Source of the DNA: a virus
Lineage: Duplodnaviria > Caudoviricetes
IMG/VR virus record: IMGVR_UViG_2690315872_000001
Location: 1-64,000 of that record
Length of the DNA: 64,000 bases
Direction: 5' to 3' (one strand)
Of this stretch, positions 1 through 64,000 are shown in pieces. The position numbers and the translations under genes were made by a program. The notes under the pieces are model-generated. The model was not told the origin of the DNA and ran no database searches. It worked only from the letters and a program-made list of their open reading frames with translations. Each line of letters begins with the position of its first letter. Positions within the stretch are counted from its first letter, which is position 1.

Positions 1-22
1 CCTCCCCCACGAGATCTACGAG

Positions 23-226
23 ATGGTCGAACAGTGGTTCACTGATCTGACCGCCTTCATTCGCAGCAGGGGGCGCAAGGACTTCACCTGGGAAATTCCC
101 CTGAATCGGCCCTGGCCCCTCCCGGAGCCCACTGTCGTCAGCAAAACCCACCGGATCGTCACGTTCACCCAGGTGGACCTGAAGGCCATGCCGCCGAGCA
201 CGGCAAACGAGTGGCCCGCCCGGTGA
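23..226 (+). CDS. Hypothetical protein, probably 5'-truncated
   Basis: Frame is open back to the window start. Stop overlaps the next start (GTGA). Confidence 0.6.
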   Translation: MVEQWFTDLTAFIRSRGRKDFTWEIPLNRPWPLPEPTVVSKTHRIVTFTQVDLKAMPPSTANEWPAR

Positions 227-432
227 CCGCTGCCCTGACCGAGGCCGAGCGCGCCCTACTCGCCCTGATCGGTCAGGGCCTGAACACGCTGGAGATCAGC
301 CGGACCCTGAACGCCAAGCCGTACACCATCGACCGCCGCACCGCCGCGCTGCGCCGCAAGCTCGGCGCGGCCGACATCGCGCAGTTGCGCGAGATCGCCC
401 AGCGCCACCTGCGCGCCCCAGGAACCCCATGA
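223..432 (+). CDS. LuxR/GerE-type HTH protein
   Basis: LTEAERALLALIGQGLNTLEISRTL...TIDRRTAALRRKLG matches the LuxR C-terminal HTH pattern. GTGA coupling at 223. Confidence 0.85.
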   Translation: MTAALTEAERALLALIGQGLNTLEISRTLNAKPYTIDRRTAALRRKLGAADIAQLREIAQRHLRAPGTP

Positions 433-857
433 CTGACCCCGTCCGCACCCGCCTGGAAGGCGAACTGCTCAACGCGTACCAGCGCATCAACGAACTCGAA
501 GCCATGCATCGCCTCGCCAGCCACCAGACGTCCCTCCTGAAGCCGCGGCAACCGCGCTGGCCCGTTCGGCTCCTGTGGGGCGGCTGGCCCACCCGCCTGC
601 GCCTCGACCGGATCGGCCGCCCCGGCAACGGCGCCGCCTGGATCGCCCGCTGGAGCGCCGACCAGTGGTACGCCGTCATCCGGTACGTCCGCCTCGGTCC
701 GGTCATTCTCGAGTTCGGCCGCCGTCCCGACCTGGACGCCGCGCGTGAGAAGGAACTCGCACTGTTCCGCCGCCTGCACGGCAGCGCCCGCCCGAACGCC
801 GAGCAGCGCCTCGCGTCCCTCCGGCGGCACCTGGACTGGGTCCGTGATCATCACTGA
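429..857 (+). CDS. Hypothetical protein
   Basis: ATGA overlap with upstream gene, GC3-rich codons. Confidence 0.65.
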   Translation: MTDPVRTRLEGELLNAYQRINELEAMHRLASHQTSLLKPRQPRWPVRLLWGGWPTRLRLDRIGRPGNGAAWIARWSADQWYAVIRYVRLGPVILEFGRRPDLDAAREKELALFRRLHGSARPNAEQRLASLRRHLDWVRDHH

Positions 858-1116
858 CCGGGTCATTCAGGACGTCCGGATCCGCTGGCTGGAACCCACC
901 GACGCGGCCGCCCTGCGCGCCATCGACCACGTGATCCGCAAGGGCCGCACCAGCCCCGCCGGGCGCACCACCCGCTACACCCTCGGCACCCGCCACGTGC
1001 ACGTCCTGGACGGCGTGGCCACCAAGGCGTACGTCACCGGGCAGAAGCGCGTCCGGACACTCTCCGCCGCCGCCTGGTTCGAAGGCCGCGAGCGCGCCCA
1101 CTGGAGAAGAAGATGA
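844..1116 (+). CDS. Hypothetical protein
   Basis: GTG at 844 in the 745..1116 frame. Stop overlaps the next ATG. Confidence 0.55.
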   Translation: MIITDRVIQDVRIRWLEPTDAAALRAIDHVIRKGRTSPAGRTTRYTLGTRHVHVLDGVATKAYVTGQKRVRTLSAAAWFEGRERAHWRRR

Positions 1117-1580
1117 CCCCAGCACCCACTGACCTGCTTGCCCACATCAGCCTGAAGACCGACGGCAAACGCGGTGAACTTCTCATCGACGGGCAGCCTG
1201 CCCGGGGCGCGACACACGTCCACCTCGACGCGCCCGGCGGTGAACTACCCCGCGTGACCGTCACGCAGGTCGCCGGGCACGTCCTGTTCCAGGGCGAGGC
1301 CATCATCCGCCGCGTCACGGAGATCTTCGGTCGGCACGGCGCCCAGCTGACCGAGCAGGCGCCGGACACCGACTGGGAACGACGCGCGCAGGCCCTCCTC
1401 GCCGACATTCTGCCCGTCATCCGCGACGGCCTCGATAACGCCAACGAGGTCATCGCTGGCCTGAACGTCGCGCTGCCCGGCCTGCCCGAAGGGCACACCG
1501 CCAGCTTCCTGTACGTCCTGCACCCGCCCATGGCCAATCAGCCCGCCCAGATCAGCCTGGTCGAGGCCGCCCATGACTGA
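1113..1580 (+). CDS. Hypothetical protein
   Basis: ATGA coupling, upstream GGAGAAG. Confidence 0.7.
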   Translation: MTPAPTDLLAHISLKTDGKRGELLIDGQPARGATHVHLDAPGGELPRVTVTQVAGHVLFQGEAIIRRVTEIFGRHGAQLTEQAPDTDWERRAQALLADILPVIRDGLDNANEVIAGLNVALPGLPEGHTASFLYVLHPPMANQPAQISLVEAAHD

Positions 1581-1968
1581 GCTGACCCTGTTCGCCCTGA
1601 GCGTCTACATATGGGGTTTCATCCGCGTGCTGCGCCACCCCGAGCTGCCCCGTTCCGGAGAGCGCATCGCGAAGAGCCTGACCGGCGCGGGCATCGGCGT
1701 GGAGGGCCGCGCCCTGCTGCGCGCGCTGAACGCCACGGCCTTCATGACGCCAGTCGTGCTGCTCGCAGAGGCGGGCCTGCGCGTGGCTGGACTGTCCAGC
1801 GCCCCCGCCTGGCTCCTGCTGGCGCTGTACGCGCAGTGGGTGTACGCACTGCACGTCACCCCCACCCCAGGCAGGCAGAGTCAGGTGTACACCGTGACGA
1901 TCGTGCTGCTGAGCGCGGGCCTGCTGGGCGAGATCGTGCAGTTCATCGACCTGATGAGGGCCCAGTGA
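1573..1968 (+). CDS. Small multi-pass membrane protein
   Basis: Three to four hydrophobic segments. Confidence 0.7.
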   Translation: MTELTLFALSVYIWGFIRVLRHPELPRSGERIAKSLTGAGIGVEGRALLRALNATAFMTPVVLLAEAGLRVAGLSSAPAWLLLALYAQWVYALHVTPTPGRQSQVYTVTIVLLSAGLLGEIVQFIDLMRAQ

Positions 1969-2147
1969 CGTCACAGGTCGGCGCCCAGGCCGACCTCGTC
2001 ACCATCCTCCGCTGCGGCACCCGCGCCGCCATGACGCCCGCGCAGATCGAGGCGGCCGTCGCCCGGCAGGTCGCCAGCAGTCAACGCCTCGCCGGGGAGG
2101 ACCTGACCCAGGCGGACATCCTGCGGATCCTGCGAGGCCCCAGGTGA
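1965..2147 (+). CDS. Hypothetical protein
   Basis: GTGA coupling at 1965. Confidence 0.5.
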   Translation: MTSQVGAQADLVTILRCGTRAAMTPAQIEAAVARQVASSQRLAGEDLTQADILRILRGPR

Positions 2148-2223
2148 CCCGCGCCCTCCTCCGCGCCCTGCTGGCCCGCCTCAACCGCCGCCCCACCCGC
2201 ACACCCGCATCCCGGAGGCGCTG

Positions 2224-2505
2224 ATGACGACCGACCAGGAACTGAACGCCCGCCGCGACCTCGTCGCCTACCTCGCCGCTGCGCATCCCACCCTCAGCGA
2301 CATGCGCGCCATCTGGACCGCCGCCGGGGGGCACGTCAGCGACATGCCGGACGTCGGCGATAGCCCCATCTCCCGCTGGTGGACCGTGCTGACCCGCGTC
2401 GAAGCTGGGCGCCTCCACCCTGAGCGGTTCGCGCAGGCCATCCATGACGCCCACCCCGGCGACCCGACAGCCGCACTCGACACGCTGGGCTGGTGTGCCC
2501 GTTGA
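2224..2505 (+). CDS. Stand-alone effector-associated domain (EAD1)-like protein
   Basis: GGAGG RBS. LVAYLAAAHP...IWTAAGG...P...SPISRWWTVL...EAGRL...AIHDAHPGDP resembles the EAD1 pattern by eye. Confidence 0.55.
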   Translation: MTTDQELNARRDLVAYLAAAHPTLSDMRAIWTAAGGHVSDMPDVGDSPISRWWTVLTRVEAGRLHPERFAQAIHDAHPGDPTAALDTLGWCAR

Positions 2506-2708
2506 CCGCCCCCACTGCCGCCTGCCTCATCTGCGGGACGTCCATTCCCGCGCGGCCCTCCGGGCGTGACCTGCGCGCCCGCCTGTGCCACCCGTGCCTC
2601 ACCGCCCCCGGCCTGCGCACCCATCCCCGGTACAGGGCGTTGAGCGGTTCGGTCAACGCCCTGTACGAACCCATCGAGGACCCCCATGAACGACCCGCAA
2701 GCGAATGA
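2502..2708 (+). CDS. Small CxxC...CxxC zinc-finger protein
   Basis: CLIC...CHPC. TTGA coupling at 2502. Confidence 0.55.
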   Translation: MTAPTAACLICGTSIPARPSGRDLRARLCHPCLTAPGLRTHPRYRALSGSVNALYEPIEDPHERPASE

Positions 2709-3093
2709 ATTCTGGCAGGCCGTCGACGAAGGTCACCGGCGACTCGGTCGGGGTCCGGACGACCCGGCGCTTCTCGTCATGACGCCCGCCACGCATGCCC
2801 ACCTGACTCAGCTGGCCGCCGCCCGCTCGATCAACCTCGACAGGATTGAGGTGGAGACCGATCCCGCCGCCCCTGCGGACGGCGTGATGATCGTCACGCA
2901 CCGGCAGATGAAGGCGTACCGCGCGGCCCGCAGCCGGGGCGCCGCCCCTGCCCTCGCCTGCTACGAAGGTGCGTTCCGGCAGGCCGTTCCCAACGCCCCT
3001 GATCACGATTGGACGCTCGTGGGCACGCCGACAGAGCCTACCGAGCCCAGCGCCATCCGCCCGTCCCGCCGCCGCTTTCCCATCCCCCGCTGA
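2686..3093 (+). CDS. Hypothetical protein
   Basis: GAGGA RBS, operon position. Confidence 0.6.
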   Translation: MNDPQANEFWQAVDEGHRRLGRGPDDPALLVMTPATHAHLTQLAAARSINLDRIEVETDPAAPADGVMIVTHRQMKAYRAARSRGAAPALACYEGAFRQAVPNAPDHDWTLVGTPTEPTEPSAIRPSRRRFPIPR

Positions 3094-3101
3094 GGACCCC
3101 C

Positions 3102-3518
3102 ATGCTGAACCTCGACCCGCGCCCGCTGTTCGCCCGCTGGCAGGCCCGCCGCGCCCTGGCCCGCATCAGCCCATACCACCGCGTCCTGCACGCCCTGGCG
3201 ACCGGCTGCACGTACCCGCCCAGCATCGCCGCGCTGTACCGCCTGACCCTCACCGAGGTGGACGACGAGCTGCGCGCCCTGGAAATCCAGGGACTCGTTC
3301 GGCCCCAGCGGTCCCGCCCGGGCGCGCTGGTCGCCACCTGCACCCGGTACGTCCTCACGGGCACCGGTGACCGGCACGCGGCGTACGCCCTCCTGCCGGA
3401 CCTCGCGCCCGGCACGCCCGTCGGCTGGCAGGGCGAGCACCTGTGCATCAAGCCCGGTCAGCACCCGCTGCCCGTCGCGCAGTTCACGCCCCTCGCCGCC
3501 CTGCTGGAGCGCGCGTGA
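3102..3518 (+). CDS. Hypothetical protein with possible winged helix
   Basis: GAGGA RBS before ATG 3102. Contains IAALYRLTLTEVDDELRALEIQGLV. Confidence 0.6.
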   Translation: MLNLDPRPLFARWQARRALARISPYHRVLHALATGCTYPPSIAALYRLTLTEVDDELRALEIQGLVRPQRSRPGALVATCTRYVLTGTGDRHAAYALLPDLAPGTPVGWQGEHLCIKPGQHPLPVAQFTPLAALLERA

Positions 3519-3961
3519 CGGTCGCCAGACCCCCGTCGGCACAGCGCCTGCCGTGGCTGCTCACGCCCCCACGCGTGGGTGAGCAGCCGCCGGCGGACCT
3601 CGACACGCCGTTCACGGTCCAGGCGGGCCTCGTGGTCGTCACCGGCACGATCACGTTCACGCTGCTGCCCGGCATGACCTGGCCCGGCACCCAGCAGATT
3701 CCGGAGGCCATCGCCAGCCGCGCCCTGAGTGGCGGCCTGCTGTTCCTGGCGGGCACGTCCCTCACCGCCCCCACCAGCGAGGACCTGCGCCGCGCGCTCA
3801 CTCCGCTTATCGTGCACTTCCTGCAGGCCGTCCCCACGCGCGACGCCCACCGCGTCCTGGCCGCACTGACCGGCGTGACGGTCGAGAGCGCCGTCGACTT
3901 CGGCATCCTCTTCAACGTCAGCCGCGAGACGGGCGGCCGCGCCCTCCGGAGTACTCCATGA
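3515..3961 (+). CDS. Hypothetical protein
   Basis: Coupled by overlaps on both sides. Confidence 0.55.
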
Positions 3962-4668
3962 CCCACCCTGAACCTGCCCGCACTGACGTCAGTGCGCCCG
4001 CCCCCCTGACCGCCCCGATCGCCATCGGCGACGTGCACGGCTGCCTCGTGGAACTCGACGAGCTGCTCGAGCAACTCCCCCCAGACCGCCACCTCGTGTT
4101 CCTCGGGGACTACGTGGACCGGGGGCCGGACAGTCGCGGCGTCCTGGCCCGCGTCCGCGCGCTCGTCGAAGCGGGCCGCGCCACGGCCCTGCTCGGCAAT
4201 CACGACGAGATGATGATCAACAGCCTCCTGAACGCCGACGAGGGCGCCCGCGAGATCTGGCTGCGCAACGGCGGCCAGGCCACCCTCGACAACTACACCA
4301 GTGAAGCCGAGGCGGCCCAGGACGCCCTGTGGATGCAGGAGCACCTGCACCCGCACGTCACCATCGGCCCGGTCCTGTTCAGCCACGCCATGCGCCCCGA
4401 CCCGACCGGCCAGGACGTCCACGCGCACCTCTGGGGCCGCCCCAACACCGCCGACACACCCTTCTACCCACTGCCCGAAGGCGTGACGCACAGCGTGCAC
4501 GGGCACACACCCATGATGTACGGCCCCACCTGCCTGCAACCCAACGACGGGACCGTCGCCGTGTTCATCGACACCGGCTGCGTGTTCGGCCGGACCCTCA
4601 CCGCGATCGACACCGCCACCTGGGCGGCCCTGAGCGTCCCCGCCCGGCCCGCCACCCCCACCCCCTGA
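3958..4668 (+). CDS. Calcineurin-like metallophosphoesterase (lambda NinI/PrpA-like Ser/Thr phosphatase)
   Basis: [23 protein letters not shown] and IDTG motifs. Confidence 0.93.
3979..3996. repeat. 18-bp palindrome copy 1 (CGCACTGACGTCAGTGCG), inside CDS
   Basis: Perfect palindrome, encodes RTDVSA. Confidence 0.9.
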
Positions 4669-4682
4669 AAGGACCCAGCGCC

Positions 4683-5057
4683 ATGTCCCGTACCAGCTGC
4701 CCCGCCATCCGCGCGCGCGTCGAGCAGTACCTGCGCGGCCACCGCACCGTCCACCCGACCGCCGTCGCCACCGCCCTGAAGATCACCCGGGACGAGGCCG
4801 CCATCGCCCTGAACGACCTGCGCCGCGCCGGACAGGCCCGCCGGTTCATCCTGTTCAGCCACGCCACCGACCGCCCCGAAAAAGTCGAGGAGCCCGGCCG
4901 TACACCCAGCGCGATCATGCAGCGCCTCGAGTACGCCCACTGGGACCCCGAGACCTTCCACGCGAACGCCGCGGCCGACATCCGCGCCCTCCTCATCCGC
5001 TGCGGCTTCCCACCCAACGACGCCCCGCTGGAACGCCCCGGTGTAGACTCACCGTGA
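4683..5057 (+). CDS. Winged-helix-like hypothetical protein
   Basis: AAGGA RBS. Contains PTAVATALKITRDEAAIALNDLRRAG. Confidence 0.6.
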   Translation: MSRTSCPAIRARVEQYLRGHRTVHPTAVATALKITRDEAAIALNDLRRAGQARRFILFSHATDRPEKVEEPGRTPSAIMQRLEYAHWDPETFHANAAADIRALLIRCGFPPNDAPLERPGVDSP

Positions 5058-6199
5058 TGCCCAGCGACCCGCCCACCGCCCCCGCGCCGCCGCTGGACGA
5101 CAGCGCCGCCCAGCTCATCATCGAAGAGCAACGCGGCCGCCCCAGCTACCGCACCCTCCTGCAACTCGCGCACCAGGGCTGGGACGCCCGCGCCGCCAGT
5201 CGCGACGCAGACGAGTCCCTCGCGTGGTTCGACGAGGCCACCCCCGAGAACGACCCGGGCCGCGCGCGCGCCCAGCAGGCCGCCGAGCAGGCCAGCGCCA
5301 CCCTCACCGACCTGAACCTCCAGGCGGCCGCGCACGCCCGCCGCATGATCCGCGCCCTGAACGTCCCCCGCCCGCACGTCGACCCGCTCGTCCGGCGCCT
5401 CCTCCAGACCGCCGAGCACGAAATCACCCTCCGGCCCCTCCGCGCCGCCCAGCGCCGCCCCGCCCCCGGCGACGCCGTCAGCGCCCGACCCACCGCGCCC
5501 ACCCTCACCGTCGAAGAAGCCCACATCGTGCAACTCCAGCGGCAGGAGCAGAACGCCGTCGCCGCCGCGTTCCTCCGCCCCCGCGAGCGCGACAGTCACC
5601 TCGGCACGACCGCCGACCCGGACACCACCACCCTGCTCGAAGCGGAACAGGACCGCCACCGGCACGCCCTCCTCGCCGCCCGGTACATCCTCACCGGCCC
5701 CGAAAGCCTCGCCCGGCACCACGCGCAACTCGCCAGCGACGCCGAGGACACCTACCAGACCATCAGCCGCGCCATCAACCGCGCCCGCCTCCACAACCGC
5801 GAAGGGCTCATGTTCCAGGACGGCGACCGCTGGACCGCCCGCCTCCCCGACCACGACGACCCCGACCAGGCCCGCCCCGCCCCATTCGCATTCCACCTCG
5901 ACCTCCGCTGGGCCACCGGCGGCCTCGCCCTGCAGGTGGAACCCGGCAGCGCCGCGCACCTCGAACGCACCACCGGCATCCGCGTCGGGCAGGGCTGGGC
6001 CAGCCTCGCCCGCTGGATTCACGACGAGCACGCCCGGCAGCAGGAGAGTGGCGGAGGCAGCGGCCGCCGCGCCCCCCTCGACCAGCTCATCTGGCGCGAG
6101 AACGACGGACACCTGCGCCTGCGCACCGGCCTCGACCGCGAGTACCCAGGCCTGATCGCCGCGCTCGAAGCGCTCCGCGTCACCCTCCGCCCCGCCTGA
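5057..6199 (+). CDS. Hypothetical protein (about 380 aa)
   Basis: Long ORF with strong codon bias. TAGACT box 7 nt before ATG suggests a leaderless start. Confidence 0.75.
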   Translation: MPSDPPTAPAPPLDDSAAQLIIEEQRGRPSYRTLLQLAHQGWDARAASRDADESLAWFDEATPENDPGRARAQQAAEQASATLTDLNLQAAAHARRMIRALNVPRPHVDPLVRRLLQTAEHEITLRPLRAAQRRPAPGDAVSARPTAPTLTVEEAHIVQLQRQEQNAVAAAFLRPRERDSHLGTTADPDTTTLLEAEQDRHRHALLAARYILTGPESLARHHAQLASDAEDTYQTISRAINRARLHNREGLMFQDGDRWTARLPDHDDPDQARPAPFAFHLDLRWATGGLALQVEPGSAAHLERTTGIRVGQGWASLARWIHDEHARQQESGGGSGRRAPLDQLIWRENDGHLRLRTGLDREYPGLIAALEALRVTLRPA

Positions 6200-6210
6200 C
6201 CCACCCCAGG

Positions 6211-6228
6211 CGCACTGACGCCAGTGCG
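6211..6228. repeat. 18-bp palindrome copy 2 (CGCACTGACGCCAGTGCG), intergenic
   Basis: One mismatch, just before the RBS of 6243. Confidence 0.88.
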
Positions 6229-6242
6229 CTCACAGGAGTCCC

Positions 6243-6581
6243 ATGACCCAGCCCGCCAGGATCCACGTGCACGCCACCCTCCACCTCGAAGTCCGCTCTC
6301 GCGGTCCCCGCCCTGGCCAGCCGCACCGTGAGCAGCGCGTGTACACCAACACGGTCCCCGCAGACCCCACCCAGCCCGAGCCCTGCATCCTCCACATGGA
6401 GCGCCAGGTGCAGCACGCCGGCGGAATCAGCCTCAGCACCTGGACGTGGACGCCGGAAAGCTACGATCTCGACGCCCGCACCAGCACCTTCCGCGAGAGC
6501 CTGAAAGCCAGCGACAAACTGCTCGAACACCTGGAGCACTTCGGCTGGACCCGCCGCCCCGACCTGGAGGGACCCGCGTGA
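6243..6581 (+). CDS. Hypothetical protein
   Basis: CAGGAG RBS. Confidence 0.65.
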   Translation: MTQPARIHVHATLHLEVRSRGPRPGQPHREQRVYTNTVPADPTQPEPCILHMERQVQHAGGISLSTWTWTPESYDLDARTSTFRESLKASDKLLEHLEHFGWTRRPDLEGPA

Positions 6582-7147
6582 AAGACCAGATCATCCGTGA
6601 AGCCCACGCCACGCTCCTGCTCATGCTGCGCGGCGCCGCCCTCGTGCGCACCGGAAATGCTGTGTGGCTTCTCCAGGGCGAGACCCGCTCCAGCGTGTTC
6701 ATCCGCACGTACCGCGCCATGCGGGAACACCAGTGGATCAGCAACGCCCAGCTCAGCCGGGACGTCAAAGACGCCGAGCACTGCACCCTCACCCCCGAGG
6801 GCCGCGCCGTCGCCCAGGCCGCCCACGAAGCCGAGTACCGCGACCAGCTGGGCCTGCCTGCCCTGCGCACTGCCGACCGGGGCGGCACGCACCTGCCCGT
6901 GCTGATCGTCCGCCCCCACGACTTCAAGGGCCTGCTGGAGTACAGCTACTCCCTGCCCACCGGGAAGATCATCGGCAAGCGCTGGAAACGCTGCCTGCTG
7001 CGCTACCAGGACAACCCCGCCGAGGTCGCCGACCTGAAGAACTGGGTGATCGGCGAGTACTCCCGCCTGTCTCCCGACCACCCCGGCGAGATCGACATCA
7101 CCTGGTACGCACCGGAGTACGAAGCGGCGCCGGTAGCCCCGCGATGA
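6578..7147 (+). CDS. Hypothetical protein
   Basis: GGAGG RBS, GTGA coupling. Confidence 0.65.
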   Translation: MKDQIIREAHATLLLMLRGAALVRTGNAVWLLQGETRSSVFIRTYRAMREHQWISNAQLSRDVKDAEHCTLTPEGRAVAQAAHEAEYRDQLGLPALRTADRGGTHLPVLIVRPHDFKGLLEYSYSLPTGKIIGKRWKRCLLRYQDNPAEVADLKNWVIGEYSRLSPDHPGEIDITWYAPEYEAAPVAPR

Positions 7148-7398
7148 CGGCCGTCACCTTCAACTTCGACGAGCCCAGCCTGCACGCCCTGCACGCCATG
7201 AGCCGCCCCGGCGCACCTGAACCCCTGGCTGAGACCGTCACGGACTCCCTCTTGATCCTGCGCACCCTGCAAGGCCTCGTGGCGCAGGGCTTCACCGATC
7301 TGATCGTCCGCCTCCCCAGGACTGGCCAGGAACGTCAGATCATCGCCCCCGGCCTCACCCGCATCGCCCAGCGAAGAGGACCCCCACATGACTACTGA
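7144..7398 (+). CDS. Ribbon-helix-helix-like small protein
   Basis: N-terminal VTFNF strand followed by two helices. ATGA coupling. Confidence 0.55.
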   Translation: MTAVTFNFDEPSLHALHAMSRPGAPEPLAETVTDSLLILRTLQGLVAQGFTDLIVRLPRTGQERQIIAPGLTRIAQRRGPPHDY

Positions 7399-7903
7399 TC
7401 ACGCCGCCCCAGTTGTGTCCGAAACCGACGCCATCCACACGCACTTCGGCCTCTCGTACGCCACGCACCTCGTCATGCCCCGCACAATCCTGCAGAGCAT
7501 GCCCGACTGGTGGCAGCAGGACTTCGTTCGGCTCCTGCACCTCTACGACCACGCGTGCAGTGGCCTCCCGGAAAACATGCAGGACGTGAACTACCGCGTG
7601 CAGACCGGTGAGTGGCGCGAGCCGTGGCAGGTGGACGACGACACCCTCAAACGCCTCGGCTGGAGCTACGGCGACGAGGACGACACGGACGCCACCGCAG
7701 ATCCGCAGGACGAGGAAGACCCTGACGAACCGCTCCGCACCGTCATCTACGACCCGGAAGGCAACGAGCACAGCATCGACACCGACTGCGTGTTCGTGCC
7801 CAACCGCGAAGACCCTATCCCGTACTACTGGCGCGGCCGGACCCGCCTCCCCCTCGCCCCCATCAGTCGCACTGACGTCAGTGCGACTGAGGACGACGCA
7901 TGA
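7388..7903 (+). CDS. Conserved-looking phage hypothetical protein
   Basis: IHTHFGLSYATHLVMPRTILQSMPDWWQ. GAGGA RBS. Confidence 0.7.
   Translation: MTTDHAAPVVSETDAIHTHFGLSYATHLVMPRTILQSMPDWWQQDFVRLLHLYDHACSGLPENMQDVNYRVQTGEWREPWQVDDDTLKRLGWSYGDEDDTDATADPQDEEDPDEPLRTVIYDPEGNEHSIDTDCVFVPNREDPIPYYWRGRTRLPLAPISRTDVSATEDDA
7863..7890. repeat. Palindrome copy 3, extended to 28 bp (TCAGTCGCACTGACGTCAGTGCGACTGA), inside CDS
   Basis: Perfect 28-bp palindrome, core at 7868-7885 encodes RTDVSA. Confidence 0.9.
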
Positions 7904-8094
7904 CCGACCAGGAGCGCATCGCCAAACTCGAAGAGGAGAACGCCCTACTCCGCCGCAAAGTCGAGAGCCTGGAGCAATGGGCCATGAAGATCGGCCCGAT
8001 CCTCAACCGCCTTCAGGACGTCGCCAAAGACCAGAACAGCCCATACGCCAACCTGTTCAGCGGCCTGCGGAACCTGAACGGGCGGAAGTCCTGA
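7900..8094 (+). CDS. Small coiled-coil protein
   Basis: RIAKLEEENALLRRKVESLE. ATGA coupling. Confidence 0.7.
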   Translation: MTDQERIAKLEEENALLRRKVESLEQWAMKIGPILNRLQDVAKDQNSPYANLFSGLRNLNGRKS

Positions 8095-8095
8095 C

Positions 8096-8425
8096 ATGAC
8101 CGCTGAACCCCGATACGTCATCACCCCACAACCGTCTGGGGAGCTTCACGTGCAGGACCGCATCGCCGAGCATGCCGTCGCGATCTACCCGCCCAGCCCG
8201 GAGTACCCCGGCATTCCCACAGCTCAACAACTCGCTGAGCATCTTGCCGAGCGACTCAACCACCTTGACAAGCAGGAGCAGCAGCGGCAGGCCTACGTCG
8301 CTGCTGTCCAGCCGTGGCTGAATCAACTCTCCGTGTCCGACCTGGAAGACTTCGCCAGAGCCCTCCAGAAAAGCGGCCCCAGTGCCACATTCCGGGACGT
8401 CTGCTACACCCAATTTCGAGACTGA
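8096..8425 (+). CDS. Hypothetical protein
   Basis: Directly follows the previous stop. Confidence 0.6.
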   Translation: MTAEPRYVITPQPSGELHVQDRIAEHAVAIYPPSPEYPGIPTAQQLAEHLAERLNHLDKQEQQRQAYVAAVQPWLNQLSVSDLEDFARALQKSGPSATFRDVCYTQFRD

Positions 8426-8447
8426 ATGAGAGTGCCCGGCCTGAGCG

Positions 8448-8476
8448 TTGACAATTCCGTCAGAATACCGCACAAT
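8448..8476 (+). promoter_or_regulatory. Sigma70-type promoter
   Basis: TTGACA (8448) - 17 bp - CACAAT (8471). Confidence 0.7.
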
Positions 8477-8517
8477 CTCTTTACTATCGACTTCGTGTCT
8501 TGAAACCAACCCACCCA

Positions 8518-8545
8518 GAAGCCCCCGCACCGCCGGGGGTTTTCT
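8518..8545 (+). terminator. Intrinsic terminator or attenuator hairpin
   Basis: GAAGCCCCCG-CACCGC-CGGGGGTTTTCT. Confidence 0.65.
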
Positions 8546-8561
8546 CGTGTCAGGAGGCTGC

Positions 8562-8951
8562 ATCATCCCCAAGAAAGCCGCCCGCCCCCGCCCCTGGCAC
8601 GACAGCGCCCGCACCCTCACCCCGGACGCGTTCTACCTCCAGCTGCGTACGTGGCCCGACCAGCTGCTCACCGACCGGCAAACCGACGCCGAGCACCTCC
8701 CCGAAGACCACCAGGCGTACCTGCGCGCTGAACACGAGTACCGGCAGCGCAACGCCCACCGTGACCCGTGGAGCACCGTGTCCACCCTGTACAGCCTGCA
8801 GGCCTGGACCACGCACCTGAAGACCTGGACGCGCAGCCGCCTCCAGCAGGCCCAGGCGCACGCCAGCAAACTCCCACCCGAGTACGCCGCCGCCCTGACA
8901 GAGCAGTACCAGTTCCGCCGCGACCGCTGGTGGATCAAAGACACCGACTGA
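8562..8951 (+). CDS. Hypothetical protein with an internal two-fold repeat, apparent ATC start
   Basis: CAGGAGG RBS followed by ATC ATC. Two repeats of W...L.TW...L......LP.....L..E..[YF]R. Confidence 0.55.
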   Translation: MIPKKAARPRPWHDSARTLTPDAFYLQLRTWPDQLLTDRQTDAEHLPEDHQAYLRAEHEYRQRNAHRDPWSTVSTLYSLQAWTTHLKTWTRSRLQQAQAHASKLPPEYAAALTEQYQFRRDRWWIKDTD

Positions 8952-8962
8952 CCGAGGTGCCC

Positions 8963-9208
8963 GTGAGCAACATCCCGTTCGACCCACCCCGACCCAGCAG
9001 TCCCGCCCCCGACCTTACCGGCGACCGGGACCTGGAAATCTGGAACGCCGTCATGTGGGCCTACCACGGTGGACATATCACCCCCGCGCAGGGCAGCGTC
9101 GCCATGCAGATCCCCACCGCGCAGTTCCCGCGCTCCTACACGGTCTGGCACCGTCAGATGATTGGTGGCGACCCACAAGGACCCGAGCGTCAGCAGCAAC
9201 GCCGCTGA
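8963..9208 (+). CDS. Hypothetical protein
   Basis: GAGGTG RBS, GTG at 8963. Confidence 0.55.
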   Translation: MSNIPFDPPRPSSPAPDLTGDRDLEIWNAVMWAYHGGHITPAQGSVAMQIPTAQFPRSYTVWHRQMIGGDPQGPERQQQRR

Positions 9209-9214
9209 TCCCCT

Positions 9215-9515
9215 CCCGCTGGAATGGTTCGCGCCAGCACCCGTGTCCGCAAGGCGCACGGCGAGAGACGACCCGCAACGGCAACCGGCCGGTGCCGCTG
9301 CGCGCCGAGGAGAGGGCCACGCCACATCGAGGGCGTCCGCCTCGGCTCAATTTCCAGAGGACCCACGCGTCCCCTGGGTTCTGACTGCCCAGCGTCGCGC
9401 CTGGGCAGCTGTCAACGGTCCACCTGAACCCGCGTAGCGCATCAGGGAGGGGCAAGTGCCCCGCAGCAGACCCCCAACCGGGTGCGCCCATGGCGCGGGG
9501 GGAAGAAAGCCTGGC
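9215..9515 (+). ncRNA. Candidate structured non-coding RNA upstream of the tRNAs
   Basis: No convincing ORF. Dense helices: CTGGAA/TTCCAG, GCCGAGG/CCTCGGC, AGGACCCA/TGGGTTCT, TGCCCAG/CTGGGCA, CCTGA/TCAGG, GGGGC/GCCCC. Confidence 0.4.
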
Positions 9516-9519
9516 CAGT

Positions 9520-9625
9520 GAGACGGTGAACGAACTGGCAGAGTTGGCTGTGAGAGGACCTGATCAGTCCTGCAATCTCATCGCTTGCCCGCAAGGGCGT
9601 GCGGGTTCGAGTCCCGCCCGTCTCA
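9520..9625 (+). ncRNA. tRNA-like RNA: class II (Leu-like) body with an over-long anticodon arm
   Basis: Acceptor GAGACGG/CCGTCTC plus A. D arm AAC-GAACTGGCAGA-GTT. Variable arm TGCCC-GCAA-GGGCG. T arm GCGGG-TTCGAGT-CCCGC. Anticodon arm about 38 nt. No encoded CCA. Confidence 0.75.
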
Positions 9626-9686
9626 CCCGAGACTCCTGCCACGCGCAGGCAGTCGATCCGGGCACGGCCCCCACCGTGCCCAGCCT

Positions 9687-9763
9687 GTCTCTCTAGCCCA
9701 ACCGGCAGAGGCAGCCGCCTCAAACGCGGCCCAGTGTGGGTTCGACCCCCACGAGAGACACCA
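9687..9763 (+). tRNA. tRNA-Leu(CAA) with a short variable loop
   Basis: GTCTCTC/GAGAGAC acceptor, GCCGC-CTCAAAC-GCGGC anticodon arm, GTGGG-TTCGACC-CCCAC T arm, A-CCA end. 77 nt. Confidence 0.9.
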
Positions 9764-9855
9764 GACGCCGTACACTGACAGCACCGGTACAGGGGCGCAG
9801 CGGTGCCGCAAACACCCGCGACCATGCCGCGACCACACATCCGGCATCCCCCAGC

Positions 9856-9880
9856 GCCCCCGCCATAGCGCGGGGGTTTC
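9856..9880 (+). terminator. Intrinsic terminator after the tRNA locus
   Basis: GCCCCCGC-CATAGC-GCGGGGGT followed by TT. Confidence 0.55.
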
Positions 9881-9902
9881 ACATTCCACGCCGTCCCAGA
9901 CG

Positions 9903-9979
9903 CGATATCGGAATCCCGATATCGGTCCGATATGGGAATCCCCATATCGCCAGCACGTCCCTGGGAATTCCCATGGACC
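9903..9979. promoter_or_regulatory. Palindrome cluster upstream of terS (late regulator site or cos/pac candidate)
   Basis: CGATATCGG-AATC-CCGATATCG, CGATATGGG-AATC-CCCATATCG, then CACGTCCCTGGGAATTCCCATGGACC, which recurs at 14732. Confidence 0.6.
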
Positions 9980-9995
9980 CCCCAGCAAACCCACC

Positions 9996-10013
9996 CGCAC
10001 TGACGTCAGTGCG
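9996..10013. repeat. 18-bp palindrome copy 4, intergenic before terS
   Basis: Perfect CGCACTGACGTCAGTGCG. Confidence 0.9.
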
Positions 10014-10045
10014 CCCCCACCACATCACCCCAGGAGGTGACCCGC

Positions 10046-11008
10046 GTGCCCACACCCAAAAAACCCAAGGCCAAAGCCCGGGCCGCCAAGGCCCCCACCA
10101 CACCAGAACCGCAGAAGCCGGGCACAGCCCAGCCCGCACCCAAGACCCCCAAGACCCGCACCGCCGAGTACCTCGCCAAGACCCGCAGCAAGCCGCAGGT
10201 CACGAACGGCGGGAACCCCTTGCAGAATGCTCAGGTGCAGGAACCCCTTGCAGAATCTGGGGAGCGGCAGCGGAAGCCGAGGGAGCCGGAGCGGATCTGT
10301 GGGGCGGAGGGGAAGCGGGGTGCTGGGCCGTGCCGTCATCCGGCGGGCTTCCGGACGGATCACAAGGGTTCGGGGCGGTGTTACCTGCATGGTGGGTTGA
10401 CGCCGGCGCCGACGGGGCGGTACTCGTCGGTTGAGCGGCCGCGCGTGCGGGAGTTGCTGGAGCGGTTCGAGTCTGATCCGGATCCGTTGAACCTGCTGGC
10501 TGAGGTGCAGCTGTTGCGGGCGCTGCTGCTGGACTTCATCAACCGGTTCGATGAGCAGGACCGCATGTTGACCCGCTGGAACATGAGCTTCGAGAAGTCG
10601 TTTCAGTCGGACTGGGCGGATTGGTGGCGCACGATGCGTGCGGACGCCCTGGAGCGCGAGGATGACCTGAGTGCGGAGTTGGTGGAGCGCATGCCGGATC
10701 CGATGAATTACCTGCCGAGTAAGCCGCTGCGCATGGCGGACATCACGGATGTGTCGCGCCTGATCAAGGAAGTCGGGGCGATGGTGGACCGGATCCGGAA
10801 GGGTCAGCAGGAGAGCACGTTCAGCATGGACGTCATCAATCGCCTGTGGGTGTTGATGGGTGGTCACGTGACGGACGCAGCGATGGAGGTGATTGAGAAC
10901 GATGACATTCGGAGCGCTCTCCTCACCGCCGTGGAAAGCCGGTGGGGAACGATCAGCCTCGCAGAACTCGCCAGCCGCCGCGCTGAGGCAGGCGCGGAAG
11001 CAGGCTGA
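10046..11008 (+). CDS. terS: Terminase small subunit (HGGxSTG-like Cys/His motif)
   Basis: CGAEGKRGAGPC...GRCYLHGG. Directly upstream of terL. AGGAGG RBS 8 nt before GTG 10046. Confidence 0.7.
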   Translation: MPTPKKPKAKARAAKAPTTPEPQKPGTAQPAPKTPKTRTAEYLAKTRSKPQVTNGGNPLQNAQVQEPLAESGERQRKPREPERICGAEGKRGAGPCRHPAGFRTDHKGSGRCYLHGGLTPAPTGRYSSVERPRVRELLERFESDPDPLNLLAEVQLLRALLLDFINRFDEQDRMLTRWNMSFEKSFQSDWADWWRTMRADALEREDDLSAELVERMPDPMNYLPSKPLRMADITDVSRLIKEVGAMVDRIRKGQQESTFSMDVINRLWVLMGGHVTDAAMEVIENDDIRSALLTAVESRWGTISLAELASRRAEAGAEAG

Positions 11009-12656
11009 GCGGTTCACGCAGTACCAGACGAACCCCCTGGGGTACCTGCAGGACATCCTGAACATTCACCCGTGGAAGGGCCGGAACGGGAAGCGCGGGC
11101 AGTACGAGCTGGTCCAGGACATCGGTGAGAGTGTGCGCCGCCAGCTGGAAGGGGACGAGTATGCCCCGAAGATCTTCCGGGTGGACAGCGCGCACGGCGT
11201 CGGGAAGACGTACATCGGCGCGGGTCTCGTGAACTGGTTCTTCGATGCGTTCACGCCGGGCATCACGATCACCACGGCGCCCACGAAGGACCAAGTGGAA
11301 CTGCTGCTCTGGAAGGACATCAAGAGCCAGCGCAAAGGCCGCGGCCTGCCGGGGCGCGTCCTGCCGGAAACGCCCCGCATGGTGAAGGCCGAGAATCACT
11401 GGGCGATCGGCCGCACGACCAGCGACGCGGGCGGTCAGGGTACGGCGCGCGCGCAGGGGCAACACGCGAAATTCATGTTCTTCGTGGTGGACGAAGCGGA
11501 AGGCGTTCCGGCGTACCAGTTCGACGCGATCAACGCCATGATGACCGGCGGCGTCGTGATGATCTGGCTGCTGATCGCCAACCCGCAGACCCGCACGAGC
11601 GCGTTCCACAAGCTCGGGAAGCAACCGGGCGTGCAGAACTACCAGTTCAGCCTGCTGGACTTCCCGAACGTCGTCGAGGGCGTGGATGTCGTGCCGGGCG
11701 GCACGAGCCGCGCGTGGTTGAACAAGATGGTCGCCAAGCACTGCGATCCGGTACTCGCGCACGACCCGGACCGCCTGACGTTCCAATTGGACTGGGACGT
11801 GCTGGTGGAAGGAGAGGACACGGTCTTCCCGGCCGGGATGATCTTCGCGCCGAACGCGGAGTTTCAGTTCCGTGCGCTGGGCGTCCCACCTGCCGCGAAC
11901 GCCGGGGACGCCATGATCAGCACGGCCCGGTTCGAGCAGGCCGTCGCGCGAGTGCCGGATCCGGAAGCGGACCGGCACATGGCGCAGATTGGCGTGGACG
12001 CCGCGCGGTTCGGGTCGGACGCCGGGAACGTCTGGCTGTACCACGGGCGGGTGCTGACGCGCGAAGCGGAACTGCGGCAGGTGGACGACTTCATGTACGC
12101 CGCCGAGATGAAACGCGCCGCGTTGAAAGCCATCCGCGCCGGTGCGAAGACCGTCAGTTTCCGTGTGGACGGCACTGGCGGGTACGGCGGCGGGAAGATC
12201 GACATTGCCAAGGCGGACGCGGAACTTCACGAGGCCGCGCAGGCCGCCGGGTGCACCCTCGTCTTCCACGAGGTGCAGTTCAATCACGTCCCGCACGACC
12301 CTGAACGGTACTACGACCGCGCGACGGAACTGTACGGCACCAGCAACGACCAGCTGCTCGTCGCCAGTATCCCCAACCCGCCCGAGCACCTGCAGGCTGA
12401 CCTGACCGAGCGCCGCACGCGGTTCATGGCGAAGAACGCCGGTGAGCACCGCCGCATCGTCCGGAAACTTGAAAGCAAGGACGATTTCAAGGCCCGCGTC
12501 CGGCCCGCCCGCAGCCCCGACGACGGGGACGGCGCGGCCCTCAGCCTCGCGGACGAAGTGATCTTCACGCCGCCCCCGCAGGACACCCCGCAGGTCACGC
12601 TCAGCGACCTGAGTAACATCCGCAACGCCTTCAACCGCCGCCTGAAAGGAAGGTGA
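10893..12656 (+). CDS. terL: Terminase large subunit
   Basis: Walker A SAHGVGKT, Walker B VVDEAEG, IANP coupling motif, nuclease GVDAARFGSD and SPDDGD. Exact start uncertain. Confidence 0.93.
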   Translation: MRTMTFGALSSPPWKAGGERSASQNSPAAALRQARKQAERFTQYQTNPLGYLQDILNIHPWKGRNGKRGQYELVQDIGESVRRQLEGDEYAPKIFRVDSAHGVGKTYIGAGLVNWFFDAFTPGITITTAPTKDQVELLLWKDIKSQRKGRGLPGRVLPETPRMVKAENHWAIGRTTSDAGGQGTARAQGQHAKFMFFVVDEAEGVPAYQFDAINAMMTGGVVMIWLLIANPQTRTSAFHKLGKQPGVQNYQFSLLDFPNVVEGVDVVPGGTSRAWLNKMVAKHCDPVLAHDPDRLTFQLDWDVLVEGEDTVFPAGMIFAPNAEFQFRALGVPPAANAGDAMISTARFEQAVARVPDPEADRHMAQIGVDAARFGSDAGNVWLYHGRVLTREAELRQVDDFMYAAEMKRAALKAIRAGAKTVSFRVDGTGGYGGGKIDIAKADAELHEAAQAAGCTLVFHEVQFNHVPHDPERYYDRATELYGTSNDQLLVASIPNPPEHLQADLTERRTRFMAKNAGEHRRIVRKLESKDDFKARVRPARSPDDGDGAALSLADEVIFTPPPQDTPQVTLSDLSNIRNAFNRRLKGR

Positions 12657-12662
12657 TGACCT

Positions 12663-14195
12663 ATCGGACTTCTCGATTCCGCCCGCCGCGCGTGGCAGTT
12701 CCTGAACACTCCCGTTCAGCACCTCCTGCCGCGCCGGTCTCGCGCCAGTCCCGTCCACCCGGCGGCCCGCGCGGCCGTCACGCCCAGCTGGGGCATGGGC
12801 ACCCTCACGGCCGGACTGCGCGCCACGCGCCGCCTCGGCACGCAGCAGTCCGCGGAGAGTGCCGACACCCTCGACCGGCTCGCCACGACGTACCTCGGGT
12901 ACCCGAGCGACACCCGCGCCCGCATCAGCGGCGTGCTCCGCATGCTGCTGCAGAGCGACGAGGACGTCAGCGGCACCGCTAGTGACTACCTCGCGATCGT
13001 CAACCCCGGCCACACCATCGAGTTCACCGGCACGAAAGGCGCCGTCAAGGCCGCCCGGGCTGAACTGGACACCTGGGCCGCGACGATCTTCCCGGAAGGT
13101 GGCGGGCTCGACGGGCTGATCAACAACCAGATCCTCGAACTGCTCGCCAGTCCGGCCAGCAGCGTCGAGTGGCCCACCGATGAGCGCCGAAGTGGCGTGA
13201 TCGGCGCGGTGATCGTCCCCGCCGAGCGCGTCCGCGTGGGCTTCAGCCCGGACGGGCAGCGGACGTTCACGCAGGTGGGCGTCGGACCCAAACCCATCCC
13301 GCTCGACCCGGCCACGTACCTGTACGCGCCACTGATCACCATGGGCGGCGACCCGCACGGCGTGCCGATGTTCCTCGCGAGCCTCAAGGCCCTCGACCGG
13401 AAGAACCGCCTCACGGAGAACGTCGACCGCGTCATCGACCTCATGCGGCAGATCGCGCTCGTCGGCGTGGAACTCCCCATTCCCAGCCCGCAGGACCTGG
13501 GCCTCGACGACGCGAAAGACCCCCGGTACCAGGACCTGAAAGCCGAGTACGCCGAGCAGGCGGCCGACATGATCCTCGGCCTGGCCGACAAGGGCCTGTT
13601 CGTCGGGCCTGAAGGCACGAAGTTCACGATCAACAACATCAGCCACAGCCTGGCCGGGCTGCAGGACATCGTGGGCGAGAACAACCGCCGGGTGTGGAGC
13701 GGGCTGAGCACCCTGGGGTTCCTGCGGGGGCACATGGACAGCACCACCGAGGCGCTGGCGAAGGTCGTGTACCCGATGATCGAGGCGCGCGCTACGAACA
13801 TCCAGGCCGTCCTGGCCCGTCAGCTGGAGTTCGGCCTGAACCTCCACCTGCGCCTGCGCGGCATTCGCGCCGTGGCGTACGTGAAGTTCGCCCAGGCCGA
13901 CAGCGCCTTCGCGCAGGCCGAAGCGGAAAGCTACAAGACCCGGATGGAAGCCCACCAGATCGGTAAGAGCATTGCCGGGAAAGCGTACGCGCGCCGCTTC
14001 GCGGACGAACTCGACCTCGCCGACGACGAGGACGAGCACGCCCCCGCCTGGGCAGAGGGCTGGACCGGGGGAGGGGAGACCCCCACCGCCCCGCCAGCCC
14101 CACCGCCCACCGCCGCGCAGGTCACCGCGCGGTCCGCCTACGACCCCCGCGCCCGGCGGTACGTGCACGCCCCCACAGGAGACCCGCATGCCTGA
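12663..14195 (+). CDS. Portal protein (probable ATC start at 12663; first ATG at 12795)
   Basis: Follows terL, about 510 aa. GGAAGGTGA SD before in-frame ATC-GGA-CTT-CTC-GAT (xGLLD). Confidence 0.8.
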   Translation: MGLLDSARRAWQFLNTPVQHLLPRRSRASPVHPAARAAVTPSWGMGTLTAGLRATRRLGTQQSAESADTLDRLATTYLGYPSDTRARISGVLRMLLQSDEDVSGTASDYLAIVNPGHTIEFTGTKGAVKAARAELDTWAATIFPEGGGLDGLINNQILELLASPASSVEWPTDERRSGVIGAVIVPAERVRVGFSPDGQRTFTQVGVGPKPIPLDPATYLYAPLITMGGDPHGVPMFLASLKALDRKNRLTENVDRVIDLMRQIALVGVELPIPSPQDLGLDDAKDPRYQDLKAEYAEQAADMILGLADKGLFVGPEGTKFTINNISHSLAGLQDIVGENNRRVWSGLSTLGFLRGHMDSTTEALAKVVYPMIEARATNIQAVLARQLEFGLNLHLRLRGIRAVAYVKFAQADSAFAQAEAESYKTRMEAHQIGKSIAGKAYARRFADELDLADDEDEHAPAWAEGWTGGGETPTAPPAPPPTAAQVTARSAYDPRARRYVHAPTGDPHA

Positions 14196-14499
14196 ACCCA
14201 CCGCACCCCAGCACACCCCGTACACCGGGCCGCTCCCCATCAGCATCGAGGACTACCTGGACGGCGACCACCGCCGCCACCTGAAAGTGCGCCGCGCCAC
14301 CCCGGACACAGACGAGCAGTCCCCGGTGGTCGCCAGCCACACGTACTACGCGTTCCTCATCAGCGAGGAAGGGTGGGCGCTCGCCACGCACCGCACCGGC
14401 GGCACCAGCGCGGCCGGCGCCATCCGCGCCATGCAGAAGCGCGGCCCCATCAAGCACGTGCAGCCGCGCCTGAACGCCGACGGCACCGCGTTCGTCTGA
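14188..14499 (+). CDS. Hypothetical protein
   Basis: CAGGAG RBS, overlaps the portal stop. Confidence 0.6.
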   Translation: MPEPTAPQHTPYTGPLPISIEDYLDGDHRRHLKVRRATPDTDEQSPVVASHTYYAFLISEEGWALATHRTGGTSAAGAIRAMQKRGPIKHVQPRLNADGTAFV

Positions 14500-14640
14500 C
14501 ATGCGCTTCGCCCTCGACCGGCTGCTGCCCGTGACCGGCACCCAGCCCTACGAGCGGAAAGCCCCGCGCGGTCAGGACCCACACGTCCAGCGCGTCGGGC
14601 CCGCCCTCACCGAACCCCGGTTCAGTACGGGCTTCGCGTT

Positions 14641-14757
14641 CATCCCCACCATCGACATCCCCACCATCGACATGCCCGGCGAGGCGAGCGGGCAGCGCGA
14701 GCTGCCCGCTTCCACTCCCCCCTGATCCGCTCACGTCCCTGGGAATTCCCATGGACC
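14641..14757. promoter_or_regulatory. Tandem 15-bp repeat and 26-bp motif upstream of the head protease gene
   Basis: CATCCCCACCATCGA twice (14641-14670). CACGTCCCTGGGAATTCCCATGGACC (14732-14757) is identical to 9954-9979. Confidence 0.65.
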
Positions 14758-14796
14758 TGCTGCCGCACCCCGCCCCGCACGCCCACTGGAGGCCTC

Positions 14797-16251
14797 ATGA
14801 CCGAGAAATCCCGCAGTCCCACCCGCCTCTCCGGCGTCACCGCCCTGATCGCCAACGGCATCTGGGCCATCAAGGGTGACCAGCTCCGCGACATCGTCCG
14901 CGGCTTCAGCGCGTACCTGCAGGGCCGCATCGCGGACGCCGACGCCCTCCGCGAGATCCGGGACGCCCGCGACACCCGCGCTGCCGTGACGCAGGACGCT
15001 CAGGACCAGGCGCCCAGCGTCGCCCTGATCAGCCTCTACGGCACGATCTTCCCGCGCGGCAGCCTCATGGTCGACTACTGCGGCGCCGTGGACGCCCACA
15101 CCTTCGCTGCGCGGGTGAACGCCGCCGCCGCTGACCCCAGCGTGCGCAGCATCATCCTCGACATCGACAGTGGGGGCGGCGCCGTCTCCGGAACGGACGT
15201 CGCTGCCCAGGCGGTCGCGAACGCCGCGAAGGTCAAGACGGTCACGGCCGTGGCGAACACCATGGCGTGCAGCGCCGCGTACTGGATCGCCAGTCAGGCC
15301 ACCGAAGTGATCGTCACGCCCGCCGGTGAAGTGGGCAGCATCGGCGTGATCGGCACGCACACCGACCAGACGGCCGCCCTGGAAGGGGAAGGCCTGAAGG
15401 TCACGTACGTCCGCAGCACCGACCGCAAGGCCCTCGGGCAGCCTGCCGAGGCGATGGACGGGCCGGTGCTCGAACAGTGGCAGAAGGAAATGGCCGCCAT
15501 CCACGACCTGTTCGTGCAGGCCATCGCCACCGGACGCGGCGTCACCCTCGCCAAGGCCAGCAGCTGGGCCACCGGCGACGTGTGGTTCGGTGACGCGGCC
15601 GTCACCGCCGGACTCGCCGACCGCGTCGCCCTGCTGACCGACATCGTGGCTGAACACCAGCAGGCCGCTACGCCACCCCCCGCCGCCCCCGCACTCCGCC
15701 AGGGCCGCAGTGCCAGCGCGGACGACCAGCCCCACCAGGAGGCCCCCGTGAAACTCACCATCAAAGACCGCACCGGCCAGACCCACACCCTCGACACCAG
15801 CACCGACGCCGCCCCCACCGACGCCCAGACGCTCGCCAGCACCCTCGAAAGCGGCGCGTACGAAGCGGGCGTCCAGGCCCAGCGGGAACTCGTCGCCGCG
15901 GCCCTCGGCGTGAACGTCAACGACCTCACCGCCGACCGCCTCACGCAGATCCGCGCGCAGGCCAGCGACGGCACCCAGTACCGCGACGCGCTTCTCGGCC
16001 AGGTCGAACGCCTCGCCACCACCGTCTACGGCGCCGAGAACGCCACCGCCATCGACCGCGCCAAGCGCCTCGCCAGCAAAGCCGACACGGCCGACCTGCC
16101 CGGCCTGATCGACGACCTCACGGCCCAGCGGGACGCGAAGTTCCCCGCCGGACGCCAGAGCGCCCCCGACGCCGGTGCAGGCGCCCAGGCGGACACCACC
16201 CCCACCGAACCCACCGTGACCGCCCTCCCCACCACCGCGTTCGACTTCTGA
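14797..16251 (+). CDS. S49 (SppA/lambda gpC-like) prohead protease fused to a scaffold region
   Basis: LDIDSGGG, ACSAAYWIASQA, VGSIGV, GLADRV. In-frame GTG at 15748 with CAGGAGG RBS. Confidence 0.93.
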   Translation: MTEKSRSPTRLSGVTALIANGIWAIKGDQLRDIVRGFSAYLQGRIADADALREIRDARDTRAAVTQDAQDQAPSVALISLYGTIFPRGSLMVDYCGAVDAHTFAARVNAAAADPSVRSIILDIDSGGGAVSGTDVAAQAVANAAKVKTVTAVANTMACSAAYWIASQATEVIVTPAGEVGSIGVIGTHTDQTAALEGEGLKVTYVRSTDRKALGQPAEAMDGPVLEQWQKEMAAIHDLFVQAIATGRGVTLAKASSWATGDVWFGDAAVTAGLADRVALLTDIVAEHQQAATPPPAAPALRQGRSASADDQPHQEAPVKLTIKDRTGQTHTLDTSTDAAPTDAQTLASTLESGAYEAGVQAQRELVAAALGVNVNDLTADRLTQIRAQASDGTQYRDALLGQVERLATTVYGAENATAIDRAKRLASKADTADLPGLIDDLTAQRDAKFPAGRQSAPDAGAGAQADTTPTEPTVTALPTTAFDF

Positions 16252-16297
16252 ACGCCCCCACCCCCCGCCCCCACTCACCACGCACCAGGAGCACACC

Positions 16298-16645
16298 ATG
16301 AAACACGGCAACCTCGTCTTCCAGGGTCAGAACGCCTTCCCCACCATGCACGTCGAAGCGGCCGCCATCATCGGCGACTGCGTCACCCACACCGCCGCCG
16401 CCACCGCCGGACGCGGCGCGGACGGCAACCCCTTCCTCGGCAAGGTCCTCACCAAGGAAGCCGATGGTGAAGGCACCGTCGCCACCGAAGGCGCGGGCTT
16501 CATCGACATCCCCACCGTCGGCACCCTTGCCACCGGCTACCAGCTGCTCGTCGTGGACGGCGCCGGGAAAGCCAAGGTCGGCGCGAACGGCACCCGCGTC
16601 CTCGTGAACATCGCCCAGAACGGCATCGCCAACATCAAGTTCTGA
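16298..16645 (+). CDS. Head decoration/cement protein
   Basis: 115-aa Gly/Ala beta-rich protein between protease and capsid. Confidence 0.7.
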   Translation: MKHGNLVFQGQNAFPTMHVEAAAIIGDCVTHTAAATAGRGADGNPFLGKVLTKEADGEGTVATEGAGFIDIPTVGTLATGYQLLVVDGAGKAKVGANGTRVLVNIAQNGIANIKF

Positions 16646-16737
16646 CCCCGGGCCAGAACACCCCGCCCGCACCCCAGCGCCGCCCCGAGCCACCCGGCCG
16701 GAGCGGCGCGCCTCACGCCGCCCAGGAGGGCCCACCC

Positions 16738-17841
16738 ATGACCACCCCCAAGATCCGCAAGATCACCGACCTGACCCTCAACCTCAAGCAGGAAGCCGCC
16801 AACGAGCAGCGCACGTTCGCGCAGCACCTGCAGCACCTCGCCGACCACGGGCAGATCAGCAGCGACCTGTACGACCCCAAGCAGCGCAACAGCGCCGGCG
16901 CCAGCGTCCCCGCCTGGAAGCAGGTCCTCGTGCGCGGCGCGGGCCTCGAAGCGCAGGGCCGCCACGCCGCCGTGACCGTCACCGACGCGTTCTTCCGCCA
17001 GGACGACAACCGCATCCTGTTCCCCCTGTACATCGAGGAACGCTACCGCGAACTGGGCCGCGAGGGCCGCAACAGCCTCACCCTCAGCGACGTCGTCGCC
17101 GACACCAGCCCCATCAACGCGAACGTCGTCGCCACGCAGGTCCTGGACTTCAAGGACGACGAGAGCGCCGACCTGTCCCGCATCGCCGAAGGCGCCCAGT
17201 ACCCCGTGCTGACCATCACGCAGGGTGACGCCGTCGTCCGCCTCTACAAGTACGGCGGTCGCCTCGAAGCGAGCCTGGAAGCCATCCTCGGCAGCAGCCT
17301 GAGCACCCTGGACCGCTGGCTCCTGAAGATCCGCCGTCAGGCCGACCGGAACAAGATCCGCCAGGCGCTCGCCGTCCTGAAGAACGGCGACGGGAACAAC
17401 AACGCCGCGCCGAACATCAACGTCGGCGCGACCCTCGAAGTGGCCGACTTCGTCGCGCTGCTCATGAAAGCCGAGGAGTACGGCGCGGAACCGCTCGTCC
17501 TGACCGGCGCCGCCAGCCCCCTCGGGAAGGCCCTGAGCCTGGACATCGTGACCGGCACGAACAGCACCGCCGCGAGCGGCGACTTCCGCGACACCGGCAC
17601 CTTCCCGACCATCTTCGGCATGCGCCCCAAGCTGCCGCCCCAGCGCAGCGTCCTGGCGGGCGTCGAGCAGCTCATGGCCATCGACCCCAGCGCGGGCCTG
17701 ACCATGCACTACGACCCCCGCTTCGATCTCGTCCGGTACGAGGACATCATCCGCCGCGACATGCAGGCCGTGCAGATCACCGAGATGCTCGGCTTCAGCA
17801 AGCCCGACATGGGCGCCGGCATCACCATGACCCTGGCCTGA
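16738..17841 (+). CDS. Major capsid protein (HK97 fold)
   Basis: 367 aa. RIAEGAQYP...KYGGRLEASLEAI pattern and gene position. Confidence 0.88.
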   Translation: MTTPKIRKITDLTLNLKQEAANEQRTFAQHLQHLADHGQISSDLYDPKQRNSAGASVPAWKQVLVRGAGLEAQGRHAAVTVTDAFFRQDDNRILFPLYIEERYRELGREGRNSLTLSDVVADTSPINANVVATQVLDFKDDESADLSRIAEGAQYPVLTITQGDAVVRLYKYGGRLEASLEAILGSSLSTLDRWLLKIRRQADRNKIRQALAVLKNGDGNNNAAPNINVGATLEVADFVALLMKAEEYGAEPLVLTGAASPLGKALSLDIVTGTNSTAASGDFRDTGTFPTIFGMRPKLPPQRSVLAGVEQLMAIDPSAGLTMHYDPRFDLVRYEDIIRRDMQAVQITEMLGFSKPDMGAGITMTLA

Positions 17842-17859
17842 GCGCCACCCACCGGGCCC

Positions 17860-17877
17860 CGCACTGAGCTCAGTGCG
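17860..17877. repeat. 18-bp palindrome copy 5 (CGCACTGAGCTCAGTGCG), intergenic
   Basis: Central CG changed to GC, still a perfect palindrome. Confidence 0.88.
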
Positions 17878-17897
17878 GCCCGGACCAGGAGGGCCCC

Positions 17898-18422
17898 ATG
17901 GCCACCAAGAAAGACAATGCCGCGCTGCTCGGCGAGAAACTCGGCGTCACCATCAACGCCGACGCCAGCAACCCGAAAGCGGACGTCCTGCAGGGCTGGG
18001 CGGACCGCGCCGACACGGACCCCGAGGGCGTCAAACGCGAGATCCTCACCGCTCAGGTCGAAGCGGCCCTCGACGTCGAACTGACCGACGCGACCCTGAC
18101 CGTGGACACCCTCGCCGGGATCCTCGCGCAGGCCAGTGAAGATCAGGACGCCGCGCGCGCCGCACTCCAGCAGGCGCTGGACGGCCCGCCCGCCAGTGCA
18201 GCCGGAGCGGGCAGCCAGGGCGACCCTGACCCCGCACCGACCGAACCGGCAGGGGAGACCGTCACCGTCCGCGTGAACGACATCATCGCCGAGTACGGCG
18301 GGACGTTCACGGACCCCGAGCAGCCCGAGGGGCAGCGCGTCATCACTGGTGACGCCCGCGAGGTGCAGCGCACCCACACGGTCCGGCAGGGCCTGCTGAC
18401 CGGCACGCTCGTCGAGGCGTAA
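17898..18422 (+). CDS. Virion-associated hypothetical protein
   Basis: CAGGAGG RBS, follows the capsid gene. Confidence 0.7.
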   Translation: MATKKDNAALLGEKLGVTINADASNPKADVLQGWADRADTDPEGVKREILTAQVEAALDVELTDATLTVDTLAGILAQASEDQDAARAALQQALDGPPASAAGAGSQGDPDPAPTEPAGETVTVRVNDIIAEYGGTFTDPEQPEGQRVITGDAREVQRTHTVRQGLLTGTLVEA

Positions 18423-18423
18423 C

Positions 18424-18855
18424 GTGCTCACCGTCACGCCACAGCAGGTGCCGCAGCTCATCCCTGGCGCGCCCGCCGACGTGGCGGACGCACACCTGGG
18501 CCTCGCCACGCTCTGGCTCGCGCAGCAGCTCAGTGACCGCCGCGTCAGCGAGGACGCCCTCAGCGACCAGGCGCAGATTGCCGCGCGCACCGCCCTGGCC
18601 GCGAAAGCCCTCGAACTGCGCAGCGCCCTCACGGGCGGCGTCACGCGCCTGCAGGTCGCCACGAGCAGCAGCGGCGGCGCGCTGGAGAGCATCAAGCTCC
18701 CCGGTCTCGAACTGAAGCTCGGGAAGACCGTCACCGTGGACGGCGCGCAGGCCCACGAGGTCGCCGCCGGAACCTGGGCCGCGCTGGCCGGGCAGCTGCT
18801 CGCGCTGGCGCTGCCCAGCCTGCCCCGCCGCGTGTTCCCCGGAGCGGCCCGGTGA
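18424..18855 (+). CDS. Putative head-tail adaptor
   Basis: Size and synteny only. Confidence 0.5.
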   Translation: MLTVTPQQVPQLIPGAPADVADAHLGLATLWLAQQLSDRRVSEDALSDQAQIAARTALAAKALELRSALTGGVTRLQVATSSSGGALESIKLPGLELKLGKTVTVDGAQAHEVAAGTWAALAGQLLALALPSLPRRVFPGAAR

Positions 18856-19583
18856 TCCTGGACCTCCTGAACGCGGCCGCCGAGAAGATCGACGAGGTCG
18901 CGCCGATCATCTCGGACGTGCTGGCCAGCAACCTCGCGCAGCCGGTGACGTTCGAGCGGTTCGGGCAGCCACCCGGCCCCCTGCGCGCCCTGATCGCCCA
19001 GGAGGAGGACCGCAGCACCGACGCCCCCAAGGTCGACGAGCCCGGCATCAGCAACCGCAGCTTCACCGCCCTGCTGCCGTACCACGAACCCGCACTCACG
19101 CCCGGCTGGATCCTCACGGACGCCACCGGCCGCGTGCACGTGCCCGTCGCGCCCATCCTGAACCCGGCCGGGCGGAACCTGTTCCTCGTCGCCCGGGTCG
19201 CGCCGCTCGTCGAACGCACCCGCGTGCACGACCTGGTGTTCCAGGTGCCCGGGGTGGGCGTCACCCGCCCGTACGGGGCACTGAACCCCATCCCGGCACC
19301 CGCCACGGCCCTACCCGTCCAGGCGCGCCTCGCCGCGACGACCGACCCGAAGATCCGGGACAGCGTCGGCGCGGACGCCGCCGAGGTGGTCCTCGTGGGC
19401 CGCTGGGGACCCCTCACCGCACCCACCGGCACCCCGGACGGCCTGCGCTGGGGCCTGAGCGCACCCCTGACCCTGAGCGGCCAGCCCGGCACGCTCACCC
19501 TCAAGCTCGCGTGGCCGGACGAGGACCTGCACCGCGAAGCGCAGTTCGGCGCGCGATTCCTCGCCGTGTGGCGCACCCCCTGA
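18852..19583 (+). CDS. Putative head-closure/neck protein
   Basis: Synteny, GTGA coupling. Confidence 0.5.
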   Translation: MILDLLNAAAEKIDEVAPIISDVLASNLAQPVTFERFGQPPGPLRALIAQEEDRSTDAPKVDEPGISNRSFTALLPYHEPALTPGWILTDATGRVHVPVAPILNPAGRNLFLVARVAPLVERTRVHDLVFQVPGVGVTRPYGALNPIPAPATALPVQARLAATTDPKIRDSVGADAAEVVLVGRWGPLTAPTGTPDGLRWGLSAPLTLSGQPGTLTLKLAWPDEDLHREAQFGARFLAVWRTP

Positions 19584-19594
19584 AGGAGGCCACC

Positions 19595-19984
19595 ATGACC
19601 CCCAAGAAGAAACCCACCGCGGCCCGCACTGACGCCAGTGCGCCCACCGCCGACCACACTGCGGACCTCCTGGCCCGCGTGACCGTCGAGGACACCCCCG
19701 ACCAGGAGGACGCCGCGACAATCACCGTGGACCGCGTCACCCGCACCGCGCTCGTCCGCGTGAACCCCGACCTCGTGGACGACCAGGCGCGGCACGGGTA
19801 CCAGCTGCGCGGCGTGGCCCGCCTGATCCTCAGCGGGTACGCCGCGTACAACCGCGACATCAAGCGGAAGTACGGCGAGTGGCCCGACGAACAGAAGGTC
19901 CACGACCTCGCCGCGGACGACGCCGAGTACCACCTGCAGGCCCTCCTGCACCAGCTGCACCCCTACCAGCCTCCGGAGGCCTGA
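19595..19984 (+). CDS. Hypothetical protein
   Basis: AAGGAGG RBS before ATG 19595. Confidence 0.65.
   Translation: MTPKKKPTAARTDASAPTADHTADLLARVTVEDTPDQEDAATITVDRVTRTALVRVNPDLVDDQARHGYQLRGVARLILSGYAAYNRDIKRKYGEWPDEQKVHDLAADDAEYHLQALLHQLHPYQPPEA
19625..19642. repeat. 18-bp palindrome copy 6 (CGCACTGACGCCAGTGCG), inside CDS
   Basis: Encodes RTDASA. Confidence 0.88.
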
Positions 19985-19986
19985 GC

Positions 19987-20394
19987 GTGGGCGCCCGCGT
20001 GATCATCGACCTGCGGGACCTCAACCGGCGCGCCCGCGTGGCCACCAAGGGCACCGCAGAGCGCGTCGGCCGCCGCGCGGACATCCTCATCAACGCCCGC
20101 AGCTGGACGTGGCCCGGCACCACCCTCCGCGCCAACGGCAGCGTCGCCGGCACGAAACGCAACATCGTCGACACCAGCACCCTCCGGAACAGCCGCCGCG
20201 ACCCCGTGCTGAACGACGCGCGCAGCGGGTACAGCGCCCGCCTCACCTGGGGCGCCTCACACGCCGCCGCCGTATTCCTCGGCGCGATGTTCCGGAAGCG
20301 CCGGTACGTCATGCCCGCCCGCAACGCGCCCCTCGCGGCCGTGAAGCGAGGCACCCTCCAGGACTTCGCCCGGGCGTGGCAGGAGGCCGAGTGA
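19987..20394 (+). CDS. Tail completion/neck protein (HK97 gp10-like)
   Basis: NIVDTSTLRNS resembles the VDTG.LR.S motif. Confidence 0.6.
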   Translation: MGARVIIDLRDLNRRARVATKGTAERVGRRADILINARSWTWPGTTLRANGSVAGTKRNIVDTSTLRNSRRDPVLNDARSGYSARLTWGASHAAAVFLGAMFRKRRYVMPARNAPLAAVKRGTLQDFARAWQEAE

Positions 20395-20768
20395 GACAGC
20401 TCACCCTCCAGGAACTCCGCGACACGCTCGAAGGGACCCTCACCCGCTGGGGCGTGCCACTCGGCACGTACACCCTCCCCGGCGGCGCCCAGGCCCCCGC
20501 CCTGTGGGTCGGCGACGTGCCCGAAGGCACCACCGTCACCGGCCTGGAAGTCCTCATTCCGGCCACGCCGGAACAGGACGTCATCCAGGTCATGGCGGGC
20601 GTCATCACCATCGACCGCTACCCCGTCCGGCTCGTCAGTCACGACGGGCAGCCCATCAAAACCGCGCTGAACGCCGTGTACCACGCCTTCAAAACCATCA
20701 CCGACGTGAACGCCCTGCCCGCCACCAGCGACTACCCCGAACAGGTCGTCGTGACCATCACCCCCTGA
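20391..20768 (+). CDS. Putative tail terminator
   Basis: AGGAGG RBS, immediately before the tail tube gene. Confidence 0.55.
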   Translation: MRQLTLQELRDTLEGTLTRWGVPLGTYTLPGGAQAPALWVGDVPEGTTVTGLEVLIPATPEQDVIQVMAGVITIDRYPVRLVSHDGQPIKTALNAVYHAFKTITDVNALPATSDYPEQVVVTITP

Positions 20769-20781
20769 GGAGAGAACCACC

Positions 20782-21258
20782 ATGGGATACACCCCCGCAG
20801 AACTGCTGTCCAAAGTCACGCTCGGCCGTGAAAGCCTCTTCCGCGTCGCCCCGCTCGGCGTGAACGGCGCCATGCCCGCCGCCGCCGCCTACAAGGAACT
20901 GTGCCTCGCCAGCGAAGTCACCGTCGGCTTCGAAAACCAGACGATCTCCTTCGCGAACTTCTGCAGCGGCGGCACCAACATCGACATCCCCTTCGGCGAG
21001 ACCGGCACCGTCGACCTCAGCGAAATGCAGTGGATCGCCGACGACGAGGCCCTCGTCATCATGGAAACCGCCGCGCGCGACAAGGAAGCCATCGCGTACG
21101 AATTCATGCCCGAAGGCGCCGGCGCCGGCAAGGTCGTGTACCGCGGCGTCATGAACGTCAACAGCTGGAAGGTCAAAGCGGCCGCCGCTGGCCTCGTCAC
21201 CGTCGAGAACCCCACCCTCACCAGCCCCGGCAAGCCCGAGAAGGCCACCCAGGTGTGA
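20782..21258 (+). CDS. Major tail tube protein
   Basis: 158 aa, beta-rich, GAGGAG RBS, synteny. Confidence 0.75.
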   Translation: MGYTPAELLSKVTLGRESLFRVAPLGVNGAMPAAAAYKELCLASEVTVGFENQTISFANFCSGGTNIDIPFGETGTVDLSEMQWIADDEALVIMETAARDKEAIAYEFMPEGAGAGKVVYRGVMNVNSWKVKAAAAGLVTVENPTLTSPGKPEKATQV

Positions 21259-21494
21259 TCTGGCGCGACCGCTGGGACGGCACGCCCAGCGTCGTCGCCA
21301 TCACCGTGCAGGGCGAGGAGAACGGCGAACTCGACGCCGTCATCCTCGCCCTGCGCCTCGACACGCTCCCCCGCACCCCCGTCCCCCTCACCAACGAGCA
21401 TGGCCAGACCCTGCGCGCCACGCTGCCGCAGGGCCTGGATCCGTTCAGCATCAACCCCCGCCAGACCCTGACCGTGGAGGTCACCCACAAATGA
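21255..21494 (+). CDS. Small hypothetical protein
   Basis: Coupled by overlaps on both sides. Confidence 0.55.
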   Translation: MIWRDRWDGTPSVVAITVQGEENGELDAVILALRLDTLPRTPVPLTNEHGQTLRATLPQGLDPFSINPRQTLTVEVTHK

Positions 21495-22168
21495 AGAACA
21501 TCAAATTCGCATTCGGCACCGGCACCCGCAAGACCCTCCCCTTCGAGATCGGCGGCGTGACCTTCTTCAGCCGCCCCCTCACCAGCCGCGAGGAACTCGA
21601 ACTCGCGGACCTCGGCGACCGCTACGACCTCGAAAACGAGAACGCCCCCATCAGCACGTACCTCGAAGAGCAGGCCCAGGTGCTCGCCACCCTGCTCGCC
21701 ACCCGCGCGAACGGCCAGGCAGTCGATCCCGGATGGATGCTCGACCACCTCGGCGTGCAGAACATGACCGCCATGCTGGCCTTCCTCCGCACCGGCGAAC
21801 GCCCGCATGAAACGCTCAACCTCAAACCCTGGACGGACGAACCCCTCACCATCGAGGGACGCCCGTTCACCATGCGCCCCCTCACGTTCCGGGAGCAGGC
21901 GCGCCTCGCGGCCTTCCCGCAGGACGGCAGCAGCCGCGCCATCACTGAATTCACCGCCGCGCACCTCGCGGAACTCCTCAACGTGCGCGCCCTCCCCAGT
22001 GACAACCCCGACCAGGACCAGCAGGCTGTCACCGCCAACTGGCTCCTCGACCACCTCGGCGCCGCCGAACTCCAGCAGATCCTCACGCTGATCCAGAACG
22101 GCCCAAACGCCGACGGGGCGGAGACGGAGGACCCGCCCAGCGAGGCGGCCGCGTCGACGCCCTCCTGA
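21491..22168 (+). CDS. Tail assembly chaperone (G-like), internally duplicated
   Basis: Two repeats of I.G..F..RPLT.RE...LA...LA.LL..RA...AV...W.LDHLG. Position before the tape measure. Confidence 0.75.
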   Translation: MKNIKFAFGTGTRKTLPFEIGGVTFFSRPLTSREELELADLGDRYDLENENAPISTYLEEQAQVLATLLATRANGQAVDPGWMLDHLGVQNMTAMLAFLRTGERPHETLNLKPWTDEPLTIEGRPFTMRPLTFREQARLAAFPQDGSSRAITEFTAAHLAELLNVRALPSDNPDQDQQAVTANWLLDHLGAAELQQILTLIQNGPNADGAETEDPPSEAAASTPS

Positions 22169-22566
22169 GCGTCCTGGCCGAATACGCCCGCGCGTACCAC
22201 GTCCCGCATCTCGACGCGGTCCTCGACGAACCCCACTGCCTGAAAGAGGTGCTCGTCGAGCAGCACCGCCTGCACCGCTTCCTGGAACTGCGGCCCGTGT
22301 ACGACCACATGGTCGCGCACCTCAACAGCAACGGCGGCAAGAGCGACAGCGGCAAGAAAACCCCCCGCAGCAAACTGTTCACGCTGGAGGACGTCATGCC
22401 TGCCATGCTCATCCCGCCCGAACTGCGGGGCGTGCAGTTCACTCGCGAGGAAGCTCAGGCGATCGTCGCGGCGTTCCCGCACCTGCGCGGCGCCGGATGG
22501 GTCCTGAACGCCCTCGTGAACCGCGTCATCAGCGCCGAGAAGCTCGAAGCGCTCGCCAACACCTGA
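22102..22566 (+). CDS. Tail assembly chaperone T extension reached by -1 frameshift
   Basis: Slippery heptamer C_CCA_AAC at 22102-22108. The -1 frame is open and coding-like to 22566. Confidence 0.7.
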   Translation, partial: PKRRRGGDGGPAQRGGRVDALLSVLAEYARAYHVPHLDAVLDEPHCLKEVLVEQHRLHRFLELRPVYDHMVAHLNSNGGKSDSGKKTPRSKLFTLEDVMPAMLIPPELRGVQFTREEAQAIVAAFPHLRGAGWVLNALVNRVISAEKLEALANT

Positions 22567-22645
22567 AGCCCGCTGGTCCCGTCGCGCTTGCGCCGGTTAA
22601 AAACCCAGCGGCCTCCACAGCTCCCGAGCGTCCCCTGCTGGACTT

Positions 22646-23119
22646 GTGCCACGTCCGGTAGGGGAGAGCGGGTACGGTAAGTACCCTTTCGTGGCGCTGG
22701 CCATTGCGGCCCAGGAAGTCAAAGTGAGCGATTCAGTAGGTGTTTGTCCGGTTTGCGAGTACTGGGACGGGGATCACGCGCCGGAGTGCGTGATCAGCCG
22801 CCTGCGGGACTTGGGTGTCGAGGGGCGACAGGCGCACCGGCGGGCGCTGCTGCTCGTGACGCTACTGACGGCCGGGGAGGGGATGACCCTCGCCCACCTC
22901 GCGGACGTGACCGGTGTGACCCTGGAGGACGTCCGGGACATCGTGCGCGCCCTGTTCACCGAGGGCCTCGCGTACCCCGATTGGAGCGTGGCGGGCAGGG
23001 TGCACCTGACGACCGCGCCGCACGTACAGGATGCGTGTCTTGCGGCGGCCGATCTGCTGGGCCTGACGCTCGCGCAGCCCCGCGTGCCGCACTCGCCGCT
23101 GCTGAAAGGCTTTAAATGA
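22646..23119 (+). CDS. Zn-finger plus HTH hypothetical protein (start uncertain)
   Basis: CPVC...H...C, and MTLAHLADVTGVTLEDVRDIVRALFTEGL. Confidence 0.55.
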   Translation: MPRPVGESGYGKYPFVALAIAAQEVKVSDSVGVCPVCEYWDGDHAPECVISRLRDLGVEGRQAHRRALLLVTLLTAGEGMTLAHLADVTGVTLEDVRDIVRALFTEGLAYPDWSVAGRVHLTTAPHVQDACLAAADLLGLTLAQPRVPHSPLLKGFK

Positions 23120-23138
23120 ACCGCATCAAAATCTAGAA

Positions 23139-23342
23139 TCATTTTTTCCGAGGCATGGCGACCAAATCTAATTCCAGCGCATCAAGGATGCGCTGCCAAT
23201 TTTCAGGAATCCGGCCGCTATGTCCATTGAGCAGGCGAGAGAGGTTGGGAGGCTCAAGGTCGATGCTCTGCGCGAAGTCCTTCTGGGAGATCCCGCGTTC
23301 TTTTAGGGCCTTGGCAACGGCCTCGCGGACCTGATCGTTCAT
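23139..23342 (-). CDS. XRE-family HTH repressor
   Basis: LKERGISQKDFAQSIDLEPPNLSRLLNG. TACGAT box 7 nt before ATG 23342 suggests a leaderless start. Confidence 0.88.
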   Translation of the reverse strand: MNDQVREAVAKALKERGISQKDFAQSIDLEPPNLSRLLNGHSGRIPENWQRILDALELDLVAMPRKK

Positions 23343-23362
23343 TCCTGTCATCGTATCACCGA

Positions 23363-23412
23363 GATAATCTTATCAATATTTGACAAGATTATCAAGCAGT
23401 GATAACCTGATG
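23363..23412 (+). promoter_or_regulatory. Divergent promoter with operator palindromes
   Basis: TTGACA (23380) - 17 bp - TAACCT (23403) with extended TG. GATAATCTTATCAA/TTGACAAGATTATC inverted repeat. Confidence 0.8.
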
Positions 23413-23474
23413 GCAGCAGAAAAGGGGCCAGCTTCCTACGGCCTCAGCCCCTTCTGCGACCTAGGGAGGTCTGT

Positions 23475-23783
23475 ATGACAGTGTATGGCATCAAGCAGAG
23501 CCTGCGGGGCATCTGCTCTAAGTGCGGCGCGCCCGACGGCGTCCGATTCGAGACGAACGTGCTCCTCTGCCCCCGCTGCACCACCGTCCAGGGCACCACC
23601 GACGCGGCGGACGATCACCTGGAACGCCTGATCGATTCCGCCCTGCACGCTTTCATGGACGCCTGGGAAGTGAACCCCGTCTTCAGCGCCGCGCCCGCTG
23701 CCCTGGCGGACCTCATCGCTGAGAACCTGAACGGCGCCCTGGAACGCGTGCAGGAACAGCGCGAGATGGCAGGTGAGCAGTGA
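23475..23783 (+). CDS. Zn-finger protein, paralog A
   Basis: CSKC...CPRC, DAWEVNP. GGGAGG RBS. Confidence 0.7.
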   Translation: MTVYGIKQSLRGICSKCGAPDGVRFETNVLLCPRCTTVQGTTDAADDHLERLIDSALHAFMDAWEVNPVFSAAPAALADLIAENLNGALERVQEQREMAGEQ

Positions 23784-24103
23784 TGCCCCGTGGCAAACAC
23801 TGGAACCCCAGCCTGATCGAACCCTGCCGTGGCTGCGGCCAGCGCGAAGGGCGCCCCGTTCAGAGTGCTAACGGTTACCTCTGCTCGACCTGCCATCAGG
23901 ACGAGATCAACTACAGCGCCGCCAAAGCGGAGATCACCGAAGCACTGTCCCCAATCCTGAACGAACTGCTGGACGTGTGGGAAGACAACCCCACCATGCG
24001 CCGCGACCACGCCAGCCTGAACGAGCTGTTCTCCGAGGGCCTGGCGCAGATTGGCGCGCAGATTCTCCTCGAACGCGCCGCCCGCAGGCCCCGTAGGCGC
24101 TGA
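23780..24103 (+). CDS. Zn-finger protein, paralog B
   Basis: CRGC...CSTC, DVWEDNP. Aligns with the previous ORF by eye. Confidence 0.7.
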   Translation: MMPRGKHWNPSLIEPCRGCGQREGRPVQSANGYLCSTCHQDEINYSAAKAEITEALSPILNELLDVWEDNPTMRRDHASLNELFSEGLAQIGAQILLERAARRPRRR

Positions 24104-24426
24104 TGTACCGGAGCGGCGATGCGTACAAGTCCAAGCATCGCCGCCGCGCCAAGGCAGTCGGCGCGCGCGGCAGCTTCGACAAGTGGGACGTCAGCATCCG
24201 CCTGGCTAAGCAGCGCGGACGGTGCCACTACTGTGGGGAAAGACTCGACACCCACGGGCCCAACAAATTCCAGGCGGACCACTGGATACCGCTCAGCCGA
24301 GGAGGAACGAACTATGCCGTCAACATCGTCTGCGCCTGCCCCGGCTGCAACCTCGCCAAAGGCGACAAGCTCCCGTGGGAATTCCGGCCAGCCCGCTGGG
24401 ACCCAGGAGCGCGGCGTGACGACTGA
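24103..24426 (+). CDS. HNH endonuclease
   Basis: CHYC...DHWIPLSRGGTN...NIVCACPGCNLAK. Confidence 0.92.
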   Translation: MYRSGDAYKSKHRRRAKAVGARGSFDKWDVSIRLAKQRGRCHYCGERLDTHGPNKFQADHWIPLSRGGTNYAVNIVCACPGCNLAKGDKLPWEFRPARWDPGARRDD

Positions 24427-25432
24427 AATGAAGACCTGCACCGTCTGCGCGGAACAGCTCCCGGCAACCCGGGAGTATTTCTACGCTGACAAGAAACCAG
24501 GCAGTCTGCGGGCACGGTGTAAGGCCTGTGAAGTGGCGAGACAGATGGTTACGTATCGCAAGAAGAACCCGCCACGCCTGAATGTTCCTGCAACGGCAAA
24601 GGCGTGCACCAAGTGCAAAGTTGAGAAGGCCTTGGACGATTTCCCGCGCAGCAAGCGCATGCGAGACGGACATTGCTCCTGGTGCAAAACGTGCCATGCA
24701 CAGGCGGATAAGGCTCGCAAAACGAAAATGGCGCCCGAACAGAAGCAAGAGCGGCAGCGGGCCCGGTGGGCCAACCGGAAACTCGCTCTTCAGCAGCGAC
24801 GCCGTGAGGGTGTAATTCCCGATCTGCGCGTGGACAAGAAGAAGCGAAGTGAGACTCTCGATCTGATCGGTCACGTCCCTTTCGGGGTCGCCGGGATCTA
24901 CAGCATCACCAACCGTCTCACAGGGCAGGTCTACGTCGGCAGCGCTCTGTGCGTCAGGGGGCGCTGGGCGACCCACATCTGGAGACTGCGCCGGGGCAAT
25001 CATCATTCCAGGCGTCTGCAAGGCGCGTGGACGCGTGACGGTGAGACTCAATTCGCCTTTGCCCTACTTGAGCAAGTGACAGCTGAACAGCATCTCCTGA
25101 CCATCGAGCAGGCCTGGATTAACTTCCTGCGTGCATATGCGCCGCGAGGTGGGTACAACACCAGCCCACTGGCGGGCAGCACGAGGGGAATCAAGAAAAC
25201 ACCAGACCAAATCGAACGGCACCGTCAGCAGATGCACGAGTCAGCCCACCCTTACTTCGTGAAGCATCCTGATGGACGCACTGAACTCGTCCCCAACATT
25301 GGATTATTCGCGCAGGCGAATGGCCTCAGCGCGAGCAATCTTCGTCGTGTTGGCGCGGGGCAGCAGGCCATGCACAAAGGCTACTGGTGCCGCAAGGCAA
25401 CTGAGCAGGAACGGCGATCATTCTTGGCATAG
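24416..25432 (+). CDS. GIY-YIG endonuclease with two N-terminal Cys4 zinc fingers
   Basis: GIYSITNRLTGQVYVGSA...RW...H...EQAWI...GYN. KTCTVC...CKAC and KACTKC...CKTC. Confidence 0.88.
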   Translation: MTTEMKTCTVCAEQLPATREYFYADKKPGSLRARCKACEVARQMVTYRKKNPPRLNVPATAKACTKCKVEKALDDFPRSKRMRDGHCSWCKTCHAQADKARKTKMAPEQKQERQRARWANRKLALQQRRREGVIPDLRVDKKKRSETLDLIGHVPFGVAGIYSITNRLTGQVYVGSALCVRGRWATHIWRLRRGNHHSRRLQGAWTRDGETQFAFALLEQVTAEQHLLTIEQAWINFLRAYAPRGGYNTSPLAGSTRGIKKTPDQIERHRQQMHESAHPYFVKHPDGRTELVPNIGLFAQANGLSASNLRRVGAGQQAMHKGYWCRKATEQERRSFLA

Positions 25433-25440
25433 GCTGCGGC

Positions 25441-25749
25441 ATGACCCAAGATCAGAATCTGGCACTGGCGCAGCAGATGTACCTTTCGCAGCAGAAGAAC
25501 GTGACCGTCTACGTTCTTCTGGCACTGCTTTTGGGAGGACTGGGTGTCCACCACTTTTACCTTGGTCGCACTACCCCAGGTCTCTTACATCTGCTGCTCT
25601 GCTGGACTCTTGTTCCAAGTGTTCTGGCAGTCGCGCACGCCATCAACGGGCGTAAGGCGGTGCGCGATCGCAACACCGAGATCGCTCGTCACGTCGCGAC
25701 CACCCTGGGAGCGCCAGTCGATCCGCTGTTGAAAATGGCCATGATCTGA
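25441..25749 (+). CDS. TM2-domain membrane protein
   Basis: KNVTVYVLLALLLGGLGVHHFYLG...LLLCWT. TAGGCT box 5 nt upstream. Confidence 0.88.
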   Translation: MTQDQNLALAQQMYLSQQKNVTVYVLLALLLGGLGVHHFYLGRTTPGLLHLLLCWTLVPSVLAVAHAINGRKAVRDRNTEIARHVATTLGAPVDPLLKMAMI

Positions 25750-25768
25750 CCCTCAAACCGAGATCCAC

Positions 25769-25795
25769 GCCGCCCCGCCCGGGGCGGTTTTCTAT
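25769..25795 (+). terminator. Intrinsic terminator closing the inserted cassette
   Basis: CCGCCCC-GCCC-GGGGCGG-TTTT. Confidence 0.7.
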
Positions 25796-25824
25796 TCCAC
25801 CCCTTTCCCGCTGGAGGTTCCCGC

Positions 25825-28800
25825 ATGTCCACTCGCGTCGGTGCCGCGCACCTCGACCTGACCGTCCTCACCGCCCCCGCCCGGCGCGAACTGACCGCGT
25901 TTGCAGCCAATGCCCGCGCGCTGCTCACCGGCCTGTCCCGCCCCGTCAAGATCGAGGTGAAGGCCGACGCGGCCCAGGTGCGCACCCAGGTGGACGCCGT
26001 GAAGGCCGAGTTCACGAACCTCCAGAACAGCCTGAAGAACGTCCTGAAGGTCGACGTGAGTGCCCTGAAGAGCGTGATCAGCAAGATCGGTAAGCAGATC
26101 ACGGACCTGACGGCTCTGGAGACGAAACTCCGCGCCCTGGGGAATGGCGGTAGTGGGGGCGGTGGTACGGGGGCCGGTGGCGGCAGTCCCGGTGTCAACA
26201 ACCAGTACGCCGCGCAGCTGCGAGGCCTGCAGGCCGATCTGAAGAACAGCGCCCTGAGTACCGCGCAGTTCGAACTGGCCACCCGCAACCTCAAGACCAC
26301 CATCGACAGTGAAATCGCGTCCCTGCGCGCCGCCGGTCCGCTCACGCAGGCCCAGCAGGCCCGTCTGGACGCCCTGCGCGTCAGTAGCGCCCAGGCCGGA
26401 ACGGCCCTCAAGGGTCTCGCCGACCAGCAGGCCCGCGCGACCCGTGAAGCTGCCAGGGGTGCCGAGCGCACCCAGGTGGACGGCGTGCGTCGCCTCGCCA
26501 CGGAACTCCAGAACGCCCAGAGCCGCTACGACCGGGGCGCGCTGAGTCTGCGCGGGTACCTGCGGGAGATGCAGCGCATCCAGGCGGCCGGCAGCGGCAT
26601 GGCGTCCGGCCTGACCGCCGGGAGTCGCGCCGCGACGGACCTGGAACGCGTGATGGGTGGCCTCAACCGCGCCACGCGCGGATTGAATGATGCTTCCATA
26701 ACCAAGATTCGGACCGACCTCGCTGCGGCCAGGGCGGAGTTCGAGCGGGCTACGGCGGCGGCGGGAAGGTTTGGCGACAAGCGCGCTGCCATCCAGGCGT
26801 ACGAGGCGAGCATGCGCAGCCTCGAAACGCGCATCCGAAGCGTTGGTGAACGGGCCACGATCACCGCCCGGCAGACTGGCGAACTGGGCCGCATCAGTAC
26901 GAACATCCGCAGCAGCCTGAACAGCCTGAACAGTAGTCCCAGTGGTGTAGGTCTCGCGGGTAGCATCATGGCAGCCCTTAAGCAGCTGCCGCAATTCGCT
27001 GCCGCCGCCGGGGGCAGCCTGGGTGCAGCAGCAGCGCAGGCAACCTCCCTGAGTGGGGGCCTCATGGCTGCTGGAGGCGCCGCAGCTAAGGTTAACCCCA
27101 TACTTGCGGCACTCGTTGCGGTTGTCGCTGGTCTCGTCGCAGTGCTGGCAAGCAGTATCGGGCCAGCCGCGCAGTTCCAGCAGACGCTGACCGACATCAA
27201 GGCCCTGACCCAGCCGACGACAGCCGAACTGGAGCGTCTACGTCAGGCCACATTCGACGTCGGAAAGCCCCTCGGGGTGGGCGCGCGTGACGCGGCCGCC
27301 GCCGTCCTGGAACTGAACAAGGCAGGCCTGTCCGCGAAGGACGCCGTGGGCGGTGGGCTGAAGGGCGCGCTGGATCTTGCTGGGGCTGCGGGAATTAGCG
27401 CGGCTGAGGGCGCCACCATCGCCGTGAGCGCCATGACCGCGTTCGGTCTGCAGGCGCAGCAACTGCCGGGCGTCGCCGACGTGTTCGCCAACTTCGCGAA
27501 CAAAACATTCCTCGGAGCCCAGGACCTGTCCCAGGCGATTGCCGCCGTGGGTCCGGTCGCGCGGGACGCTGGGATCGGCCTCGAGCAGTTCGCCGGGCTG
27601 ATGGCCACCCTCGCGCAGGGCGGCTTCAAGAACATGAGTGACGCGGGCACGTCACTCAAGACCATGCTGCTGAGCCTCACGGCACCGAGCAGTGAGGCGG
27701 CGAAAGCGCTGAGGGCGGTCAATGTCAGCGCCTTCGACAGCAAGGGGCAGACACGACCCCTCAATGCCGTGCTTGCTGATCTGCGCGCCAAGCTTGTGCA
27801 GCTCACGCCTGAAGCTCAAAAGGGCGTCCTTAAACAAATTTTTGGTACCGACGCGATTCGGGCCGCGCAAATCCTGCTGCGTGAAGGGCCCCGCGCCATC
27901 AACGCCAATACCGAAGCGATGCGGAAACAGGGCGAAGCGGCCCGCGTCGCGAAGGAACGACTCGACTCCCTCCAGGGCGCCGGGAAGCAGTTCGGCGCGG
28001 CATTCGAACAGCTGAAAATTCAGATCGGCACGCCGTTCCTCGCGGCGCTGACTGGCATCGTACGGGGCGCCACTGGTGCCGTGAACGCCCTGACCAGCCT
28101 GAACGACCAGGCTGCCAAGGGGCAGGGGCCGCTGGCCGGACTGCGTGACCTCGCGCAGGCCCTCGGCAGCACTTTCGGCAGCGTGTTCGCGGGCATTGCG
28201 GCCCTGTGGAATTCGCTCCTCGCGCCGGTCTTCCGGGCGCTGGGTGCGGTGGTCGGCGTGGTCCTCCAGGGGATCGTCACCGGCCTGACCGCGTTCTTCA
28301 ACCTCGCTAGCGCTGTGTTCCAGGGAGTCGGGACGGCCATCCAGGCACTGCTGGGCGTGTTCGGTACGAGCGGAGCGGGCATCCAGTCCAGCGCCACCGG
28401 CATGGCCGAGACAGTCGTGCAGGGCAGCGCCATCATGCGCGCCGCGCTCGTCGCGCTGGGCCGCTTCACCGCCACGCTTCCCGAAGTGTTCAAGCTCGCC
28501 GGGACGGGCATCGGGACAGTCCTAGGCGGCGTGACCCGTGTCATGCAGGGCTTCGGGCAGGGCGTCCGCGCCGTGTTCGTCGCTGCTGGCGGGTACGTGG
28601 GTGCTTTCGCCTCTGCCGTTGGGCGGAATGTCCAGGGCATCGGACTCATCCTGAAAGGCCTCACTGGAATCTTCGGCGCGCTCCTCCTGGCCGTCCGGAA
28701 CGCGTTCGTCGAGAAGGCCGGAGTGGTCCTTGCAGCGGGCGTACGCCTGTACGGGCAGTTCACAGACGGTGTCGCTAACGTCCTCCAGCAGGGCGCGGCA

Positions 28801-31800
28801 TACTTCTTCCGGTACGTCGTGCAGCCCGTCCAGGCGGGCGCGGACTTCCTCCTGACCGCGTACAACCGCGTAAGCGGCATCGTCGCCGGGGCCGCCACCC
28901 GCATCGGTCAGGTGCTCGCCCCGATTGGGAGCGTCCTGAAAGCCCTGGGGCTGAGTATCGGCGACACGCTCGCCGGGGTCGCGAAAGCCGCTGTGGATAC
29001 GTCTGTGGGCATTGTGGACCGCTTCGCTGGATCGGCGCGCGCGGCATACGAGCGTGCCCAAGCGGCCGCTCAAGCTGCCGCGACCAGCACAGCCTCCAGC
29101 ACCGCCACTGGTGTCGCCAATGCCCTCACGGGCGCTAGCGGCGCCCTCGGCGATTTCGTGAAAGACAATGGTGCCGGTAGTGCCATGACGGCCGCGCTGG
29201 GTGACGTGCAGGCTGGATTCAAGGCGGTCAGTTCTTCCGGCCAGCAGCTTCAAAAGGACATTGCCGGTGTTACGGGCGTCCTCAAGAATGATCTGACTGG
29301 GGCAAGTGGGACGGCCGCCGCTGGACTCGGAGAGATCCGAACCGGCGCGCAGCTGACTGGTGCCGCCGTTGATCTTGTGAAGCGCAACGTGCAGGACGCC
29401 GTGCAGGGGTTCACGCAGGACGTGAAGACCCTGGGGCAGACGGCGAAAGCTACCGCTGCGGCCGTGGGCACAATCAAACCGCCCGCTGTGATGCCGACGG
29501 GCACCAAGACGCTGGATGACATCGGACTTGGTGACGATAAAGGTGGCAAGAAAGGTGGCGCGAAGGGCGCCAAGGGCAACTCGAAAGTCACCGCTGCTGA
29601 CCTGAATGCCATGGACGAGTACAAACGGCGTCTCGATGGGATGACCCTCGCGGAACTTCGCAACGAGAAGGCCCTTCAGACTCGTCTGGGTAACACCAAG
29701 AAGCTCGCTGCTGTTCTCGCCGAGATCAAGCAGAAGGAGGCTGAGGCGACGCGTCAAGTGCAGTTGAGCGGCGCGGCTCTGACGAAGTACAAGGAGGCGT
29801 TGCGAGCGAAGAGCGCCGAGCAGCTCAAGGCGCTTGAAGCGGATGCGCGCGCTAAGAACCTCGGGCCACAACTGAACGCCATCCTGGCTGAGCAGAAGCG
29901 GCGTACTGAGGCGAAAGCGGCTGCTGATCGGAAGGCCTCACAGGAGGCCCAGAAGCACGCCACCGTCGCGGCCAACCTGCGGCGGGAAGTCGGGCAGCTC
30001 AACGACCGCTTCAAGCTCCAGGTGCAGCAGGGCAAAGTTACCGCTGAGAGCCTGCTGGCCTATCGTCAGGCGCTGGCTGACGCGAAGGCCAAAGTCGACC
30101 AGTTGCCGCCCGCTTTACGGGCCAGCGTGACCGCCCTGGTGACGCAAGGTCAAACCCTGGCCGCTCAAGGCCAGACGCTCGTCAACCACCGCAGCGAAGT
30201 TGAGAAGCTCCGAGCGGAAGTTGATAAGTGGACCCTGGCTGCGCTGGAGAACGCCCGCGCCCGGGTCATGGCCAACGGCGGCGACAAAGACAAGCTGGCG
30301 CTGCTGGACGCCGAGATTGCCAAGCGTAAACAGCTCAGTGACGCTCAGGCCGCGCAAGTCCTGACCGAAAGCCAACTCTCCCAGGCGACTGCCAACCAGG
30401 AAGGCGCGGAAGGCGAGTACGAGAATCGAAAGGCCGCAGCTAAGGGCAACCTGTCGGAACTGCTCGCCATCGAAATCCAACTCGGACAGAAGGTGCAGGC
30501 CGCTCGTGATAAGGCCGCACGGGCCGCAGCGGCGAATGAAGAGCGACAGATCCGGGAGAGGTACGGCAAGCTGCTTGGTCTTGAGGGGCTGACGGCTCAG
30601 CGACGGAAGGAACTGGAAAGCGCGCGTGACCGTGAGCTGACGGCCAATGGGACTCGTCTGACCAACGCCCTGGCGAAGAACGCGACGGACCGCGCCGTGG
30701 CGGAAGAGGACGCCCGCCGCAACCTGAACGCCACACTGGAAGGCCTGGACCGCGAAGTGGCGGGGCGTATCAGAGCGAACCTGCTCGCCGACCTCGAACA
30801 GCGCACCCGCGACGTCGAGGCGCAGCAGCAGGAGGAGCTGGACGCCGAGGGGCTCACCGAGGCGCAGAAGCTGGAGATCCGCAAGCGGTTCCAGCCACAG
30901 CTGCTTGCCGCCAAGCAATCCGAATTGGACCAGGTGCGCGCGATCGAGGAAGTTGGTGAGCAGGAACGGTACCGCGCGGCTCTTGCCGAGGCGGAGCAGC
31001 AGGGCATTCTCGATCAACGTCGTCTTCAGGCTGATGGGTCGTACCTCACGGTACGTCAACTGCTGGAGAAAGATCACCGCGCCGAAATGGACCGTATCGG
31101 TCGCGAGGCTCAGCGGTCGCTGCGTGACTACGAGCTGGAGGTTAAGCGTGATACCGGCAGGCAGATTGTCGCCGCCGACAAGGAGACCAGCGCTCAGCTG
31201 AAGGACGAGGCTGATGACCGCATTCAGGCACTGGAAGACAATCTTGACGACCAGAGTGCCGCGCAGCGCGCGGCAGCCCGGACGGTGCTCCAAGCGTGGC
31301 GGGTCACCTACGCTGCAATGGGTAAGAGCGGCGAGGAGGCCGTCAAACAGATCGACGCGGCGCTGAGGAAGCTCGACGCCATCTCAGTGAAAATTCGCCA
31401 GAATGCCGGAGCGCTCGTTGAAGATCCTGCCGCACTGCTGTCGTCTGGCGCGAAGGATGTCGCCGCTGTTGGTAAGCCGGATGATGCTGACAGCGCGCGG
31501 GCCAAGGCTGAATCTCAGTTCGATCAGTTGGCGGAGACCTACTCGGCCAAGCTTGCCGTACTGAAAGACGCCCTGGCGGCGTTTGCTGAGAAGAAGGACC
31601 AGGACCTCACTCCGAATGAGCGCCTAGTTCGTGATGGGCTGCTTGCCACCCAGGCGGCGTACACCACTCTGCTCAGCAACGTGAGAGCTGCGGCGGCCAA
31701 GGCCGGAGCGGATGCCGCTCAGGCCTTCACTCAGGCTCAGAAGGACCAGGCAGCCGAGAGCGCCCTGGCACTCGTCGAAGCCCAGCATGCCCTGGCGGAA

Positions 31801-33069
31801 GCGGAAGGTCGGGACGATGGACCGGCCTACAAAGCAGGCATCGCGGTGGCCCTGGCCTACTGGCGCGGCCGTCTGGCTGGACTGAAGGCGGCCGCGCAGG
31901 AAGGTACGCCCGAGTACCTGAACGTCCTGAAGACCATCACCGACCTGGAAGGGAAGATCGCGGCGACCGGCAACCCCGTCGGGGACCGCCTCAGCATGCT
32001 CGCCGGACTGATCGGGAAGGGCGGGAAACTCCAGGGCACCATCAGCGCCGGACTGGACGGACTGGCCGCGTACCTGAAGAACGGAGGTGGCAAGGGCGGC
32101 CTGATCGCCGGGGCGCAGGCCCTGGTCAGCGGACTCGCCGGAGTGTTCAAGACCGGAGACGAGGACATCGATAAGGTCATCGACACGTTCGTCAGTGGTG
32201 TGCAGGCCACGCTGGGCGCCCTCGCGAAGGGCGACTGGATCGGCGCGCTCATCGCCGGGGTGACCACGGTCGTCACCACCATCATCGACATCTTCACCGG
32301 CGGCGCGAACAGCGCCAAGAAAGCCGCGCAGCAGATCAGCGACGCCACGAAGGACGTGAAGTTCTTCGACCTCAGCAAGTACGCGAAGGTCGAGTCGCGC
32401 GGAGGGTTCTGGGGGTTCCTGGGCTTCAAGAAAGCCTCGATCGACCAGGAAGCCGTGGACATCGCCAAGAGTCTCGGCGACGCGCTGTACAGCGCCATCA
32501 GCGGCGCGATGCTCAAGGGCATCAAGGAAGGGAAACGGTCCTTCGGTGAACTCGGCCTGGACGTCCGCGAAGGCCTCGGCCAGCAGATCCTCCAGGGTCT
32601 GATCGACGGGTTCCTCAAGGGCGCGATCATGCAGGGCATCCTGCAGCCGTTCCTCGACAAGTACATCGCCGCCATGAAAAGCGGGAACGCCCAGGCGCTC
32701 GCGGAAGCCGCGAACGGCCTCCAGGGTGCCATCGCGCAGGGGAACAGCGCCCTCGCGCAGTTCTACGAGACCGTCCTCGTGCCCGCCGCCGAGCAGATGG
32801 GGCAGTTCGGCACGGACGGCCAGAGCGCCGGCGGGACCGGCAGCGCCGCCCTCGACCTCGGACTGGCCGCCGCGCCCGCCGCCGTGGCCGCCGCACCCGC
32901 GTACATGGTCGAGCACACGACTGCGCTGACGGAACTGACTCCCGTCCTCCGTGACGTCACGCGAGTCTTCGGACGCCTTGCCGATGACGGCCTGCACGTC
33001 GAGGCGGAAAGCACCGTCACCGTCAACGCACCCACCAGCGACCTGCGCGCATACGCCACCCGCTCCTGA
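25825..33069 (+). CDS. Tail tape measure protein (2414 aa) with a TP901-type core
   Basis: Very long Ala-rich helical ORF. Core motifs include AGTSLKTML and QIFGTDA. Confidence 0.95.
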   Translation: MSTRVGAAHLDLTVLTAPARRELTAFAANARALLTGLSRPVKIEVKADAAQVRTQVDAVKAEFTNLQNSLKNVLKVDVSALKSVISKIGKQITDLTALETKLRALGNGGSGGGGTGAGGGSPGVNNQYAAQLRGLQADLKNSALSTAQFELATRNLKTTIDSEIASLRAAGPLTQAQQARLDALRVSSAQAGTALKGLADQQARATREAARGAERTQVDGVRRLATELQNAQSRYDRGALSLRGYLREMQRIQAAGSGMASGLTAGSRAATDLERVMGGLNRATRGLNDASITKIRTDLAAARAEFERATAAAGRFGDKRAAIQAYEASMRSLETRIRSVGERATITARQTGELGRISTNIRSSLNSLNSSPSGVGLAGSIMAALKQLPQFAAAAGGSLGAAAAQATSLSGGLMAAGGAAAKVNPILAALVAVVAGLVAVLASSIGPAAQFQQTLTDIKALTQPTTAELERLRQATFDVGKPLGVGARDAAAAVLELNKAGLSAKDAVGGGLKGALDLAGAAGISAAEGATIAVSAMTAFGLQAQQLPGVADVFANFANKTFLGAQDLSQAIAAVGPVARDAGIGLEQFAGLMATLAQGGFKNMSDAGTSLKTMLLSLTAPSSEAAKALRAVNVSAFDSKGQTRPLNAVLADLRAKLVQLTPEAQKGVLKQIFGTDAIRAAQILLREGPRAINANTEAMRKQGEAARVAKERLDSLQGAGKQFGAAFEQLKIQIGTPFLAALTGIVRGATGAVNALTSLNDQAAKGQGPLAGLRDLAQALGSTFGSVFAGIAALWNSLLAPVFRALGAVVGVVLQGIVTGLTAFFNLASAVFQGVGTAIQALLGVFGTSGAGIQSSATGMAETVVQGSAIMRAALVALGRFTATLPEVFKLAGTGIGTVLGGVTRVMQGFGQGVRAVFVAAGGYVGAFASAVGRNVQGIGLILKGLTGIFGALLLAVRNAFVEKAGVVLAAGVRLYGQFTDGVANVLQQGAAYFFRYVVQPVQAGADFLLTAYNRVSGIVAGAATRIGQVLAPIGSVLKALGLSIGDTLAGVAKAAVDTSVGIVDRFAGSARAAYERAQAAAQAAATSTASSTATGVANALTGASGALGDFVKDNGAGSAMTAALGDVQAGFKAVSSSGQQLQKDIAGVTGVLKNDLTGASGTAAAGLGEIRTGAQLTGAAVDLVKRNVQDAVQGFTQDVKTLGQTAKATAAAVGTIKPPAVMPTGTKTLDDIGLGDDKGGKKGGAKGAKGNSKVTAADLNAMDEYKRRLDGMTLAELRNEKALQTRLGNTKKLAAVLAEIKQKEAEATRQVQLSGAALTKYKEALRAKSAEQLKALEADARAKNLGPQLNAILAEQKRRTEAKAAADRKASQEAQKHATVAANLRREVGQLNDRFKLQVQQGKVTAESLLAYRQALADAKAKVDQLPPALRASVTALVTQGQTLAAQGQTLVNHRSEVEKLRAEVDKWTLAALENARARVMANGGDKDKLALLDAEIAKRKQLSDAQAAQVLTESQLSQATANQEGAEGEYENRKAAAKGNLSELLAIEIQLGQKVQAARDKAARAAAANEERQIRERYGKLLGLEGLTAQRRKELESARDRELTANGTRLTNALAKNATDRAVAEEDARRNLNATLEGLDREVAGRIRANLLADLEQRTRDVEAQQQEELDAEGLTEAQKLEIRKRFQPQLLAAKQSELDQVRAIEEVGEQERYRAALAEAEQQGILDQRRLQADGSYLTVRQLLEKDHRAEMDRIGREAQRSLRDYELEVKRDTGRQIVAADKETSAQLKDEADDRIQALEDNLDDQSAAQRAAARTVLQAWRVTYAAMGKSGEEAVKQIDAALRKLDAISVKIRQNAGALVEDPAALLSSGAKDVAAVGKPDDADSARAKAESQFDQLAETYSAKLAVLKDALAAFAEKKDQDLTPNERLVRDGLLATQAAYTTLLSNVRAAAAKAGADAAQAFTQAQKDQAAESALALVEAQHALAEAEGRDDGPAYKAGIAVALAYWRGRLAGLKAAAQEGTPEYLNVLKTITDLEGKIAATGNPVGDRLSMLAGLIGKGGKLQGTISAGLDGLAAYLKNGGGKGGLIAGAQALVSGLAGVFKTGDEDIDKVIDTFVSGVQATLGALAKGDWIGALIAGVTTVVTTIIDIFTGGANSAKKAAQQISDATKDVKFFDLSKYAKVESRGGFWGFLGFKKASIDQEAVDIAKSLGDALYSAISGAMLKGIKEGKRSFGELGLDVREGLGQQILQGLIDGFLKGAIMQGILQPFLDKYIAAMKSGNAQALAEAANGLQGAIAQGNSALAQFYETVLVPAAEQMGQFGTDGQSAGGTGSAALDLGLAAAPAAVAAAPAYMVEHTTALTELTPVLRDVTRVFGRLADDGLHVEAESTVTVNAPTSDLRAYATRS

Positions 33070-33083
33070 ATCACGGAGGTGCC

Positions 33084-34784
33084 ATGACCTGGACCCTGGA
33101 TATCCTGAATCCGGACGGCTCCCCCCGCGCTGCCCGCTCCGACGCCGCTCCCAGCGGCGTCTGGGACGGGTTCGTGTGGAAATGGAGCCGGTACGGGGAC
33201 TGCCTCACCCTGAACTTCGACGCGGTCATGCCGGACCTTGGCGTCCGCAACCGCGACATTCTCGCCCTCGCCATCGACGGCGTGCCCGTCTTCAAAGGGC
33301 CCGTCGTGGAGGCGCCCCACCCGCGCGACCCCCGGCGCGGCACCGTGAACGCCATCGGGTGCAGCGCCCTGCTGTACCGCCGCGTGATCGGGCAGGACAG
33401 CTACCAGAACGTGGACGTCGCCGTGATCGTCCGGGACCTCATTCAGAAGTACCGGCACCCGGCCATCACGTACAACCCGGCGCTGATCCCGGACACCGGG
33501 AAGATCCTCACGTCCTTCCGGATGCCCTGGCGGCCGCTCGGGAAGGCGCTGGAACTGCTCGCCAAGACCGTCGCCGGGGAGAACGGCGTGCCGTTCGGGG
33601 TGCTGCCCAGCGGGGAGTTCTTCTTCGGGGCGGACCAGACGCCCAGCGTGCCCATCCCGTACAGCGCCGTGAGCGGCCTGAAATACCTGCGGGTCAGCGG
33701 GGACGAGGTGATCACCAGCAACTACATGGTGTTCCTCACGCGGCCCGCCGGAACGCCGTACAGCCGCGTCGAGCAGTACCGGAAGGTCACCACGCGCGAC
33801 AGTGGCGGCGCCGTGACTGACGTGCGTGAGGAGCCGCAGTACACGTACGTGCCCGCCACGTACATCTACCGCGCGGACGACCCGGACGCCGCGCTGTACG
33901 GCCTGGAAACCGCGACGCTCGTCCCGGGCGGCGCGGACATCTTCAGTCCGGTCCCGAACGCCAGCCTCACTGCGAACGGCACCAACCTCACCAACCCCGG
34001 GAACGTCCTCGACGGTGACACGGCCACGTTCGCCGCTCACGCGGACGGCGCGTACTTCAGTGAGTTCGTTCTGCAGCAGGCGGCAGGGCTGGCCGCACCA
34101 CAGATCACCGGCTTCCGCGCTCGCTACCGCCTGCAGGGCGGCACCGGCATCCCCGGGCTGCGCGTCACCATGTGGATCACGTACGACTTCCAGGTCGTCG
34201 AACCCCAACCGGGCGGCGGCAGCATCACCCGCGAGTACCGCACGCGCTTCTACTGGGACCTTCCCGACACCAGCGAGGGACCCATCGAGGTGGTCGGCGT
34301 GATGCCCCTCCCCGCCGACCTGCTTGGCATCGTCCACCCCGGCTCATTCACGCCCACCGACCCGACGTTCCTGAAGACGGAAATCTACGTGACCGTCCGC
34401 CAGTCCGAATCCGTGAACACACCCATCCCGGCCGACACGTTCCGCCTGTACGACATTCAACCGCTCGGCCTGGACTTCGAGAAGCTCGACACCATCGCCC
34501 GCAAGGCCCTCAGTCCGCCCGTGCAGGAACCCACCGAGTTCACCCTCCCGTACCTGCTGAGCGTCACGCCGACCGTCACCCTCACCGGCCTGCCCGGCGG
34601 GGATCAGACGGGCGACGTGGTCGAACTCGAAGGGCGGCACGACGGCAAGGCCCTGCGGAGCACCACCGTGAAACTCGAACAGCCCGGCGCGAGCGAAAGC
34701 GCCCGCATCATCCGCCTCGTCGCGAAGGAACGCGCCGCCGACGCGCAGGACGACCTGCGCGCGTTCCTGGAGGGACCCGTGTGA
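33084..34784 (+). CDS. Tail tip/baseplate hub-like protein
   Basis: 566 aa directly after the tape measure, GGAGGT RBS. Confidence 0.7.
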   Translation: MTWTLDILNPDGSPRAARSDAAPSGVWDGFVWKWSRYGDCLTLNFDAVMPDLGVRNRDILALAIDGVPVFKGPVVEAPHPRDPRRGTVNAIGCSALLYRRVIGQDSYQNVDVAVIVRDLIQKYRHPAITYNPALIPDTGKILTSFRMPWRPLGKALELLAKTVAGENGVPFGVLPSGEFFFGADQTPSVPIPYSAVSGLKYLRVSGDEVITSNYMVFLTRPAGTPYSRVEQYRKVTTRDSGGAVTDVREEPQYTYVPATYIYRADDPDAALYGLETATLVPGGADIFSPVPNASLTANGTNLTNPGNVLDGDTATFAAHADGAYFSEFVLQQAAGLAAPQITGFRARYRLQGGTGIPGLRVTMWITYDFQVVEPQPGGGSITREYRTRFYWDLPDTSEGPIEVVGVMPLPADLLGIVHPGSFTPTDPTFLKTEIYVTVRQSESVNTPIPADTFRLYDIQPLGLDFEKLDTIARKALSPPVQEPTEFTLPYLLSVTPTVTLTGLPGGDQTGDVVELEGRHDGKALRSTTVKLEQPGASESARIIRLVAKERAADAQDDLRAFLEGPV

Positions 34785-35206
34785 CCACGTACCCCATGAC
34801 CATCACCCTCAGCGTCGGGCAACCCCTCGTGTTCAACGTCGTCGAACCGCAACCCAGCGACATCGAGTACGCCGACGAGGTCGGCCGCGCCGTGGAGAGC
34901 GACCAGCAGCAGGTCAGCGGCGACGGGCAGCAGGAACCCCGCTGGCTGAAGTTCGACACGTGGATCACGACCGGCCCGCGCCCCAGCGACCGCGGCGCCG
35001 CGATCGGCACCCTGAAGGCCGCGCTGCGGTTCGCGGTCCGCGCCGAGATCGACGGACTCCGCTACGACATCACCCGCATCCGCCTCGTCGCGCACGCCCC
35101 CAGCGGCAACGGGTACCGCGTGAGCCTGCGCATGATCGGCCCCCGCCCCGACTTCTACTCCGTGGACGCCAATGGCGCGTTCGTCGCGTACGCCCCCCTC
35201 TGGTGA
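34781..35206 (+). CDS. Putative distal tail protein
   Basis: GTGA coupling, synteny. Confidence 0.55.
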   Translation: MTTYPMTITLSVGQPLVFNVVEPQPSDIEYADEVGRAVESDQQQVSGDGQQEPRWLKFDTWITTGPRPSDRGAAIGTLKAALRFAVRAEIDGLRYDITRIRLVAHAPSGNGYRVSLRMIGPRPDFYSVDANGAFVAYAPLW

Positions 35207-35216
35207 AAGGAAACTC

Positions 35217-35552
35217 ATGACTGCACCCCCCACAGACCGGGAGATCCTCCTGGCCCTGAACGACCGCATGAATACCCTGGAAACCGACGTCCGAGCCGCC
35301 ATCGCGCGGCTCGACGCGTTCCTGGCCGACCCACCCCCCGGGCCGCGCGGCCACCGGGGAGCCCAGGGCGCCACGGGTCCCGCCGGGCCAGCCGGACCTG
35401 CCCCTGACCTGACCGAGCTGAACGCCGCGCTGCAGGACGCCCAGGCGTTCCTTAACGGCGCGCAGGCGCAGATGACGAACCTCGTGAACGAAACCGAAGC
35501 CCGCGCCGAACGGGCCATCGCGTCCATGCGGATCCTGAAGGAGCCCCGATGA
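35217..35552 (+). CDS. Small protein with a short collagen-like (Gly-X-Y) stretch
   Basis: GPRGHRGAQGATGPAGPAGPA flanked by coiled coils. Confidence 0.7.
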   Translation: MTAPPTDREILLALNDRMNTLETDVRAAIARLDAFLADPPPGPRGHRGAQGATGPAGPAGPAPDLTELNAALQDAQAFLNGAQAQMTNLVNETEARAERAIASMRILKEPR

Positions 35553-37462
35553 AAGCCAAAGTCACCGGCAAGAGTGCCTGGCAGGGCGTCCCGGACGACG
35601 GGTACCTGAACATCCACATCATCGGTGATCGCTGGGCCGACGCGCACGGCAACGCCACCGTTTCCCGCTACAGCGGCCGCCTCAACCCCGGCAAGACCGG
35701 CTTCGGCGACGCGAAGAATCCCGCCGCGGACCTGTACATCCCCGTGCAGGGCCCCGGCGACCCCGATGGTCCCCTCGCCCGCTTCGAGGAGATCCTCGTG
35801 TACGGCGGTGAGACCGTCCGCAGTGAGTACACCCGGCGACTCATCGCCACGGACCTCGACGGTCTGATCTTCGACTACGCCGCGCCCGAACCGACCAGCC
35901 TTCCGCCGTCGTTCGGGCAGGCCCCGCTGACCATCCAGGCAGCGCAGCAGCTGCTCGACACAGGCACGGCGAAGATCGCACAGGTCGATCAGAAGCTGAT
36001 TCAGGTGGACGATTCCCTGGCCGATATTGCCCAACATCTCCTGGAAAACACGGTGTACGCCTCGGACAGCGCCGACGACCCGCCCCTGCCGGACCCGTAC
36101 CGGCCCGGTGTGCGGGGCCGCAAACTCACCGCCAGCGGCAACGTGCTCTACCTCGTGACGGCACCGGCTGAGACGCCCGGCTGGCTGCCCACCCAGGAGC
36201 TGCTCAGCGGCGACGCGGTGGCCGCCGTGGAGGCTGCCGCCGCCGACGCCCGGGTAGCCGCCGGGGAGGCCACAGCGGCCATTGGGGGGCTGAGCGGGTA
36301 CCGGCTCGTTGACGCGCTGGACGGACTCACCGACCGGCGCGGGCGCCGCGTGGTGGCCGGGTACGCGGATGAGCTGGGGCAATCCCCACAGCACATCACC
36401 GAGGATGGCCGCACGTGGATGCATGGCGCCGCGGTCGGGGACATGGACGTGCAGCAGGGTGAGCCGGGCAGCGGGATCGCCTGGGCGCTCACCGACCGTG
36501 ACGAGCGGATGGCGGCCTGGGTCACGGACGCCGGTGAGTTCGGCGCCGCGAGCCTCACGGCCGCCCTGCGCTCCGGTCGGTACACCGTGTGCGTATGCGA
36601 CGGCGACAGCATGACGCAGGGCCTCGGCAGCAGCCACTTCGCGTTCACGGCCAACGCGGTCGCGTACCCCGGCGGCGGGTACCCCTACGTCCTACAGCAG
36701 CACCTGGGAGGCGCCGTGCAGGTCGTGAACCGGGGGAGCTGCAGCGCCCAGGCGTACGACATCGCGGCCCGCACGTACGGCGGCGGCGGTGTGGCCGCCC
36801 AGTACGGCGTCGGCGCGCCAGTCGGCGGTACCTACCCGCTGACCGGGCTCAACAACCGTTCGCCGCTGCTCACACCGAACGGCGGCACGCTGTCCCAGCG
36901 CGGACGGCTGGGCGAAGTGCTCGGCACGCTCACGCGCGACAACCGCGCCGCCGACTGGCAGAGCAACCGCACCGCGTACTACACGTTTACGCCGGATCCG
37001 GGTGAGCCGACCCTCGAAACCAGCGCGACCCCTGCCGCGCCGCGCCGCATCTACACCTGGCACCCCGACCTGGCCCACACGGATCAGCCGCATATCATCT
37101 GGGCGGGCCGGAACAACGTCGGGGATCACGCGCAGACCGTGGAGAGCGTCAGGGCGATGCTGTCGGCCCTCGCGCCGGACGTGCCGCGCCTCGTGATCGG
37201 GGTGCTGGCCTCGCAGACCGAAACCTGGGGGAACGGGCGCGAGGTCGTCGAGGAGATCAACCGCCAGCTGGCCGAGCTTGCCGGTCCTGCATTCTTCGAT
37301 CCGAACGAGGTGCTGGGGCGGAATGCGGACGGCACGCTGCGCCTGGACGGCACGCCGAATCCCGCCTGGATGAGCGACACCCTGCACTGCAATGACGCCG
37401 GGTACCAGCGCCTCGCTGACGCCCTGTACGCCCGCATCGTGCGGGAAGGATGGTACGACTGA
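35549..37462 (+). CDS. Tail fibre/spike with a C-terminal SGNH/GDSL hydrolase domain
   Basis: GDSMT, NRG, WAGRNN and DTLH blocks. Confidence 0.8.
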   Translation: MKAKVTGKSAWQGVPDDGYLNIHIIGDRWADAHGNATVSRYSGRLNPGKTGFGDAKNPAADLYIPVQGPGDPDGPLARFEEILVYGGETVRSEYTRRLIATDLDGLIFDYAAPEPTSLPPSFGQAPLTIQAAQQLLDTGTAKIAQVDQKLIQVDDSLADIAQHLLENTVYASDSADDPPLPDPYRPGVRGRKLTASGNVLYLVTAPAETPGWLPTQELLSGDAVAAVEAAAADARVAAGEATAAIGGLSGYRLVDALDGLTDRRGRRVVAGYADELGQSPQHITEDGRTWMHGAAVGDMDVQQGEPGSGIAWALTDRDERMAAWVTDAGEFGAASLTAALRSGRYTVCVCDGDSMTQGLGSSHFAFTANAVAYPGGGYPYVLQQHLGGAVQVVNRGSCSAQAYDIAARTYGGGGVAAQYGVGAPVGGTYPLTGLNNRSPLLTPNGGTLSQRGRLGEVLGTLTRDNRAADWQSNRTAYYTFTPDPGEPTLETSATPAAPRRIYTWHPDLAHTDQPHIIWAGRNNVGDHAQTVESVRAMLSALAPDVPRLVIGVLASQTETWGNGREVVEEINRQLAELAGPAFFDPNEVLGRNADGTLRLDGTPNPAWMSDTLHCNDAGYQRLADALYARIVREGWYD

Positions 37463-38289
37463 TGCCCACGATCATCACGCTGAACAATGTGCAGTTCGAC
37501 CCTGGCCTGAATCTCCCACTGTTGCCGCTGGACGCGTACGACGGTCCCGGTGTGCTGCTGATCCACGATTACCGACGCGCCCGGTGCCTCGCGCCTGGGG
37601 TGCTGACCGAGGGGCAACTCATCACGAACCTGAGTCGGAACGTGACGGCGGGTATCGACGCTGGCGACCTGATCGGGGCGGCGGGCGTCACGCGCGACGG
37701 GCAGGGCCTGCGGTTCAGCCGGCCCAACGGTGCGCAGATCAGCGACTGGATCAGGGCGACTGGCCTAGGTGCGCTGCCCCTCCAGAGCGGTGTGGACTGG
37801 GTGGCGACGGTGTGGGTGCGTCAGCGCGCAGCGGTCGATTGGCAGGGCGTGATCGGCAGCGCCGGAAACTCGGGGAGCACCGAGACTACAAACAGCTGGG
37901 GCCTGTATATCCAGGGCTCTGGTGGCCTCGATCCGTACGGCATCACGGCGCGGGCGTGGACGACAGCGGGGGCACTCGTGCAGTACGGGCTGGACCACCC
38001 GCTGCCCGTGGGCGGCCCGGTGGTGCAGCTGGCGTTCGGGATGACGTTCAGCGGCGGCGCAGCAACGATGCACTGGGGGTACAACGGCGGCCTCCAGATC
38101 GGTGCGGACGTCGGTGCGTGGCGCGTGCCGCAGTACCCGCTCCAGATCGGCACTGCCGGAACTGATGGGCAGAGCGGGGCGACCATCTACCGCGCGACCC
38201 TGGCACAGGTGGGGGCGGGGCGGCGCTACGCCTCGATTGCGGAGGCCGTGGCACGGGATTACGCGCTGGGGGCCGGGCAGTTCGGATGA
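37462..38289 (+). CDS. Tail fibre-associated beta-sandwich (LamG/ConA-like) protein
   Basis: TGATG coupling. Beta-rich, with LQIG near the C-terminus. Confidence 0.55.
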   Translation: MPTIITLNNVQFDPGLNLPLLPLDAYDGPGVLLIHDYRRARCLAPGVLTEGQLITNLSRNVTAGIDAGDLIGAAGVTRDGQGLRFSRPNGAQISDWIRATGLGALPLQSGVDWVATVWVRQRAAVDWQGVIGSAGNSGSTETTNSWGLYIQGSGGLDPYGITARAWTTAGALVQYGLDHPLPVGGPVVQLAFGMTFSGGAATMHWGYNGGLQIGADVGAWRVPQYPLQIGTAGTDGQSGATIYRATLAQVGAGRRYASIAEAVARDYALGAGQFG

Positions 38290-38640
38290 AGATGAGGCGG
38301 CTTGGGGACAACCCAGCCGCCTCCCAGGACGCTTAGAACAGCAGCGCGACTAACATCGCACCGGCAACATACCCGGCCCCGATCCGCGCACCGATCATGA
38401 CTGCGTACGACATCGTTCCACCCCCCCCTGTGTGTATTTCTCCATCCATTGGTCTGGAGTGCGGCCATGGTTGCGCACGGTCGTGTGGACCCTATGGATC
38501 CTGCACTCATCGAGTAGCACACAGAACCGGGCCCGGTATCAGGCCCTGAACACGCAGGAAAACGCCGCGTCCCTCCCCAGGGTCGCGGCGCTTCACTGCG
38601 CGGGTTGAGTTCTCCAAACCAGGGCCCCCGCCCGCGCAGC

Positions 38641-38859
38641 TTACTCGCTGGACGACTCGCGGCGCTCTTTGCGCTTCAGGGTCAGTTCGACGTCGAACTC
38701 GTCGAAGATGGCGGGCCACAGCCCGGGCGGCTGCCCCCGGTCCCGCAGCGTGCGGCTCAGGCTCTTCTCGCTGATTCCCAGCTTCGCGGCCAGATCGCGC
38801 TGCGTCAGGCCTTTCTGGCGCATCAGGCGCTTGATTTCCGCGCGGATCTCCTCCGTCAT
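38641..38859 (-). CDS. XRE-family HTH repressor (paralog of 23139..23342)
   Basis: MRQKGLTQRDLAAKLGISEKSLSRTL. TACCCT box 7 nt before ATG 38859. Confidence 0.88.
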   Translation of the reverse strand: MTEEIRAEIKRLMRQKGLTQRDLAAKLGISEKSLSRTLRDRGQPPGLWPAIFDEFDVELTLKRKERRESSSE

Positions 38860-38901
38860 GTTCATCAGGGTAGCCTCCGTTCACCGTTTCCTCCGAACCG
38901 G

Positions 38902-38933
38902 TTGAAAAAGTTCTACCAATCCGGTAGAACTTT
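38902..38933. promoter_or_regulatory. Operator palindrome overlapping a divergent promoter
   Basis: AAAGTTCTACC-AATCC-GGTAGAACTTT, with TTGAAA at 38902. Confidence 0.7.
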
Positions 38934-39017
38934 CATCAAGACGCCCGGTCACACTGCGGGTGTACGTCCCTCGCCCGCCCGAGCACGCCGGGGCGGGGCT
39001 TCCCATGGAGGAATCCC

Positions 39018-39488
39018 ATGCTCAAGCGCATCCTGACCACCCTCGCCCTGCCCGTCCTGCTCGCCAGCTGCGGTGGATTCACCGCCCCCGAGCGGGACAA
39101 CGCCCAGTGGACGACTGAACTGCACGGCGTCAGCATCACCTGGCGCTGGGTGAACCCCGGCGGCCTCGGGCCCGGGCGGGCCGGGCGGGCCATGGTCCTC
39201 CCCGGCGGGCAGTCCTGCGTCATCGACCTCGACCCCACCACCATCCGCAACTACCTCACCGAAGTCGCCGCACACGAGGCCGGGCACTGCCTCGCCGCGC
39301 GGTACCTGCAGATCGGCGCGGACGTGAACAGCGAGAACCCACACCTGCACGAACTGATGGAGCAGTGGCCGCAGGCGTACGCCGAGAGGTACATGGCCGA
39401 CTGCGGCCTGAGCCTCGCACCCCTGGGCTGGCGGGACACGCGTGAAGCGACCTGCGCCGCCGCGCCCGACATCGACGACATCAAGTAA
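39018..39488 (+). CDS. Lipoprotein with an HExxH zinc-metallopeptidase motif
   Basis: Lipobox LLASC, VAAHEAGHCL, GGAGG RBS. Confidence 0.75.
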   Translation: MLKRILTTLALPVLLASCGGFTAPERDNAQWTTELHGVSITWRWVNPGGLGPGRAGRAMVLPGGQSCVIDLDPTTIRNYLTEVAAHEAGHCLAARYLQIGADVNSENPHLHELMEQWPQAYAERYMADCGLSLAPLGWRDTREATCAAAPDIDDIK

Positions 39489-39503
39489 CGCACCTCACCC
39501 CTC

Positions 39504-39542
39504 GATCCGCCCCGGCTTCGGCCCCGGGGCGGATTCTTCATT
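39504..39542 (+). terminator. Hairpin terminator
   Basis: GATCCGCCCCGG/CCGGGGCGGATT followed by a T-rich tail. Confidence 0.65.
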
Positions 39543-39563
39543 CCGGCCGGACGCGAGGTCCCC

Positions 39564-39893
39564 ATGCGCAGGCACATCACCCTGGCCGCCCTGCTCGCCG
39601 TGCTCCTCACGGCCGGGCAGGCCGCCCCCACCACGACCGTCTGCGCCGCCCAGGCCCGGACCCAGACCAGCTGGCCCGGCCGGGTCGTGATCGTCACCGC
39701 CGCCACCTGCCCCGACGGGGGCCGGGCGTACGTGCGGTTCGTCAGCCGCACCGGCTCCCAACCCGACTCTCCCCCCGGGTACTTCACCCTCAAGCGCGGC
39801 CAGACCCTCACGCGGCGCGTGCCGCGCGACTGGTGGGTCGAGTACCGGGACAAGTACCTGCGCTGGACGCGCATCAAGGAGGTGGTCCGCTAG
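39564..39893 (+). CDS. Small secreted protein
   Basis: Signal peptide MRRHITLAALLAVLLTAGQA. Confidence 0.7.
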   Translation: MRRHITLAALLAVLLTAGQAAPTTTVCAAQARTQTSWPGRVVIVTAATCPDGGRAYVRFVSRTGSQPDSPPGYFTLKRGQTLTRRVPRDWWVEYRDKYLRWTRIKEVVR

Positions 39894-40358
39894 GTGGAAA
39901 AACTGCTGATCGTCATGACAGCCAGCACCCTGGCTGCCAACGAACTCACCGGAGCCGCCCTGCCCTTCACGGAAGGGGAACTCTGGAGCCTGCTGTTCGT
40001 GCTGATCGCCGCGCTCTTCACGGCTGTCAGCAAGGAGGCCAGCAAGGCCGCGCGCGGTCCGTTCAAACCCGCCCGCTTCTGGGGGAACGTCGGCCTGGGC
40101 GTCATGGCGGGCGTGTGTGCGCCCCTGCTGATCGAGTACGTCATGCAGCACTGGACCGGGAAGCCCCTGACTGGCGGGGCCAGCGTCGGCCTGGGCATTC
40201 TCGGCGCGTACGCCGGGCGTGACTTCCTGAAGGCCGCGTACAGTGCCCTGCTCGCCGTGGGGCAATTCGCCGCGAAGCTCAAAGGTCTCTCCATCAACTA
40301 CGACCCGGACAAAGTCCAGCGTCCGAACCGCAAGGAAGGAGGTGGGGACGATGCGTAA
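39894..40358 (+). CDS. Holin-like membrane protein
   Basis: Three to four TM segments, charged C-terminal tail, upstream of the endolysin. Confidence 0.65.
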   Translation: MEKLLIVMTASTLAANELTGAALPFTEGELWSLLFVLIAALFTAVSKEASKAARGPFKPARFWGNVGLGVMAGVCAPLLIEYVMQHWTGKPLTGGASVGLGILGAYAGRDFLKAAYSALLAVGQFAAKLKGLSINYDPDKVQRPNRKEGGGDDA

Positions 40359-40863
40359 CGCCCGCCTGACACACCAGCTGCGCCACGTGCGACTCGCCGT
40401 CCTGCGCGGCCTGCACGCCGTCCTGCGCGCCCTGCCCCGCGTGGCCGCCATCACCGCCCTCTACGCCCTGGTGATCGCCGGGTACGCCACCAGCGCCTGG
40501 CTCGCCGACCTGGGCGACACCGTCCTCGGGCCGCCGGTCGTGCAGGAGGGCCTGCGCGCCCTGATCGTCATGGCCGTCGCCCGGGCGTTTCAGCTGCGCT
40601 GGGCGGAACTCACCCCCTGGAGCCGCGCCGGGTGGGGCCTGCTCGCGATCGGCGTGAGCCTGAACCTCGCCCGTGGGCACTTCAGTGAGACCCCACTGAC
40701 CCTGGCGTTCATGTGTGGCCACGCGGGCCTACTGATCATCACTACCCGCCTCATGGTGGCCGCGCAGCGCGAGCAGCGCCTCGCGGACGCCAACCGAGAC
40801 CTTCGCCGCCAACTGGCGGACGCCCACGCGCGCATCGCGCACCTGGAGGCATCCCATGATTGA
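40351..40863 (+). CDS. Membrane protein with C-terminal coiled coil (lysis cassette)
   Basis: AGGAGG RBS, about four TM segments. Confidence 0.65.
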   Translation: MRNARLTHQLRHVRLAVLRGLHAVLRALPRVAAITALYALVIAGYATSAWLADLGDTVLGPPVVQEGLRALIVMAVARAFQLRWAELTPWSRAGWGLLAIGVSLNLARGHFSETPLTLAFMCGHAGLLIITTRLMVAAQREQRLADANRDLRRQLADAHARIAHLEASHD

Positions 40864-41563
40864 CATCACCCCTGACCTGGTGCGGGCCATCAACCCGCGT
40901 CACCCCCGCCCGGACGTGGCCGCCCCGAAGATCCAGCGGGCGTTCGAGCAGTTCGGCATCACGACGCGTAACACGGTGGCCATGGCCCTCGGGCAGATCG
41001 GGCACGAGTCGGGCCTGATTCCGAGGGAGGAGAATCTGAACTACCGAGCGACGCGGCTGATGCAGGTGTGGCCCAACCGCTTCCCGACGCTGCAGGCGGC
41101 GCTGCCGTACCAGTTCAACCCGCAGGCCCTCGGCGACCGGGTGTACGGCGGGCGCATGGGCAACAGCCCCACGGAGGGCTTCCTGTACCGGGGGAGAGGT
41201 CCGATCCAGCTGACCGGGAAGAGCAACTACGTCACGTACGGCCGCCTGATCGGCTACGACCTGGTCGCGCAGCCGGACCTGCTCCTGCAGTACGGCGTGG
41301 GCTTCCTGGCCGCCGGGGCGTTCTGGCAGGCGCACGGCCTGAACCGCCCCGCTGAGCGCGGCGACGTGCGCGCCGTCACCCGCGCCATCAACGGCGGCAC
41401 GATCGGCCTGGACGACCGCGAGCGGCTGTACCAGCGGGCCCTGGTGAACGTACCCCGGTACGGGCTGCTCAGCACGGACGCGCCCCTGAACGTGGAAGCG
41501 GACGCCGCGGCGGACCTGGATGCCCGGCACGAGCAGCTCACGCGGATCCTGGGCCTGCTGTGA
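40856..41563 (+). CDS. Endolysin, glycoside hydrolase family 19
   Basis: LGQIGHESG, ENLNY, YRGRGPIQLTGKSNY, VTRAINGG. Confidence 0.93.
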   Translation: MIDITPDLVRAINPRHPRPDVAAPKIQRAFEQFGITTRNTVAMALGQIGHESGLIPREENLNYRATRLMQVWPNRFPTLQAALPYQFNPQALGDRVYGGRMGNSPTEGFLYRGRGPIQLTGKSNYVTYGRLIGYDLVAQPDLLLQYGVGFLAAGAFWQAHGLNRPAERGDVRAVTRAINGGTIGLDDRERLYQRALVNVPRYGLLSTDAPLNVEADAAADLDARHEQLTRILGLL

Positions 41564-41811
41564 CCGTCCGCATGACGCCCGGCGCGCCGTTCCTGGACGG
41601 GGCCGCGCCGGGCACCATCCAGGCCGATGCGAGCTGGCACCACTACGTGTGCCCTTGCGGCTGCGCTCAGGTGTACAGCGCCGCGCACGCCGTCGCGGGC
41701 GGCAGCGTGGAGACCGGTGACCTGACGCTCACGCCATCGCTCTGGCACAACGGCGAGGGGCAGTGCGGCTGGCATGGCTGGCTCCAGAACGGCGAGTTCC
41801 GCAGCGTCTGA
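41560..41811 (+). CDS. DUF6527-like Cys/His protein
   Basis: CPCGC...LTLTPSL...CGWHGWLQNG. Confidence 0.65.
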   Translation: MTVRMTPGAPFLDGAAPGTIQADASWHHYVCPCGCAQVYSAAHAVAGGSVETGDLTLTPSLWHNGEGQCGWHGWLQNGEFRSV

Positions 41812-42028
41812 GCGCAGCCGCCCCCATTCGTCCCCATTGGAATATTCCGGAATACTTTCTCCGCATTCCACGTGTCAGACGACGTGAGCGACGTTCCGCG
41901 TGACGACTTTACTGTTCGCGCGCCCCATTCCACCCATCGATGTCCCCAATCCACCCATGCCCATGGGTGGATTCGTCTTCCCGGCCCCTGCCCTTCGCGG
42001 TGGGGGCCGCGCCTTTACGAGGTGTTCC

Positions 42029-42751
42029 ATGACTCGAGTCCTTCGACTGTTCGTTCCCTTCCTCGCGCTGCTGCTGGCCCTGACGGGCGTGGCGGCCGCG
42101 CAGGCCTTCGACCTCTCGCCGATCCTGGCTGACCCGATCGGCTGGGCGGTTGCGATGACCACCAACCCGCTGCTGCTGGGCCTGTTCGTGTTCGGCGTGG
42201 TCGCCACCGTCAAGCGCGACGCCGAGCGCCGCAAGCCGCCCATCACCTGGAACCCCTGGCTGTGGCGGGGGATCGCGTTCGCGGTGGGCGTCGCATCGAG
42301 CGTGCTGCTGCGCATGATCGTCGTGCGCGTCCTGAACCGCGCGGGGGTGTCACTGGACCTCGGAGTGACGCTGCTCAACGGGTTCGCGGCAGGTGTCATC
42401 GCCGTGATCGGCCGTGACGGGCTGAAGACGACGCTGGGCTGGCTGGGCCGCAGTGACCTGCTCACGCAGCTGCTCGGCGGATCCGGCAGTGTGGCCGCGC
42501 CGGTGACGGTCACGGTGCCTCAGTCGCTGACTGGACTGCCTGCCGTGGCGACGGGGCTGCTGAGCGACCTGATCGCCGAGGTCCTGCGCGAAGCGAAGTT
42601 GCTGGCCACGCCGGAGCAGGTGATGCGCGTCGCCGTGGCGCTGGCCCCGGTCGCGCCGGACCTGCTCGACGGCGACGTGCACCTCAGCGCGCAGAACCGC
42701 AACCGGGTGCTGCAGGTCATCCTGGACCTGAAGACGGGCGGGCGGCTGTGA
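42029..42751 (+). CDS. Membrane protein (second holin or spanin-like)
   Basis: GAGGTG RBS, signal peptide plus about three TM segments. Confidence 0.65.
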   Translation: MTRVLRLFVPFLALLLALTGVAAAQAFDLSPILADPIGWAVAMTTNPLLLGLFVFGVVATVKRDAERRKPPITWNPWLWRGIAFAVGVASSVLLRMIVVRVLNRAGVSLDLGVTLLNGFAAGVIAVIGRDGLKTTLGWLGRSDLLTQLLGGSGSVAAPVTVTVPQSLTGLPAVATGLLSDLIAEVLREAKLLATPEQVMRVAVALAPVAPDLLDGDVHLSAQNRNRVLQVILDLKTGGRL

Positions 42752-43137
42752 CGCGACTCCTGGCGGCGCTGCTGGTGCTGCTCACGGCGTGCGCGCCGCT
42801 CGTGCAGGTGGCGCAGCCGGACGAGCGGGCCACCCTGACCCGCGCAGGCCTGAGCGTCACGCTGACCAACCCCGGCCCGGACGCCCTGACCGGCGACCCC
42901 AGCCGCGCCGGGGACGGCGTCGCGCTGACCGTGCAGGGCGTCGGGCTGGTGCCGGACGCCCAGGCGGCCCAGTGGTGCCGCGCGGCCACGTCGACGAGCT
43001 GGGCGTGCACCCTGCCGGATCTGCCGGTCGGTACTTCGCGGCGCGTGACGTTCACCGCCGGGACGCTGCTGGACGCCGCAGCGTTCGGGTACCGGCCTTC
43101 ACTGGGCGCTCGACCTGTCCTGATTTGGCTTCAATGA
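42748..43137 (+). CDS. Lipoprotein (possible o-spanin equivalent)
   Basis: Lipobox LLTAC, last gene of the late operon. Confidence 0.65.
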   Translation: MTRLLAALLVLLTACAPLVQVAQPDERATLTRAGLSVTLTNPGPDALTGDPSRAGDGVALTVQGVGLVPDAQAAQWCRAATSTSWACTLPDLPVGTSRRVTFTAGTLLDAAAFGYRPSLGARPVLIWLQ

Positions 43138-43141
43138 CTAT

Positions 43142-43189
43142 GGCCCCCACCTTCCCCGGCTTCGGCCCGGGCGGGTGGGGGCCTTTTGT
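43142..43189 (+). terminator. Terminator of the late operon
   Basis: GGCCCCCACC...GGTGGGGGCC-TTTTGT. Confidence 0.8.
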
Positions 43190-43191
43190 CA

Positions 43192-43236
43192 TTGTCCACA
43201 AAACGACGAAAATCCTGTGGACAACTCTGTGGATAA
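43192..43236. promoter_or_regulatory. Three clustered DnaA boxes
   Basis: TTGTCCACA (43192), TGTGGACAA (43216), TGTGGATAA (43228). Confidence 0.7.
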
Positions 43237-43307
43237 CCCGTAATCTCAGCGCACAGACGCATCCTGGCACCCGAGAGAGGAGCCTTGCAGAGTCGCCCCG
43301 ACCGAGG

Positions 43308-43332
43308 AAACCCGCCAGACGCGGGGTTTTTT
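43308..43332 (+). terminator. Hairpin with U-tract upstream of the RM gene
   Basis: AAACCCGC-CAGAC-GCGGGGTTTTTT. Confidence 0.55.
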
Positions 43333-43363
43333 CATGGGGCGACCTCGTCATGAGAGGAGACCC

Positions 43364-46096
43364 ATGGACCACGCAGCATTCGCCCGATTCTGGAGAAACG
43401 AGATCCCAAGAGCTGCTGAACGCGACAGCTATCAGAATCACTGGCGTGGTCTGTGTGAGATCGTGCGGCACCCTTTTCCCGGGGTGGACCCGAACTACAA
43501 ATTCGAGCGGAAAGTGCAGAAGGTCGGTACGAAGGACACGGGATTCGCCGACGTGTACAAAGCCAAGCATTTCATTGCGGAGTACAAGCGCCCCGGCCGG
43601 GACCTGGGGGCCGCTCGCCAGCAGGCGGCGCTATACGCATGGGAGCTCGGCAACCCACCCCTGCTGATCACCTCTGACTTCGCGCGGATTGAGGTGAACA
43701 CGGCGTTCACTGGGACCAGCCCGAAAACTTACCTGATTGGCCTGGACGACATCGAGCACAACCAGGTGATCAAGGGCGGCGACCTCACGGCGCTGGAGAT
43801 CCTGAACTCCGCTTTTCACGCGCCGGAAAACTTGGATCCGCGGCACTTCCGCGAACGGCTCACGACGACCGCCACGCGGCAGGTCGGGCAGGTCGCACTC
43901 CGCATGGGCCAGCGTGAGGGCAAGGCGCGGGCGGCGCACATGATGATGCGCCTCGTGTTCGCCCTCTTCGCGGAGGACGTCACCTTGCTCGAGCGCGGTC
44001 TCGTGACCCGGGTGCTCGAACGCAGCCGGGCCCACCCGGAGAACAGTCAGGCGTACTTCCAGGAACTGTTCCGCGCGATGAAGGGCGGTGGTGAGTTCTG
44101 GGGGCACGACATCCAGCACTTCAACGGCGGCCTGTTCGACGAGGCAGACGCTCTGGCCATCACGTCCGACGAGGCGGCCGCGCTGGTGGAGGCCGCGCAG
44201 CTGGACTGGTCAGAAGTGGAACCTAGCATCTTCGGCACGCTGTTCGAGAACGGCCTCGATGAGGACACCCGCAGCCGCCGCGGCGCGCATTACACCAGCG
44301 TGACGGACATTGAGCGCGTCGTCGACCGCGTCGTGATGGAACCCCTCTGGGCGGAATGGGACGCGCTGAGGCACGGGTTGCAGAAGATGAAGCGTCAGCA
44401 GCGAATCGAACAGCTGTTCGCGTTCCAGGACCGCGTGCGGGGCGTGCGGGTGCTGGATCCGGCCTGCGGGAGCGGCAACTTCCTGTTCGTGGCCCTGAAG
44501 AAGCTGCTCGACCTGGAGTACCAGATCCGTTCAGCCGTCACCATGAACGGCGTCGGCGAATTCGAGATGCCTCCACTCGTGCACCCCAAGCAGATGCTGG
44601 GCCTGGAAATCGAGCCGTTCGCGCACGAGCTGGCCAGCATCACGCTGTGGATGGGGTACATCCAGTGGAAACGCGCGCACGGTGGGCACTGGGAAACGCC
44701 GATCCTGCAGCACCTGAACAACATCCAGAACCGGGACGCGCTGCTCAACCCGGACGGCACCGAGGCGCAGTGGCCGGACGCGGAGTTCATCGTCGGGAAC
44801 CCGCCCTTCCTGGGTGACAAGATGATGCGCGCCCAGCTGGGCGGTGAGTACACCAACACCCTGCGGGGCGTCTACGCTGACCGGCTGCCTGCGCAGAGTG
44901 ACCTCGTGTGCTACTGGCCGGAGAAGGCGCGGGCCATGGTGGAATCGGGCGTTACGCGCCGGGCGGGTTTCGTGGCAACGAACAGCATCCGTGGCGGCAA
45001 GAATCGGGTGGTCCTTGATCGCATCAAGGCAACCGGTGACATCTTCATGGCGTGGCCTGATGAACCCTGGGAGCAGAACGGCGCGGCCGTCCGCGTCAGC
45101 CTCTTCGCGTTCGACAAGGGCATGGAAACCCAGAAGACGGTGAATGACCAGTTTGTCAGTGACATCACCGCCGACCTGACCTCGCGTATCGACGTGAAAT
45201 CCGCAGTGAAGCTCTCGGAGAACGGAGGGCGGAGCTTCATCGGTACACAGAAGGGCGGTGCCTTCGATATTCCTGCTGAATTGGCGCAGCAGTGGATCAA
45301 CGCCCCGAACCCGGATGGTGTGGAAAACGCGGATGTGCTGAAGCCCTGGGTGAACGGCATGGACCTGACGCGCCGGCCCAGCAACCGGTGGATCATCGAC
45401 TTCGCCCTGATGAGCGAGATGGAGGCGTCACGGTATCTAATGCCTATGGCGTACGTCGTTCAGCACATCCAGCCGGTTAAGAGTCAGAATCGTCGGGAGA
45501 ATAGGGCACGCCACTGGTGGCGGTTTGATGAGCCAGCTTCGAACTTGCGTGCCGGGCTCGCTGGCTTGACGCGCTTCATTGGCATTCCAAGGGTGGCCAA
45601 GCACCTTCTGCCGGTCTGGCTGCCCGAGGGCACACTGCCGGACTCACAGGTGGTGTCAATCGCGCGGGATGATGACTTCACATTCGGCGTCTTGGCCTCC
45701 ACAACACATCGCTGCTGGGCCCGGGCACAGGGCACGTACATGGGTGTTGGTAATGATCTGCGGTATACCCCCTCTACCTGCTTCGAGACCTTCCCATTCC
45801 CGGATCCAGCCCCTGAGCAGCGTGCAGACATCGAAAAGTGGGCGCGGTTCGTGGTGACGATGCGGGAGCACCTGCTGGCGCAGGACACGAAGGCGACGCT
45901 GACAGGCCTGTACAACGACGTGGTCCGCCTGCGCGCCGAGCCGGACGCCACGCATCCCGTCACGGCGCTCGTGAAGGCCCACGCGGACCTAGACAAGGCG
46001 GTGGCCGCCGCGTACGGCTGGGACTGGCCGCTGAGCGAGGACGATGTGCTCGCGCGACTACTGGCGCTGAACCTAGAGCGGGCCGCGACAGCCTGA
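43364..46096 (+). CDS. MmeI-family (type IIL) fused restriction endonuclease / m6A methyltransferase
   Basis: GFADVYK...IAEYK nuclease motif, IFGTLFE, GAHYT, VLDPACGSGNFL, VGNPPFLG, RYTPSTCFETFPFP. GAGGAG RBS. Confidence 0.92.
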   Translation: MDHAAFARFWRNEIPRAAERDSYQNHWRGLCEIVRHPFPGVDPNYKFERKVQKVGTKDTGFADVYKAKHFIAEYKRPGRDLGAARQQAALYAWELGNPPLLITSDFARIEVNTAFTGTSPKTYLIGLDDIEHNQVIKGGDLTALEILNSAFHAPENLDPRHFRERLTTTATRQVGQVALRMGQREGKARAAHMMMRLVFALFAEDVTLLERGLVTRVLERSRAHPENSQAYFQELFRAMKGGGEFWGHDIQHFNGGLFDEADALAITSDEAAALVEAAQLDWSEVEPSIFGTLFENGLDEDTRSRRGAHYTSVTDIERVVDRVVMEPLWAEWDALRHGLQKMKRQQRIEQLFAFQDRVRGVRVLDPACGSGNFLFVALKKLLDLEYQIRSAVTMNGVGEFEMPPLVHPKQMLGLEIEPFAHELASITLWMGYIQWKRAHGGHWETPILQHLNNIQNRDALLNPDGTEAQWPDAEFIVGNPPFLGDKMMRAQLGGEYTNTLRGVYADRLPAQSDLVCYWPEKARAMVESGVTRRAGFVATNSIRGGKNRVVLDRIKATGDIFMAWPDEPWEQNGAAVRVSLFAFDKGMETQKTVNDQFVSDITADLTSRIDVKSAVKLSENGGRSFIGTQKGGAFDIPAELAQQWINAPNPDGVENADVLKPWVNGMDLTRRPSNRWIIDFALMSEMEASRYLMPMAYVVQHIQPVKSQNRRENRARHWWRFDEPASNLRAGLAGLTRFIGIPRVAKHLLPVWLPEGTLPDSQVVSIARDDDFTFGVLASTTHRCWARAQGTYMGVGNDLRYTPSTCFETFPFPDPAPEQRADIEKWARFVVTMREHLLAQDTKATLTGLYNDVVRLRAEPDATHPVTALVKAHADLDKAVAAAYGWDWPLSEDDVLARLLALNLERAATA

Positions 46097-46304
46097 TCAA
46101 GCGGGCGTATGTGGCGTCGCGCATCCAGAGGCTGGATCTGAGGCAGCACGTTCCAGCAGTGCGTGTCATGCTGCGCGCGTGTCCCCTCACGACGACGCGA
46201 ACCGCGCCCTGATCGAGATCCTCCGTGCAGGCCTGCCCGCCGCGCCAACGCCTGCACCGGCACCGCAGGGCGAACGTCCAGCCGCACCCCGCTAAGCTGA
46301 CCGG

Positions 46305-46511
46305 ATGACGTTCCAGCCCGGCCGCCCCCTCCCTGCCGACCCACAGACCACCCAGGAGCGCACCCTGTACCACGCACCGCGGATGTCCGGCGTGATGGGC
46401 AGCATGACCCGCGAGGGCGGCACGTGGCAGTGGCGACAGCTGCGTGGCGACGGGCCGGACGCGTACGGCACGGGCGGCTGGAACGACCTGCAGAAGTGGC
46501 TCCAGGGATGA
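46305..46511 (+). CDS. Small hypothetical protein
   Basis: TAAGCT box 6 nt before ATG (leaderless). Confidence 0.65.
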   Translation: MTFQPGRPLPADPQTTQERTLYHAPRMSGVMGSMTREGGTWQWRQLRGDGPDAYGTGGWNDLQKWLQG

Positions 46512-46572
46512 ACGTACAAGATGCGAAGCCGGAAGCATGGCGACCAAGTGAACCACTCACCATGTGTCCTGA

Positions 46573-47535
46573 TCAGCAGCGGCGGTAGTACCCGCTGACG
46601 TACGTGCCGTTGCTGCGGCGGTACCCGTTCACCCAGCACTGCCCACCTGAGGAGGTGGCCGGCGCCGCACCTGGCGTGACGACTGGCGTGGGAGCCGTGA
46701 ACGTCGGGGCGGTGGTCACGGTCCTCTGGAAAGTGCCCTGGAAGGTGGGCGTCAGCGTGCGCCCAAGGGTCAGCTCCTGCAGGTAGGCGACCGGCCCGAC
46801 CACCCCGCTCTGGTAACTGCGGATGTCGTAGTACCCCGGCAGCAGTTCCGCGAGGTCGAGCACCGGCTGCCCACCTCCCGTGAACACCAGGAACACGTAC
46901 CCGGGGGCGATGGGGAGTTGCAGGCCCGCGCGGTCCGCTCGGGCGGGCGCGGCATAGAGGGCTGGGATGGTTAGCCGGGTGAGGCCGGAGGCAGGCACGG
47001 TAATGGTCACCCGTTGTGTGGTCTTGCCGGTGGCGCTGACGATCATGGGGTACGTACCGGGCTTCAGGCTCTGCGGGTCACGGACGGGCTGGTTGCCGTC
47101 GAGGATGACGAAGTAACTCCCGGTGGGGTTGTCGATCGTGAACGCCGGGAGCAGCGCGGGCGTAGTGGCATTGGGGGTGGCGGCGCTGGCGGGTGCCGCC
47201 GCAGCACTGGGTTGCAGCAGCAGCAGGGCCTGCGCGTCGCCCCTTGGGAGGACGCTGAGAGTGGTCTGACCCTGCTCGATGTCGGTGCTCAGGCCCCCTT
47301 CCGGACCGTCCCGCCAGGGGTTGGGGAGCAGGGCGGGGAAGGAGGTGAAGATCTTCCCCGCGACCGCGACCGTGTCACCCGTGACCCGCACGCAGCTGCC
47401 CTGGTAGGGGGCAGGGCAGGTCTGCGGGAGCCCGCCGAGGGCCTGGGCGAGCTGCCCGGCGACCGTGGCGGGCGTGGCGACCGCCAGAGACGGGAGGGTG
47501 AGGGCGGCGAGGGTGAGCCAGGCGCGAAGGGTCAT
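46573..47535 (-). CDS. Secreted protein with a PEGA-like segment and a C-terminal V.GY.R..GTYV.GY.R motif
   Basis: Signal peptide MTLRAWLTLAALTLPSLAVA. TACGCT box 5 nt upstream. Confidence 0.7.
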   Translation of the reverse strand: MTLRAWLTLAALTLPSLAVATPATVAGQLAQALGGLPQTCPAPYQGSCVRVTGDTVAVAGKIFTSFPALLPNPWRDGPEGGLSTDIEQGQTTLSVLPRGDAQALLLLQPSAAAAPASAATPNATTPALLPAFTIDNPTGSYFVILDGNQPVRDPQSLKPGTYPMIVSATGKTTQRVTITVPASGLTRLTIPALYAAPARADRAGLQLPIAPGYVFLVFTGGGQPVLDLAELLPGYYDIRSYQSGVVGPVAYLQELTLGRTLTPTFQGTFQRTVTTAPTFTAPTPVVTPGAAPATSSGGQCWVNGYRRSNGTYVSGYYRRC

Positions 47536-47692
47536 ACGGCAGCGTACCGGAGGGGGGAATGGGCCGGGAACACACATGCGTCACTTGTTCTTCTGGGCTG
47601 GCAGCCCGGGCCCTGTCGGGAAGATGATCTTGGCCCCTGGCGCCGCTCAGGTGAGGACAAGCGGGACGGGCGTGATCCCTACACTGACGGGC

Positions 47693-48418
47693 ATGTCTGA
47701 GCGTATGAACCTGAACATGGAGCCTCCGGAGCCTGCTGGAGACCGGGCGTGGCCGGAGTTCGTGCGGCACTCGTACGGGTCGAACGAGGGATTGACGGAC
47801 GATACGCAGAACAGTGAGGCGTACCCGTATGGGTACCTAGGGTGGTTCATCCGTATGGGGCATCACGTGGCGTCGCTGATCGGTGCGCACACGGGGCGGA
47901 CGGATGACGCGGCGGTGCTGGCAGCGGCGCTGCTGGGGGATATGGACGAAGAGCGGGACATGCAGCGGGAGCATCCGGAGGGGCTGGCGCTGCTGGATGA
48001 GGTGCAGGGGCTGCTGCTGGGGAAGTTGCGTCAGTTCAGCCTGCCGGTCGGGCCGCTGCTGTACGACGCGGATGAGGCAGTCTCGGTGCTGGAAGCGTGG
48101 GGACCGCGCATCGAGGGGTTCCACGGGAATGCGTGCGTGGCGCTGGTGAACTACCTGGAAAGTGTGAAAACCCGGTGCCAAGAACTGGGGGAAGTCAGGG
48201 TGCGGCGGGCCACTCCACCCGCAGTACTTCAGGTCAGCGAGGCGGAGGTGCGGGCGGACGTGGCGGAGCAGCTGCGAGACCTGGCGGTGGACGTGGAGGA
48301 GGGACGACTGCGCGTGCAGGAGGTTCGCACAGGCCGACGGGGGTCACACGTGGAGGTGCTGATCATGGGACGGGTGACTCGCCGCGCGCCGGACACGGCG
48401 TCCAGCGAAGCCAGCTGA
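47693..48418 (+). CDS. Hypothetical protein
   Basis: TACACT box 7 nt before ATG. Confidence 0.65.
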   Translation: MSERMNLNMEPPEPAGDRAWPEFVRHSYGSNEGLTDDTQNSEAYPYGYLGWFIRMGHHVASLIGAHTGRTDDAAVLAAALLGDMDEERDMQREHPEGLALLDEVQGLLLGKLRQFSLPVGPLLYDADEAVSVLEAWGPRIEGFHGNACVALVNYLESVKTRCQELGEVRVRRATPPAVLQVSEAEVRADVAEQLRDLAVDVEEGRLRVQEVRTGRRGSHVEVLIMGRVTRRAPDTASSEAS

Positions 48419-48544
48419 AGTCCGGTCGAATACGTTGACTATTGATGAGACGGAGTACTGACTCGACGTGAAATTCGCACCTTCGCACCTCGACGCCTAA
48501 CCGTCATTCCCGCTTGGCTGGGCGGCCATGTGGGGCGACCCTCC

Positions 48545-48805
48545 TCAGTCCTGCATGCGGGCCAGGAACCACCCATGCGGGTGCGCCCCTTCCTTCTCGT
48601 CTAACCGGTGCACCTCCATCGTCACAGGGCCGCACTGGATGACCCAGCAGTCGCGGCTGGGCTCCCCGAGCCACCAGCGGCCGCCGGCGCGGTACTGGTC
48701 GAGGACCTGCGTGAGGTGGTACGTCCGGCCCGCCCAGCGGATGACCTTCGGGGTGCCGTCCGGGGTGAGGTGCGTGACCTCGCAGGGCTGCTGGATGGCG
48801 CGCAT
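48545..48805 (-). CDS. DUF6504 / ImuB-C-like small protein
   Basis: P..IRWAGRTY....VLDQYRAGGRWW.GEPSRDCW...WFLARMQD. TACCCT box 6 nt upstream. Confidence 0.7.
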   Translation of the reverse strand: MRAIQQPCEVTHLTPDGTPKVIRWAGRTYHLTQVLDQYRAGGRWWLGEPSRDCWVIQCGPVTMEVHRLDEKEGAHPHGWFLARMQD

Positions 48806-48828
48806 GCCTACAGGGTACGGTGGGCGGC

Positions 48829-49101
48829 ATGGACGTCCGAGACCTGACCGCCGTGGAGATCGCTGACCTGCTGGACGCCGCGTGGCGCGAGGACCAGGGG
48901 GAAGCGGTGCGCGGGCCGGATCAGGAGACCCGCACCTACCTCGCGGATCGCCTGGGCTGCGACGAGGACCTGCGGGCCGAGGCGTGGGCGGCGTGGCGTG
49001 ATGAGCTGATCGCGGATGGCCGCAGCGTCGACGAGGCGGAGTACTGGCTGGACGTGGAGTTCCTGCAGCCCTGCCCCGAGGATCACCCCACTGGGGACTG
49101 A
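48829..49101 (+). CDS. Small acidic hypothetical protein
   Basis: TACGGT box 7 nt before ATG. Confidence 0.65.
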   Translation: MDVRDLTAVEIADLLDAAWREDQGEAVRGPDQETRTYLADRLGCDEDLRAEAWAAWRDELIADGRSVDEAEYWLDVEFLQPCPEDHPTGD

Positions 49102-49294
49102 GCACACAGAAGACTGCGTCAGTGGGATTGACCCTGCTGGCGCAGATTCAATCGTGCGCATTGCGTGACTTCAACCCGCCTTTCGTGCACTTCATGAGAG
49201 TTGGGGCCGTTGAATGAGCAGATTTCAGTGTGTTTCGTCAACTGAAATGCAGCTCGGCAGAACGATGTGCAGTGATGCGCGGGCAGTTGTCCGG

Positions 49295-50293
49295 TCACTC
49301 TACCCACGTGTCCAGCGCTTCCGTGAGTCTCTCGGGCCGCATCTTGGCGTAGATCTCGGTGGTGCCGATGGTGCTGTGGCGCAGATGGCGACTCACCACG
49401 TAGATGTCACCCGTTTGTTCGAGGAGCATGGTGGCCGCCGCGTGGCGCAAGCCGTGCACCTGGCGCCGCTCGTACGTCACGCCAGCAAGGGTGCATAGGG
49501 CGCGCAGCAGCATCCGGACTGATTTCGGGTTGCGCCACGGGAGCACGTGCCCGGTCCGGGCGTTCTCGGGCACAGCACTGAGGGCGGCGTGCAGCGGGCC
49601 GGACAGGTGCACCCGCGCGGTCTTCCGGCCCTTGCCGGTCACGGTCATCCGCTTCTTGTCGAGATCCACGCGGTCCCAGGTCAGGCCGATCATCTCGCTC
49701 ATGCGCAGTGCGCCGTGAGCCCCGAGCAGCAGCATCAGCTGCTCGTCCGGATCCGCGACGGCCATCAGGGCCGCGATGTCCTCGCGGGTGTACGCCTCGC
49801 GACGCGCCCAGGGGTCCGTGGGGTCCGCGACGCGCGGGGTGTCCGCGAACGGGTCCGCCTGGAGCACGCCCGCCCAGCGCAGGGCGCGGTACAGCGCGCG
49901 GGCGGCGGACCGGCGGGCATTGATCGTGCCGGGGGTCAGGCCAGTCCGTTCCAGGGCGCGGAGGTACCCGACGGTGAGGTCCGTGTCGTGCTCTGTCATG
50001 CGCTGCCAGCCCAGTGGGAAGGCGTACTGCAGGAAGCGCCAGACGCCCGTGCGGTAGGCGCGTAGGGTGTGCTCGCTCGTGTGGCTGCCGCCCCGGCCGT
50101 ACAGACGCAGGTTGTACTCGGTGACGGACCACAGGGTATCCACGTCCCGGGTGCGCAGCGCCTCGCGGACGGTGGCTTTACGCTCGGGTCTGGTCAGGGT
50201 GTCCCACTGCACGTCGACCGGGAGCCACTGATGCGTGCCGGTCGCGCTGATCTCCGGCAGTGAGGGTTTCTTGTTCTTCTTGGTCTTCTTCAT
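49295..50293 (-). CDS. Tyrosine recombinase (XerC/D-like integrase or resolvase)
   Basis: GALRMSE, TGKGRK, HGLRH and LRHSTIGTTEIY catalytic motifs, plus a core-binding domain. Confidence 0.95.
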   Translation of the reverse strand: MKKTKKNKKPSLPEISATGTHQWLPVDVQWDTLTRPERKATVREALRTRDVDTLWSVTEYNLRLYGRGGSHTSEHTLRAYRTGVWRFLQYAFPLGWQRMTEHDTDLTVGYLRALERTGLTPGTINARRSAARALYRALRWAGVLQADPFADTPRVADPTDPWARREAYTREDIAALMAVADPDEQLMLLLGAHGALRMSEMIGLTWDRVDLDKKRMTVTGKGRKTARVHLSGPLHAALSAVPENARTGHVLPWRNPKSVRMLLRALCTLAGVTYERRQVHGLRHAAATMLLEQTGDIYVVSRHLRHSTIGTTEIYAKMRPERLTEALDTWVE

Positions 50294-50397
50294 CGCGGAT
50301 CGCCTCCGCTCTCCTGGGTCGCCCTGCCCCCTGGGGCGGGCGGCCCTCACGGTTTTTCAACGGACGGCTGTGTCTCTCAGGGCCTACCCTGAGGCCC

Positions 50398-51174
50398 ATG
50401 CCCGACTGGACAGACACTGAGCGCGCGGTTATGGGGGCCATCCTGGAAGTTGGTGCGCTGACCTCCCGTCGGGTGCAGGCGACATACGGTCCCCGGCCCA
50501 ACTGGCACCGCCTCATCACGGAGCGCCAGCTCAGAGAGGTCAGGACCATCTACGGGCCTGTGCTGACGCCCACCGAGGCGGTCCACGAAAAGGTTGAGTC
50601 CACGGGGCGTCTACGTGGACCCGGCAGCCTCGCGGACCGGGCGTACATGCTCGATGCGATCGACCTGGTAGCGCAGCATGGGTACCGGTTCGTGTCGCAC
50701 GACTACAAGGGTGGCCAGGTGCCCGGCACCACGACCGCGCACATCACGCGCACCCGCATTGAAGTCTCGCGGGAGGAGATGGAGCGCCTCGTCGACTGGG
50801 CCAGCGACCGGCCAGGGCCACTGCCGAAAGCCCTGGGGCGGACGTGGCTGTACGCCCGCTGCTCAGGCGGCGGCATGCAGGCCTCAGATCTGCGGCGCAT
50901 CCTCAAGGCGACGGAAGAACAGAACAGGCCGAAGGAATACAGCACCGATCACGTGCAGGTCCTCCACGCGCCCCTGCTGTTCGTGGTCCCTGCAGAGGAC
51001 GATGCACTTCGCGCGTACGCGCGGCGTTACCTGGCCGAGCACCGGCGGACGTACGACCGGGGATGGAATTACAACCAGCGACTGCATTACGTCCCACCGT
51101 TCGAGATTTTTGAGCAGCCGCTGCCGAACCAGGTGTACCGCCCATCATCTGTCGAACGTGGCCGTCCGCTCTGA
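50398..51174 (+). CDS. Hypothetical protein, possibly a degenerate Replic_Relax-like fold
   Basis: TACCCT box 7 nt before ATG. N-terminal wHTH-like segment. Convergent and overlapping with the next gene. Confidence 0.6.
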   Translation: MPDWTDTERAVMGAILEVGALTSRRVQATYGPRPNWHRLITERQLREVRTIYGPVLTPTEAVHEKVESTGRLRGPGSLADRAYMLDAIDLVAQHGYRFVSHDYKGGQVPGTTTAHITRTRIEVSREEMERLVDWASDRPGPLPKALGRTWLYARCSGGGMQASDLRRILKATEEQNRPKEYSTDHVQVLHAPLLFVVPAEDDALRAYARRYLAEHRRTYDRGWNYNQRLHYVPPFEIFEQPLPNQVYRPSSVERGRPL

Positions 51175-51804
51175 AATCTTGTTGAGCCGTGGCCGCGGGG
51201 CGTACGGGTCGCCCGGCCGGTGCACGTCGACGTACATCGTCCGCACCTGCTTGAGGCCTGTGAGCTTGCCCTGGGCGTGGAGTGCGTAGACCCGCGAGTC
51301 TAGTTTTTCGACGCGGCCGTGCACGCTGGTCAGCCAGATCAGACGCTGGTACCCAGCGGCGGCAAACCCGATGAGTTTGGCGTCGACCCGTTCCGGGTTG
51401 TAGCCGGTATCGACCTCCACGGCGACGTCCTGAGCCCGACCATGAGGCGAGCGCAGCTCCGCGTCTGGCCACATGCCCTGGCGCCCCCTCAGAGTCAGAT
51501 ACGTGAACTGTAGGGCCTGGGCGTTTATGTCATCTGCCAGTCGCAGGGCACCCTCAGCCAGGAGCGCCTGATGCAGGAGGTCGCGTGGCGCTGACCGCAG
51601 GCTCTGCTCCTGCCGGCTGACGAACGTCAGCGTCGTCATGCTGCTGGCCTGATGTGACTGCGTGCGGACGTCAAGGTCGATGCGTGGATAATCCATCCAG
51701 CCAGCCGCCTGCGCGAGCCCCAGGCGGGCCAGGGAGACCGAGGTCATGACCGGGTGCTCCGTCAACAGGCGGCGCAGCTTGGCTTTGCGGACAGCTGGGT
51801 GCAT
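51145..51804 (-). CDS. Replication-relaxation family-like PD-(D/E)xK protein
   Basis: LLHQALLAE...WPDAEL...VAVEVDTG...K...Y...LIWLT. Confidence 0.65.
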   Translation of the reverse strand: MHPAVRKAKLRRLLTEHPVMTSVSLARLGLAQAAGWMDYPRIDLDVRTQSHQASSMTTLTFVSRQEQSLRSAPRDLLHQALLAEGALRLADDINAQALQFTYLTLRGRQGMWPDAELRSPHGRAQDVAVEVDTGYNPERVDAKLIGFAAAGYQRLIWLTSVHGRVEKLDSRVYALHAQGKLTGLKQVRTMYVDVHRPGDPYAPRPRLNKISERTATFDR

Positions 51805-51911
51805 GGGGCATGATCACCTGAGTTCATGCCGAAGTGCCGTGAAAAAGGGCACGCAGGCTGATGCAGACGTAAAATAACGGTAGGCGGAAGTGGTGCGCTT
51901 TCCCTAGGAAT

Positions 51912-51989
51912 GATGAGTTTTTTGCAGAATCGGAGTGACACAAAAAACTCATCGAATCACAACAATGGACACTCAAATTTGAGTGTCCA
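51912..51989. promoter_or_regulatory. AT-rich spacer with two inverted repeats (origin, resolution or operator site candidate)
   Basis: GATGAGTTTTTTG-16 bp-CAAAAAACTCATC, and a perfect 24-bp palindrome TGGACACTCAAATTTGAGTGTCCA. Confidence 0.65.
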
Positions 51990-52072
51990 ATCGTTATTTG
52001 CCCCCCATGTTGTCCATAATTGAATGAGGAAAATCGCATATCTCAGGTATGACGGTCAGGCTAGAGTAAACC

Positions 52073-52525
52073 ATGTTGAAATCCGAGCTGGCACGAGAAA
52101 TCGGCATAGATCCCAGCGTCATGACGAAACGGCACCGCGAATACTGCCGCCTCGCGGACATTGATGAAAACGAGAGGTACCTCGACGCCAACACCGTTGC
52201 CGATCTGCGTGCAGCCTCTGAAATGGTGAGTAACGGGACAGCGCGTAACTGGCCGGAGGCCGTGCGCCGCCGCCTGGGCCAGCACGTCGACCCAGTGCCG
52301 CCCAGCAGCGTGGCAGAGATCATCCAGCGACTCAGTGCACTGGAAACCAACGTGCAGCTGATCGCCAATCAACTGGAGCGCATCGAGAGCAGCCTGCGTG
52401 ACCGTCCTCAGCCAACCATGATGTCGCGCCCCGTGGGACCAACCCCAGCTCCCATGCCCGTCCGTCCACCCGCGCCAGCACCGCACGTCCAGCAGCCAAC
52501 TACAGAATGGTCTGGTGAAGACTGA
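52073..52525 (+). CDS. HTH plus coiled-coil DNA-binding protein
   Basis: KSELAREIGIDPSVMTK, coiled coil, Pro-rich tail. Confidence 0.7.
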   Translation: MLKSELAREIGIDPSVMTKRHREYCRLADIDENERYLDANTVADLRAASEMVSNGTARNWPEAVRRRLGQHVDPVPPSSVAEIIQRLSALETNVQLIANQLERIESSLRDRPQPTMMSRPVGPTPAPMPVRPPAPAPHVQQPTTEWSGED

Positions 52526-52630
52526 TCAGCTGGGTGTGTCATTAGCGATGCAGTGATCTACTCAGATCACGGTGAGTGCCTGGTTATGTGCAGATAGACC
52601 ACCTGTCTTAATTCCAGTCGACTCATCGCA

Positions 52631-52671
52631 GCAGAAACGACCGTGTCTACTGGAGACACGGTCGTTTCTGC
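52631..52671. terminator. 18-bp-stem hairpin between convergent genes
   Basis: GCAGAAACGACCGTGTCT-ACTGG-AGACACGGTCGTTTCTGC. Confidence 0.75.
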
Positions 52672-52688
52672 GCACTGACGTCAGTCCG
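52671..52688. repeat. 18-bp palindrome copy 7 (CGCACTGACGTCAGTCCG), overlapping the parB stop codon
   Basis: One mismatch to consensus. Confidence 0.85.
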
Positions 52689-53577
52689 GCAGGTTCATGG
52701 CCTTGCGGACGCTGTCCGGCATGCGGTTCAGCCAGCCCTGCAGGTCCTTCTGAGCCTTGTCGTCGAGTGTGCCCAGCCACTTCACGCTGCCGATGCGTTT
52801 GCCGACCTCGGTCACGCGGGTGGGGTCCACCTTCAGCGGCGTCGGGCGGGCTTCCAGGGCGGCGCGGCGGGCCTTGACCTCCCGGTACCCGGCGCCGCCC
52901 AGCGCCAGGGCCAGCAGCTCCGCCTGGTGCGCGTCAGGCGCGGCGGCGATCACGGCCGCGATGCTGTAGTGCAGCCCCGCCTGCATGGCCTGCACGATCG
53001 CCTCCGGGTACCGCAGCACGCGGAGCTTGTTCGTGGTGAACGACTGCCAGCTGCCCAGGCTCGCGGCGGCGAACAGCTGCTCGAGTACGTCGCGGTCCTC
53101 GGTGTTCGTGCCGCGCGCGGCGGCGTACATGCGGGCCCGGGCGGTGTCCTCGTCCACGCCGAGCGTCAGCGCGACGAGGCGCAGGGTGGCGGCCGCTTCC
53201 TCGTACTGGTTGAGGTCCTCGCGGTGCAGGTTCTCCAGCAGCGCGGCGCGGGTGGCCTGCTCGTCGGTGAGGTCGCGCACGTACACGGGCACTTCGGTGA
53301 GTCCGGCCTGCTGCGCGGCGCGCCAGCGGCGTTCCCCGGCGATGATCTCGTGCCCGTCCGGCGCGGGGCGCACGAGCAGCGGCTGGAGCACGCCCTGCTT
53401 CCGGATGCTGTCCGCCAGGTCCGCCAGCGCCTGCGGGTCGAAGTGCCGCCGGGGCTGGAAGGCAGCCGGGCGCAGATCCGCGACGGGCAGGGTGATGCTT
53501 GGCATGTCTGCCAGGGAGGACGCGCCGTTCAGCAGGTCCTCGATGCCGGGGCGTGGCGTGGGGCGCCGGCGGGTCAT
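52681..53577 (-). CDS. parB: ParB/Spo0J partition protein
   Basis: [36 protein letters not shown]. Confidence 0.95.
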
Positions 53578-54341
53578 GCCGTCACCGCCACGTCGAGGTT
53601 CAGGGCGCGCGCGACGTCCGACGTGAGGCGCAGCACGTCCTGATGCACGGGGCTGCCCGGGGCGTACACGCCCACGGGGCTGCCGTCCGTCGTGGAGTCC
53701 AGCCACACGGCCGCGCGCTCCGGCACCGGCTCCCCCAGGGGCGTCAGGCCGTCACGGAGCATGGCCAGCACCTCACGGTCATGACTACGCCGGTCGTTGT
53801 ACATCGTCGGGACGTACAGCGCCACGCGCAGCTCCGGCTGGAGTCGCCGGTAGAGCCGCGTGGCCTTCTGCAGGCCGGGCAGCGCGTCAAGGCCCTTCTG
53901 CCGGGTGGGGATGGGCACGATCAACCGGTCGGCGGCCGCGGCGCCCAGGATGGCCAGCTGCCCGACGCTGGGCGGGCTGTCGACGAGCACCACGTCATAC
54001 CGGTCCCGCACGTGCTCCAGCGCCTGCCGCAGGAACAACTGCGAGCCGGGCGCGCCCAGCATGCCCGTCTCCGCGAGCGCCAGGTCCACCTGACTGGGGA
54101 TCAGGTGCATGCCGTGCACCTCGATCGGCTCGGGCAGCGCCTCACCCTCGGTCGCCACCTCGTACACCGTGGCGGCCAGCGTGACGCCCCGGACGCCCAG
54201 CCAGGACGTCAGGTTCGCCTGCGGGTCAAGGTCGATCAGGAGGACGCGCAGGCCCGCGCGGGACAGCTCGTACCCGACGTCACGGGTGATGCTGGTCTTC
54301 CCCGCTCCCCCGGCATGGTTGAACACCGTTGCTGTGATCAC
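53574..54341 (-). CDS. parA: ParA partition ATPase
   Basis: [28 protein letters not shown]. Confidence 0.95.
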
Positions 54342-54383
54342 GAGGCGAGCATACCCCGACCACGCGCAACGAGCCAGAAATCA

Positions 54384-54407
54384 CCCCCCGGCAGGCAACC
54401 GGGGGGA
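54384..54407. terminator. Hairpin upstream of parA
   Basis: CCCCCCGG-CAGGCAA-CCGGGGGG. Confidence 0.5.
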
Positions 54408-54442
54408 TCTAGCGAGGTGCCCCTCGCGACAGGTTCAGTGTA

Positions 54443-54817
54443 TCACTCGTGCGTAGCGGTGGCGCGGCTGGTGGCATTCCGTCTGGCGAGGCGTTCCAGG
54501 ATGTCGGGGTGGTCGTCGAGGACCTCGTCGGTTTCCCGGTCGCCGGTGTAGTGGGTGCCAGCGGCGGTGCGGCGCAGGGTGTGCGCCTCCGGGGTCACGG
54601 TGAACAGTTTAGCTGCCTGAACGGGACGTCCGAGCAGGGCGCTCAGCACGTTGACGATCTTGGAGAGGGATTCGAGGTCGATGCGTTTGACGCCGCTTTG
54701 GCGGGTCATGGCGTAGATGGTGTTGCGGTTGAGTTGCCCTTCCAGTTCGCGTTCCAGGCGGTACGCGCTGATGTCGTGGGCCTGCATCAGCCGGTGCAGA
54801 TCGAAAGTGACGGTCAT
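54443..54817 (-). CDS. Cro/C1-type HTH regulator
   Basis: [15 protein letters not shown]...NRNTIY...[15 protein letters not shown]. Confidence 0.8.
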
Positions 54818-54874
54818 ATACCGAAATGGTAGGACACTCCATCATAGATTGGAGTAAGGCGGGGTACATTGACC

Positions 54875-54908
54875 AAAAAAGCGTCAGCCCCGACCGCGAA
54901 GGTCGGGG
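54875..54908 (-). terminator. Terminator of the minus-strand accessory operon
   Basis: CCCCGACC-GCGAA-GGTCGGGG with an A6 tract on its left. Confidence 0.6.
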
Positions 54909-54940
54909 GATCAGTGAGTAACCCCAGATGGATGGATAGT

Positions 54941-55204
54941 CTACCGCGCGGTGGCGCGACCGCGACTTCTGCTGTCACGTTGTTGCTTATGCGGAGAGGC
55001 ATTGTGGGTGGGCGTCGCCTGAGTATGGGGCCATTCCCGAGCCGTCACGGTTACATGCTCGGGGGGCATTTCGTCACTCCCATAATACATCCGACACGCA
55101 CGCTTGATTGCATCCTTTTCAGTTTGAGCTTCAACCAAAACATGCTCGACCCCAAATCTTTGCACCAGGCTTACTCTGAATGATTTGAATCCATGGACCT
55201 TCAC
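54941..55204 (-). CDS. Hypothetical protein (lower GC)
   Basis: GTGA coupling. Confidence 0.5.
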   Translation of the reverse strand: MKVHGFKSFRVSLVQRFGVEHVLVEAQTEKDAIKRACRMYYGSDEMPPEHVTVTAREWPHTQATPTHNASPHKQQRDSRSRGRATAR

Positions 55205-55599
55205 GTCCCCTCCCCGCCCAGCGCGCCCAGCAGCGCCAGGGCCAGAGCGTGCGCGGGGGTGTCGGACAGGCCCTGAAACGGCTGGGCAAACACGCGCCGC
55301 TCAACCTCGGCACCGAACCCGTGACCCGGAAGTCCCGCCCAGGTGCGCCACATCCACCCGCGCGCCTGGCATTCCTGCCGCAGCGCCGTCTCCAGGTACA
55401 CGAGGCTCTCCGGGAACGAGTGATCACCCAGCTCGCCGATGCTGTAGACGCCGTGCCAGCCCAGCTGGTCACCGTCGCCCTGCACGAACGCTTCCAGCAT
55501 GATCAGGCCCCACTGCTCGGTCAGGTCGGCCTCCCTGATCCGCTCGGGCAGGTGCCGGTGCAGGGCGCGCAGGGTCTCGGGGAGGGAGGGGGCGGTCAC
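55201..55599 (-). CDS. Hypothetical protein
   Basis: GGAGG RBS, GTGA coupling. Confidence 0.65.
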   Translation of the reverse strand: MTAPSLPETLRALHRHLPERIREADLTEQWGLIMLEAFVQGDGDQLGWHGVYSIGELGDHSFPESLVYLETALRQECQARGWMWRTWAGLPGHGFGAEVERRVFAQPFQGLSDTPAHALALALLGALGGEGT

Positions 55600-56126
55600 G
55601 TGCGCCTCCCTCCGTGCCGGTACGCCCGCTGACGGTTGGCCGCCAGGATCTCGTGGACGACCTCCACGGGCGCCCGCTTCGGGGAGTAGCGGCGCATGGC
55701 GTCCCAGGCGTGGGAGACGAGGACATGCAGCCGGTTCAGGACGGCCGGGCGCCACTCCTCGCTCTTCCGGTAGTGCTCCAGGGCCTGACTGGTCAGGGTG
55801 TGCAGGTGCATCAGTGTTTCCGTCCAGCCCTCAGCGCGCAGGTCACGGTCCCCGATCCAGCAGTACTCGGCGTCGCACCCGGCCCAGTAGCCCGGCTGGA
55901 TGAGCTGCCCGAGGTCGAGGGCACGCACGATCACGTCGCCCAGTTCGCGCACGGCCTCCCGGGGCGTCTTGGCGGTCCACGCTTCGGTCACCTCACTGTG
56001 GATGAGGGCGAGGTAGCCGGGCAGCTCGTCGCGGTTGGCGTCCGGGTTGAAATCGAGGCCCCAGCCGTTGGCGGCGTTGATGGTGCGGGCCTCGGTGGCG
56101 AGGTCGTTCAGTAGCGGGTCAATCAT
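55596..56126 (-). CDS. MazG-like NTP pyrophosphohydrolase 1
   Basis: LALIHSEVTEA...ELGDVIVRALD...NRQRAYRHGGR. Confidence 0.8.
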   Translation of the reverse strand: MIDPLLNDLATEARTINAANGWGLDFNPDANRDELPGYLALIHSEVTEAWTAKTPREAVRELGDVIVRALDLGQLIQPGYWAGCDAEYCWIGDRDLRAEGWTETLMHLHTLTSQALEHYRKSEEWRPAVLNRLHVLVSHAWDAMRRYSPKRAPVEVVHEILAANRQRAYRHGGRRT

Positions 56127-56216
56127 GGTGTACCTCGGTGGTGTGCGCCAGCGCCCGCAGGTGCCGACGCTGCGCGGGGCGGGAGAGGGAGAGGAACTCG
56201 GCGGGGGAGAGGGAGG

Positions 56217-56441
56217 TCACCTGGAAGCCTCAACGGGGATGAGGTTCCGAGGGAGCACGGCCACTTCATGAGCGCGTCCCTTGCGATCAACGATCCGAAT
56301 CAGCAGGCGTCCCTCAGCGGATGTCCGGCGTAACACGGTGCCCTCCTCAGGGCGAAGGAAGCTGTTGAAGTCGCACCGAAGCCGCACGCGCTGGCCTTTC
56401 TTGAACCCGTACAGGTCCTCTGGAGCGTCCAAGCTGCTCAC
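56217..56441 (-). CDS. Small SH3/KOW-like beta protein
   Basis: FKKGQRVRL...EGTVL. Confidence 0.55.
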   Translation of the reverse strand: MSSLDAPEDLYGFKKGQRVRLRCDFNSFLRPEEGTVLRRTSAEGRLLIRIVDRKGRAHEVAVLPRNLIPVEASR

Positions 56442-56657
56442 GCCCCCTCCCCCTGCCCCTCGCTGCAGTGCGGGCAGGGCACTTCTGCGTCATCGTCGAT
56501 CAGTACCCGGCCTGATCCCTCACAGATGCAGGGGCGGGGAGCGTCGAAGGTCTGCACAGGCGGAACAACGACGGTCCTCAATTCGCCGGTCCAGGGGTCG
56601 CGGATCACGATGGTGTCAGGGAAACTGCTCACGCCCCCTCCCCCTGCCCCTCGCTGC
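56434..56657. repeat. 33-bp direct repeat pair at gene junctions (56434-56466 and 56625-56657)
   Basis: CTGCTCACGCCCCCTCCCCCTGCCCCTCGCTGC, identical twice. Confidence 0.85.
56438..56632 (-). CDS. Small Cys-rich protein
   Basis: CICEGSG...CPHC. Coupled on both sides. Confidence 0.6.
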   Translation of the reverse strand: MSSFPDTIVIRDPWTGELRTVVVPPVQTFDAPRPCICEGSGRVLIDDDAEVPCPHCSEGQGEGA

Positions 56658-56940
56658 CCACCCCGGCCTGAGCAGAGGTGTCCTCTGGGAAGGTCAGACG
56701 GGCGGGCAGGCCACAGGCCGGGCACACGTCCCCGCCGCGTTCCTCGCTCTTGATGATGCCGCGCGTGACGTGCCCGGACACGCAGCGCCACCGCAGCGCG
56801 TCATACCAGCGGTCAGGGATGCCCATCCACGTCGATTCACCACGCTCAGCAGCGGCGGCCTTGTGGGGGTCAAGGTAGGCGTTCAACTCCGCGATCCGGC
56901 TCATCGCCTCGGCGGGTGTGAGTTCAGGCTGCCACGTCAC
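56629..56940 (-). CDS. Zn-ribbon hypothetical protein
   Basis: WRCVSGH...CPACG...LTFPED. Confidence 0.65.
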   Translation of the reverse strand: MTWQPELTPAEAMSRIAELNAYLDPHKAAAAERGESTWMGIPDRWYDALRWRCVSGHVTRGIIKSEERGGDVCPACGLPARLTFPEDTSAQAGVGSEGQGEGA

Positions 56941-57248
56941 AGCGACTCACCCCCGGCCTGAGCGAGCGCGGCGCGGGCGATCTCACCAAAATCAACCTGT
57001 GCGTCCTCGTGCTCGTCAGGGTCCCCCGACCACAAGCGGCCTGCATGGTCGTAGTGGCGGAGCTCCGCGTAGTGCGCCAGCGCCTCCCGCAGCCCCGCCT
57101 CCGCTTCCGCCTGGGCGCGCAGGGTATGACGCAGTTGGGCGGCGCAGGTCCGCATGGCACAGGTCTCCTCGGGGGAGCCCGGCAGGCCCTCATCCCACTT
57201 ATCCGCCAGCAGCGCCAGCGGGTGTCGGGGCCGGGTCGGGGCGGTCAC
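56937..57248 (-). CDS. Hypothetical protein
   Basis: GTGA coupling. Confidence 0.55.
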   Translation of the reverse strand: MTAPTRPRHPLALLADKWDEGLPGSPEETCAMRTCAAQLRHTLRAQAEAEAGLREALAHYAELRHYDHAGRLWSGDPDEHEDAQVDFGEIARAALAQAGGESL

Positions 57249-57892
57249 AGGGTCTCCGGAGCGTAAGGGTCTGCATGGCCCGTGGCGGCGCTGACGGCGC
57301 TGGTCAACTGTTGGAGGGCCGTCCGCCCATGCCCCCGGTGGGCGCCCCGGCTGTAGCCGACGCGCCACGAGGACCAGTCCTCCATGACCTGACCGTCCGG
57401 ATGTTTCTGGACAGCGTAGATCAGTGCCTGCGCGGCACGGTCACCGTCCGTGCGCAGCGCCGCGTTCTCGGCCTCCAGTTCCGCCACGCGGGCCTGCGCG
57501 GCGGCGAGATCGGCACGCAGCTGGTCGGCCTCGCTGTGCCCTTCCTTGTAGGTCAGCTCGTCGAAGGTCAGGTCGGGGACCAGGGCCAGGAGTTCAAACA
57601 GGTGACGGATGTACGTGTGCCGCCGGGTCATCGCCTCGAACATCAGGGTGAGGTGGTCCTCATGGCGGGCCAGATCCTGGAGTTCCCACTCGTTGTAGTT
57701 CAGGGCGTCCAGCAGTTCCTGGATGTGGTGCACGACCTTCTTCCGGAGGGGCTTGTGGTTGTCACTGAGGACCTGCCCGTACTTCCGGAAGCCTTCCAGG
57801 ACGCGGTGGTCGGCAACCTGCACGAGCAGGGGCGGCAGCAGGGGCTTGATGGCTTCGGTCAGGGCGCAGGTGGGCTGTTCAATCTGGGTCAT
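57245..57892 (-). CDS. All-alpha NTP-PPase (MazG-superfamily)-like protein with coiled coil
   Basis: R...GFRKYGQVL...HHIQELLDALNY. Confidence 0.55.
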   Translation of the reverse strand: MTQIEQPTCALTEAIKPLLPPLLVQVADHRVLEGFRKYGQVLSDNHKPLRKKVVHHIQELLDALNYNEWELQDLARHEDHLTLMFEAMTRRHTYIRHLFELLALVPDLTFDELTYKEGHSEADQLRADLAAAQARVAELEAENAALRTDGDRAAQALIYAVQKHPDGQVMEDWSSWRVGYSRGAHRGHGRTALQQLTSAVSAATGHADPYAPETL

Positions 57893-58353
57893 GGGGTGTC
57901 CTTCAGCCCGAGGGCCGTGCGAATGAGGTGGGAGACGGTCACGCCCTGCTCGGCAGCCATGGCGTTCAGCTGGTCGATCAGGTCCTGGTTCAGCTCCACC
58001 GGGACCGACACGCGCTGCGGCAGGGGTGCGAAGGGGTAGTCGTACCCCAGGGCGTGCAGGTCCCCGCGGAGGGCGACGGCGTGCAGCAGCCAGGCCTGCG
58101 CGGCGGGACTGCCTGGCAGGACGTCCGCGAGGCGCGCCGCCTCCTCGGTGGCGGTCCTGAGGGCCCGGCCCCACCACGTGCGGTGGTCCGGACTGTGGTC
58201 CCCCCAGGTGGCCTGCGTCTCAGCGGGGCCACCTCCCGCGTAGGCGTGCCCGTGCACACCTTCGAACGTGACGCACTGGCACGCGCGACGCGGCTTCCAG
58301 CACTGGTCACAGCGCCGCGCGAGGTTCCGCTCCTGCTCAGGCGTCAGGGTCAT
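57889..58353 (-). CDS. Hypothetical protein with a C-terminal ribbon-helix-helix
   Basis: VPVELNQDLIDQLNAMAAEQGVTVSHLIRTAL. N-terminal Cys cluster. Confidence 0.65.
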   Translation of the reverse strand: MTLTPEQERNLARRCDQCWKPRRACQCVTFEGVHGHAYAGGGPAETQATWGDHSPDHRTWWGRALRTATEEAARLADVLPGSPAAQAWLLHAVALRGDLHALGYDYPFAPLPQRVSVPVELNQDLIDQLNAMAAEQGVTVSHLIRTALGLKDTP

Positions 58354-58622
58354 GGGTTCGCCTCGACCTGCCGCTGCAGGCCTGCGAGCCCCTGGCGGGA
58401 CAGCACGAACTCTCGCAAGGCCTGCACGTCCGCCTCGCCGATCGCCATGAACGCCATGACGGGCTGACCGGCGATGCTCTCCAGGATCCCGGCGGCGACC
58501 TTTGGCAGTTCGATCAGGGCCTCGGCGGCGGTGGTGCCGTCACGGGTACGGACGGCCGTATCGGCCAAGATCATCAGCCGGCGGCGGTTGGCGAGGCTTC
58601 CGCCGGGGTGGTCAGTCGACAT
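58350..58622 (-). CDS. Hypothetical protein
   Basis: CAGGAG RBS. Confidence 0.6.
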   Translation of the reverse strand: MSTDHPGGSLANRRRLMILADTAVRTRDGTTAAEALIELPKVAAGILESIAGQPVMAFMAIGEADVQALREFVLSRQGLAGLQRQVEANP

Positions 58623-59520
58623 GTGGGTGCTCCTGGCGGGCGCGGGTGAGGTGCGCGCGGGTCTCGTCGAGTTGCGTCAGGGCGTCTACGAGGGTGAGCG
58701 CGGTGGAGTGAGCGGTGAACAGTGCGGCGCGCTGTGGGCCGGACGTCGCCTCAGCAGCGGCCCACCAACGGTCAGCGTCCTCCCGCGCGGCGGCGATCTC
58801 CTCGGCGAGGCCCTGCGTGCGGGCGGCGGCCGCGATGATCTCCGCGTCGTCAGGCTGGGCACCGTCACGCGTGCTGAGGCCCAGCGCGTCGATCAGGCTG
58901 TCGCGCAGGTCTGCCGTTTCGCGGTAGGCGGCGTCCCATTCACGGCGTTCCTGCTCGATCGTGCCGAACGCGGCCGCGTCGCGCGCTTCGAACTGACTGA
59001 ACGACCCTTCGGTGAAGCCGCACAGAGGCCGCAGGGCCTGGATGCACTGCCGCACCTGATCGCGGTCCTGCTGCGCGAGGCCGTGCAGAAGTCCACGTGA
59101 GAGCCGGCGCAACTGCAGCCGATCAGCATTCAGGCGGGCCGTTTCAGCCAGTTGCCACTCGTCGGGGGTTTCGTCGGGCTGGAGGTTCCGCTGAATGAAC
59201 ATCGTCATGGCGTCCATCAGGTGATTCATCAGGCCACTGACCGCGTCGAACGGATGTGGGAACAGCAGCACGACCTGGTCGTCCCGCTGCCCGTCCTGCA
59301 TGAACCGCTGGACGGCGTCCGCGCCGCTCTCGCCTGGGCGGAGGTCCGGCGCGGCATTCTGGAGGATGACGCCCAGCGCCCGGTTGCCCAGATTGAATGG
59401 CACGACCGTCAGGCTGTGAACGGTGTCAGGCCCGCCGAACAGCAGGACGCTGCCCTTGAAGTTCTTCTGGGCGTGCTGCTTGACCTGCTGGTAGTCCAGC
59501 CACGCGTCGCCACTCAGCAC
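58612..59520 (-). CDS. Hypothetical protein
   Basis: GGAGG RBS, 302 aa. Confidence 0.65.
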   Translation of the reverse strand: MLSGDAWLDYQQVKQHAQKNFKGSVLLFGGPDTVHSLTVVPFNLGNRALGVILQNAAPDLRPGESGADAVQRFMQDGQRDDQVVLLFPHPFDAVSGLMNHLMDAMTMFIQRNLQPDETPDEWQLAETARLNADRLQLRRLSRGLLHGLAQQDRDQVRQCIQALRPLCGFTEGSFSQFEARDAAAFGTIEQERREWDAAYRETADLRDSLIDALGLSTRDGAQPDDAEIIAAAARTQGLAEEIAAAREDADRWWAAAEATSGPQRAALFTAHSTALTLVDALTQLDETRAHLTRARQEHPHVD

Positions 59521-60065
59521 CGGCGGCCTCCGTGGCGGTAGCCGCGGTTACGGTTCGCGTCGAGGATCCCGGAGATCAGGTCGGTGGGCGTGGTGCCGCG
59601 CGGCTGCTCGCACAGCAGGACCCTGTTCGTCATGACGATCAGCGCGGCGAGGTCCATGACGAGCTGCGTGGCGGTCTGCTCGGGGGGCTGGTCCTTGGGA
59701 GCCTTGCGGTACCGCTCCAGGACGGCGCTGGTCAGAGCGTGCAGCTGCGTTTCGTGCGCGTTGCGACTCCAGCGGACGCGCAGGCGGGTCGGGAGGGGCG
59801 GGCGGCGGTGCTCGAGCGTCGTCAGGAAGTTCCCGATCAGGCCCGGGCGGATCAGTTCGCACAGGTCCAGCGCGCGGACGATCACGTCGCCCAGCTCCCG
59901 CGCGCGCTTGGCGCGGCTGCGTTCCTGGTGCGCCTCGGTGATCTCACTGTGGATCAGCGCGAGGAAGGTGGGGATCTGCTCGGGGGTGAAGTCGGTGCCC
60001 CAGCCGTTCGTGTGGTTGATGCTGCGGGTGTCGCTGGCGAGATCAGTGATGGTGCGGGTCATCAT
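59514..60065 (-). CDS. MazG-like NTP pyrophosphohydrolase 2 (paralog of 55596..56126)
   Basis: LALIHSEITEA...ELGDVIVRALD...NRNRGYRHGGR. Confidence 0.8.
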   Translation of the reverse strand: MMTRTITDLASDTRSINHTNGWGTDFTPEQIPTFLALIHSEITEAHQERSRAKRARELGDVIVRALDLCELIRPGLIGNFLTTLEHRRPPLPTRLRVRWSRNAHETQLHALTSAVLERYRKAPKDQPPEQTATQLVMDLAALIVMTNRVLLCEQPRGTTPTDLISGILDANRNRGYRHGGRRC

Positions 60066-60874
60066 GCGGCGTCCTTGGGGTGCTGGACAACGGTGGGGGT
60101 GGGGTCGAGGGGGGTGCGGAACAGGACCATGGCGCCGACGGCGCGCACCGTCAGCAGGCCGTGCGCGTCCAGCAGCGCGAGGGCCGCGCGGACGGTGTCC
60201 GGAGTGAGCTTCATCTCCTGCGCGAGCGTGTCGGGCGTGCTGCTGGTCTGCCGGGCGGAGTGGTGCCGCAGGCGGTTCAGGACGCGCGTGGCAGTGCGGG
60301 TCAGGGGCGTGGCGGGTACCTGGGGCAGGAACGACTGGAGGTGCTGGTAGCGGGTGATGGCGACGGAGCGGCTGGTGCCGTGGATGACGAGCAGCTGGGC
60401 GTCTTCCCACGTGAGGAGCGCCAGGGCGTCGGCGACGTTCACCTGGTTCTTCAGGCCGAGGGCGCTGCGGAGCTGATCGAGGCTGAACTGCTTCTTCGGG
60501 TGCCGGGCGAGGTACGCGCAGATCTGGTCGGCGGTCGCGGCGGCACTCGCCTGCCGGGCAGTGACGGTCGAGGCGCGCCGGGCCTCGCGGGCCTCCGGGG
60601 CGGCGCTGGTCTTCATTTCCGGCCACGTCACGAAGCGGTACTCGAAGGGAGGCTTGGCGTACCCCTTGCGGCGCGTCCCGGGTCGTTTCTCAGCGGCGCC
60701 CTGCCTGACGAGACTCAGCAGGCGTTTGCTGGTCAGGGTCGGGTCGGCCGCCTGCTCACCGATCGAGGCACGCACCTCACCGCACACCAGCCACCGGCCC
60801 GCGTTCGCGTGCAGCGCACGGGCTTCCAGGGTGCCCTGCGTGGCGGTGGCCGGGTCGATGGGGCGGACGGTCAC
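60062..60874 (-). CDS. Multi-winged-helix DNA-binding protein
   Basis: Three wHTH-like segments, e.g. PDTLAQEMKLTPDTVRAALALLDAHGLL. Confidence 0.6.
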   Translation of the reverse strand: MTVRPIDPATATQGTLEARALHANAGRWLVCGEVRASIGEQAADPTLTSKRLLSLVRQGAAEKRPGTRRKGYAKPPFEYRFVTWPEMKTSAAPEAREARRASTVTARQASAAATADQICAYLARHPKKQFSLDQLRSALGLKNQVNVADALALLTWEDAQLLVIHGTSRSVAITRYQHLQSFLPQVPATPLTRTATRVLNRLRHHSARQTSSTPDTLAQEMKLTPDTVRAALALLDAHGLLTVRAVGAMVLFRTPLDPTPTVVQHPKDAA

Positions 60875-61161
60875 TCGCCCCTCCAGGGTTTCGTGACCTC
60901 GTACCGCTGCGCCTGCCCCTGCTGCTCGGTACCCAGGTGCGTCAACGTGAACCCCTGGTCCTTCGCGGCCTGCACGTACGCCTCAATGTCCTCCGGGCTC
61001 GGTACGTCGTCCGCGTACCCTTCGAACAGCACGTGGAAGCGCCGGAGGGTGGGGCTGCGCTTCGGGTGGATGGACACCCAGAACTGCGGGCGGGTGTAGC
61101 ACCGCCTGACGCCCCGGTGCCCGTAGTTGAAGGCCTGGAGGATGAAGTCCTGGGTGTTCAC
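60871..61161 (-). CDS. Hypothetical protein
   Basis: Coupled on both sides. Confidence 0.6.
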   Translation of the reverse strand: MNTQDFILQAFNYGHRGVRRCYTRPQFWVSIHPKRSPTLRRFHVLFEGYADDVPSPEDIEAYVQAAKDQGFTLTHLGTEQQGQAQRYEVTKPWRGE

Positions 61162-61616
61162 AGCGGCACGCCCTGCGCCTTGAGTTGCTGGCGGACGCGG
61201 GCCTGCACGGTTTCGTCCGGAGCGAAGAAGCCCAGGGAGCCCCGGCAGGGAACGGGGTCCAGGAGGCGCACGGGGGTGCCGACGTGCAGGTGCAACTGGT
61301 TCGGGTCCACCCAGGGGCCGGTGCCGTTCTGGTCCACGGCCGTGAGCGTGAAGGCGCCGATGACCGCGCCGACGGTGCAGTCGCCCTTCAGGATCCGGTG
61401 CCCGGTCAGCTGCCGGATGAACGGCACGGCCGCGTCGTCGAACGTCCGGCTGGCGTGCAGGAGAACGACCTTGCCGATCTGCCGGCGGGCCTGGGCGAGC
61501 AGGCCGGGGCTGCGGAGCCAGTCGCGGTTCTCGACGGGCTTGCCGTGGTCGAGGATGGCGGTGCCCCAGGGTTCACGGATGCTGAGGGCCAGAAGGGGCG
61601 CGGGTGGGGTGGTCAT
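61158..61616 (-). CDS. ASCH-domain protein
   Basis: ALSIREPWGTAILDHGKPVENRDW...LLHAS...GAVIG...PVPCRGSLGFF. Confidence 0.88.
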   Translation of the reverse strand: MTTPPAPLLALSIREPWGTAILDHGKPVENRDWLRSPGLLAQARRQIGKVVLLHASRTFDDAAVPFIRQLTGHRILKGDCTVGAVIGAFTLTAVDQNGTGPWVDPNQLHLHVGTPVRLLDPVPCRGSLGFFAPDETVQARVRQQLKAQGVPL

Positions 61617-62113
61617 GCGGATGCTCCGGGGTGGCTCTTGAGGGCGTACTCGTCGAGGAGGGCGGCGCGGCGCTCGTAGTACGGGGCGTCCAGGCGGCGC
61701 CGGCGGGCGAGGTCCCGCTGGTACACGGCGGCCTCGCGGAAGGCGTGGGCGCTGCCCCGGACGAATGTCAGGGCGTTCAGGAACGTGAGGACGTGCGGTC
61801 CCTGTTTCAGGGCGTAGCGGATGGCCCACAGGGGCAGGTGGTCGTGGTGGCTCAGGCGGGCGAGCAGCACGTCACTGCGCCAGAGGGCGACTTCCCGGCT
61901 GGTGTGGTCGAGGCCGCTGTTGCGCTTCCAGCGGAGGTCCGTCCAGCGGATGGCCTGCATCGCCTGCCCGCCCGGGCGGACGCTCAGGGAGAGGAACGCG
62001 TCGCACTTCGGGCAGGAGCCGTGCCCGGCGTTGTGCCCGTGCAGCATCGCGAGACTGAGGGCGACTGCCGCCTCGTGCCCGCAGGCGGGGCAGGTGAAGG
62101 GCAGGCGGCTCAC
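61613..62113 (-). CDS. Zn-ribbon hypothetical protein
   Basis: FTCPACG...CPKC. Confidence 0.6.
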   Translation of the reverse strand: MSRLPFTCPACGHEAAVALSLAMLHGHNAGHGSCPKCDAFLSLSVRPGGQAMQAIRWTDLRWKRNSGLDHTSREVALWRSDVLLARLSHHDHLPLWAIRYALKQGPHVLTFLNALTFVRGSAHAFREAAVYQRDLARRRRLDAPYYERRAALLDEYALKSHPGASA

Positions 62114-62781
62114 GCGGTCACCCGGCGGAACTCCACGGCGAACAGGTAGGGGTTGGCGTCCCAGCTGCCCGGGCCGTGTAACTCCTCCCACTGCTGGCTG
62201 AACGCGGCGACCGGCTCACCCAGGCTGGCCTGGGCGCGCTCCACGGTGATGCCCTCGGCCAGGGCGTCGGCGTCGCTGAGGTCCTGCAGGCGCTGCACGC
62301 GGACCGTCAGGATTTCCAGGGTGATGCGGGACGCCCAGCGGGGCATGAAGCGGGGAGACGTCCAGCGCAGGGCGTGCCCGGTCCAACTGGCGGCGTACAG
62401 AACGCTCTCGGTCGTGCGCAGGCTGGCGGGCACTTCGGACGCCCGGCGCCGGTCACTCCAGCCCAGGTACCCGGCGGGCAGGCTGTCCCACGCGTCACTG
62501 TCCGCGCTCGGGTCGGGCAGGAAGGCCTCCTTCACCCAGAGGTGATCACCGGCGCGCCCCATGGGGCACAGGTCGAGCAGCTCGGCGTGCGTGACGTCAT
62601 GCCAGCTCATGCGGCGGTCCCGGAACGTCCAGTCGAACCCGGGGGTGCGGCTCGGGCCGAACTCTGTGATGGTGCCCATGCCGGGGAGGGCCGTGAGGAT
62701 CCGGCGGGTCTGGGTCTTCGTGCCGTCCAGGATCTGCTGAACGCGCGGGCCGGTGAACACGATGGGGCGGGCCGTGCTCAT
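62110..62781 (-). CDS. ASCH/PUA-like phage protein
   Basis: ILDGTKTQTRR...GDHLWVKE...FMPRWASRITLEI...RLQD...W..NP...VEF. Confidence 0.85.
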   Translation of the reverse strand: MSTARPIVFTGPRVQQILDGTKTQTRRILTALPGMGTITEFGPSRTPGFDWTFRDRRMSWHDVTHAELLDLCPMGRAGDHLWVKEAFLPDPSADSDAWDSLPAGYLGWSDRRRASEVPASLRTTESVLYAASWTGHALRWTSPRFMPRWASRITLEILTVRVQRLQDLSDADALAEGITVERAQASLGEPVAAFSQQWEELHGPGSWDANPYLFAVEFRRVTA

Positions 62782-63071
62782 GCGTGCCCCCGGGTGCGGG
62801 CGCGCTCGGCGGCGCAGGTGGGGCAGGGGCAGCACGTCTTGCGAACGGCGTCGAACGCGCCCGAGAGGACCGGCAGGAGGTGGCGGGCGTCGCCGTTCAC
62901 GACGGTCAGTGCATTCCCGCTTGCTGGGACGGCCAGGAGGGCCACGGAGAACCCGGCGGCGCGCAGGTCGTCCACGAGGCCCTGCATGCGCGTCTGGAGT
63001 TCCGGCGTGAGGTCGGGATGGGTGAGCGTGTCGGGGAGGGGCGTGCCTGCGTCGAAGATGATGTTGCTCAC
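62778..63071 (-). CDS. Hypothetical protein
   Basis: Coupled on both sides, C-terminal CCPCPTC. Confidence 0.6.
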   Translation of the reverse strand: MSNIIFDAGTPLPDTLTHPDLTPELQTRMQGLVDDLRAAGFSVALLAVPASGNALTVVNGDARHLLPVLSGAFDAVRKTCCPCPTCAAERARTRGHA

Positions 63072-63967
63072 GCGGCCACCGCTCCGGTGCGGCGCAGGCG
63101 GTCGCGCAGGTGTGCCTTGCGGTGGGTGTCGGTCGGATACTCGTGCTCCCAGGCTTCGACGAGGTGCGGGGGGATGGCCTGGTCGGCTTCCATGCGGGTG
63201 CCGCTGGCGCGGGTGGGGACGCCGTGGTCCGTGAGGTACGCGGCGCAGCTCATGGCGGCCAGGTACGGGTTGGTGATGGGCGCGGGCTGGGGCATGGGGG
63301 TCTCCTGGGGTGCACTGACGTCAGTGCGGACCTGCTGGGCCTGGGTGAGTTCACTCTCGAGGCGTTCGCACTCGCGGTTCAGGTGCGCGATGACCTTCTG
63401 CGCTTCCTGCCCGTCGCGTTCGAGCTGCTGGATGCGGTTGCGGGTGTCCCGCTCGCGGTTGACCGTGGCGCTGCGCTCGCTGGCCAGGGTGTCCTTCAGG
63501 CGCTGGACCTCCGCGTCCGCCTGGGCCCGCTCGCGGGTGATCTGGGCCTGCGCCGCGTCGAGCATCCGCCGGGCGTCCGTGGCGTCCGCCTGGGCCTGAT
63601 CGGCCGCGCGGGTCGCCATCTGCACGTCCTCCTCGACGGCCGCGCGCAGCCCCGCCTCCCGGGCGTCCAGCTCGGCGGCGCGGGCGTCCAGGGCGGCGGC
63701 ACGCGCGTTGAGGTCGGCCACGCACCGCTGGTAGTCGGCCTTCATTTCCGTGTCGGCCTGCGCGATCATCCGCTGCAGGTCCGCTTCCTTCTGATCCATG
63801 AACGCCTGCGCTTTGGCCTGCGCGAACTGAACCTCGGCGTTCATCGTGATGAACAGCTGCTCGTCGAACTGCGTGATCTGCGCGTTAATGTCGCTCACGG
63901 CGACTTTCGACCCGCCGCGCATCAGGCCCGCCACGCCGGACTGCACGCAGCTCAGCGCCAGGCGCAC
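63068..63967 (-). CDS. Coiled-coil protein, probably 5'-truncated
   Basis: Long heptad region. Frame appears open to the window end. Confidence 0.65.
   Translation of the reverse strand: MRLALSCVQSGVAGLMRGGSKVAVSDINAQITQFDEQLFITMNAEVQFAQAKAQAFMDQKEADLQRMIAQADTEMKADYQRCVADLNARAAALDARAAELDAREAGLRAAVEEDVQMATRAADQAQADATDARRMLDAAQAQITRERAQADAEVQRLKDTLASERSATVNRERDTRNRIQQLERDGQEAQKVIAHLNRECERLESELTQAQQVRTDVSAPQETPMPQPAPITNPYLAAMSCAAYLTDHGVPTRASGTRMEADQAIPPHLVEAWEHEYPTDTHRKAHLRDRLRRTGAVAA
63311..63328. repeat. 18-bp palindrome copy 8 (TGCACTGACGTCAGTGCG), inside CDS
   Basis: Encodes RTDVSA on the minus strand. Confidence 0.88.
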
Positions 63968-64000
63968 CAGGGGCGCGGAGGCCGTGTCGGTGTGCTGCGC

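What the first reader, a model, noticed from the sequence alone, without database searches (positions are those of the whole stretch)
2224..2505. Phage-encoded stand-alone EAD1-like domain: possible decoy for host conflict systems
Seen: a 93-aa ORF whose pattern (L...LA..HP....R.I...AG....P....P...W..VL.....G.......I....PGDP) looks like effector-associated domain 1. Known: EADs are adaptor domains proposed to couple effectors to NTPase or peptidase cores by homotypic interaction in bacterial conflict systems. They are usually fused to other domains. Inference: a free EAD among early accessory genes could titrate and disable such a system, which would be an unusual anti-defence mechanism.
Basis: inference. 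Interest (0 to 1): 0.7.

Follow-up and report, generated by a model that had tools for sequence, protein, structure and literature searches.

The report
Free EAD1 adaptor on Deinococcus phage-plasmid
A Deinococcus phage-plasmid carries a small gene that encodes only a death-domain-like docking module (EAD1) that bacteria normally fuse to immune sensors and suicide enzymes, so it may jam that wiring, as one phage CARD-only protein is known to do, but this is untested.

Summary
Window 2224-2505 (+) is a real 93-aa gene. It has a GGAGG ribosome-binding site, coding-type GC3, and 5 synonymous against 0 non-synonymous differences to a relative over 53 codons. It matches Pfam EAD1 above the curated cut-off (26.2 against 24.2 bits). 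Its AlphaFold2 model (pLDDT 88.9) is a helical bundle, and 47 of its 50 best structural matches are CARD, Death, DED or Pyrin domains.

The gene stands alone, in a 2.2-kb variable island of the lytic-direction operon of a 91-kb phage-plasmid. The host genome has no second EAD1, GASH or DO-GTPase1. In the genus, 3 of 110 other genomes carry EAD1. In each it sits in a GAP1-N1/DO-GTPase/GASH operon, on a small effector of the same EAD1 subclade as the phage protein.

The decoy reading is plausible but unproven (about 0.4). [quoted passage not shown] So the mechanism is not new in kind; it is a new variant using another adaptor family and probably another target. Earlier notes of this scan reported free EAD1 and EAD11 genes in other phages.

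The parts
2214..2218 (+). GGAGG ribosome-binding site, 5 nt before the ATG
   Evidence: Read directly from the sequence.
2224..2505 (+). Gene for the 93-aa stand-alone EAD1 (Death-like fold) protein, P0001
   Evidence: Pfam PF19955 26.2 bits against cut-off 24.2. AF2 pLDDT 88.9, five helices plus a short turn. 47 of the 50 best VIA-align matches are Death-fold domains, best Apaf-1 CARD with Z 8.1. GC3 0.86. 5 synonymous and 0 non-synonymous differences to L015.
2502..2708 (+). Downstream 68-aa CxxC...CxxC (zinc-ribbon-like) ORF whose TTG start overlaps the EAD1 stop (TTGA), suggesting translational coupling
   Evidence: A 68-aa protein of exactly this sequence is on record from NCBI on a contig of 91,291 bp (P0009). 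GC3 0.83. No Pfam, NCBIfam or PADLOC family. In one relative the two ORFs are a single 161-aa protein (P0015).
1113..3093 (+). Variable accessory island of six small co-directional ORFs (155, 131, 60, 93 [EAD1], 68 and 135 aa), between genes conserved in related elements
   Evidence: tblastn of C6 proteins against the related 88.7-kb element of G064 (portal 77-79%, Ant 86% identical): the flanking genes 429-857 and 3009-3518 match, and none of the six island ORFs does, there or in G010 or G029. orf135 was found in 0 of 110 congeners. The same island is in metagenome contig L015.

Best explanation
The gene encodes an adaptor-only protein: one EAD1 domain (a six-helix, Death-like bundle) with no enzyme, sensor or membrane part. 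It sits in a variable accessory island of the long lytic-direction operon of a Deinococcus phage-plasmid, between the anti-repressor/nuclease genes and the terminase.

Most likely (inferred, not shown) it is a competitive decoy. In EAD1-wired conflict systems, an EAD1 on the core component is thought to dock the EAD1 of the effector. In this genus that system is the GAP1-N1/DO-GTPase/GASH operon. Its small effector starts with an EAD1, and its GAP1 ends in an EAD1-like stretch. A free phage EAD1 of the same subclade would occupy one of these docking surfaces early in infection. That would uncouple the effector from the sensor, as phage pCARD does to CARD-gasdermin systems and as poxviral pyrin-only proteins do in animals.

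The resident host lacks such a system, so the gene would widen the range of strains the phage can infect and would not act on its current lysogen.

Shown here: gene, domain family, fold, stand-alone state, phage-plasmid context, accessory status, and presence of cognate systems in congeners. Inferred: binding, inhibition, and time of expression.
For: Identity:
- Pfam EAD1 is above the cut-off.
- The AF2 model has pLDDT 88.9 and pTM 0.78.
- In VIA-align against 48,161 chains, 47 of the 50 best entries are CARD/DD/DED/PYD domains spanning residues 1-93. They include viral FLIP MC159 (Z 5.5) and a bacterial death-like domain, 8ss1 (Z 5.1); the best is Apaf-1 CARD, Z 8.1, rmsd 3.5 over 84 residues.

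Adaptor-only:
- All real relatives found are 88-96 aa: P0002, P0003, P0005 and P0007, plus five cluster members of 93-94 aa.

Phage setting:
- Terminase, portal, protease, capsid and a 2414-aa tape measure.
- Two ParB-like genes, two integrases and Ant.
- No promoter- or terminator-like site on the + strand between 1 and 8448 (weak).

Accessory gene:
- It is absent from related elements whose portals are 72-79% identical.

Candidate targets:
- EAD1 occurs in 3 of 110 other genomes of the genus.
- GASH occurs in exactly the same three genomes.
- In the two operons scanned (G050, G062) the order is EAD1-tail, GASH, DO-GTPase2, DO-GTPase1, GAP1-N1; in G027 only EAD1-tail and GASH were scanned.
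- The C-termini of all three GAP1 proteins carry a weak EAD1-like W..GG...W stretch, 11-13 bits with my own profile, E 0.2-0.8.
- This is the architecture Kaur et al. 2020 describe (section 28).

Same subclade:
- In a tree of 30 EAD1 domains of the phylum, the five stand-alone proteins form one group (88/79).
- That group nests (92/94) with the Deinococcus GAP1-system EAD1s and with SIR2- and TPR-linked EAD1s of two related genera.

Precedent:
- Phage CARD-only protein pCARD reduces gasdermin cleavage and defence (PMC10312443, passages read).

Lead:
- The nearest ESM Atlas clusters are 64-89-aa EAD1/EAD7 proteins. Three of them have Uroviricota as their commonest taxon.
Against: - No binding or inhibition test was possible.
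- The host genome has no EAD1 partner: the only other hit (17 bits) lies in a DUF5691 protein. It also has no GASH, DO-GTPase1, EAD7 or EAD4. However, 44,419 bases of the genome are withheld, and the EAD7 and EAD4 searches rang in no control genome.
- Cognate systems are rare in the genus (3 of 110), and nothing shows that this phage meets those strains.
- GAP1-N1 systems have never been shown to stop phages. PADLOC has no model for them, and only Kaur et al. 2020 mentions them in the library searched.
- The GAP1 C-terminal EAD1 is below significance, and its AF2 model is poor (pLDDT 62.8).
- Foldseek found nothing at E <= 0.001 in PDB or BFVD.
- VIA Z scores of 5-8 are in the range the tool calls common for helical bundles.
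- The tree covers only this phylum, and few of its branches are strongly supported.
- The time of expression is unknown.
- No relative was found in cultured phages, IMG/VR contigs or plasmids.
Confidence: 0.42

Rival explanations
1. A two-part phage protein. The EAD1 works with the translationally coupled zinc-ribbon-like 68-aa protein. It would be a docking handle that brings a phage module to an EAD1-bearing host protein, to hijack or retarget it, and not a passive decoy.
For: The start and stop codons overlap as TTGA. The gene pair is kept in the relatives for which both products are on record (P0013 and P0012, both listed with a 78,760-bp contig). One cluster member (P0015, 161 aa) is an in-frame fusion of both, and it still matches EAD1 (24.3 bits).
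Against: The fusion is seen once among 10 cluster members, on a single Logan contig. The distant relative P0005 is followed by an unrelated 84-aa ORF without cysteine pairs. The zinc-ribbon ORF has no family match. No EAD1 partner exists in this host.
Confidence: 0.2
2. A component of a defence or exclusion system carried by the phage-plasmid itself. The EAD1 would couple an unrecognised effector in the island (for example the four-helix membrane protein at 1573-1968) to an unrecognised sensor, protecting the lysogen from other phages.
For: Prophages and phage-plasmids often carry defence genes in variable islands (general knowledge). All six island ORFs are of unknown family. By Kaur et al. 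2020, EADs are components of conflict systems.
Against: The defining second EAD1 copy is missing from the element and from the whole genome, both with the Pfam model and with a lineage-specific profile run at maximum sensitivity. No NTPase, peptidase or nuclease domain lies in the island. There are no PADLOC hits. The gene is oriented with, and embedded in, the lytic-direction operon.
Confidence: 0.12
3. A captured fragment of a host EAD1-effector gene that persists without function.
For: Its nearest EAD1 relatives in the phylum are host domains fused to SIR2, TPR or a short tail. The family is tiny.
Against: It has its own strong ribosome-binding site and ATG at the domain boundary. It keeps the same length in relatives at 31%, 57% and 85-92% identity. 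It shows 5 synonymous and 0 non-synonymous differences in 53 codons. The fold is predicted with high confidence.
Confidence: 0.1
4. Not an EAD1 at all: a generic small helical protein, for example an HTH regulator, that passes the Pfam threshold by chance.
For: The score is only 2 bits over the cut-off. Foldseek's weak list includes XRE-type repressors. There is no NCBIfam or PHROG match.
Against: Three relatives scanned here also match EAD1 and nothing else, two of them above the cut-off, and a fourth (P0007) carries a precomputed EAD1 annotation. It shares the W-x3-GG...W core with host EAD1s. 47 of the 50 best full-length structural matches are Death-fold domains. The nearest ESM Atlas clusters are EAD1/EAD7.
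Confidence: 0.05

Closest known systems
EAD1, effector-associated domain 1 (Pfam PF19955; Kaur, Burroughs, Iyer and Aravind 2020, PMC7159879)
   Same: Profile match above the cut-off. About 90 all-helical residues with no catalytic features. The same W-x3-GG...W core as EAD1s of Deinococcus GAP1-N1 systems and of SIR2/TPR-linked proteins of related genera.
   Different: It is not fused to a core component or an effector. There is no cognate copy in the same genome. It is encoded by a phage-plasmid, not a chromosomal conflict island.
pCARD, the CARD-only protein of Acinetobacter phage 133 (Wein et al. 2023, PMC10312443)
   Same: A phage-encoded small protein that is only a Death-fold adaptor domain, so the same decoy logic could apply.
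   Different: Another Death-fold family (CARD-like against EAD1). pCARD is 141 aa and lies next to rIIAB. Its target (CARD-protease-gasdermin) and its activity are shown by experiment. Here the target is inferred, and the likely system (GAP1-N1 GTPase) is itself uncharacterised.
Viral pyrin-only and DED-only decoys of animal viruses (poxvirus pyrin-only proteins, as cited in PMC10312443; vFLIP MC159, PDB 2f1s)
   Same: Adaptor-only Death-fold proteins that block homotypic assembly. MC159 is among the structural matches (Z 5.5).
   Different: Eukaryotic viruses and targets. No sequence relationship was shown.
GAP1-N1 GTPase-centric conflict system (GAP1, GASH, two DO-GTPases, EAD1-linked effector; Kaur et al. 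2020, section 28)
   Same: It supplies the only other EAD1 domains in the genus, and these belong to the same EAD1 subclade.
   Different: The phage gene is not in such an operon, and the host genome has no GASH or DO-GTPase1.

Membership tests
EAD1 (PF19955) | Match to the family profile at or above Pfam's gathering score | tested here: met
   26.2 bits against 24.2, E 1.1e-5, 74 of 90 profile positions. 25.1 bits in the six-frame genome scan.
EAD1 (PF19955) | Small, non-enzymatic, all-alpha domain (Kaur 2020, section 30), Death-like bundle | tested here: met
   AF2 pLDDT 88.9, helices at 3-20, 24-33, 48-60, 66-76 and 82-88. 47 of the 50 top VIA-align entries are Death-fold. Z 5-8 is middling for helical bundles, and Foldseek gave nothing significant.
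EAD1 (PF19955) | Fused to a core component (VMAP, iSTAND, Ubl, GAP1) or to an effector or signalling domain | tested here: not met
   The 93-aa ORF is bounded by stops, with no other domain. Relatives are 88-96 aa. The search among longer proteins found none, which is weak evidence. One exception is the 161-aa fusion with a zinc-ribbon-like ORF on one contig.
EAD1 (PF19955) | A cognate EAD1 copy on a core component in the same genome or operon | tested here: not met
   With the Pfam model the only other hit is 17 bits, inside a DUF5691 protein. My own lineage profile with filters off found nothing at E <= 0.8 in the genome. 44,419 bases are withheld.
EAD1 (PF19955) | Homotypic EAD-EAD binding (proposed, never shown) | not testable with these tools
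Phage Death-fold-only decoys (pCARD type) | Encoded by a phage, and a single Death-fold domain with nothing else | tested here: met
   Phage structural and plasmid-maintenance genes on the same contig. Single-domain protein.
Phage Death-fold-only decoys (pCARD type) | The host range includes a defence system wired by the same domain | tested here: inconclusive
   Absent from the resident host. Present in 3 of 110 congeners. Whether the phage infects those species is unknown.
Phage Death-fold-only decoys (pCARD type) | Inhibits the system when co-expressed or carried by a phage | not testable with these tools
   Needs bench work.
GAP1-N1 GTPase-centric system (as a component) | Lies in an operon with GASH, DO-GTPase1/2 and GAP1 | tested here: not met
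   The neighbours have no such families. The genome has no GASH or DO-GTPase1.

The most novel reading that the evidence does not exclude
Free EAD1 proteins are a phage counter-defence. They jam EAD1-wired systems, here the never-tested GAP1-N1/DO-GTPase/GASH operons of Deinococcus. This would be the first functional evidence that these computationally predicted systems are antiphage. It would also show that adaptor-only Death-fold decoys are a general phage strategy beyond the single CARD case, possibly with the coupled zinc-ribbon protein as a second, active part.
Probability: 0.35. Interest if true: 0.7.

Novelty: new variant of a known kind. Interest (0 to 1): 0.55.

Why it matters
EAD-wired conflict systems (vWA-MoxR ternary, iSTAND, GAP1 GTPase) are known only from comparative genomics. 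In the library searched, only Kaur et al. 2020 names the GAP1-N1 components, and PADLOC has no model for them.

A phage gene that is nothing but the docking domain is indirect evidence that phages meet these systems. It is also a ready reagent to probe them: a 93-aa protein, a genus with laboratory strains, a resident phage-plasmid, and three congeners with a compact five-gene target operon.

It would also extend the one proven phage Death-fold decoy (pCARD) to a second adaptor family. If the gene turns out to do something else, the case remains a clear exception to the published architectural rule that an EAD always has a fused partner and a cognate copy.

Tried and rejected
- RNA evidence: no RNA holder was listed.
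- Foldseek against PDB and BFVD: nothing at E <= 0.001.
- PHROGs, NCBIfam and PADLOC: no family for P0001.
- tblastn of P0001, P0007 and P0005 against 50,697 phage records: no match at E <= 1.
- tblastn against plasmids: only two chance 25-residue hits in Corynebacterium relaxases.
- IMG/VR and GTDB genome contigs by pattern scan: none. Records near the window's genome may be left out of these collections.
- phmmer against 1.84 billion representatives: 4 hits, of which 2 (P0004, P0006) are tandem-repeat artefacts and were discarded.
- Search among longer proteins for fused relatives: none, which is weak evidence.
- The weak second EAD1 hit in the host chromosome (17 bits) is a DUF5691 protein and was rejected as chance.
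- AF2 of the GAP1 C-terminus: pLDDT 62.8, too poor for a fold search, so the EAD1 nature of that stretch rests on a sub-threshold profile match only.
- Resemblance between the phage zinc-ribbon ORF and the cysteine-rich N-terminus of DO-GTPase2 was considered. The cysteine spacings differ, and the idea was dropped.
- A guessed accession for EAD6 turned out to be EAD4, so EAD6 was not searched.
- Supplements of the papers were not seen. Figure 1-source data 1 of Kaur et al. 2020 may list stand-alone or phage EAD1s.

Full report
**1. The object**

Window 2224-2505 (+) is an ATG-started ORF of 93 codons.
- GGAGG lies 5 nt upstream, and no in-frame start lies further upstream.
- GC at codon positions 1/2/3 is 0.71/0.56/0.86, the pattern of real genes on this 69% GC contig. 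The shifted frames do not show it.
- A near-identical metagenome contig (L015) has the same gene order. Over the 53 codons it covers, it differs at 5 synonymous and 0 non-synonymous codons, while most neighbouring genes carry 3 to 8 non-synonymous differences.

The gene is real and under purifying selection, though the numbers are small.

**2. Domain and fold**

Pfam gives one family, EAD1 (PF19955): 26.2 bits against a gathering score of 24.2, covering 74 of 90 profile positions. PHROGs, NCBIfam and PADLOC give nothing.

An AlphaFold2 model built on five sequences has pLDDT 88.9 and pTM 0.78, with helices at 3-20, 24-33, 48-60, 66-76 and 82-88 and a short turn at 38-40.

Foldseek found nothing significant in PDB or BFVD.

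The exhaustive VIA-align search of 48,161 chains gave a very uniform list:
- 47 of the 50 best entries are CARD, Death, DED or Pyrin domains aligned over nearly the whole protein.
- The best are Apaf-1 CARD (Z 8.1, rmsd 3.5, 84 residues), the CARD-CARD disk (Z 7.2) and NLRC4 CARD (Z 7.0).
- The list includes viral FLIP MC159 (Z 5.5) and a bacterial death-like domain (Z 5.1).
- The three exceptions are two de novo designs and an entry titled 'unknown protein 4'.

The tool warns that Z below 8 to 13 is common for helical bundles. I rely on the uniformity of the list and on the independent profile match, not on Z alone.

**3. It stands alone**

All real relatives are about the same length:
- P0002: 94 aa, 92% identical.
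- P0003: 96 aa, 85% identical, from Deinococcus sp. 6GRE01, named an EAD1-containing protein by NCBI.
- P0007: 94 aa, 57-59% identical.
- P0005: 88 aa, 31-32% identical.
- Five further 93-94-aa members of the 90% cluster, seen on contigs of up to 91 kb.

Two phmmer hits were tandem-repeat artefacts. A search among longer proteins found no fused relative, which is weak evidence.

There is one exception. P0015 (161 aa, one contig) is an in-frame fusion with the next ORF. That next ORF (2502-2708, 68 aa, CxxC-17-CxxC) has a TTG start overlapping the EAD1 stop as TTGA. A protein of exactly this sequence (P0009) is on record from NCBI on a 91,291-bp contig.

**4. Context**

The window is the first 64 kb of a 91,291-bp contig of a seven-contig, 4.09-Mb genome. 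The contig carries:
- large terminase, portal, head protease, major capsid, a 2414-aa tape measure and a tail fibre;
- two ParB-like proteins, two tyrosine integrases and an Ant anti-repressor;
- a VRR-NUC nuclease and a tRNA-Leu.

I read it as a phage-plasmid. A related element of similar size (88.7 kb) is in congener G064.

The EAD1 gene lies in the co-directional run that starts at Ant (83.8 kb), continues across the contig ends if the element is circular (not shown: no terminal overlap), and reaches the terminase at 10.9 kb. Its neighbours are a LuxR-type HTH gene and a calcineurin-like phosphoesterase. No promoter- or terminator-like site lies on the + strand before 8448 (weak).

In G064, Ant (86%), VRR-NUC (69%), the genes at 429-857 and 3009-3518, the phosphoesterase and the portal (77-79%) are all conserved. 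The six ORFs from 1113 to 3093, EAD1 included, have no match there or in G010 or G029. orf135 was found in 0 of 110 congeners. The gene is therefore part of a variable accessory island.

**5. Is there a partner?**

In the host genome:
- The Pfam EAD1 model finds only one other stretch, 17 bits inside a DUF5691 protein, which I treat as chance.
- A profile I built from the stand-alone proteins and the Deinococcus EAD1s, run without filters on all six-frame ORFs, finds nothing better than E 0.83.
- GASH, DO-GTPase1, EAD7 and EAD4 are absent. 44,419 bases of the genome are withheld, and the EAD7 and EAD4 searches rang in no control genome.

In the genus:
- 4 of 111 genomes have EAD1, counting this one.
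- In G027, G050 and G062 the domain heads a 174-184-aa protein, and the next gene is a GASH protein. In G050 and G062, the two operons scanned further, DO-GTPase2, DO-GTPase1 and a GAP1-N1 protein follow.
- GASH occurs in exactly those three genomes.
- The last 70 or so residues of all three GAP1 proteins give a sub-threshold match to my EAD1 profile, with the W..GG...W core (11-13 bits). The AF2 model of that stretch is poor (pLDDT 62.8), so this point is inconclusive.

The layout is the one Kaur et al. 2020 describe: GAP1 with a C-terminal EAD1, plus an EAD1-tagged effector in the operon, thought to dock by homotypic contact (section 28).

**6. Relationship**

In the phylum, 12 of 364 genomes have EAD1, and 31 of 33 matches lie in open frames of 177 aa or more.

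I built a maximum-likelihood tree of 30 domains. Four rows were dropped: two with internal stops, one sub-threshold row, and G050, lost because its extended translation began with a stop.
- The five stand-alone proteins form one group (88/79).
- That group nests (92/94, not starred) with G062, G027, G118 and G129.
- It lies apart from the large paralogous family of G263/G264.

G118 and G129 carry SIR2-EAD1, EAD1-TPR and EAD1-SIR2 proteins. So the phage domain resembles the EAD1s of its host's lineage, which fits mimicry or capture. The tree holds only this phylum, and many of its branches are weak.

**7. Mechanism**

The best-supported reading is an adaptor-only competitor of EAD1 docking. The precedent is experimental. 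Wein et al. (PMC10312443; abstract and passages read) found a 141-aa CARD-only protein in Acinetobacter phage 133. It lowers gasdermin cleavage and defence when co-expressed or knocked into T4, and the authors compare it with poxviral pyrin-only proteins.

The ESM Atlas gives a lead that short EAD1/EAD7 proteins are common in phages: three of the nearest clusters, of 64-79 aa, have Uroviricota as the commonest taxon.

Earlier notes of this scan reported a free tandem EAD1 and a free EAD11 in other uncultured phages (e1-5915615 and e1-5886395). These are unchecked AI notes, and I count them as leads only.

Against the decoy reading: nothing shows binding, the resident host has no target, the candidate target system is rare and untested, and the time of expression is unknown.

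**8. Rivals**

- A two-part protein with the coupled zinc-ribbon ORF, docking to hijack a host protein (0.2).
- A component of a phage-plasmid-borne defence (0.12).
- An inert captured fragment (0.1).
- A false domain call (0.05).

**9. Novelty**

- Papers holding 'EAD1' and 'phage': 9 (listing seen). Besides the two Aravind-group papers, six use EAD1 for lysin or maize terms by their titles, and one matches only through 'EAD10' (passage read).
- Papers holding 'effector-associated domain' and 'phage': 11, of which 10 were listed. One passage was read, and none of the listed titles or abstract starts concerns a phage-borne EAD.
- The main text of the EVADES anti-defence catalogue has no 'CARD', 'death', 'adaptor' or 'EAD'. 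Its supplements were not seen.

So I found no description of a phage-borne free EAD1 in print. The principle itself is published, which makes this a new variant of a known kind.

Noticed in passing
window 1-64000 and L009/L010 (G000:C6:64001-91291): The 91,291-bp contig looks like a phage-plasmid: a siphovirus-type structural module with a 2414-aa tape measure (25825-33069), two ParB-like genes (52681-53706 and C6 67160-69547), two tyrosine integrases (49295-50350 and C6 76644-77798), Ant (C6 83766-84554) and VRR-NUC (C6 90255-90704). Most of its proteins have no family.
   Followed up: partly
P0015; window 2502-2505: One relative, on a single 12.4-kb Logan contig, encodes EAD1 and the downstream CxxC...CxxC ORF as one 161-aa protein. 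In the window the two ORFs overlap as TTGA. This is either a true fusion variant or a sequencing or assembly error. The DNA could not be fetched.
   Followed up: partly
L006 9941-15953 (+), L007 10076-4154 (-), L008 10053-16002 (+): Three Deinococcus species carry a compact GAP1-N1 operon. In G050 and G062 the scanned order is EAD1-tail, GASH, DO-GTPase2, DO-GTPase1, GAP1-N1; in G027 only EAD1-tail and GASH were scanned. The 80-90-residue tail after the EAD1 has no Pfam family and ends in a hydrophobic or amphipathic stretch, so it may be a small membrane-active effector. The G050 copy lies next to a DDE transposase.
   Followed up: partly
window 10893-12656, against L044 and L045: The portals of related elements are 72-79% identical. 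The C6 large terminase, however, has no tblastn match in the G064 locus and only 24% identity in G010, which suggests a swap of the terminase module.
   Followed up: no
window 9687-9763: tRNA-Leu (anticodon CAA) just upstream of the terminase region.
   Followed up: no
window 43334-46096: A 920-aa protein with a weak DNA-methyltransferase-like middle part (phrog_16674) and a strong match of its C-terminal half to the unknown family phrog_25988.
   Followed up: no
L002 (G000:C1:732580-735813): A host DUF5691 protein lies next to a leucine-rich-repeat-variant protein. Its 17-bit EAD1 hit is a chance match.
   Followed up: yes
L023 (G118) and L022 (G129): The nearest non-Deinococcus EAD1s are on SIR2-like effectors. 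In G118, a SIR2-EAD1 gene is followed directly by an EAD1-TPR gene, a textbook adjacent EAD1 pair.
   Followed up: partly

What the first reader, a model, noticed from the sequence alone, without database searches (positions are those of the whole stretch)
9520..9625. tRNA-like RNA with an intact class II body and an anticodon arm about twice normal length
Seen: the acceptor (GAGACGG/CCGTCTC, A discriminator), Leu-like D arm, GCAA-capped variable arm and T arm all pair cleanly. The anticodon arm is about 38 nt instead of 17. It has a lower helix GC.GTGAGA/TCTCAT.GC, a 3' bulge (TGCAA) and an apical helix GGAC/GTCC closing a 7-nt loop CTGATCA, whose central triplet is GAT. No CCA is encoded. 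Known: bacterial LeuRS largely ignores the anticodon, so such a body could still be charged. Inference: pairing is kept throughout the extension, which argues against simple decay. It could be a tRNA mimic (decoy for anticodon nucleases, aminoacyl donor or ribosome/EF-Tu modulator) or a precursor with a small excised insert.
Basis: partly seen in the sequence, partly recalled or inferred. Interest (0 to 1): 0.85.

Follow-up and report, generated by a model that had tools for sequence, protein, structure and literature searches.

The report
Phage tRNA-like RNA with elongated arm
A Deinococcus prophage carries a conserved gene for an RNA shaped like a leucine tRNA whose anticodon arm is replaced by a long, variable hairpin, so it probably acts as a tRNA look-alike rather than a decoder, by a mechanism not yet known.

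Summary
Window 9520-9628 (+) encodes a 109-nt cloverleaf. Its acceptor, D, long variable and T arms are of tRNA-Leu type. Its anticodon-side arm is 38 nt. ARAGORN and Rfam do not call it.

It is a real, selected RNA. Four homologues exist: three of the 110 other Deinococcus genomes searched and one IMG/VR contig. They keep the body and change the stems by compensatory substitutions:
- acceptor: 5 of 7 pairs
- T stem: 2 of 5 pairs
- extended arm: 6 of 13 pairs among the three copies with the CUGAUCA loop

All five have an abnormal arm (23-52 nt) with no conserved anticodon. Intron-aware ARAGORN gives Cys, Gly, none, His and Ala, so the excised-insert reading is not supported.

In three of the four homologue-bearing genomes with enough context (window, G133, G001), the gene lies just upstream of the phage terminase genes.

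Best reading (0.5): a processed, non-decoding tRNA mimic built on a tRNA-Leu chassis. Its partner is unknown. No expression data were available.

It is a new variant of the tRNA-like RNA kind. In passing, I found tRNA genes in many Deinococcus genomes that carry a conserved pseudoknot-like insert.

The parts
9520..9526 (+). acceptor stem, 5' strand (GAGACGG)
   Evidence: Pairs with 9618-9624. 5 of 7 acceptor pairs show changes on both sides across five homologues.
9527..9546 (+). U8 G9, 3-bp D stem (AAC/GTT), 11-nt D loop GAACTGGCAGA with GG, and G26
   Evidence: Invariant or nearly so in all five members. The D loop is like that of host tRNA-Leu genes. 20 of 20 bases are identical to the IMG/VR copy.
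9547..9584 (+). extended anticodon-side arm, 38 nt. Base pairs G-C and C-G, then a conserved U x C mismatch. Lower helix to 9555/9576. Apical helix 9556-9559/9567-9570. 7-nt loop CTGATCA 9560-9566. 3' bulge TGCAA 9571-9575.
   Evidence: Sequence and fold. 6 of 13 pairs have compensatory changes in the three copies with this loop. The distal part is replaced in G133 (52 nt) and in the IMG/VR copy (23 nt).
9585..9600 (+). long variable arm TT-GCCC-GCAA-GGGC-GT (class II tRNA feature)
   Evidence: Invariant in all five members. Together with the T arm it is about 97% identical to genuine tRNA-Leu genes of related genera.
9601..9617 (+). T arm GCGGG-TTCGAGT-CCCGC
   Evidence: 2 of 5 pairs have changes on both sides; the T loop TTCRA is kept.
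9618..9628 (+). acceptor stem 3' strand CCGTCTC, discriminator A (9625), then CCC
   Evidence: Sequence. Homologues read ACCA, ACCA, (A)TCCA and CCCA.
9629..9686 (+). spacer with two hairpins (CTGCC..GGCAG; GGGCACGG..CCGTGCCC) between the two RNA genes
   Evidence: 54 of 58 bases are identical to the IMG/VR copy, which is more conserved than the stems of either RNA gene.
9687..9763 (+). neighbouring 77-nt tRNA, anticodon CAA, short variable loop, CCA encoded
   Evidence: ARAGORN; Rfam tRNA 48.8 bits. Present beside the IMG/VR copy with compensatory changes. Absent beside the G001, G128 and G133 copies.
10037..12656 (+). packaging genes directly downstream: a 323-aa gene of unknown family (10037-11008) and the large terminase (10893-12656)
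   Evidence: PHROG terminase large subunit E = 4.3e-15; portal, protease and major head genes follow. The same order is seen in G133. A large terminase of another family lies downstream of the G001 copy.

Best explanation
This is a prophage gene for a stable, non-decoding tRNA-like RNA built on a class II (tRNA-Leu-type) chassis.

Shown:
- The acceptor, D, variable and T arms are kept by selection.
- The anticodon-side arm is always abnormal (23-52 nt) and always folds as a hairpin.
- That arm is stem-conserved among the copies that share the CUGAUCA loop, and is swapped for other hairpins in other phages.

Inferred:
- The transcript is cut out like a tRNA (RNase P at the 5' end; the CCA end is encoded or completed) and folds into an L shape.
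- With an arm of about 13 bp in place of 5 bp, and no conserved anticodon, it cannot read codons on the ribosome.
- It acts in trans as a tRNA mimic. The tRNA body supplies processing, stability and recognition by tRNA-binding proteins (LeuRS, the CCA enzymes, EF-Tu, or a host tRNA-targeting nuclease). The rod-like arm either makes it inert to decoding and cleavage (a decoy) or displays a phage-specific hairpin (a natural 'tRNA scaffold').

Which partner it binds, and whether it is leucylated, are not known.
For: - Not called as a tRNA but a full cloverleaf.
- Single copy in its own genome.
- Four homologues score 104-130 bits on model R1, which was built from these same five sequences, so they match by construction. 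The informative point is that ordinary Deinococcus tRNA-Leu genes score at most 63 bits and 87-nt tRNA-Leu genes of related genera at most 77 bits.
- Covariation: acceptor 5 of 7 pairs, T stem 2 of 5 pairs; 0 of 500 shuffles reach the observed score. Extended arm 6 of 13 pairs.
- The D loop, A15/U48 positions and variable arm are like tRNA-Leu.
- CCA is encoded in 4 of 5 members.
- Arms of 23, 36, 38, 38 and 52 nt all fold as hairpins on the same GC + U x C base.
- No conserved anticodon.
- Between two phages with nearly identical flanks, changes are concentrated in the acceptor stem, T stem and extended arm, while the D arm (20/20) and variable arm (16/16) are unchanged.
- Phage context just upstream of terminase genes in the window, G133 and G001.
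- A second, unrelated-looking cloverleaf lies at the same place in a related G004 prophage. It has a 38-nt anticodon-side arm and an ACCA end. Its G066 homologue differs by changes that restore or keep pairing.
- A review of non-canonical tRNAs, read in passages, lists functional tRNAs with anticodon stems of at most 6 bp (PMC7609411).
Against: - No expression, end-mapping or charging data exist.
- The family is small: five sequences, two of them (G001 and G133) with identical bodies. The covariation counts therefore rest on few independent events.
- Folding energies of the arms are ordinary (z from -1.0 to +0.5).
- The discriminator is A in only 3 of 5 members, so leucylation is not a conserved property by the E. 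coli rule (the rule is recalled, not tested).
- No partner protein gene co-occurs. The G001 and G128 contexts share almost nothing with the window.
- No complementary target for the arm was found above chance.
- One metagenome contig joins 9517 to 9628, so a close relative may lack the gene or carry a replaced copy. Of the 26 loci scanned around homologues of the downstream 323-aa gene (21 other genomes), only the G133 and G004 loci had a tRNA-like element. The RNA is therefore accessory.
Confidence: 0.5

Rival explanations
1. It is a precursor of a decoding tRNA. The extra 6-35 nt are an intervening sequence removed after transcription, leaving a normal 17-nt anticodon arm.
For: Many other Deinococcus tRNA genes in arrays carry 40-118-nt inserts next to an otherwise canonical anticodon loop, so interrupted tRNA genes exist in this genus. 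The body of this RNA is nearer to those class II array genes (59-69% ungapped identity for nine of the ten compared, 50% for the tenth) than to the host's tRNA-Leu genes (49-59%).
Against: No deletion gives a conserved anticodon: ARAGORN in intron mode gives Cys(GCA), Gly(GCC), nothing, His(GTG) and Ala(CGC) for five RNAs with one body. The 7 nt before the 3' strand of the stem never have U at position 33 (read). The conserved insert motif of the array genes is absent here (no match in the window's own genome). No bulge-helix-bulge is present. The arm itself covaries as a helix.
Confidence: 0.08
2. It is a cis-acting processing or punctuation element of the late transcript. The tRNA-like fold recruits RNase P or RNase Z to set the 5' end, or the stability, of the terminase mRNA, and the excised RNA has no function of its own.
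For: It lies on the same strand, 35-500 nt upstream of the packaging genes, in the window, G133 and G001, as does the analogous element in G004. No sigma-70-like promoter was found between 8900 and 10200.
Against: A processing signal needs only an acceptor/T minihelix. Here the D loop, variable arm and encoded CCA are kept unchanged and the long arm covaries. In G128 the downstream ORFs are on the opposite strand. In the window a second tRNA and a GC-rich hairpin lie between the RNA and the packaging genes.
Confidence: 0.12
3. It is a leucine-charged donor for a reaction outside the ribosome (an aminoacyl-transferase type of use), kept off the ribosome by its arm.
For: The Leu-type D loop, A15/U48 positions and long variable arm are kept. 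A73 is present in the window, G001 and G133. That bacterial LeuRS does not read the anticodon is recalled, not tested here.
Against: The discriminator is not A in 2 of 5 members. No aminoacyl-transferase-like gene was recognised among the 19 neighbouring window proteins scanned (10 against Pfam and PHROGs; 9 more against Pfam and/or NCBIfam). The related class II array genes mostly have C at the discriminator position.
Confidence: 0.1
4. It is a decaying tRNA-Leu pseudogene, or a DNA-level site (attachment or packaging site) that merely looks like a tRNA.
For: It is accessory and rare: the window's genome plus 3 of the 110 other genus genomes. One member (G128) has a mismatch at pair 1-72. The arm varies greatly.
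Against: There are multiple compensatory changes on both strands of the acceptor stem, the T stem and the arm. It lies inside the prophage, between phage genes, not at a prophage end. The same copy, 4 differences in 396 bases in the spanning contig (X1) and a few differences in the pieces from the other three, is held in metagenome contigs of four studies.
Confidence: 0.05

Closest known systems
Bacterial class II tRNA-Leu
   Same: 7-bp acceptor stem; U8; 3-bp D stem; D loop GAAYYGGYAGA with G18G19; long variable arm; T loop TTCRA; A73 in the window. The variable and T arms are about 97% identical to real tRNA-Leu genes of related genera.
   Different: The anticodon arm is 23-52 nt instead of 17, with no Leu anticodon. 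The D stem is AAC/GTT instead of GCG/CGC. The acceptor 5' strand is purine-rich. tRNA finders do not call it.
Phage T4 small RNAs RNAC and RNAD, encoded in the tRNA gene region
   Same: Small phage RNAs encoded among tRNA genes whose roles are unknown (PMC3014915, one passage read). That they have tRNA-like ends is recalled, not read.
   Different: No sequence comparison was made. The host and phage type are different.
Bacterial Y RNAs (Deinococcus Y RNA RF01053, YrlA RF02553)
   Same: Non-coding RNAs with a tRNA-like module. The variable-arm-plus-T-arm stretch gives the best weak Rfam match (RF01053, model positions 52-83).
   Different: Scores are far below threshold: 17.9 against 80 bits, and 14.7 against 69 bits. 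In YrlA the RNA ends come from the stem opposite the acceptor (recalled; abstract of 10.1101/312249 seen in the listing). Here the ends are at the acceptor stem. No RF01053 match exists in the window's own genome.
tRNA-like domain of tmRNA
   Same: Acceptor and T arm, with a long helix where the anticodon stem would be. The 'family B' element of G004 and G066, with its reduced D arm, resembles this most.
   Different: No mRNA-like part or tag reading frame. No tmRNA was called by ARAGORN in the window. There is no G3-U70 pair (sequence).
[quoted passage not shown]
   Same: tRNA-shaped RNAs with extra or altered stems, some not usable in translation and thought to be linked to mobile elements (PMC7609411, passages read).
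   Different: Those have 8/4 or 9/3 acceptor/T geometry and anticodon stems of up to 6 bp. This RNA has 7/5 geometry and an arm of about 13 bp.
Engineered 'tRNA scaffold' chimeras (recalled from the literature; no paper read)
   Same: A tRNA body in which the anticodon stem-loop is replaced by a cargo hairpin, so that the cell processes and stabilises the chimera.
   Different: That is a laboratory design. This would be a natural counterpart with an unknown cargo function.

Membership tests
Canonical tRNA (Rfam RF00005; ARAGORN) | Scores at or above the family threshold, or is called by a tRNA finder | tested here: not met
   No RF00005 match at 9520-9628 at gathering score or at E <= 10. The best clan match is tRNA-Sec at 17.6 bits against a threshold of 47. 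ARAGORN in default mode does not call it. It does call the 94-nt IMG/VR copy, as an odd 'tRNA-Gly'.
Canonical tRNA | 7-bp acceptor stem, D arm with GG, T arm with TTCRA, L-shape tertiary positions | tested here: met
   Sequence, alignment and covariation.
Canonical tRNA | 5-bp anticodon stem with a 7-nt loop and a conserved anticodon | tested here: not met
   The arms are 38, 38, 36, 52 and 23 nt. No anticodon is common to the members.
tRNA-Leu (LeuRS substrate) | A73 discriminator and a Leu-type D loop with A15-U48 (the E. coli identity rules are recalled) | tested here: inconclusive
   The D loop and the A15/U48 positions are kept in 5 of 5 members. A73 is present in 3 of 5. Charging cannot be tested with these tools.
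Intron-containing tRNA | Removing the insert restores a canonical anticodon arm with the same anticodon in homologues | tested here: not met
   ARAGORN -i gives Cys, Gly, none, His and Ala. No bulge-helix-bulge is present. The insert is far too short for a group I intron (a size argument from general knowledge).
tmRNA | tRNA-like ends plus a tag reading frame | tested here: not met
   ARAGORN finds no tmRNA in the window. At 109 nt there is no room for a reading frame.
Y RNA / YrlA | Rfam score at or above gathering; a Ro-binding stem formed by the RNA ends | tested here: not met
   17.9 against 80 bits and 14.7 against 69 bits. The ends form an acceptor stem.
Insert-bearing tRNA genes of Deinococcus arrays (seen in passing) | Conserved insert motif CTTGYCY..GGGCCGA..RGGNTKA just 5' of a canonical anticodon loop | tested here: not met
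   The pattern has no match in the window's own genome, and the motif is absent from all five arms. The bodies are, however, related.

The most novel reading that the evidence does not exclude
Deinococcus phages use a tRNA chassis as a natural display scaffold. The conserved class II body secures processing and stability. The exchangeable rod-like arm is a phage-specific functional module: a self-complementary UGAUCA kissing loop in one lineage and other hairpins in others. It could be a decoy or specificity determinant in a phage-host or phage-phage conflict. This RNA would be one face of a larger, undescribed repertoire of remodelled tRNA genes on Deinococcus mobile elements, which includes 'family B' and the pseudoknot-insert tRNA genes with differing anticodons.
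Probability: 0.25. Interest if true: 0.85.

Novelty: new variant of a known kind. Interest (0 to 1): 0.62.

Why it matters
tRNA-like RNAs that do not decode (tmRNA, Y RNAs, viral tRNA-like structures) have each revealed a new use of the tRNA fold. This one is a compact case under clear structural selection in phages. The recognition half of a tRNA is frozen while the decoding half has been turned into a variable rod.

If it is charged, it is a natural non-decoding aminoacyl-RNA. If it is a decoy, it points to a host system in Deinococcus that targets class II tRNAs. If the arm is cargo, it is a natural precedent for tRNA-scaffold designs.

It also shows that standard tRNA finders and Rfam miss a whole set of odd tRNA-derived genes on Deinococcus mobile elements.

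Tried and rejected
**Searches that did not enlarge the family**
- A loose D-arm pattern in metagenome contigs gave 119 stretches, of which 80 loci were returned. None was a member: model R1 found only ordinary tRNAs, in one locus.
- The variable-arm pattern in IMG/VR gave one chance hit in a coding region besides the true member.
- PLSDB plasmids and INPHARED phages gave only 26-33% coverage matches to the variable and T arms of ordinary tRNA-Leu genes.
- The large terminase as a query in IMG/VR returned only the same contig as before.
- Order-level search with R1 (151 genomes, a sample) found no member outside the genus.

**Expression**
- No RNA holder was listed. The four runs laid were DNA contigs.

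**Target search**
- The 28-nt inner arm was compared with the whole genome. The best matches outside itself were 15 nt at E = 0.05, on the sense strand. CTGATCAG occurs 4 times in the window. Nothing was above chance.

**RNA repair link**
- The protein at 3583-4668 matched the phosphatase part of bacterial Pnkp. The real product starts near residue 125 and has no P-loop, and Pfam gives only Metallophos. It is a lambda-type phosphatase, so I dropped this lead.

**Y RNA link**
- Only sub-threshold matches in the window and no match in the window's own genome.

**Other**
- Promoter and terminator scan of 8900-10200: no promoter-like site and nothing useful on the + strand.
- No structure or complex prediction was run, because no protein partner is proposed.
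- Supplementary files of papers were not needed and were not opened.

Full report
**1. What is in the sequence**

Window 9520-9628 (+) reads as a complete cloverleaf:
- acceptor GAGACGG / CCGTCTC
- U8 G9
- a 3-bp D stem AAC/GTT around an 11-nt loop GAACTGGCAGA
- G26
- a 38-nt arm at 9547-9584
- a long variable arm TT-GCCC-GCAA-GGGC-GT
- T arm GCGGG-TTCGAGT-CCCGC
- discriminator A, then CCC

The arm has nine lower pairs (GC, a U x C mismatch, G.U, then UGAGA/UCUCA), a 5-nt 3' bulge (UGCAA) and an apical GGAC/GUCC helix closing CUGAUCA.

ARAGORN finds only the neighbouring 77-nt tRNA at 9687-9763. Rfam at gathering score finds only that one too. At E <= 10 the candidate gives only sub-threshold matches: Deinococcus Y RNA 17.9 against 80 bits over the variable and T arms, tRNA-Sec 17.6 against 47, and YrlA 14.7 against 69.

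Energy alone is weak evidence. The whole RNA has z = -2.2, and the MFE fold keeps the acceptor stem, long arm and variable hairpin but not the D and T arms. The arm alone has z = -1.0.

**2. Homologues and selection**

The RNA is single-copy in its own genome.

BLAST over 111 genomes of the genus found full-length relatives in G001 (89%), G128 (80%) and G133 (75%, 14 nt longer). A pattern scan of IMG/VR added a fifth copy. The genome-contig scan named G133 as Deinococcus xinjiangensis and G128 as a metagenome-assembled genome.

I built covariance model R1 from the five sequences. These match by construction, at 104-130 bits. What matters is the gap below them. Ordinary Deinococcus tRNA-Leu genes score at most 63 bits. 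The 87-nt tRNA-Leu genes of related genera score at most 77 bits in a sample of 151 genomes of the order. No member was found outside the genus among those searched.

Across the five sequences:
- The D arm and variable arm are invariant or nearly so.
- The acceptor stem reads GAGACGG, GGAAGCG (twice), GGGGAAG and GGGAAGG, each with its complement. That gives 5 of 7 pairs with changes on both sides.
- The T stem has 2 of 5 such pairs.
- 92% of cells are paired, against 36-53% in slid controls, and 0 of 500 shuffles reach the covariation score.

These counts rest on few events. G001 and G133 share one body, and relatedness inflates shuffle tests.

**3. The arm**

All five arms start with G-C and C-G, then a U x C mismatch kept in all five, and then differ.
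- Three copies (window, G001, G128) carry the same CUGAUCA loop. The helices under it differ: apical GGAC/GUCC, GGGC/GCCC and GAGGC/GCUUC; lower UGAG/CUCA against GAC/GUC. That gives 6 of 13 pairs with changes on both sides and 82% of cells paired, against 34-49% when slid.
- G133 has a 52-nt arm with another apical hairpin (CGCAG-AACA-CUGCG).
- The IMG/VR copy has a 23-nt arm ending in a UCAC tetraloop.
- All five fold as single hairpins.

No anticodon is conserved. ARAGORN in intron mode reads Cys, Gly, nothing, His and Ala. The 7 nt before the 3' strand of the stem never have U33. The 'excised insert' idea is not supported.

The loop core UGAUCA is its own complement. I note this as a possible kissing or dimer site; that is inference only.

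**4. Fast change in a conserved setting**

The IMG/VR phage has nearly the same flanks as the window. Region by region:

| Region | Identity to the IMG/VR copy |
|---|---|
| D arm | 20/20 |
| Variable arm | 16/16 |
| Spacer to the next tRNA | 54/58 |
| Each acceptor strand | 5/7 (compensating) |
| T arm | 14/17 |
| Extended arm | 13/23, plus 15 gap columns |

The neighbouring tRNA shows the same habit (65/77), mostly as compensatory stem changes with one acceptor mismatch (C6 x A67).

So either stems are under pressure to change, or alleles are exchanged between phages with the D and variable arms as fixed anchors.

Metagenome contigs from four studies hold the window's version: one contig (X1) spans 9400-9795 with 4 differences, and the other three runs cover it in pieces with a few differences. 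One contig joins 9517 to 9628, meaning the gene is missing or replaced there. These are DNA data only.

**5. Context**

The window is a prophage or phage-plasmid region. Downstream of the RNA lie a 323-aa gene of unknown family, the large terminase, portal, S49 protease and major head genes. A lambda-type metallophosphatase lies upstream.
- G133 has the same downstream genes (60% and 75% identity).
- G001 has an unrelated large terminase about 650 bp downstream.
- G128 lies on a short contig with a ParA-like gene upstream and opposite-strand ORFs downstream.

No protein is shared by all contexts, so a dedicated phage partner enzyme is unlikely to be encoded nearby.

I scanned 26 loci from 21 other genomes that hold a homologue of the 323-aa gene. 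Only G133 has a member. G004 has something else at the same place: a 90-nt cloverleaf ending in ACCA, with a mini D arm and a 38-nt anticodon-side arm. It has a homologue in G066 that differs by changes that keep or restore pairing in the acceptor stem and by a C-G to U-A change at the arm base, and that has a canonical T loop. I call this 'family B'. It suggests that long-armed tRNA-like RNAs at the head of the packaging module are a recurring feature of these phages.

**6. What it most likely is and does**

Shown: this is a selected RNA with a complete tRNA recognition half and a non-canonical, variable decoding half.

Inferred:
- It is processed as a tRNA. CCA is encoded in 4 of 5 members. 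The window's ACC-C could be finished by the A-adding enzyme that I recall Deinococcus has.
- It is L-shaped.
- It is unable to decode. The review passages read list at most 6-bp anticodon stems in working tRNAs (PMC7609411).

I therefore read it as a trans-acting tRNA mimic (0.5). The body is of tRNA-Leu type, but the discriminator is A in only 3 of 5 members. The nearest relatives of the body are odd class II tRNA-like genes of Deinococcus arrays that mostly have C there. Leucylation is therefore possible but not established.

Rivals:
- late-transcript processing element (0.12)
- leucyl donor (0.10)
- spliced precursor (0.08)
- pseudogene or DNA site (0.05)

**7. Comparison with what is known**

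No Rfam family covers it. The full-text searches turned up no description of such an RNA or of interrupted Deinococcus tRNA genes. This covers only the held library.

The closest kinds are tRNA-Leu itself, T4 RNAC/RNAD (roles unknown; PMC3014915), Y RNA tRNA-like modules, the tmRNA tRNA-like domain, irregular allo-tRNA-like sequences, and engineered tRNA scaffolds (recalled). It fails the membership tests of each family that were tested. I file it as a new variant of the tRNA-like RNA kind.

**8. Side finding**

While scoring R1 I met 147-152-nt matches in G093, G024 and G116. These are tRNA genes in arrays with 40-118-nt inserts placed in or just 5' of the anticodon loop.

The inserts share a motif, CTTGYCY-hairpin-GGGCCGA-N4-10-RGGNTKA, that can be drawn as a small pseudoknot. 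The pattern hits 43 of 111 genus genomes, with 62 matches against 5 for the reversed control. About 4 of 27 IMG/VR hits look genuine.

After the insert comes a canonical loop and 3' strand. Genes with nearly the same body carry different anticodons in different species. Rfam sees only 'tRNA' there. I did not resolve what these inserts are.

Noticed in passing
L103:2852-3291, L102:2870-3316, L104:2842-3294, L028:1244-1680, L231-L242 (other Deinococcus genomes; not in the window): Arrays of tRNA genes each carry a 40-118-nt insert in or just 5' of the anticodon loop. The inserts share the motif CTTGYCY-hairpin-GGGCCGA-N4-10-RGGNTKA, which can be drawn as a pseudoknot. The motif hits 43 of 111 genus genomes (62 matches against 5 for the reversed control). 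Genes with near-identical bodies carry different anticodons in different species. There is no Rfam family and no paper was found. It could be a new kind of bacterial tRNA insert or intron, a ribozyme, or an aptamer.
   Followed up: partly
window 9687-9763 (+); L070:8259-8335: A 77-nt tRNA with the Leu anticodon CAA but a short 5-nt variable loop (class I shape), A73 and an encoded CCA. Its D loop CAACCGGCAGA resembles that of the long-armed RNA. It is conserved in the IMG/VR phage with compensatory changes. Similar 78-nt 'Leu(CAG)' genes head the arrays in L102-L104 and L028. A leucine tRNA without the long variable arm is unusual for bacteria.
   Followed up: partly
L245:1150-1239 (G004) and L272 about 1500-1600 (G066): 'Family B': a 90-nt cloverleaf ending in ACCA, with a mini D arm (CGC-GUGG-GCG), a 38-nt anticodon-side arm and a T arm. 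It lies about 260 nt upstream of a homologue of the window's 323-aa gene. The two copies differ by changes that keep or restore pairing in the acceptor stem and by a C-G to U-A change at the arm base.
   Followed up: partly
L102:3003-3152, L103:3001-3146, L235:1064-1214, L237:1305-1450, L028:1393-1540: Class II (long variable arm, Leu-type D loop) tRNA-like genes whose loop after the insert reads as a Gln-type anticodon (CUG, or UUG in L028). In two others it reads as Pro type. The discriminator is mostly C. The identity of these RNAs is unclear.
   Followed up: no
window 9517/9628: One groundwater metagenome contig (run X5) joins 9517 directly to 9628. A close relative of this phage therefore lacks the RNA gene or carries a copy too different to align. 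The boundaries coincide with the gene ends.
   Followed up: no
window about 3955-4668 (+): A lambda-type metallophosphatase (Pfam Metallophos, E = 2.9e-14) lies upstream of the RNA genes, as in the nin region of lambdoid phages. Its match to the phosphatase part of bacterial Pnkp does not extend to a kinase or ligase part.
   Followed up: yes
L280, L288, L294 (IMG/VR contigs, GC about 0.5): The same GGGCCGA..RGGGTTA motif lies directly before an anticodon-like hairpin (TTCAA-CTGCTAA-TTGAA) in viral contigs of lower GC. The insert motif may therefore reach beyond Deinococcus.
   Followed up: no
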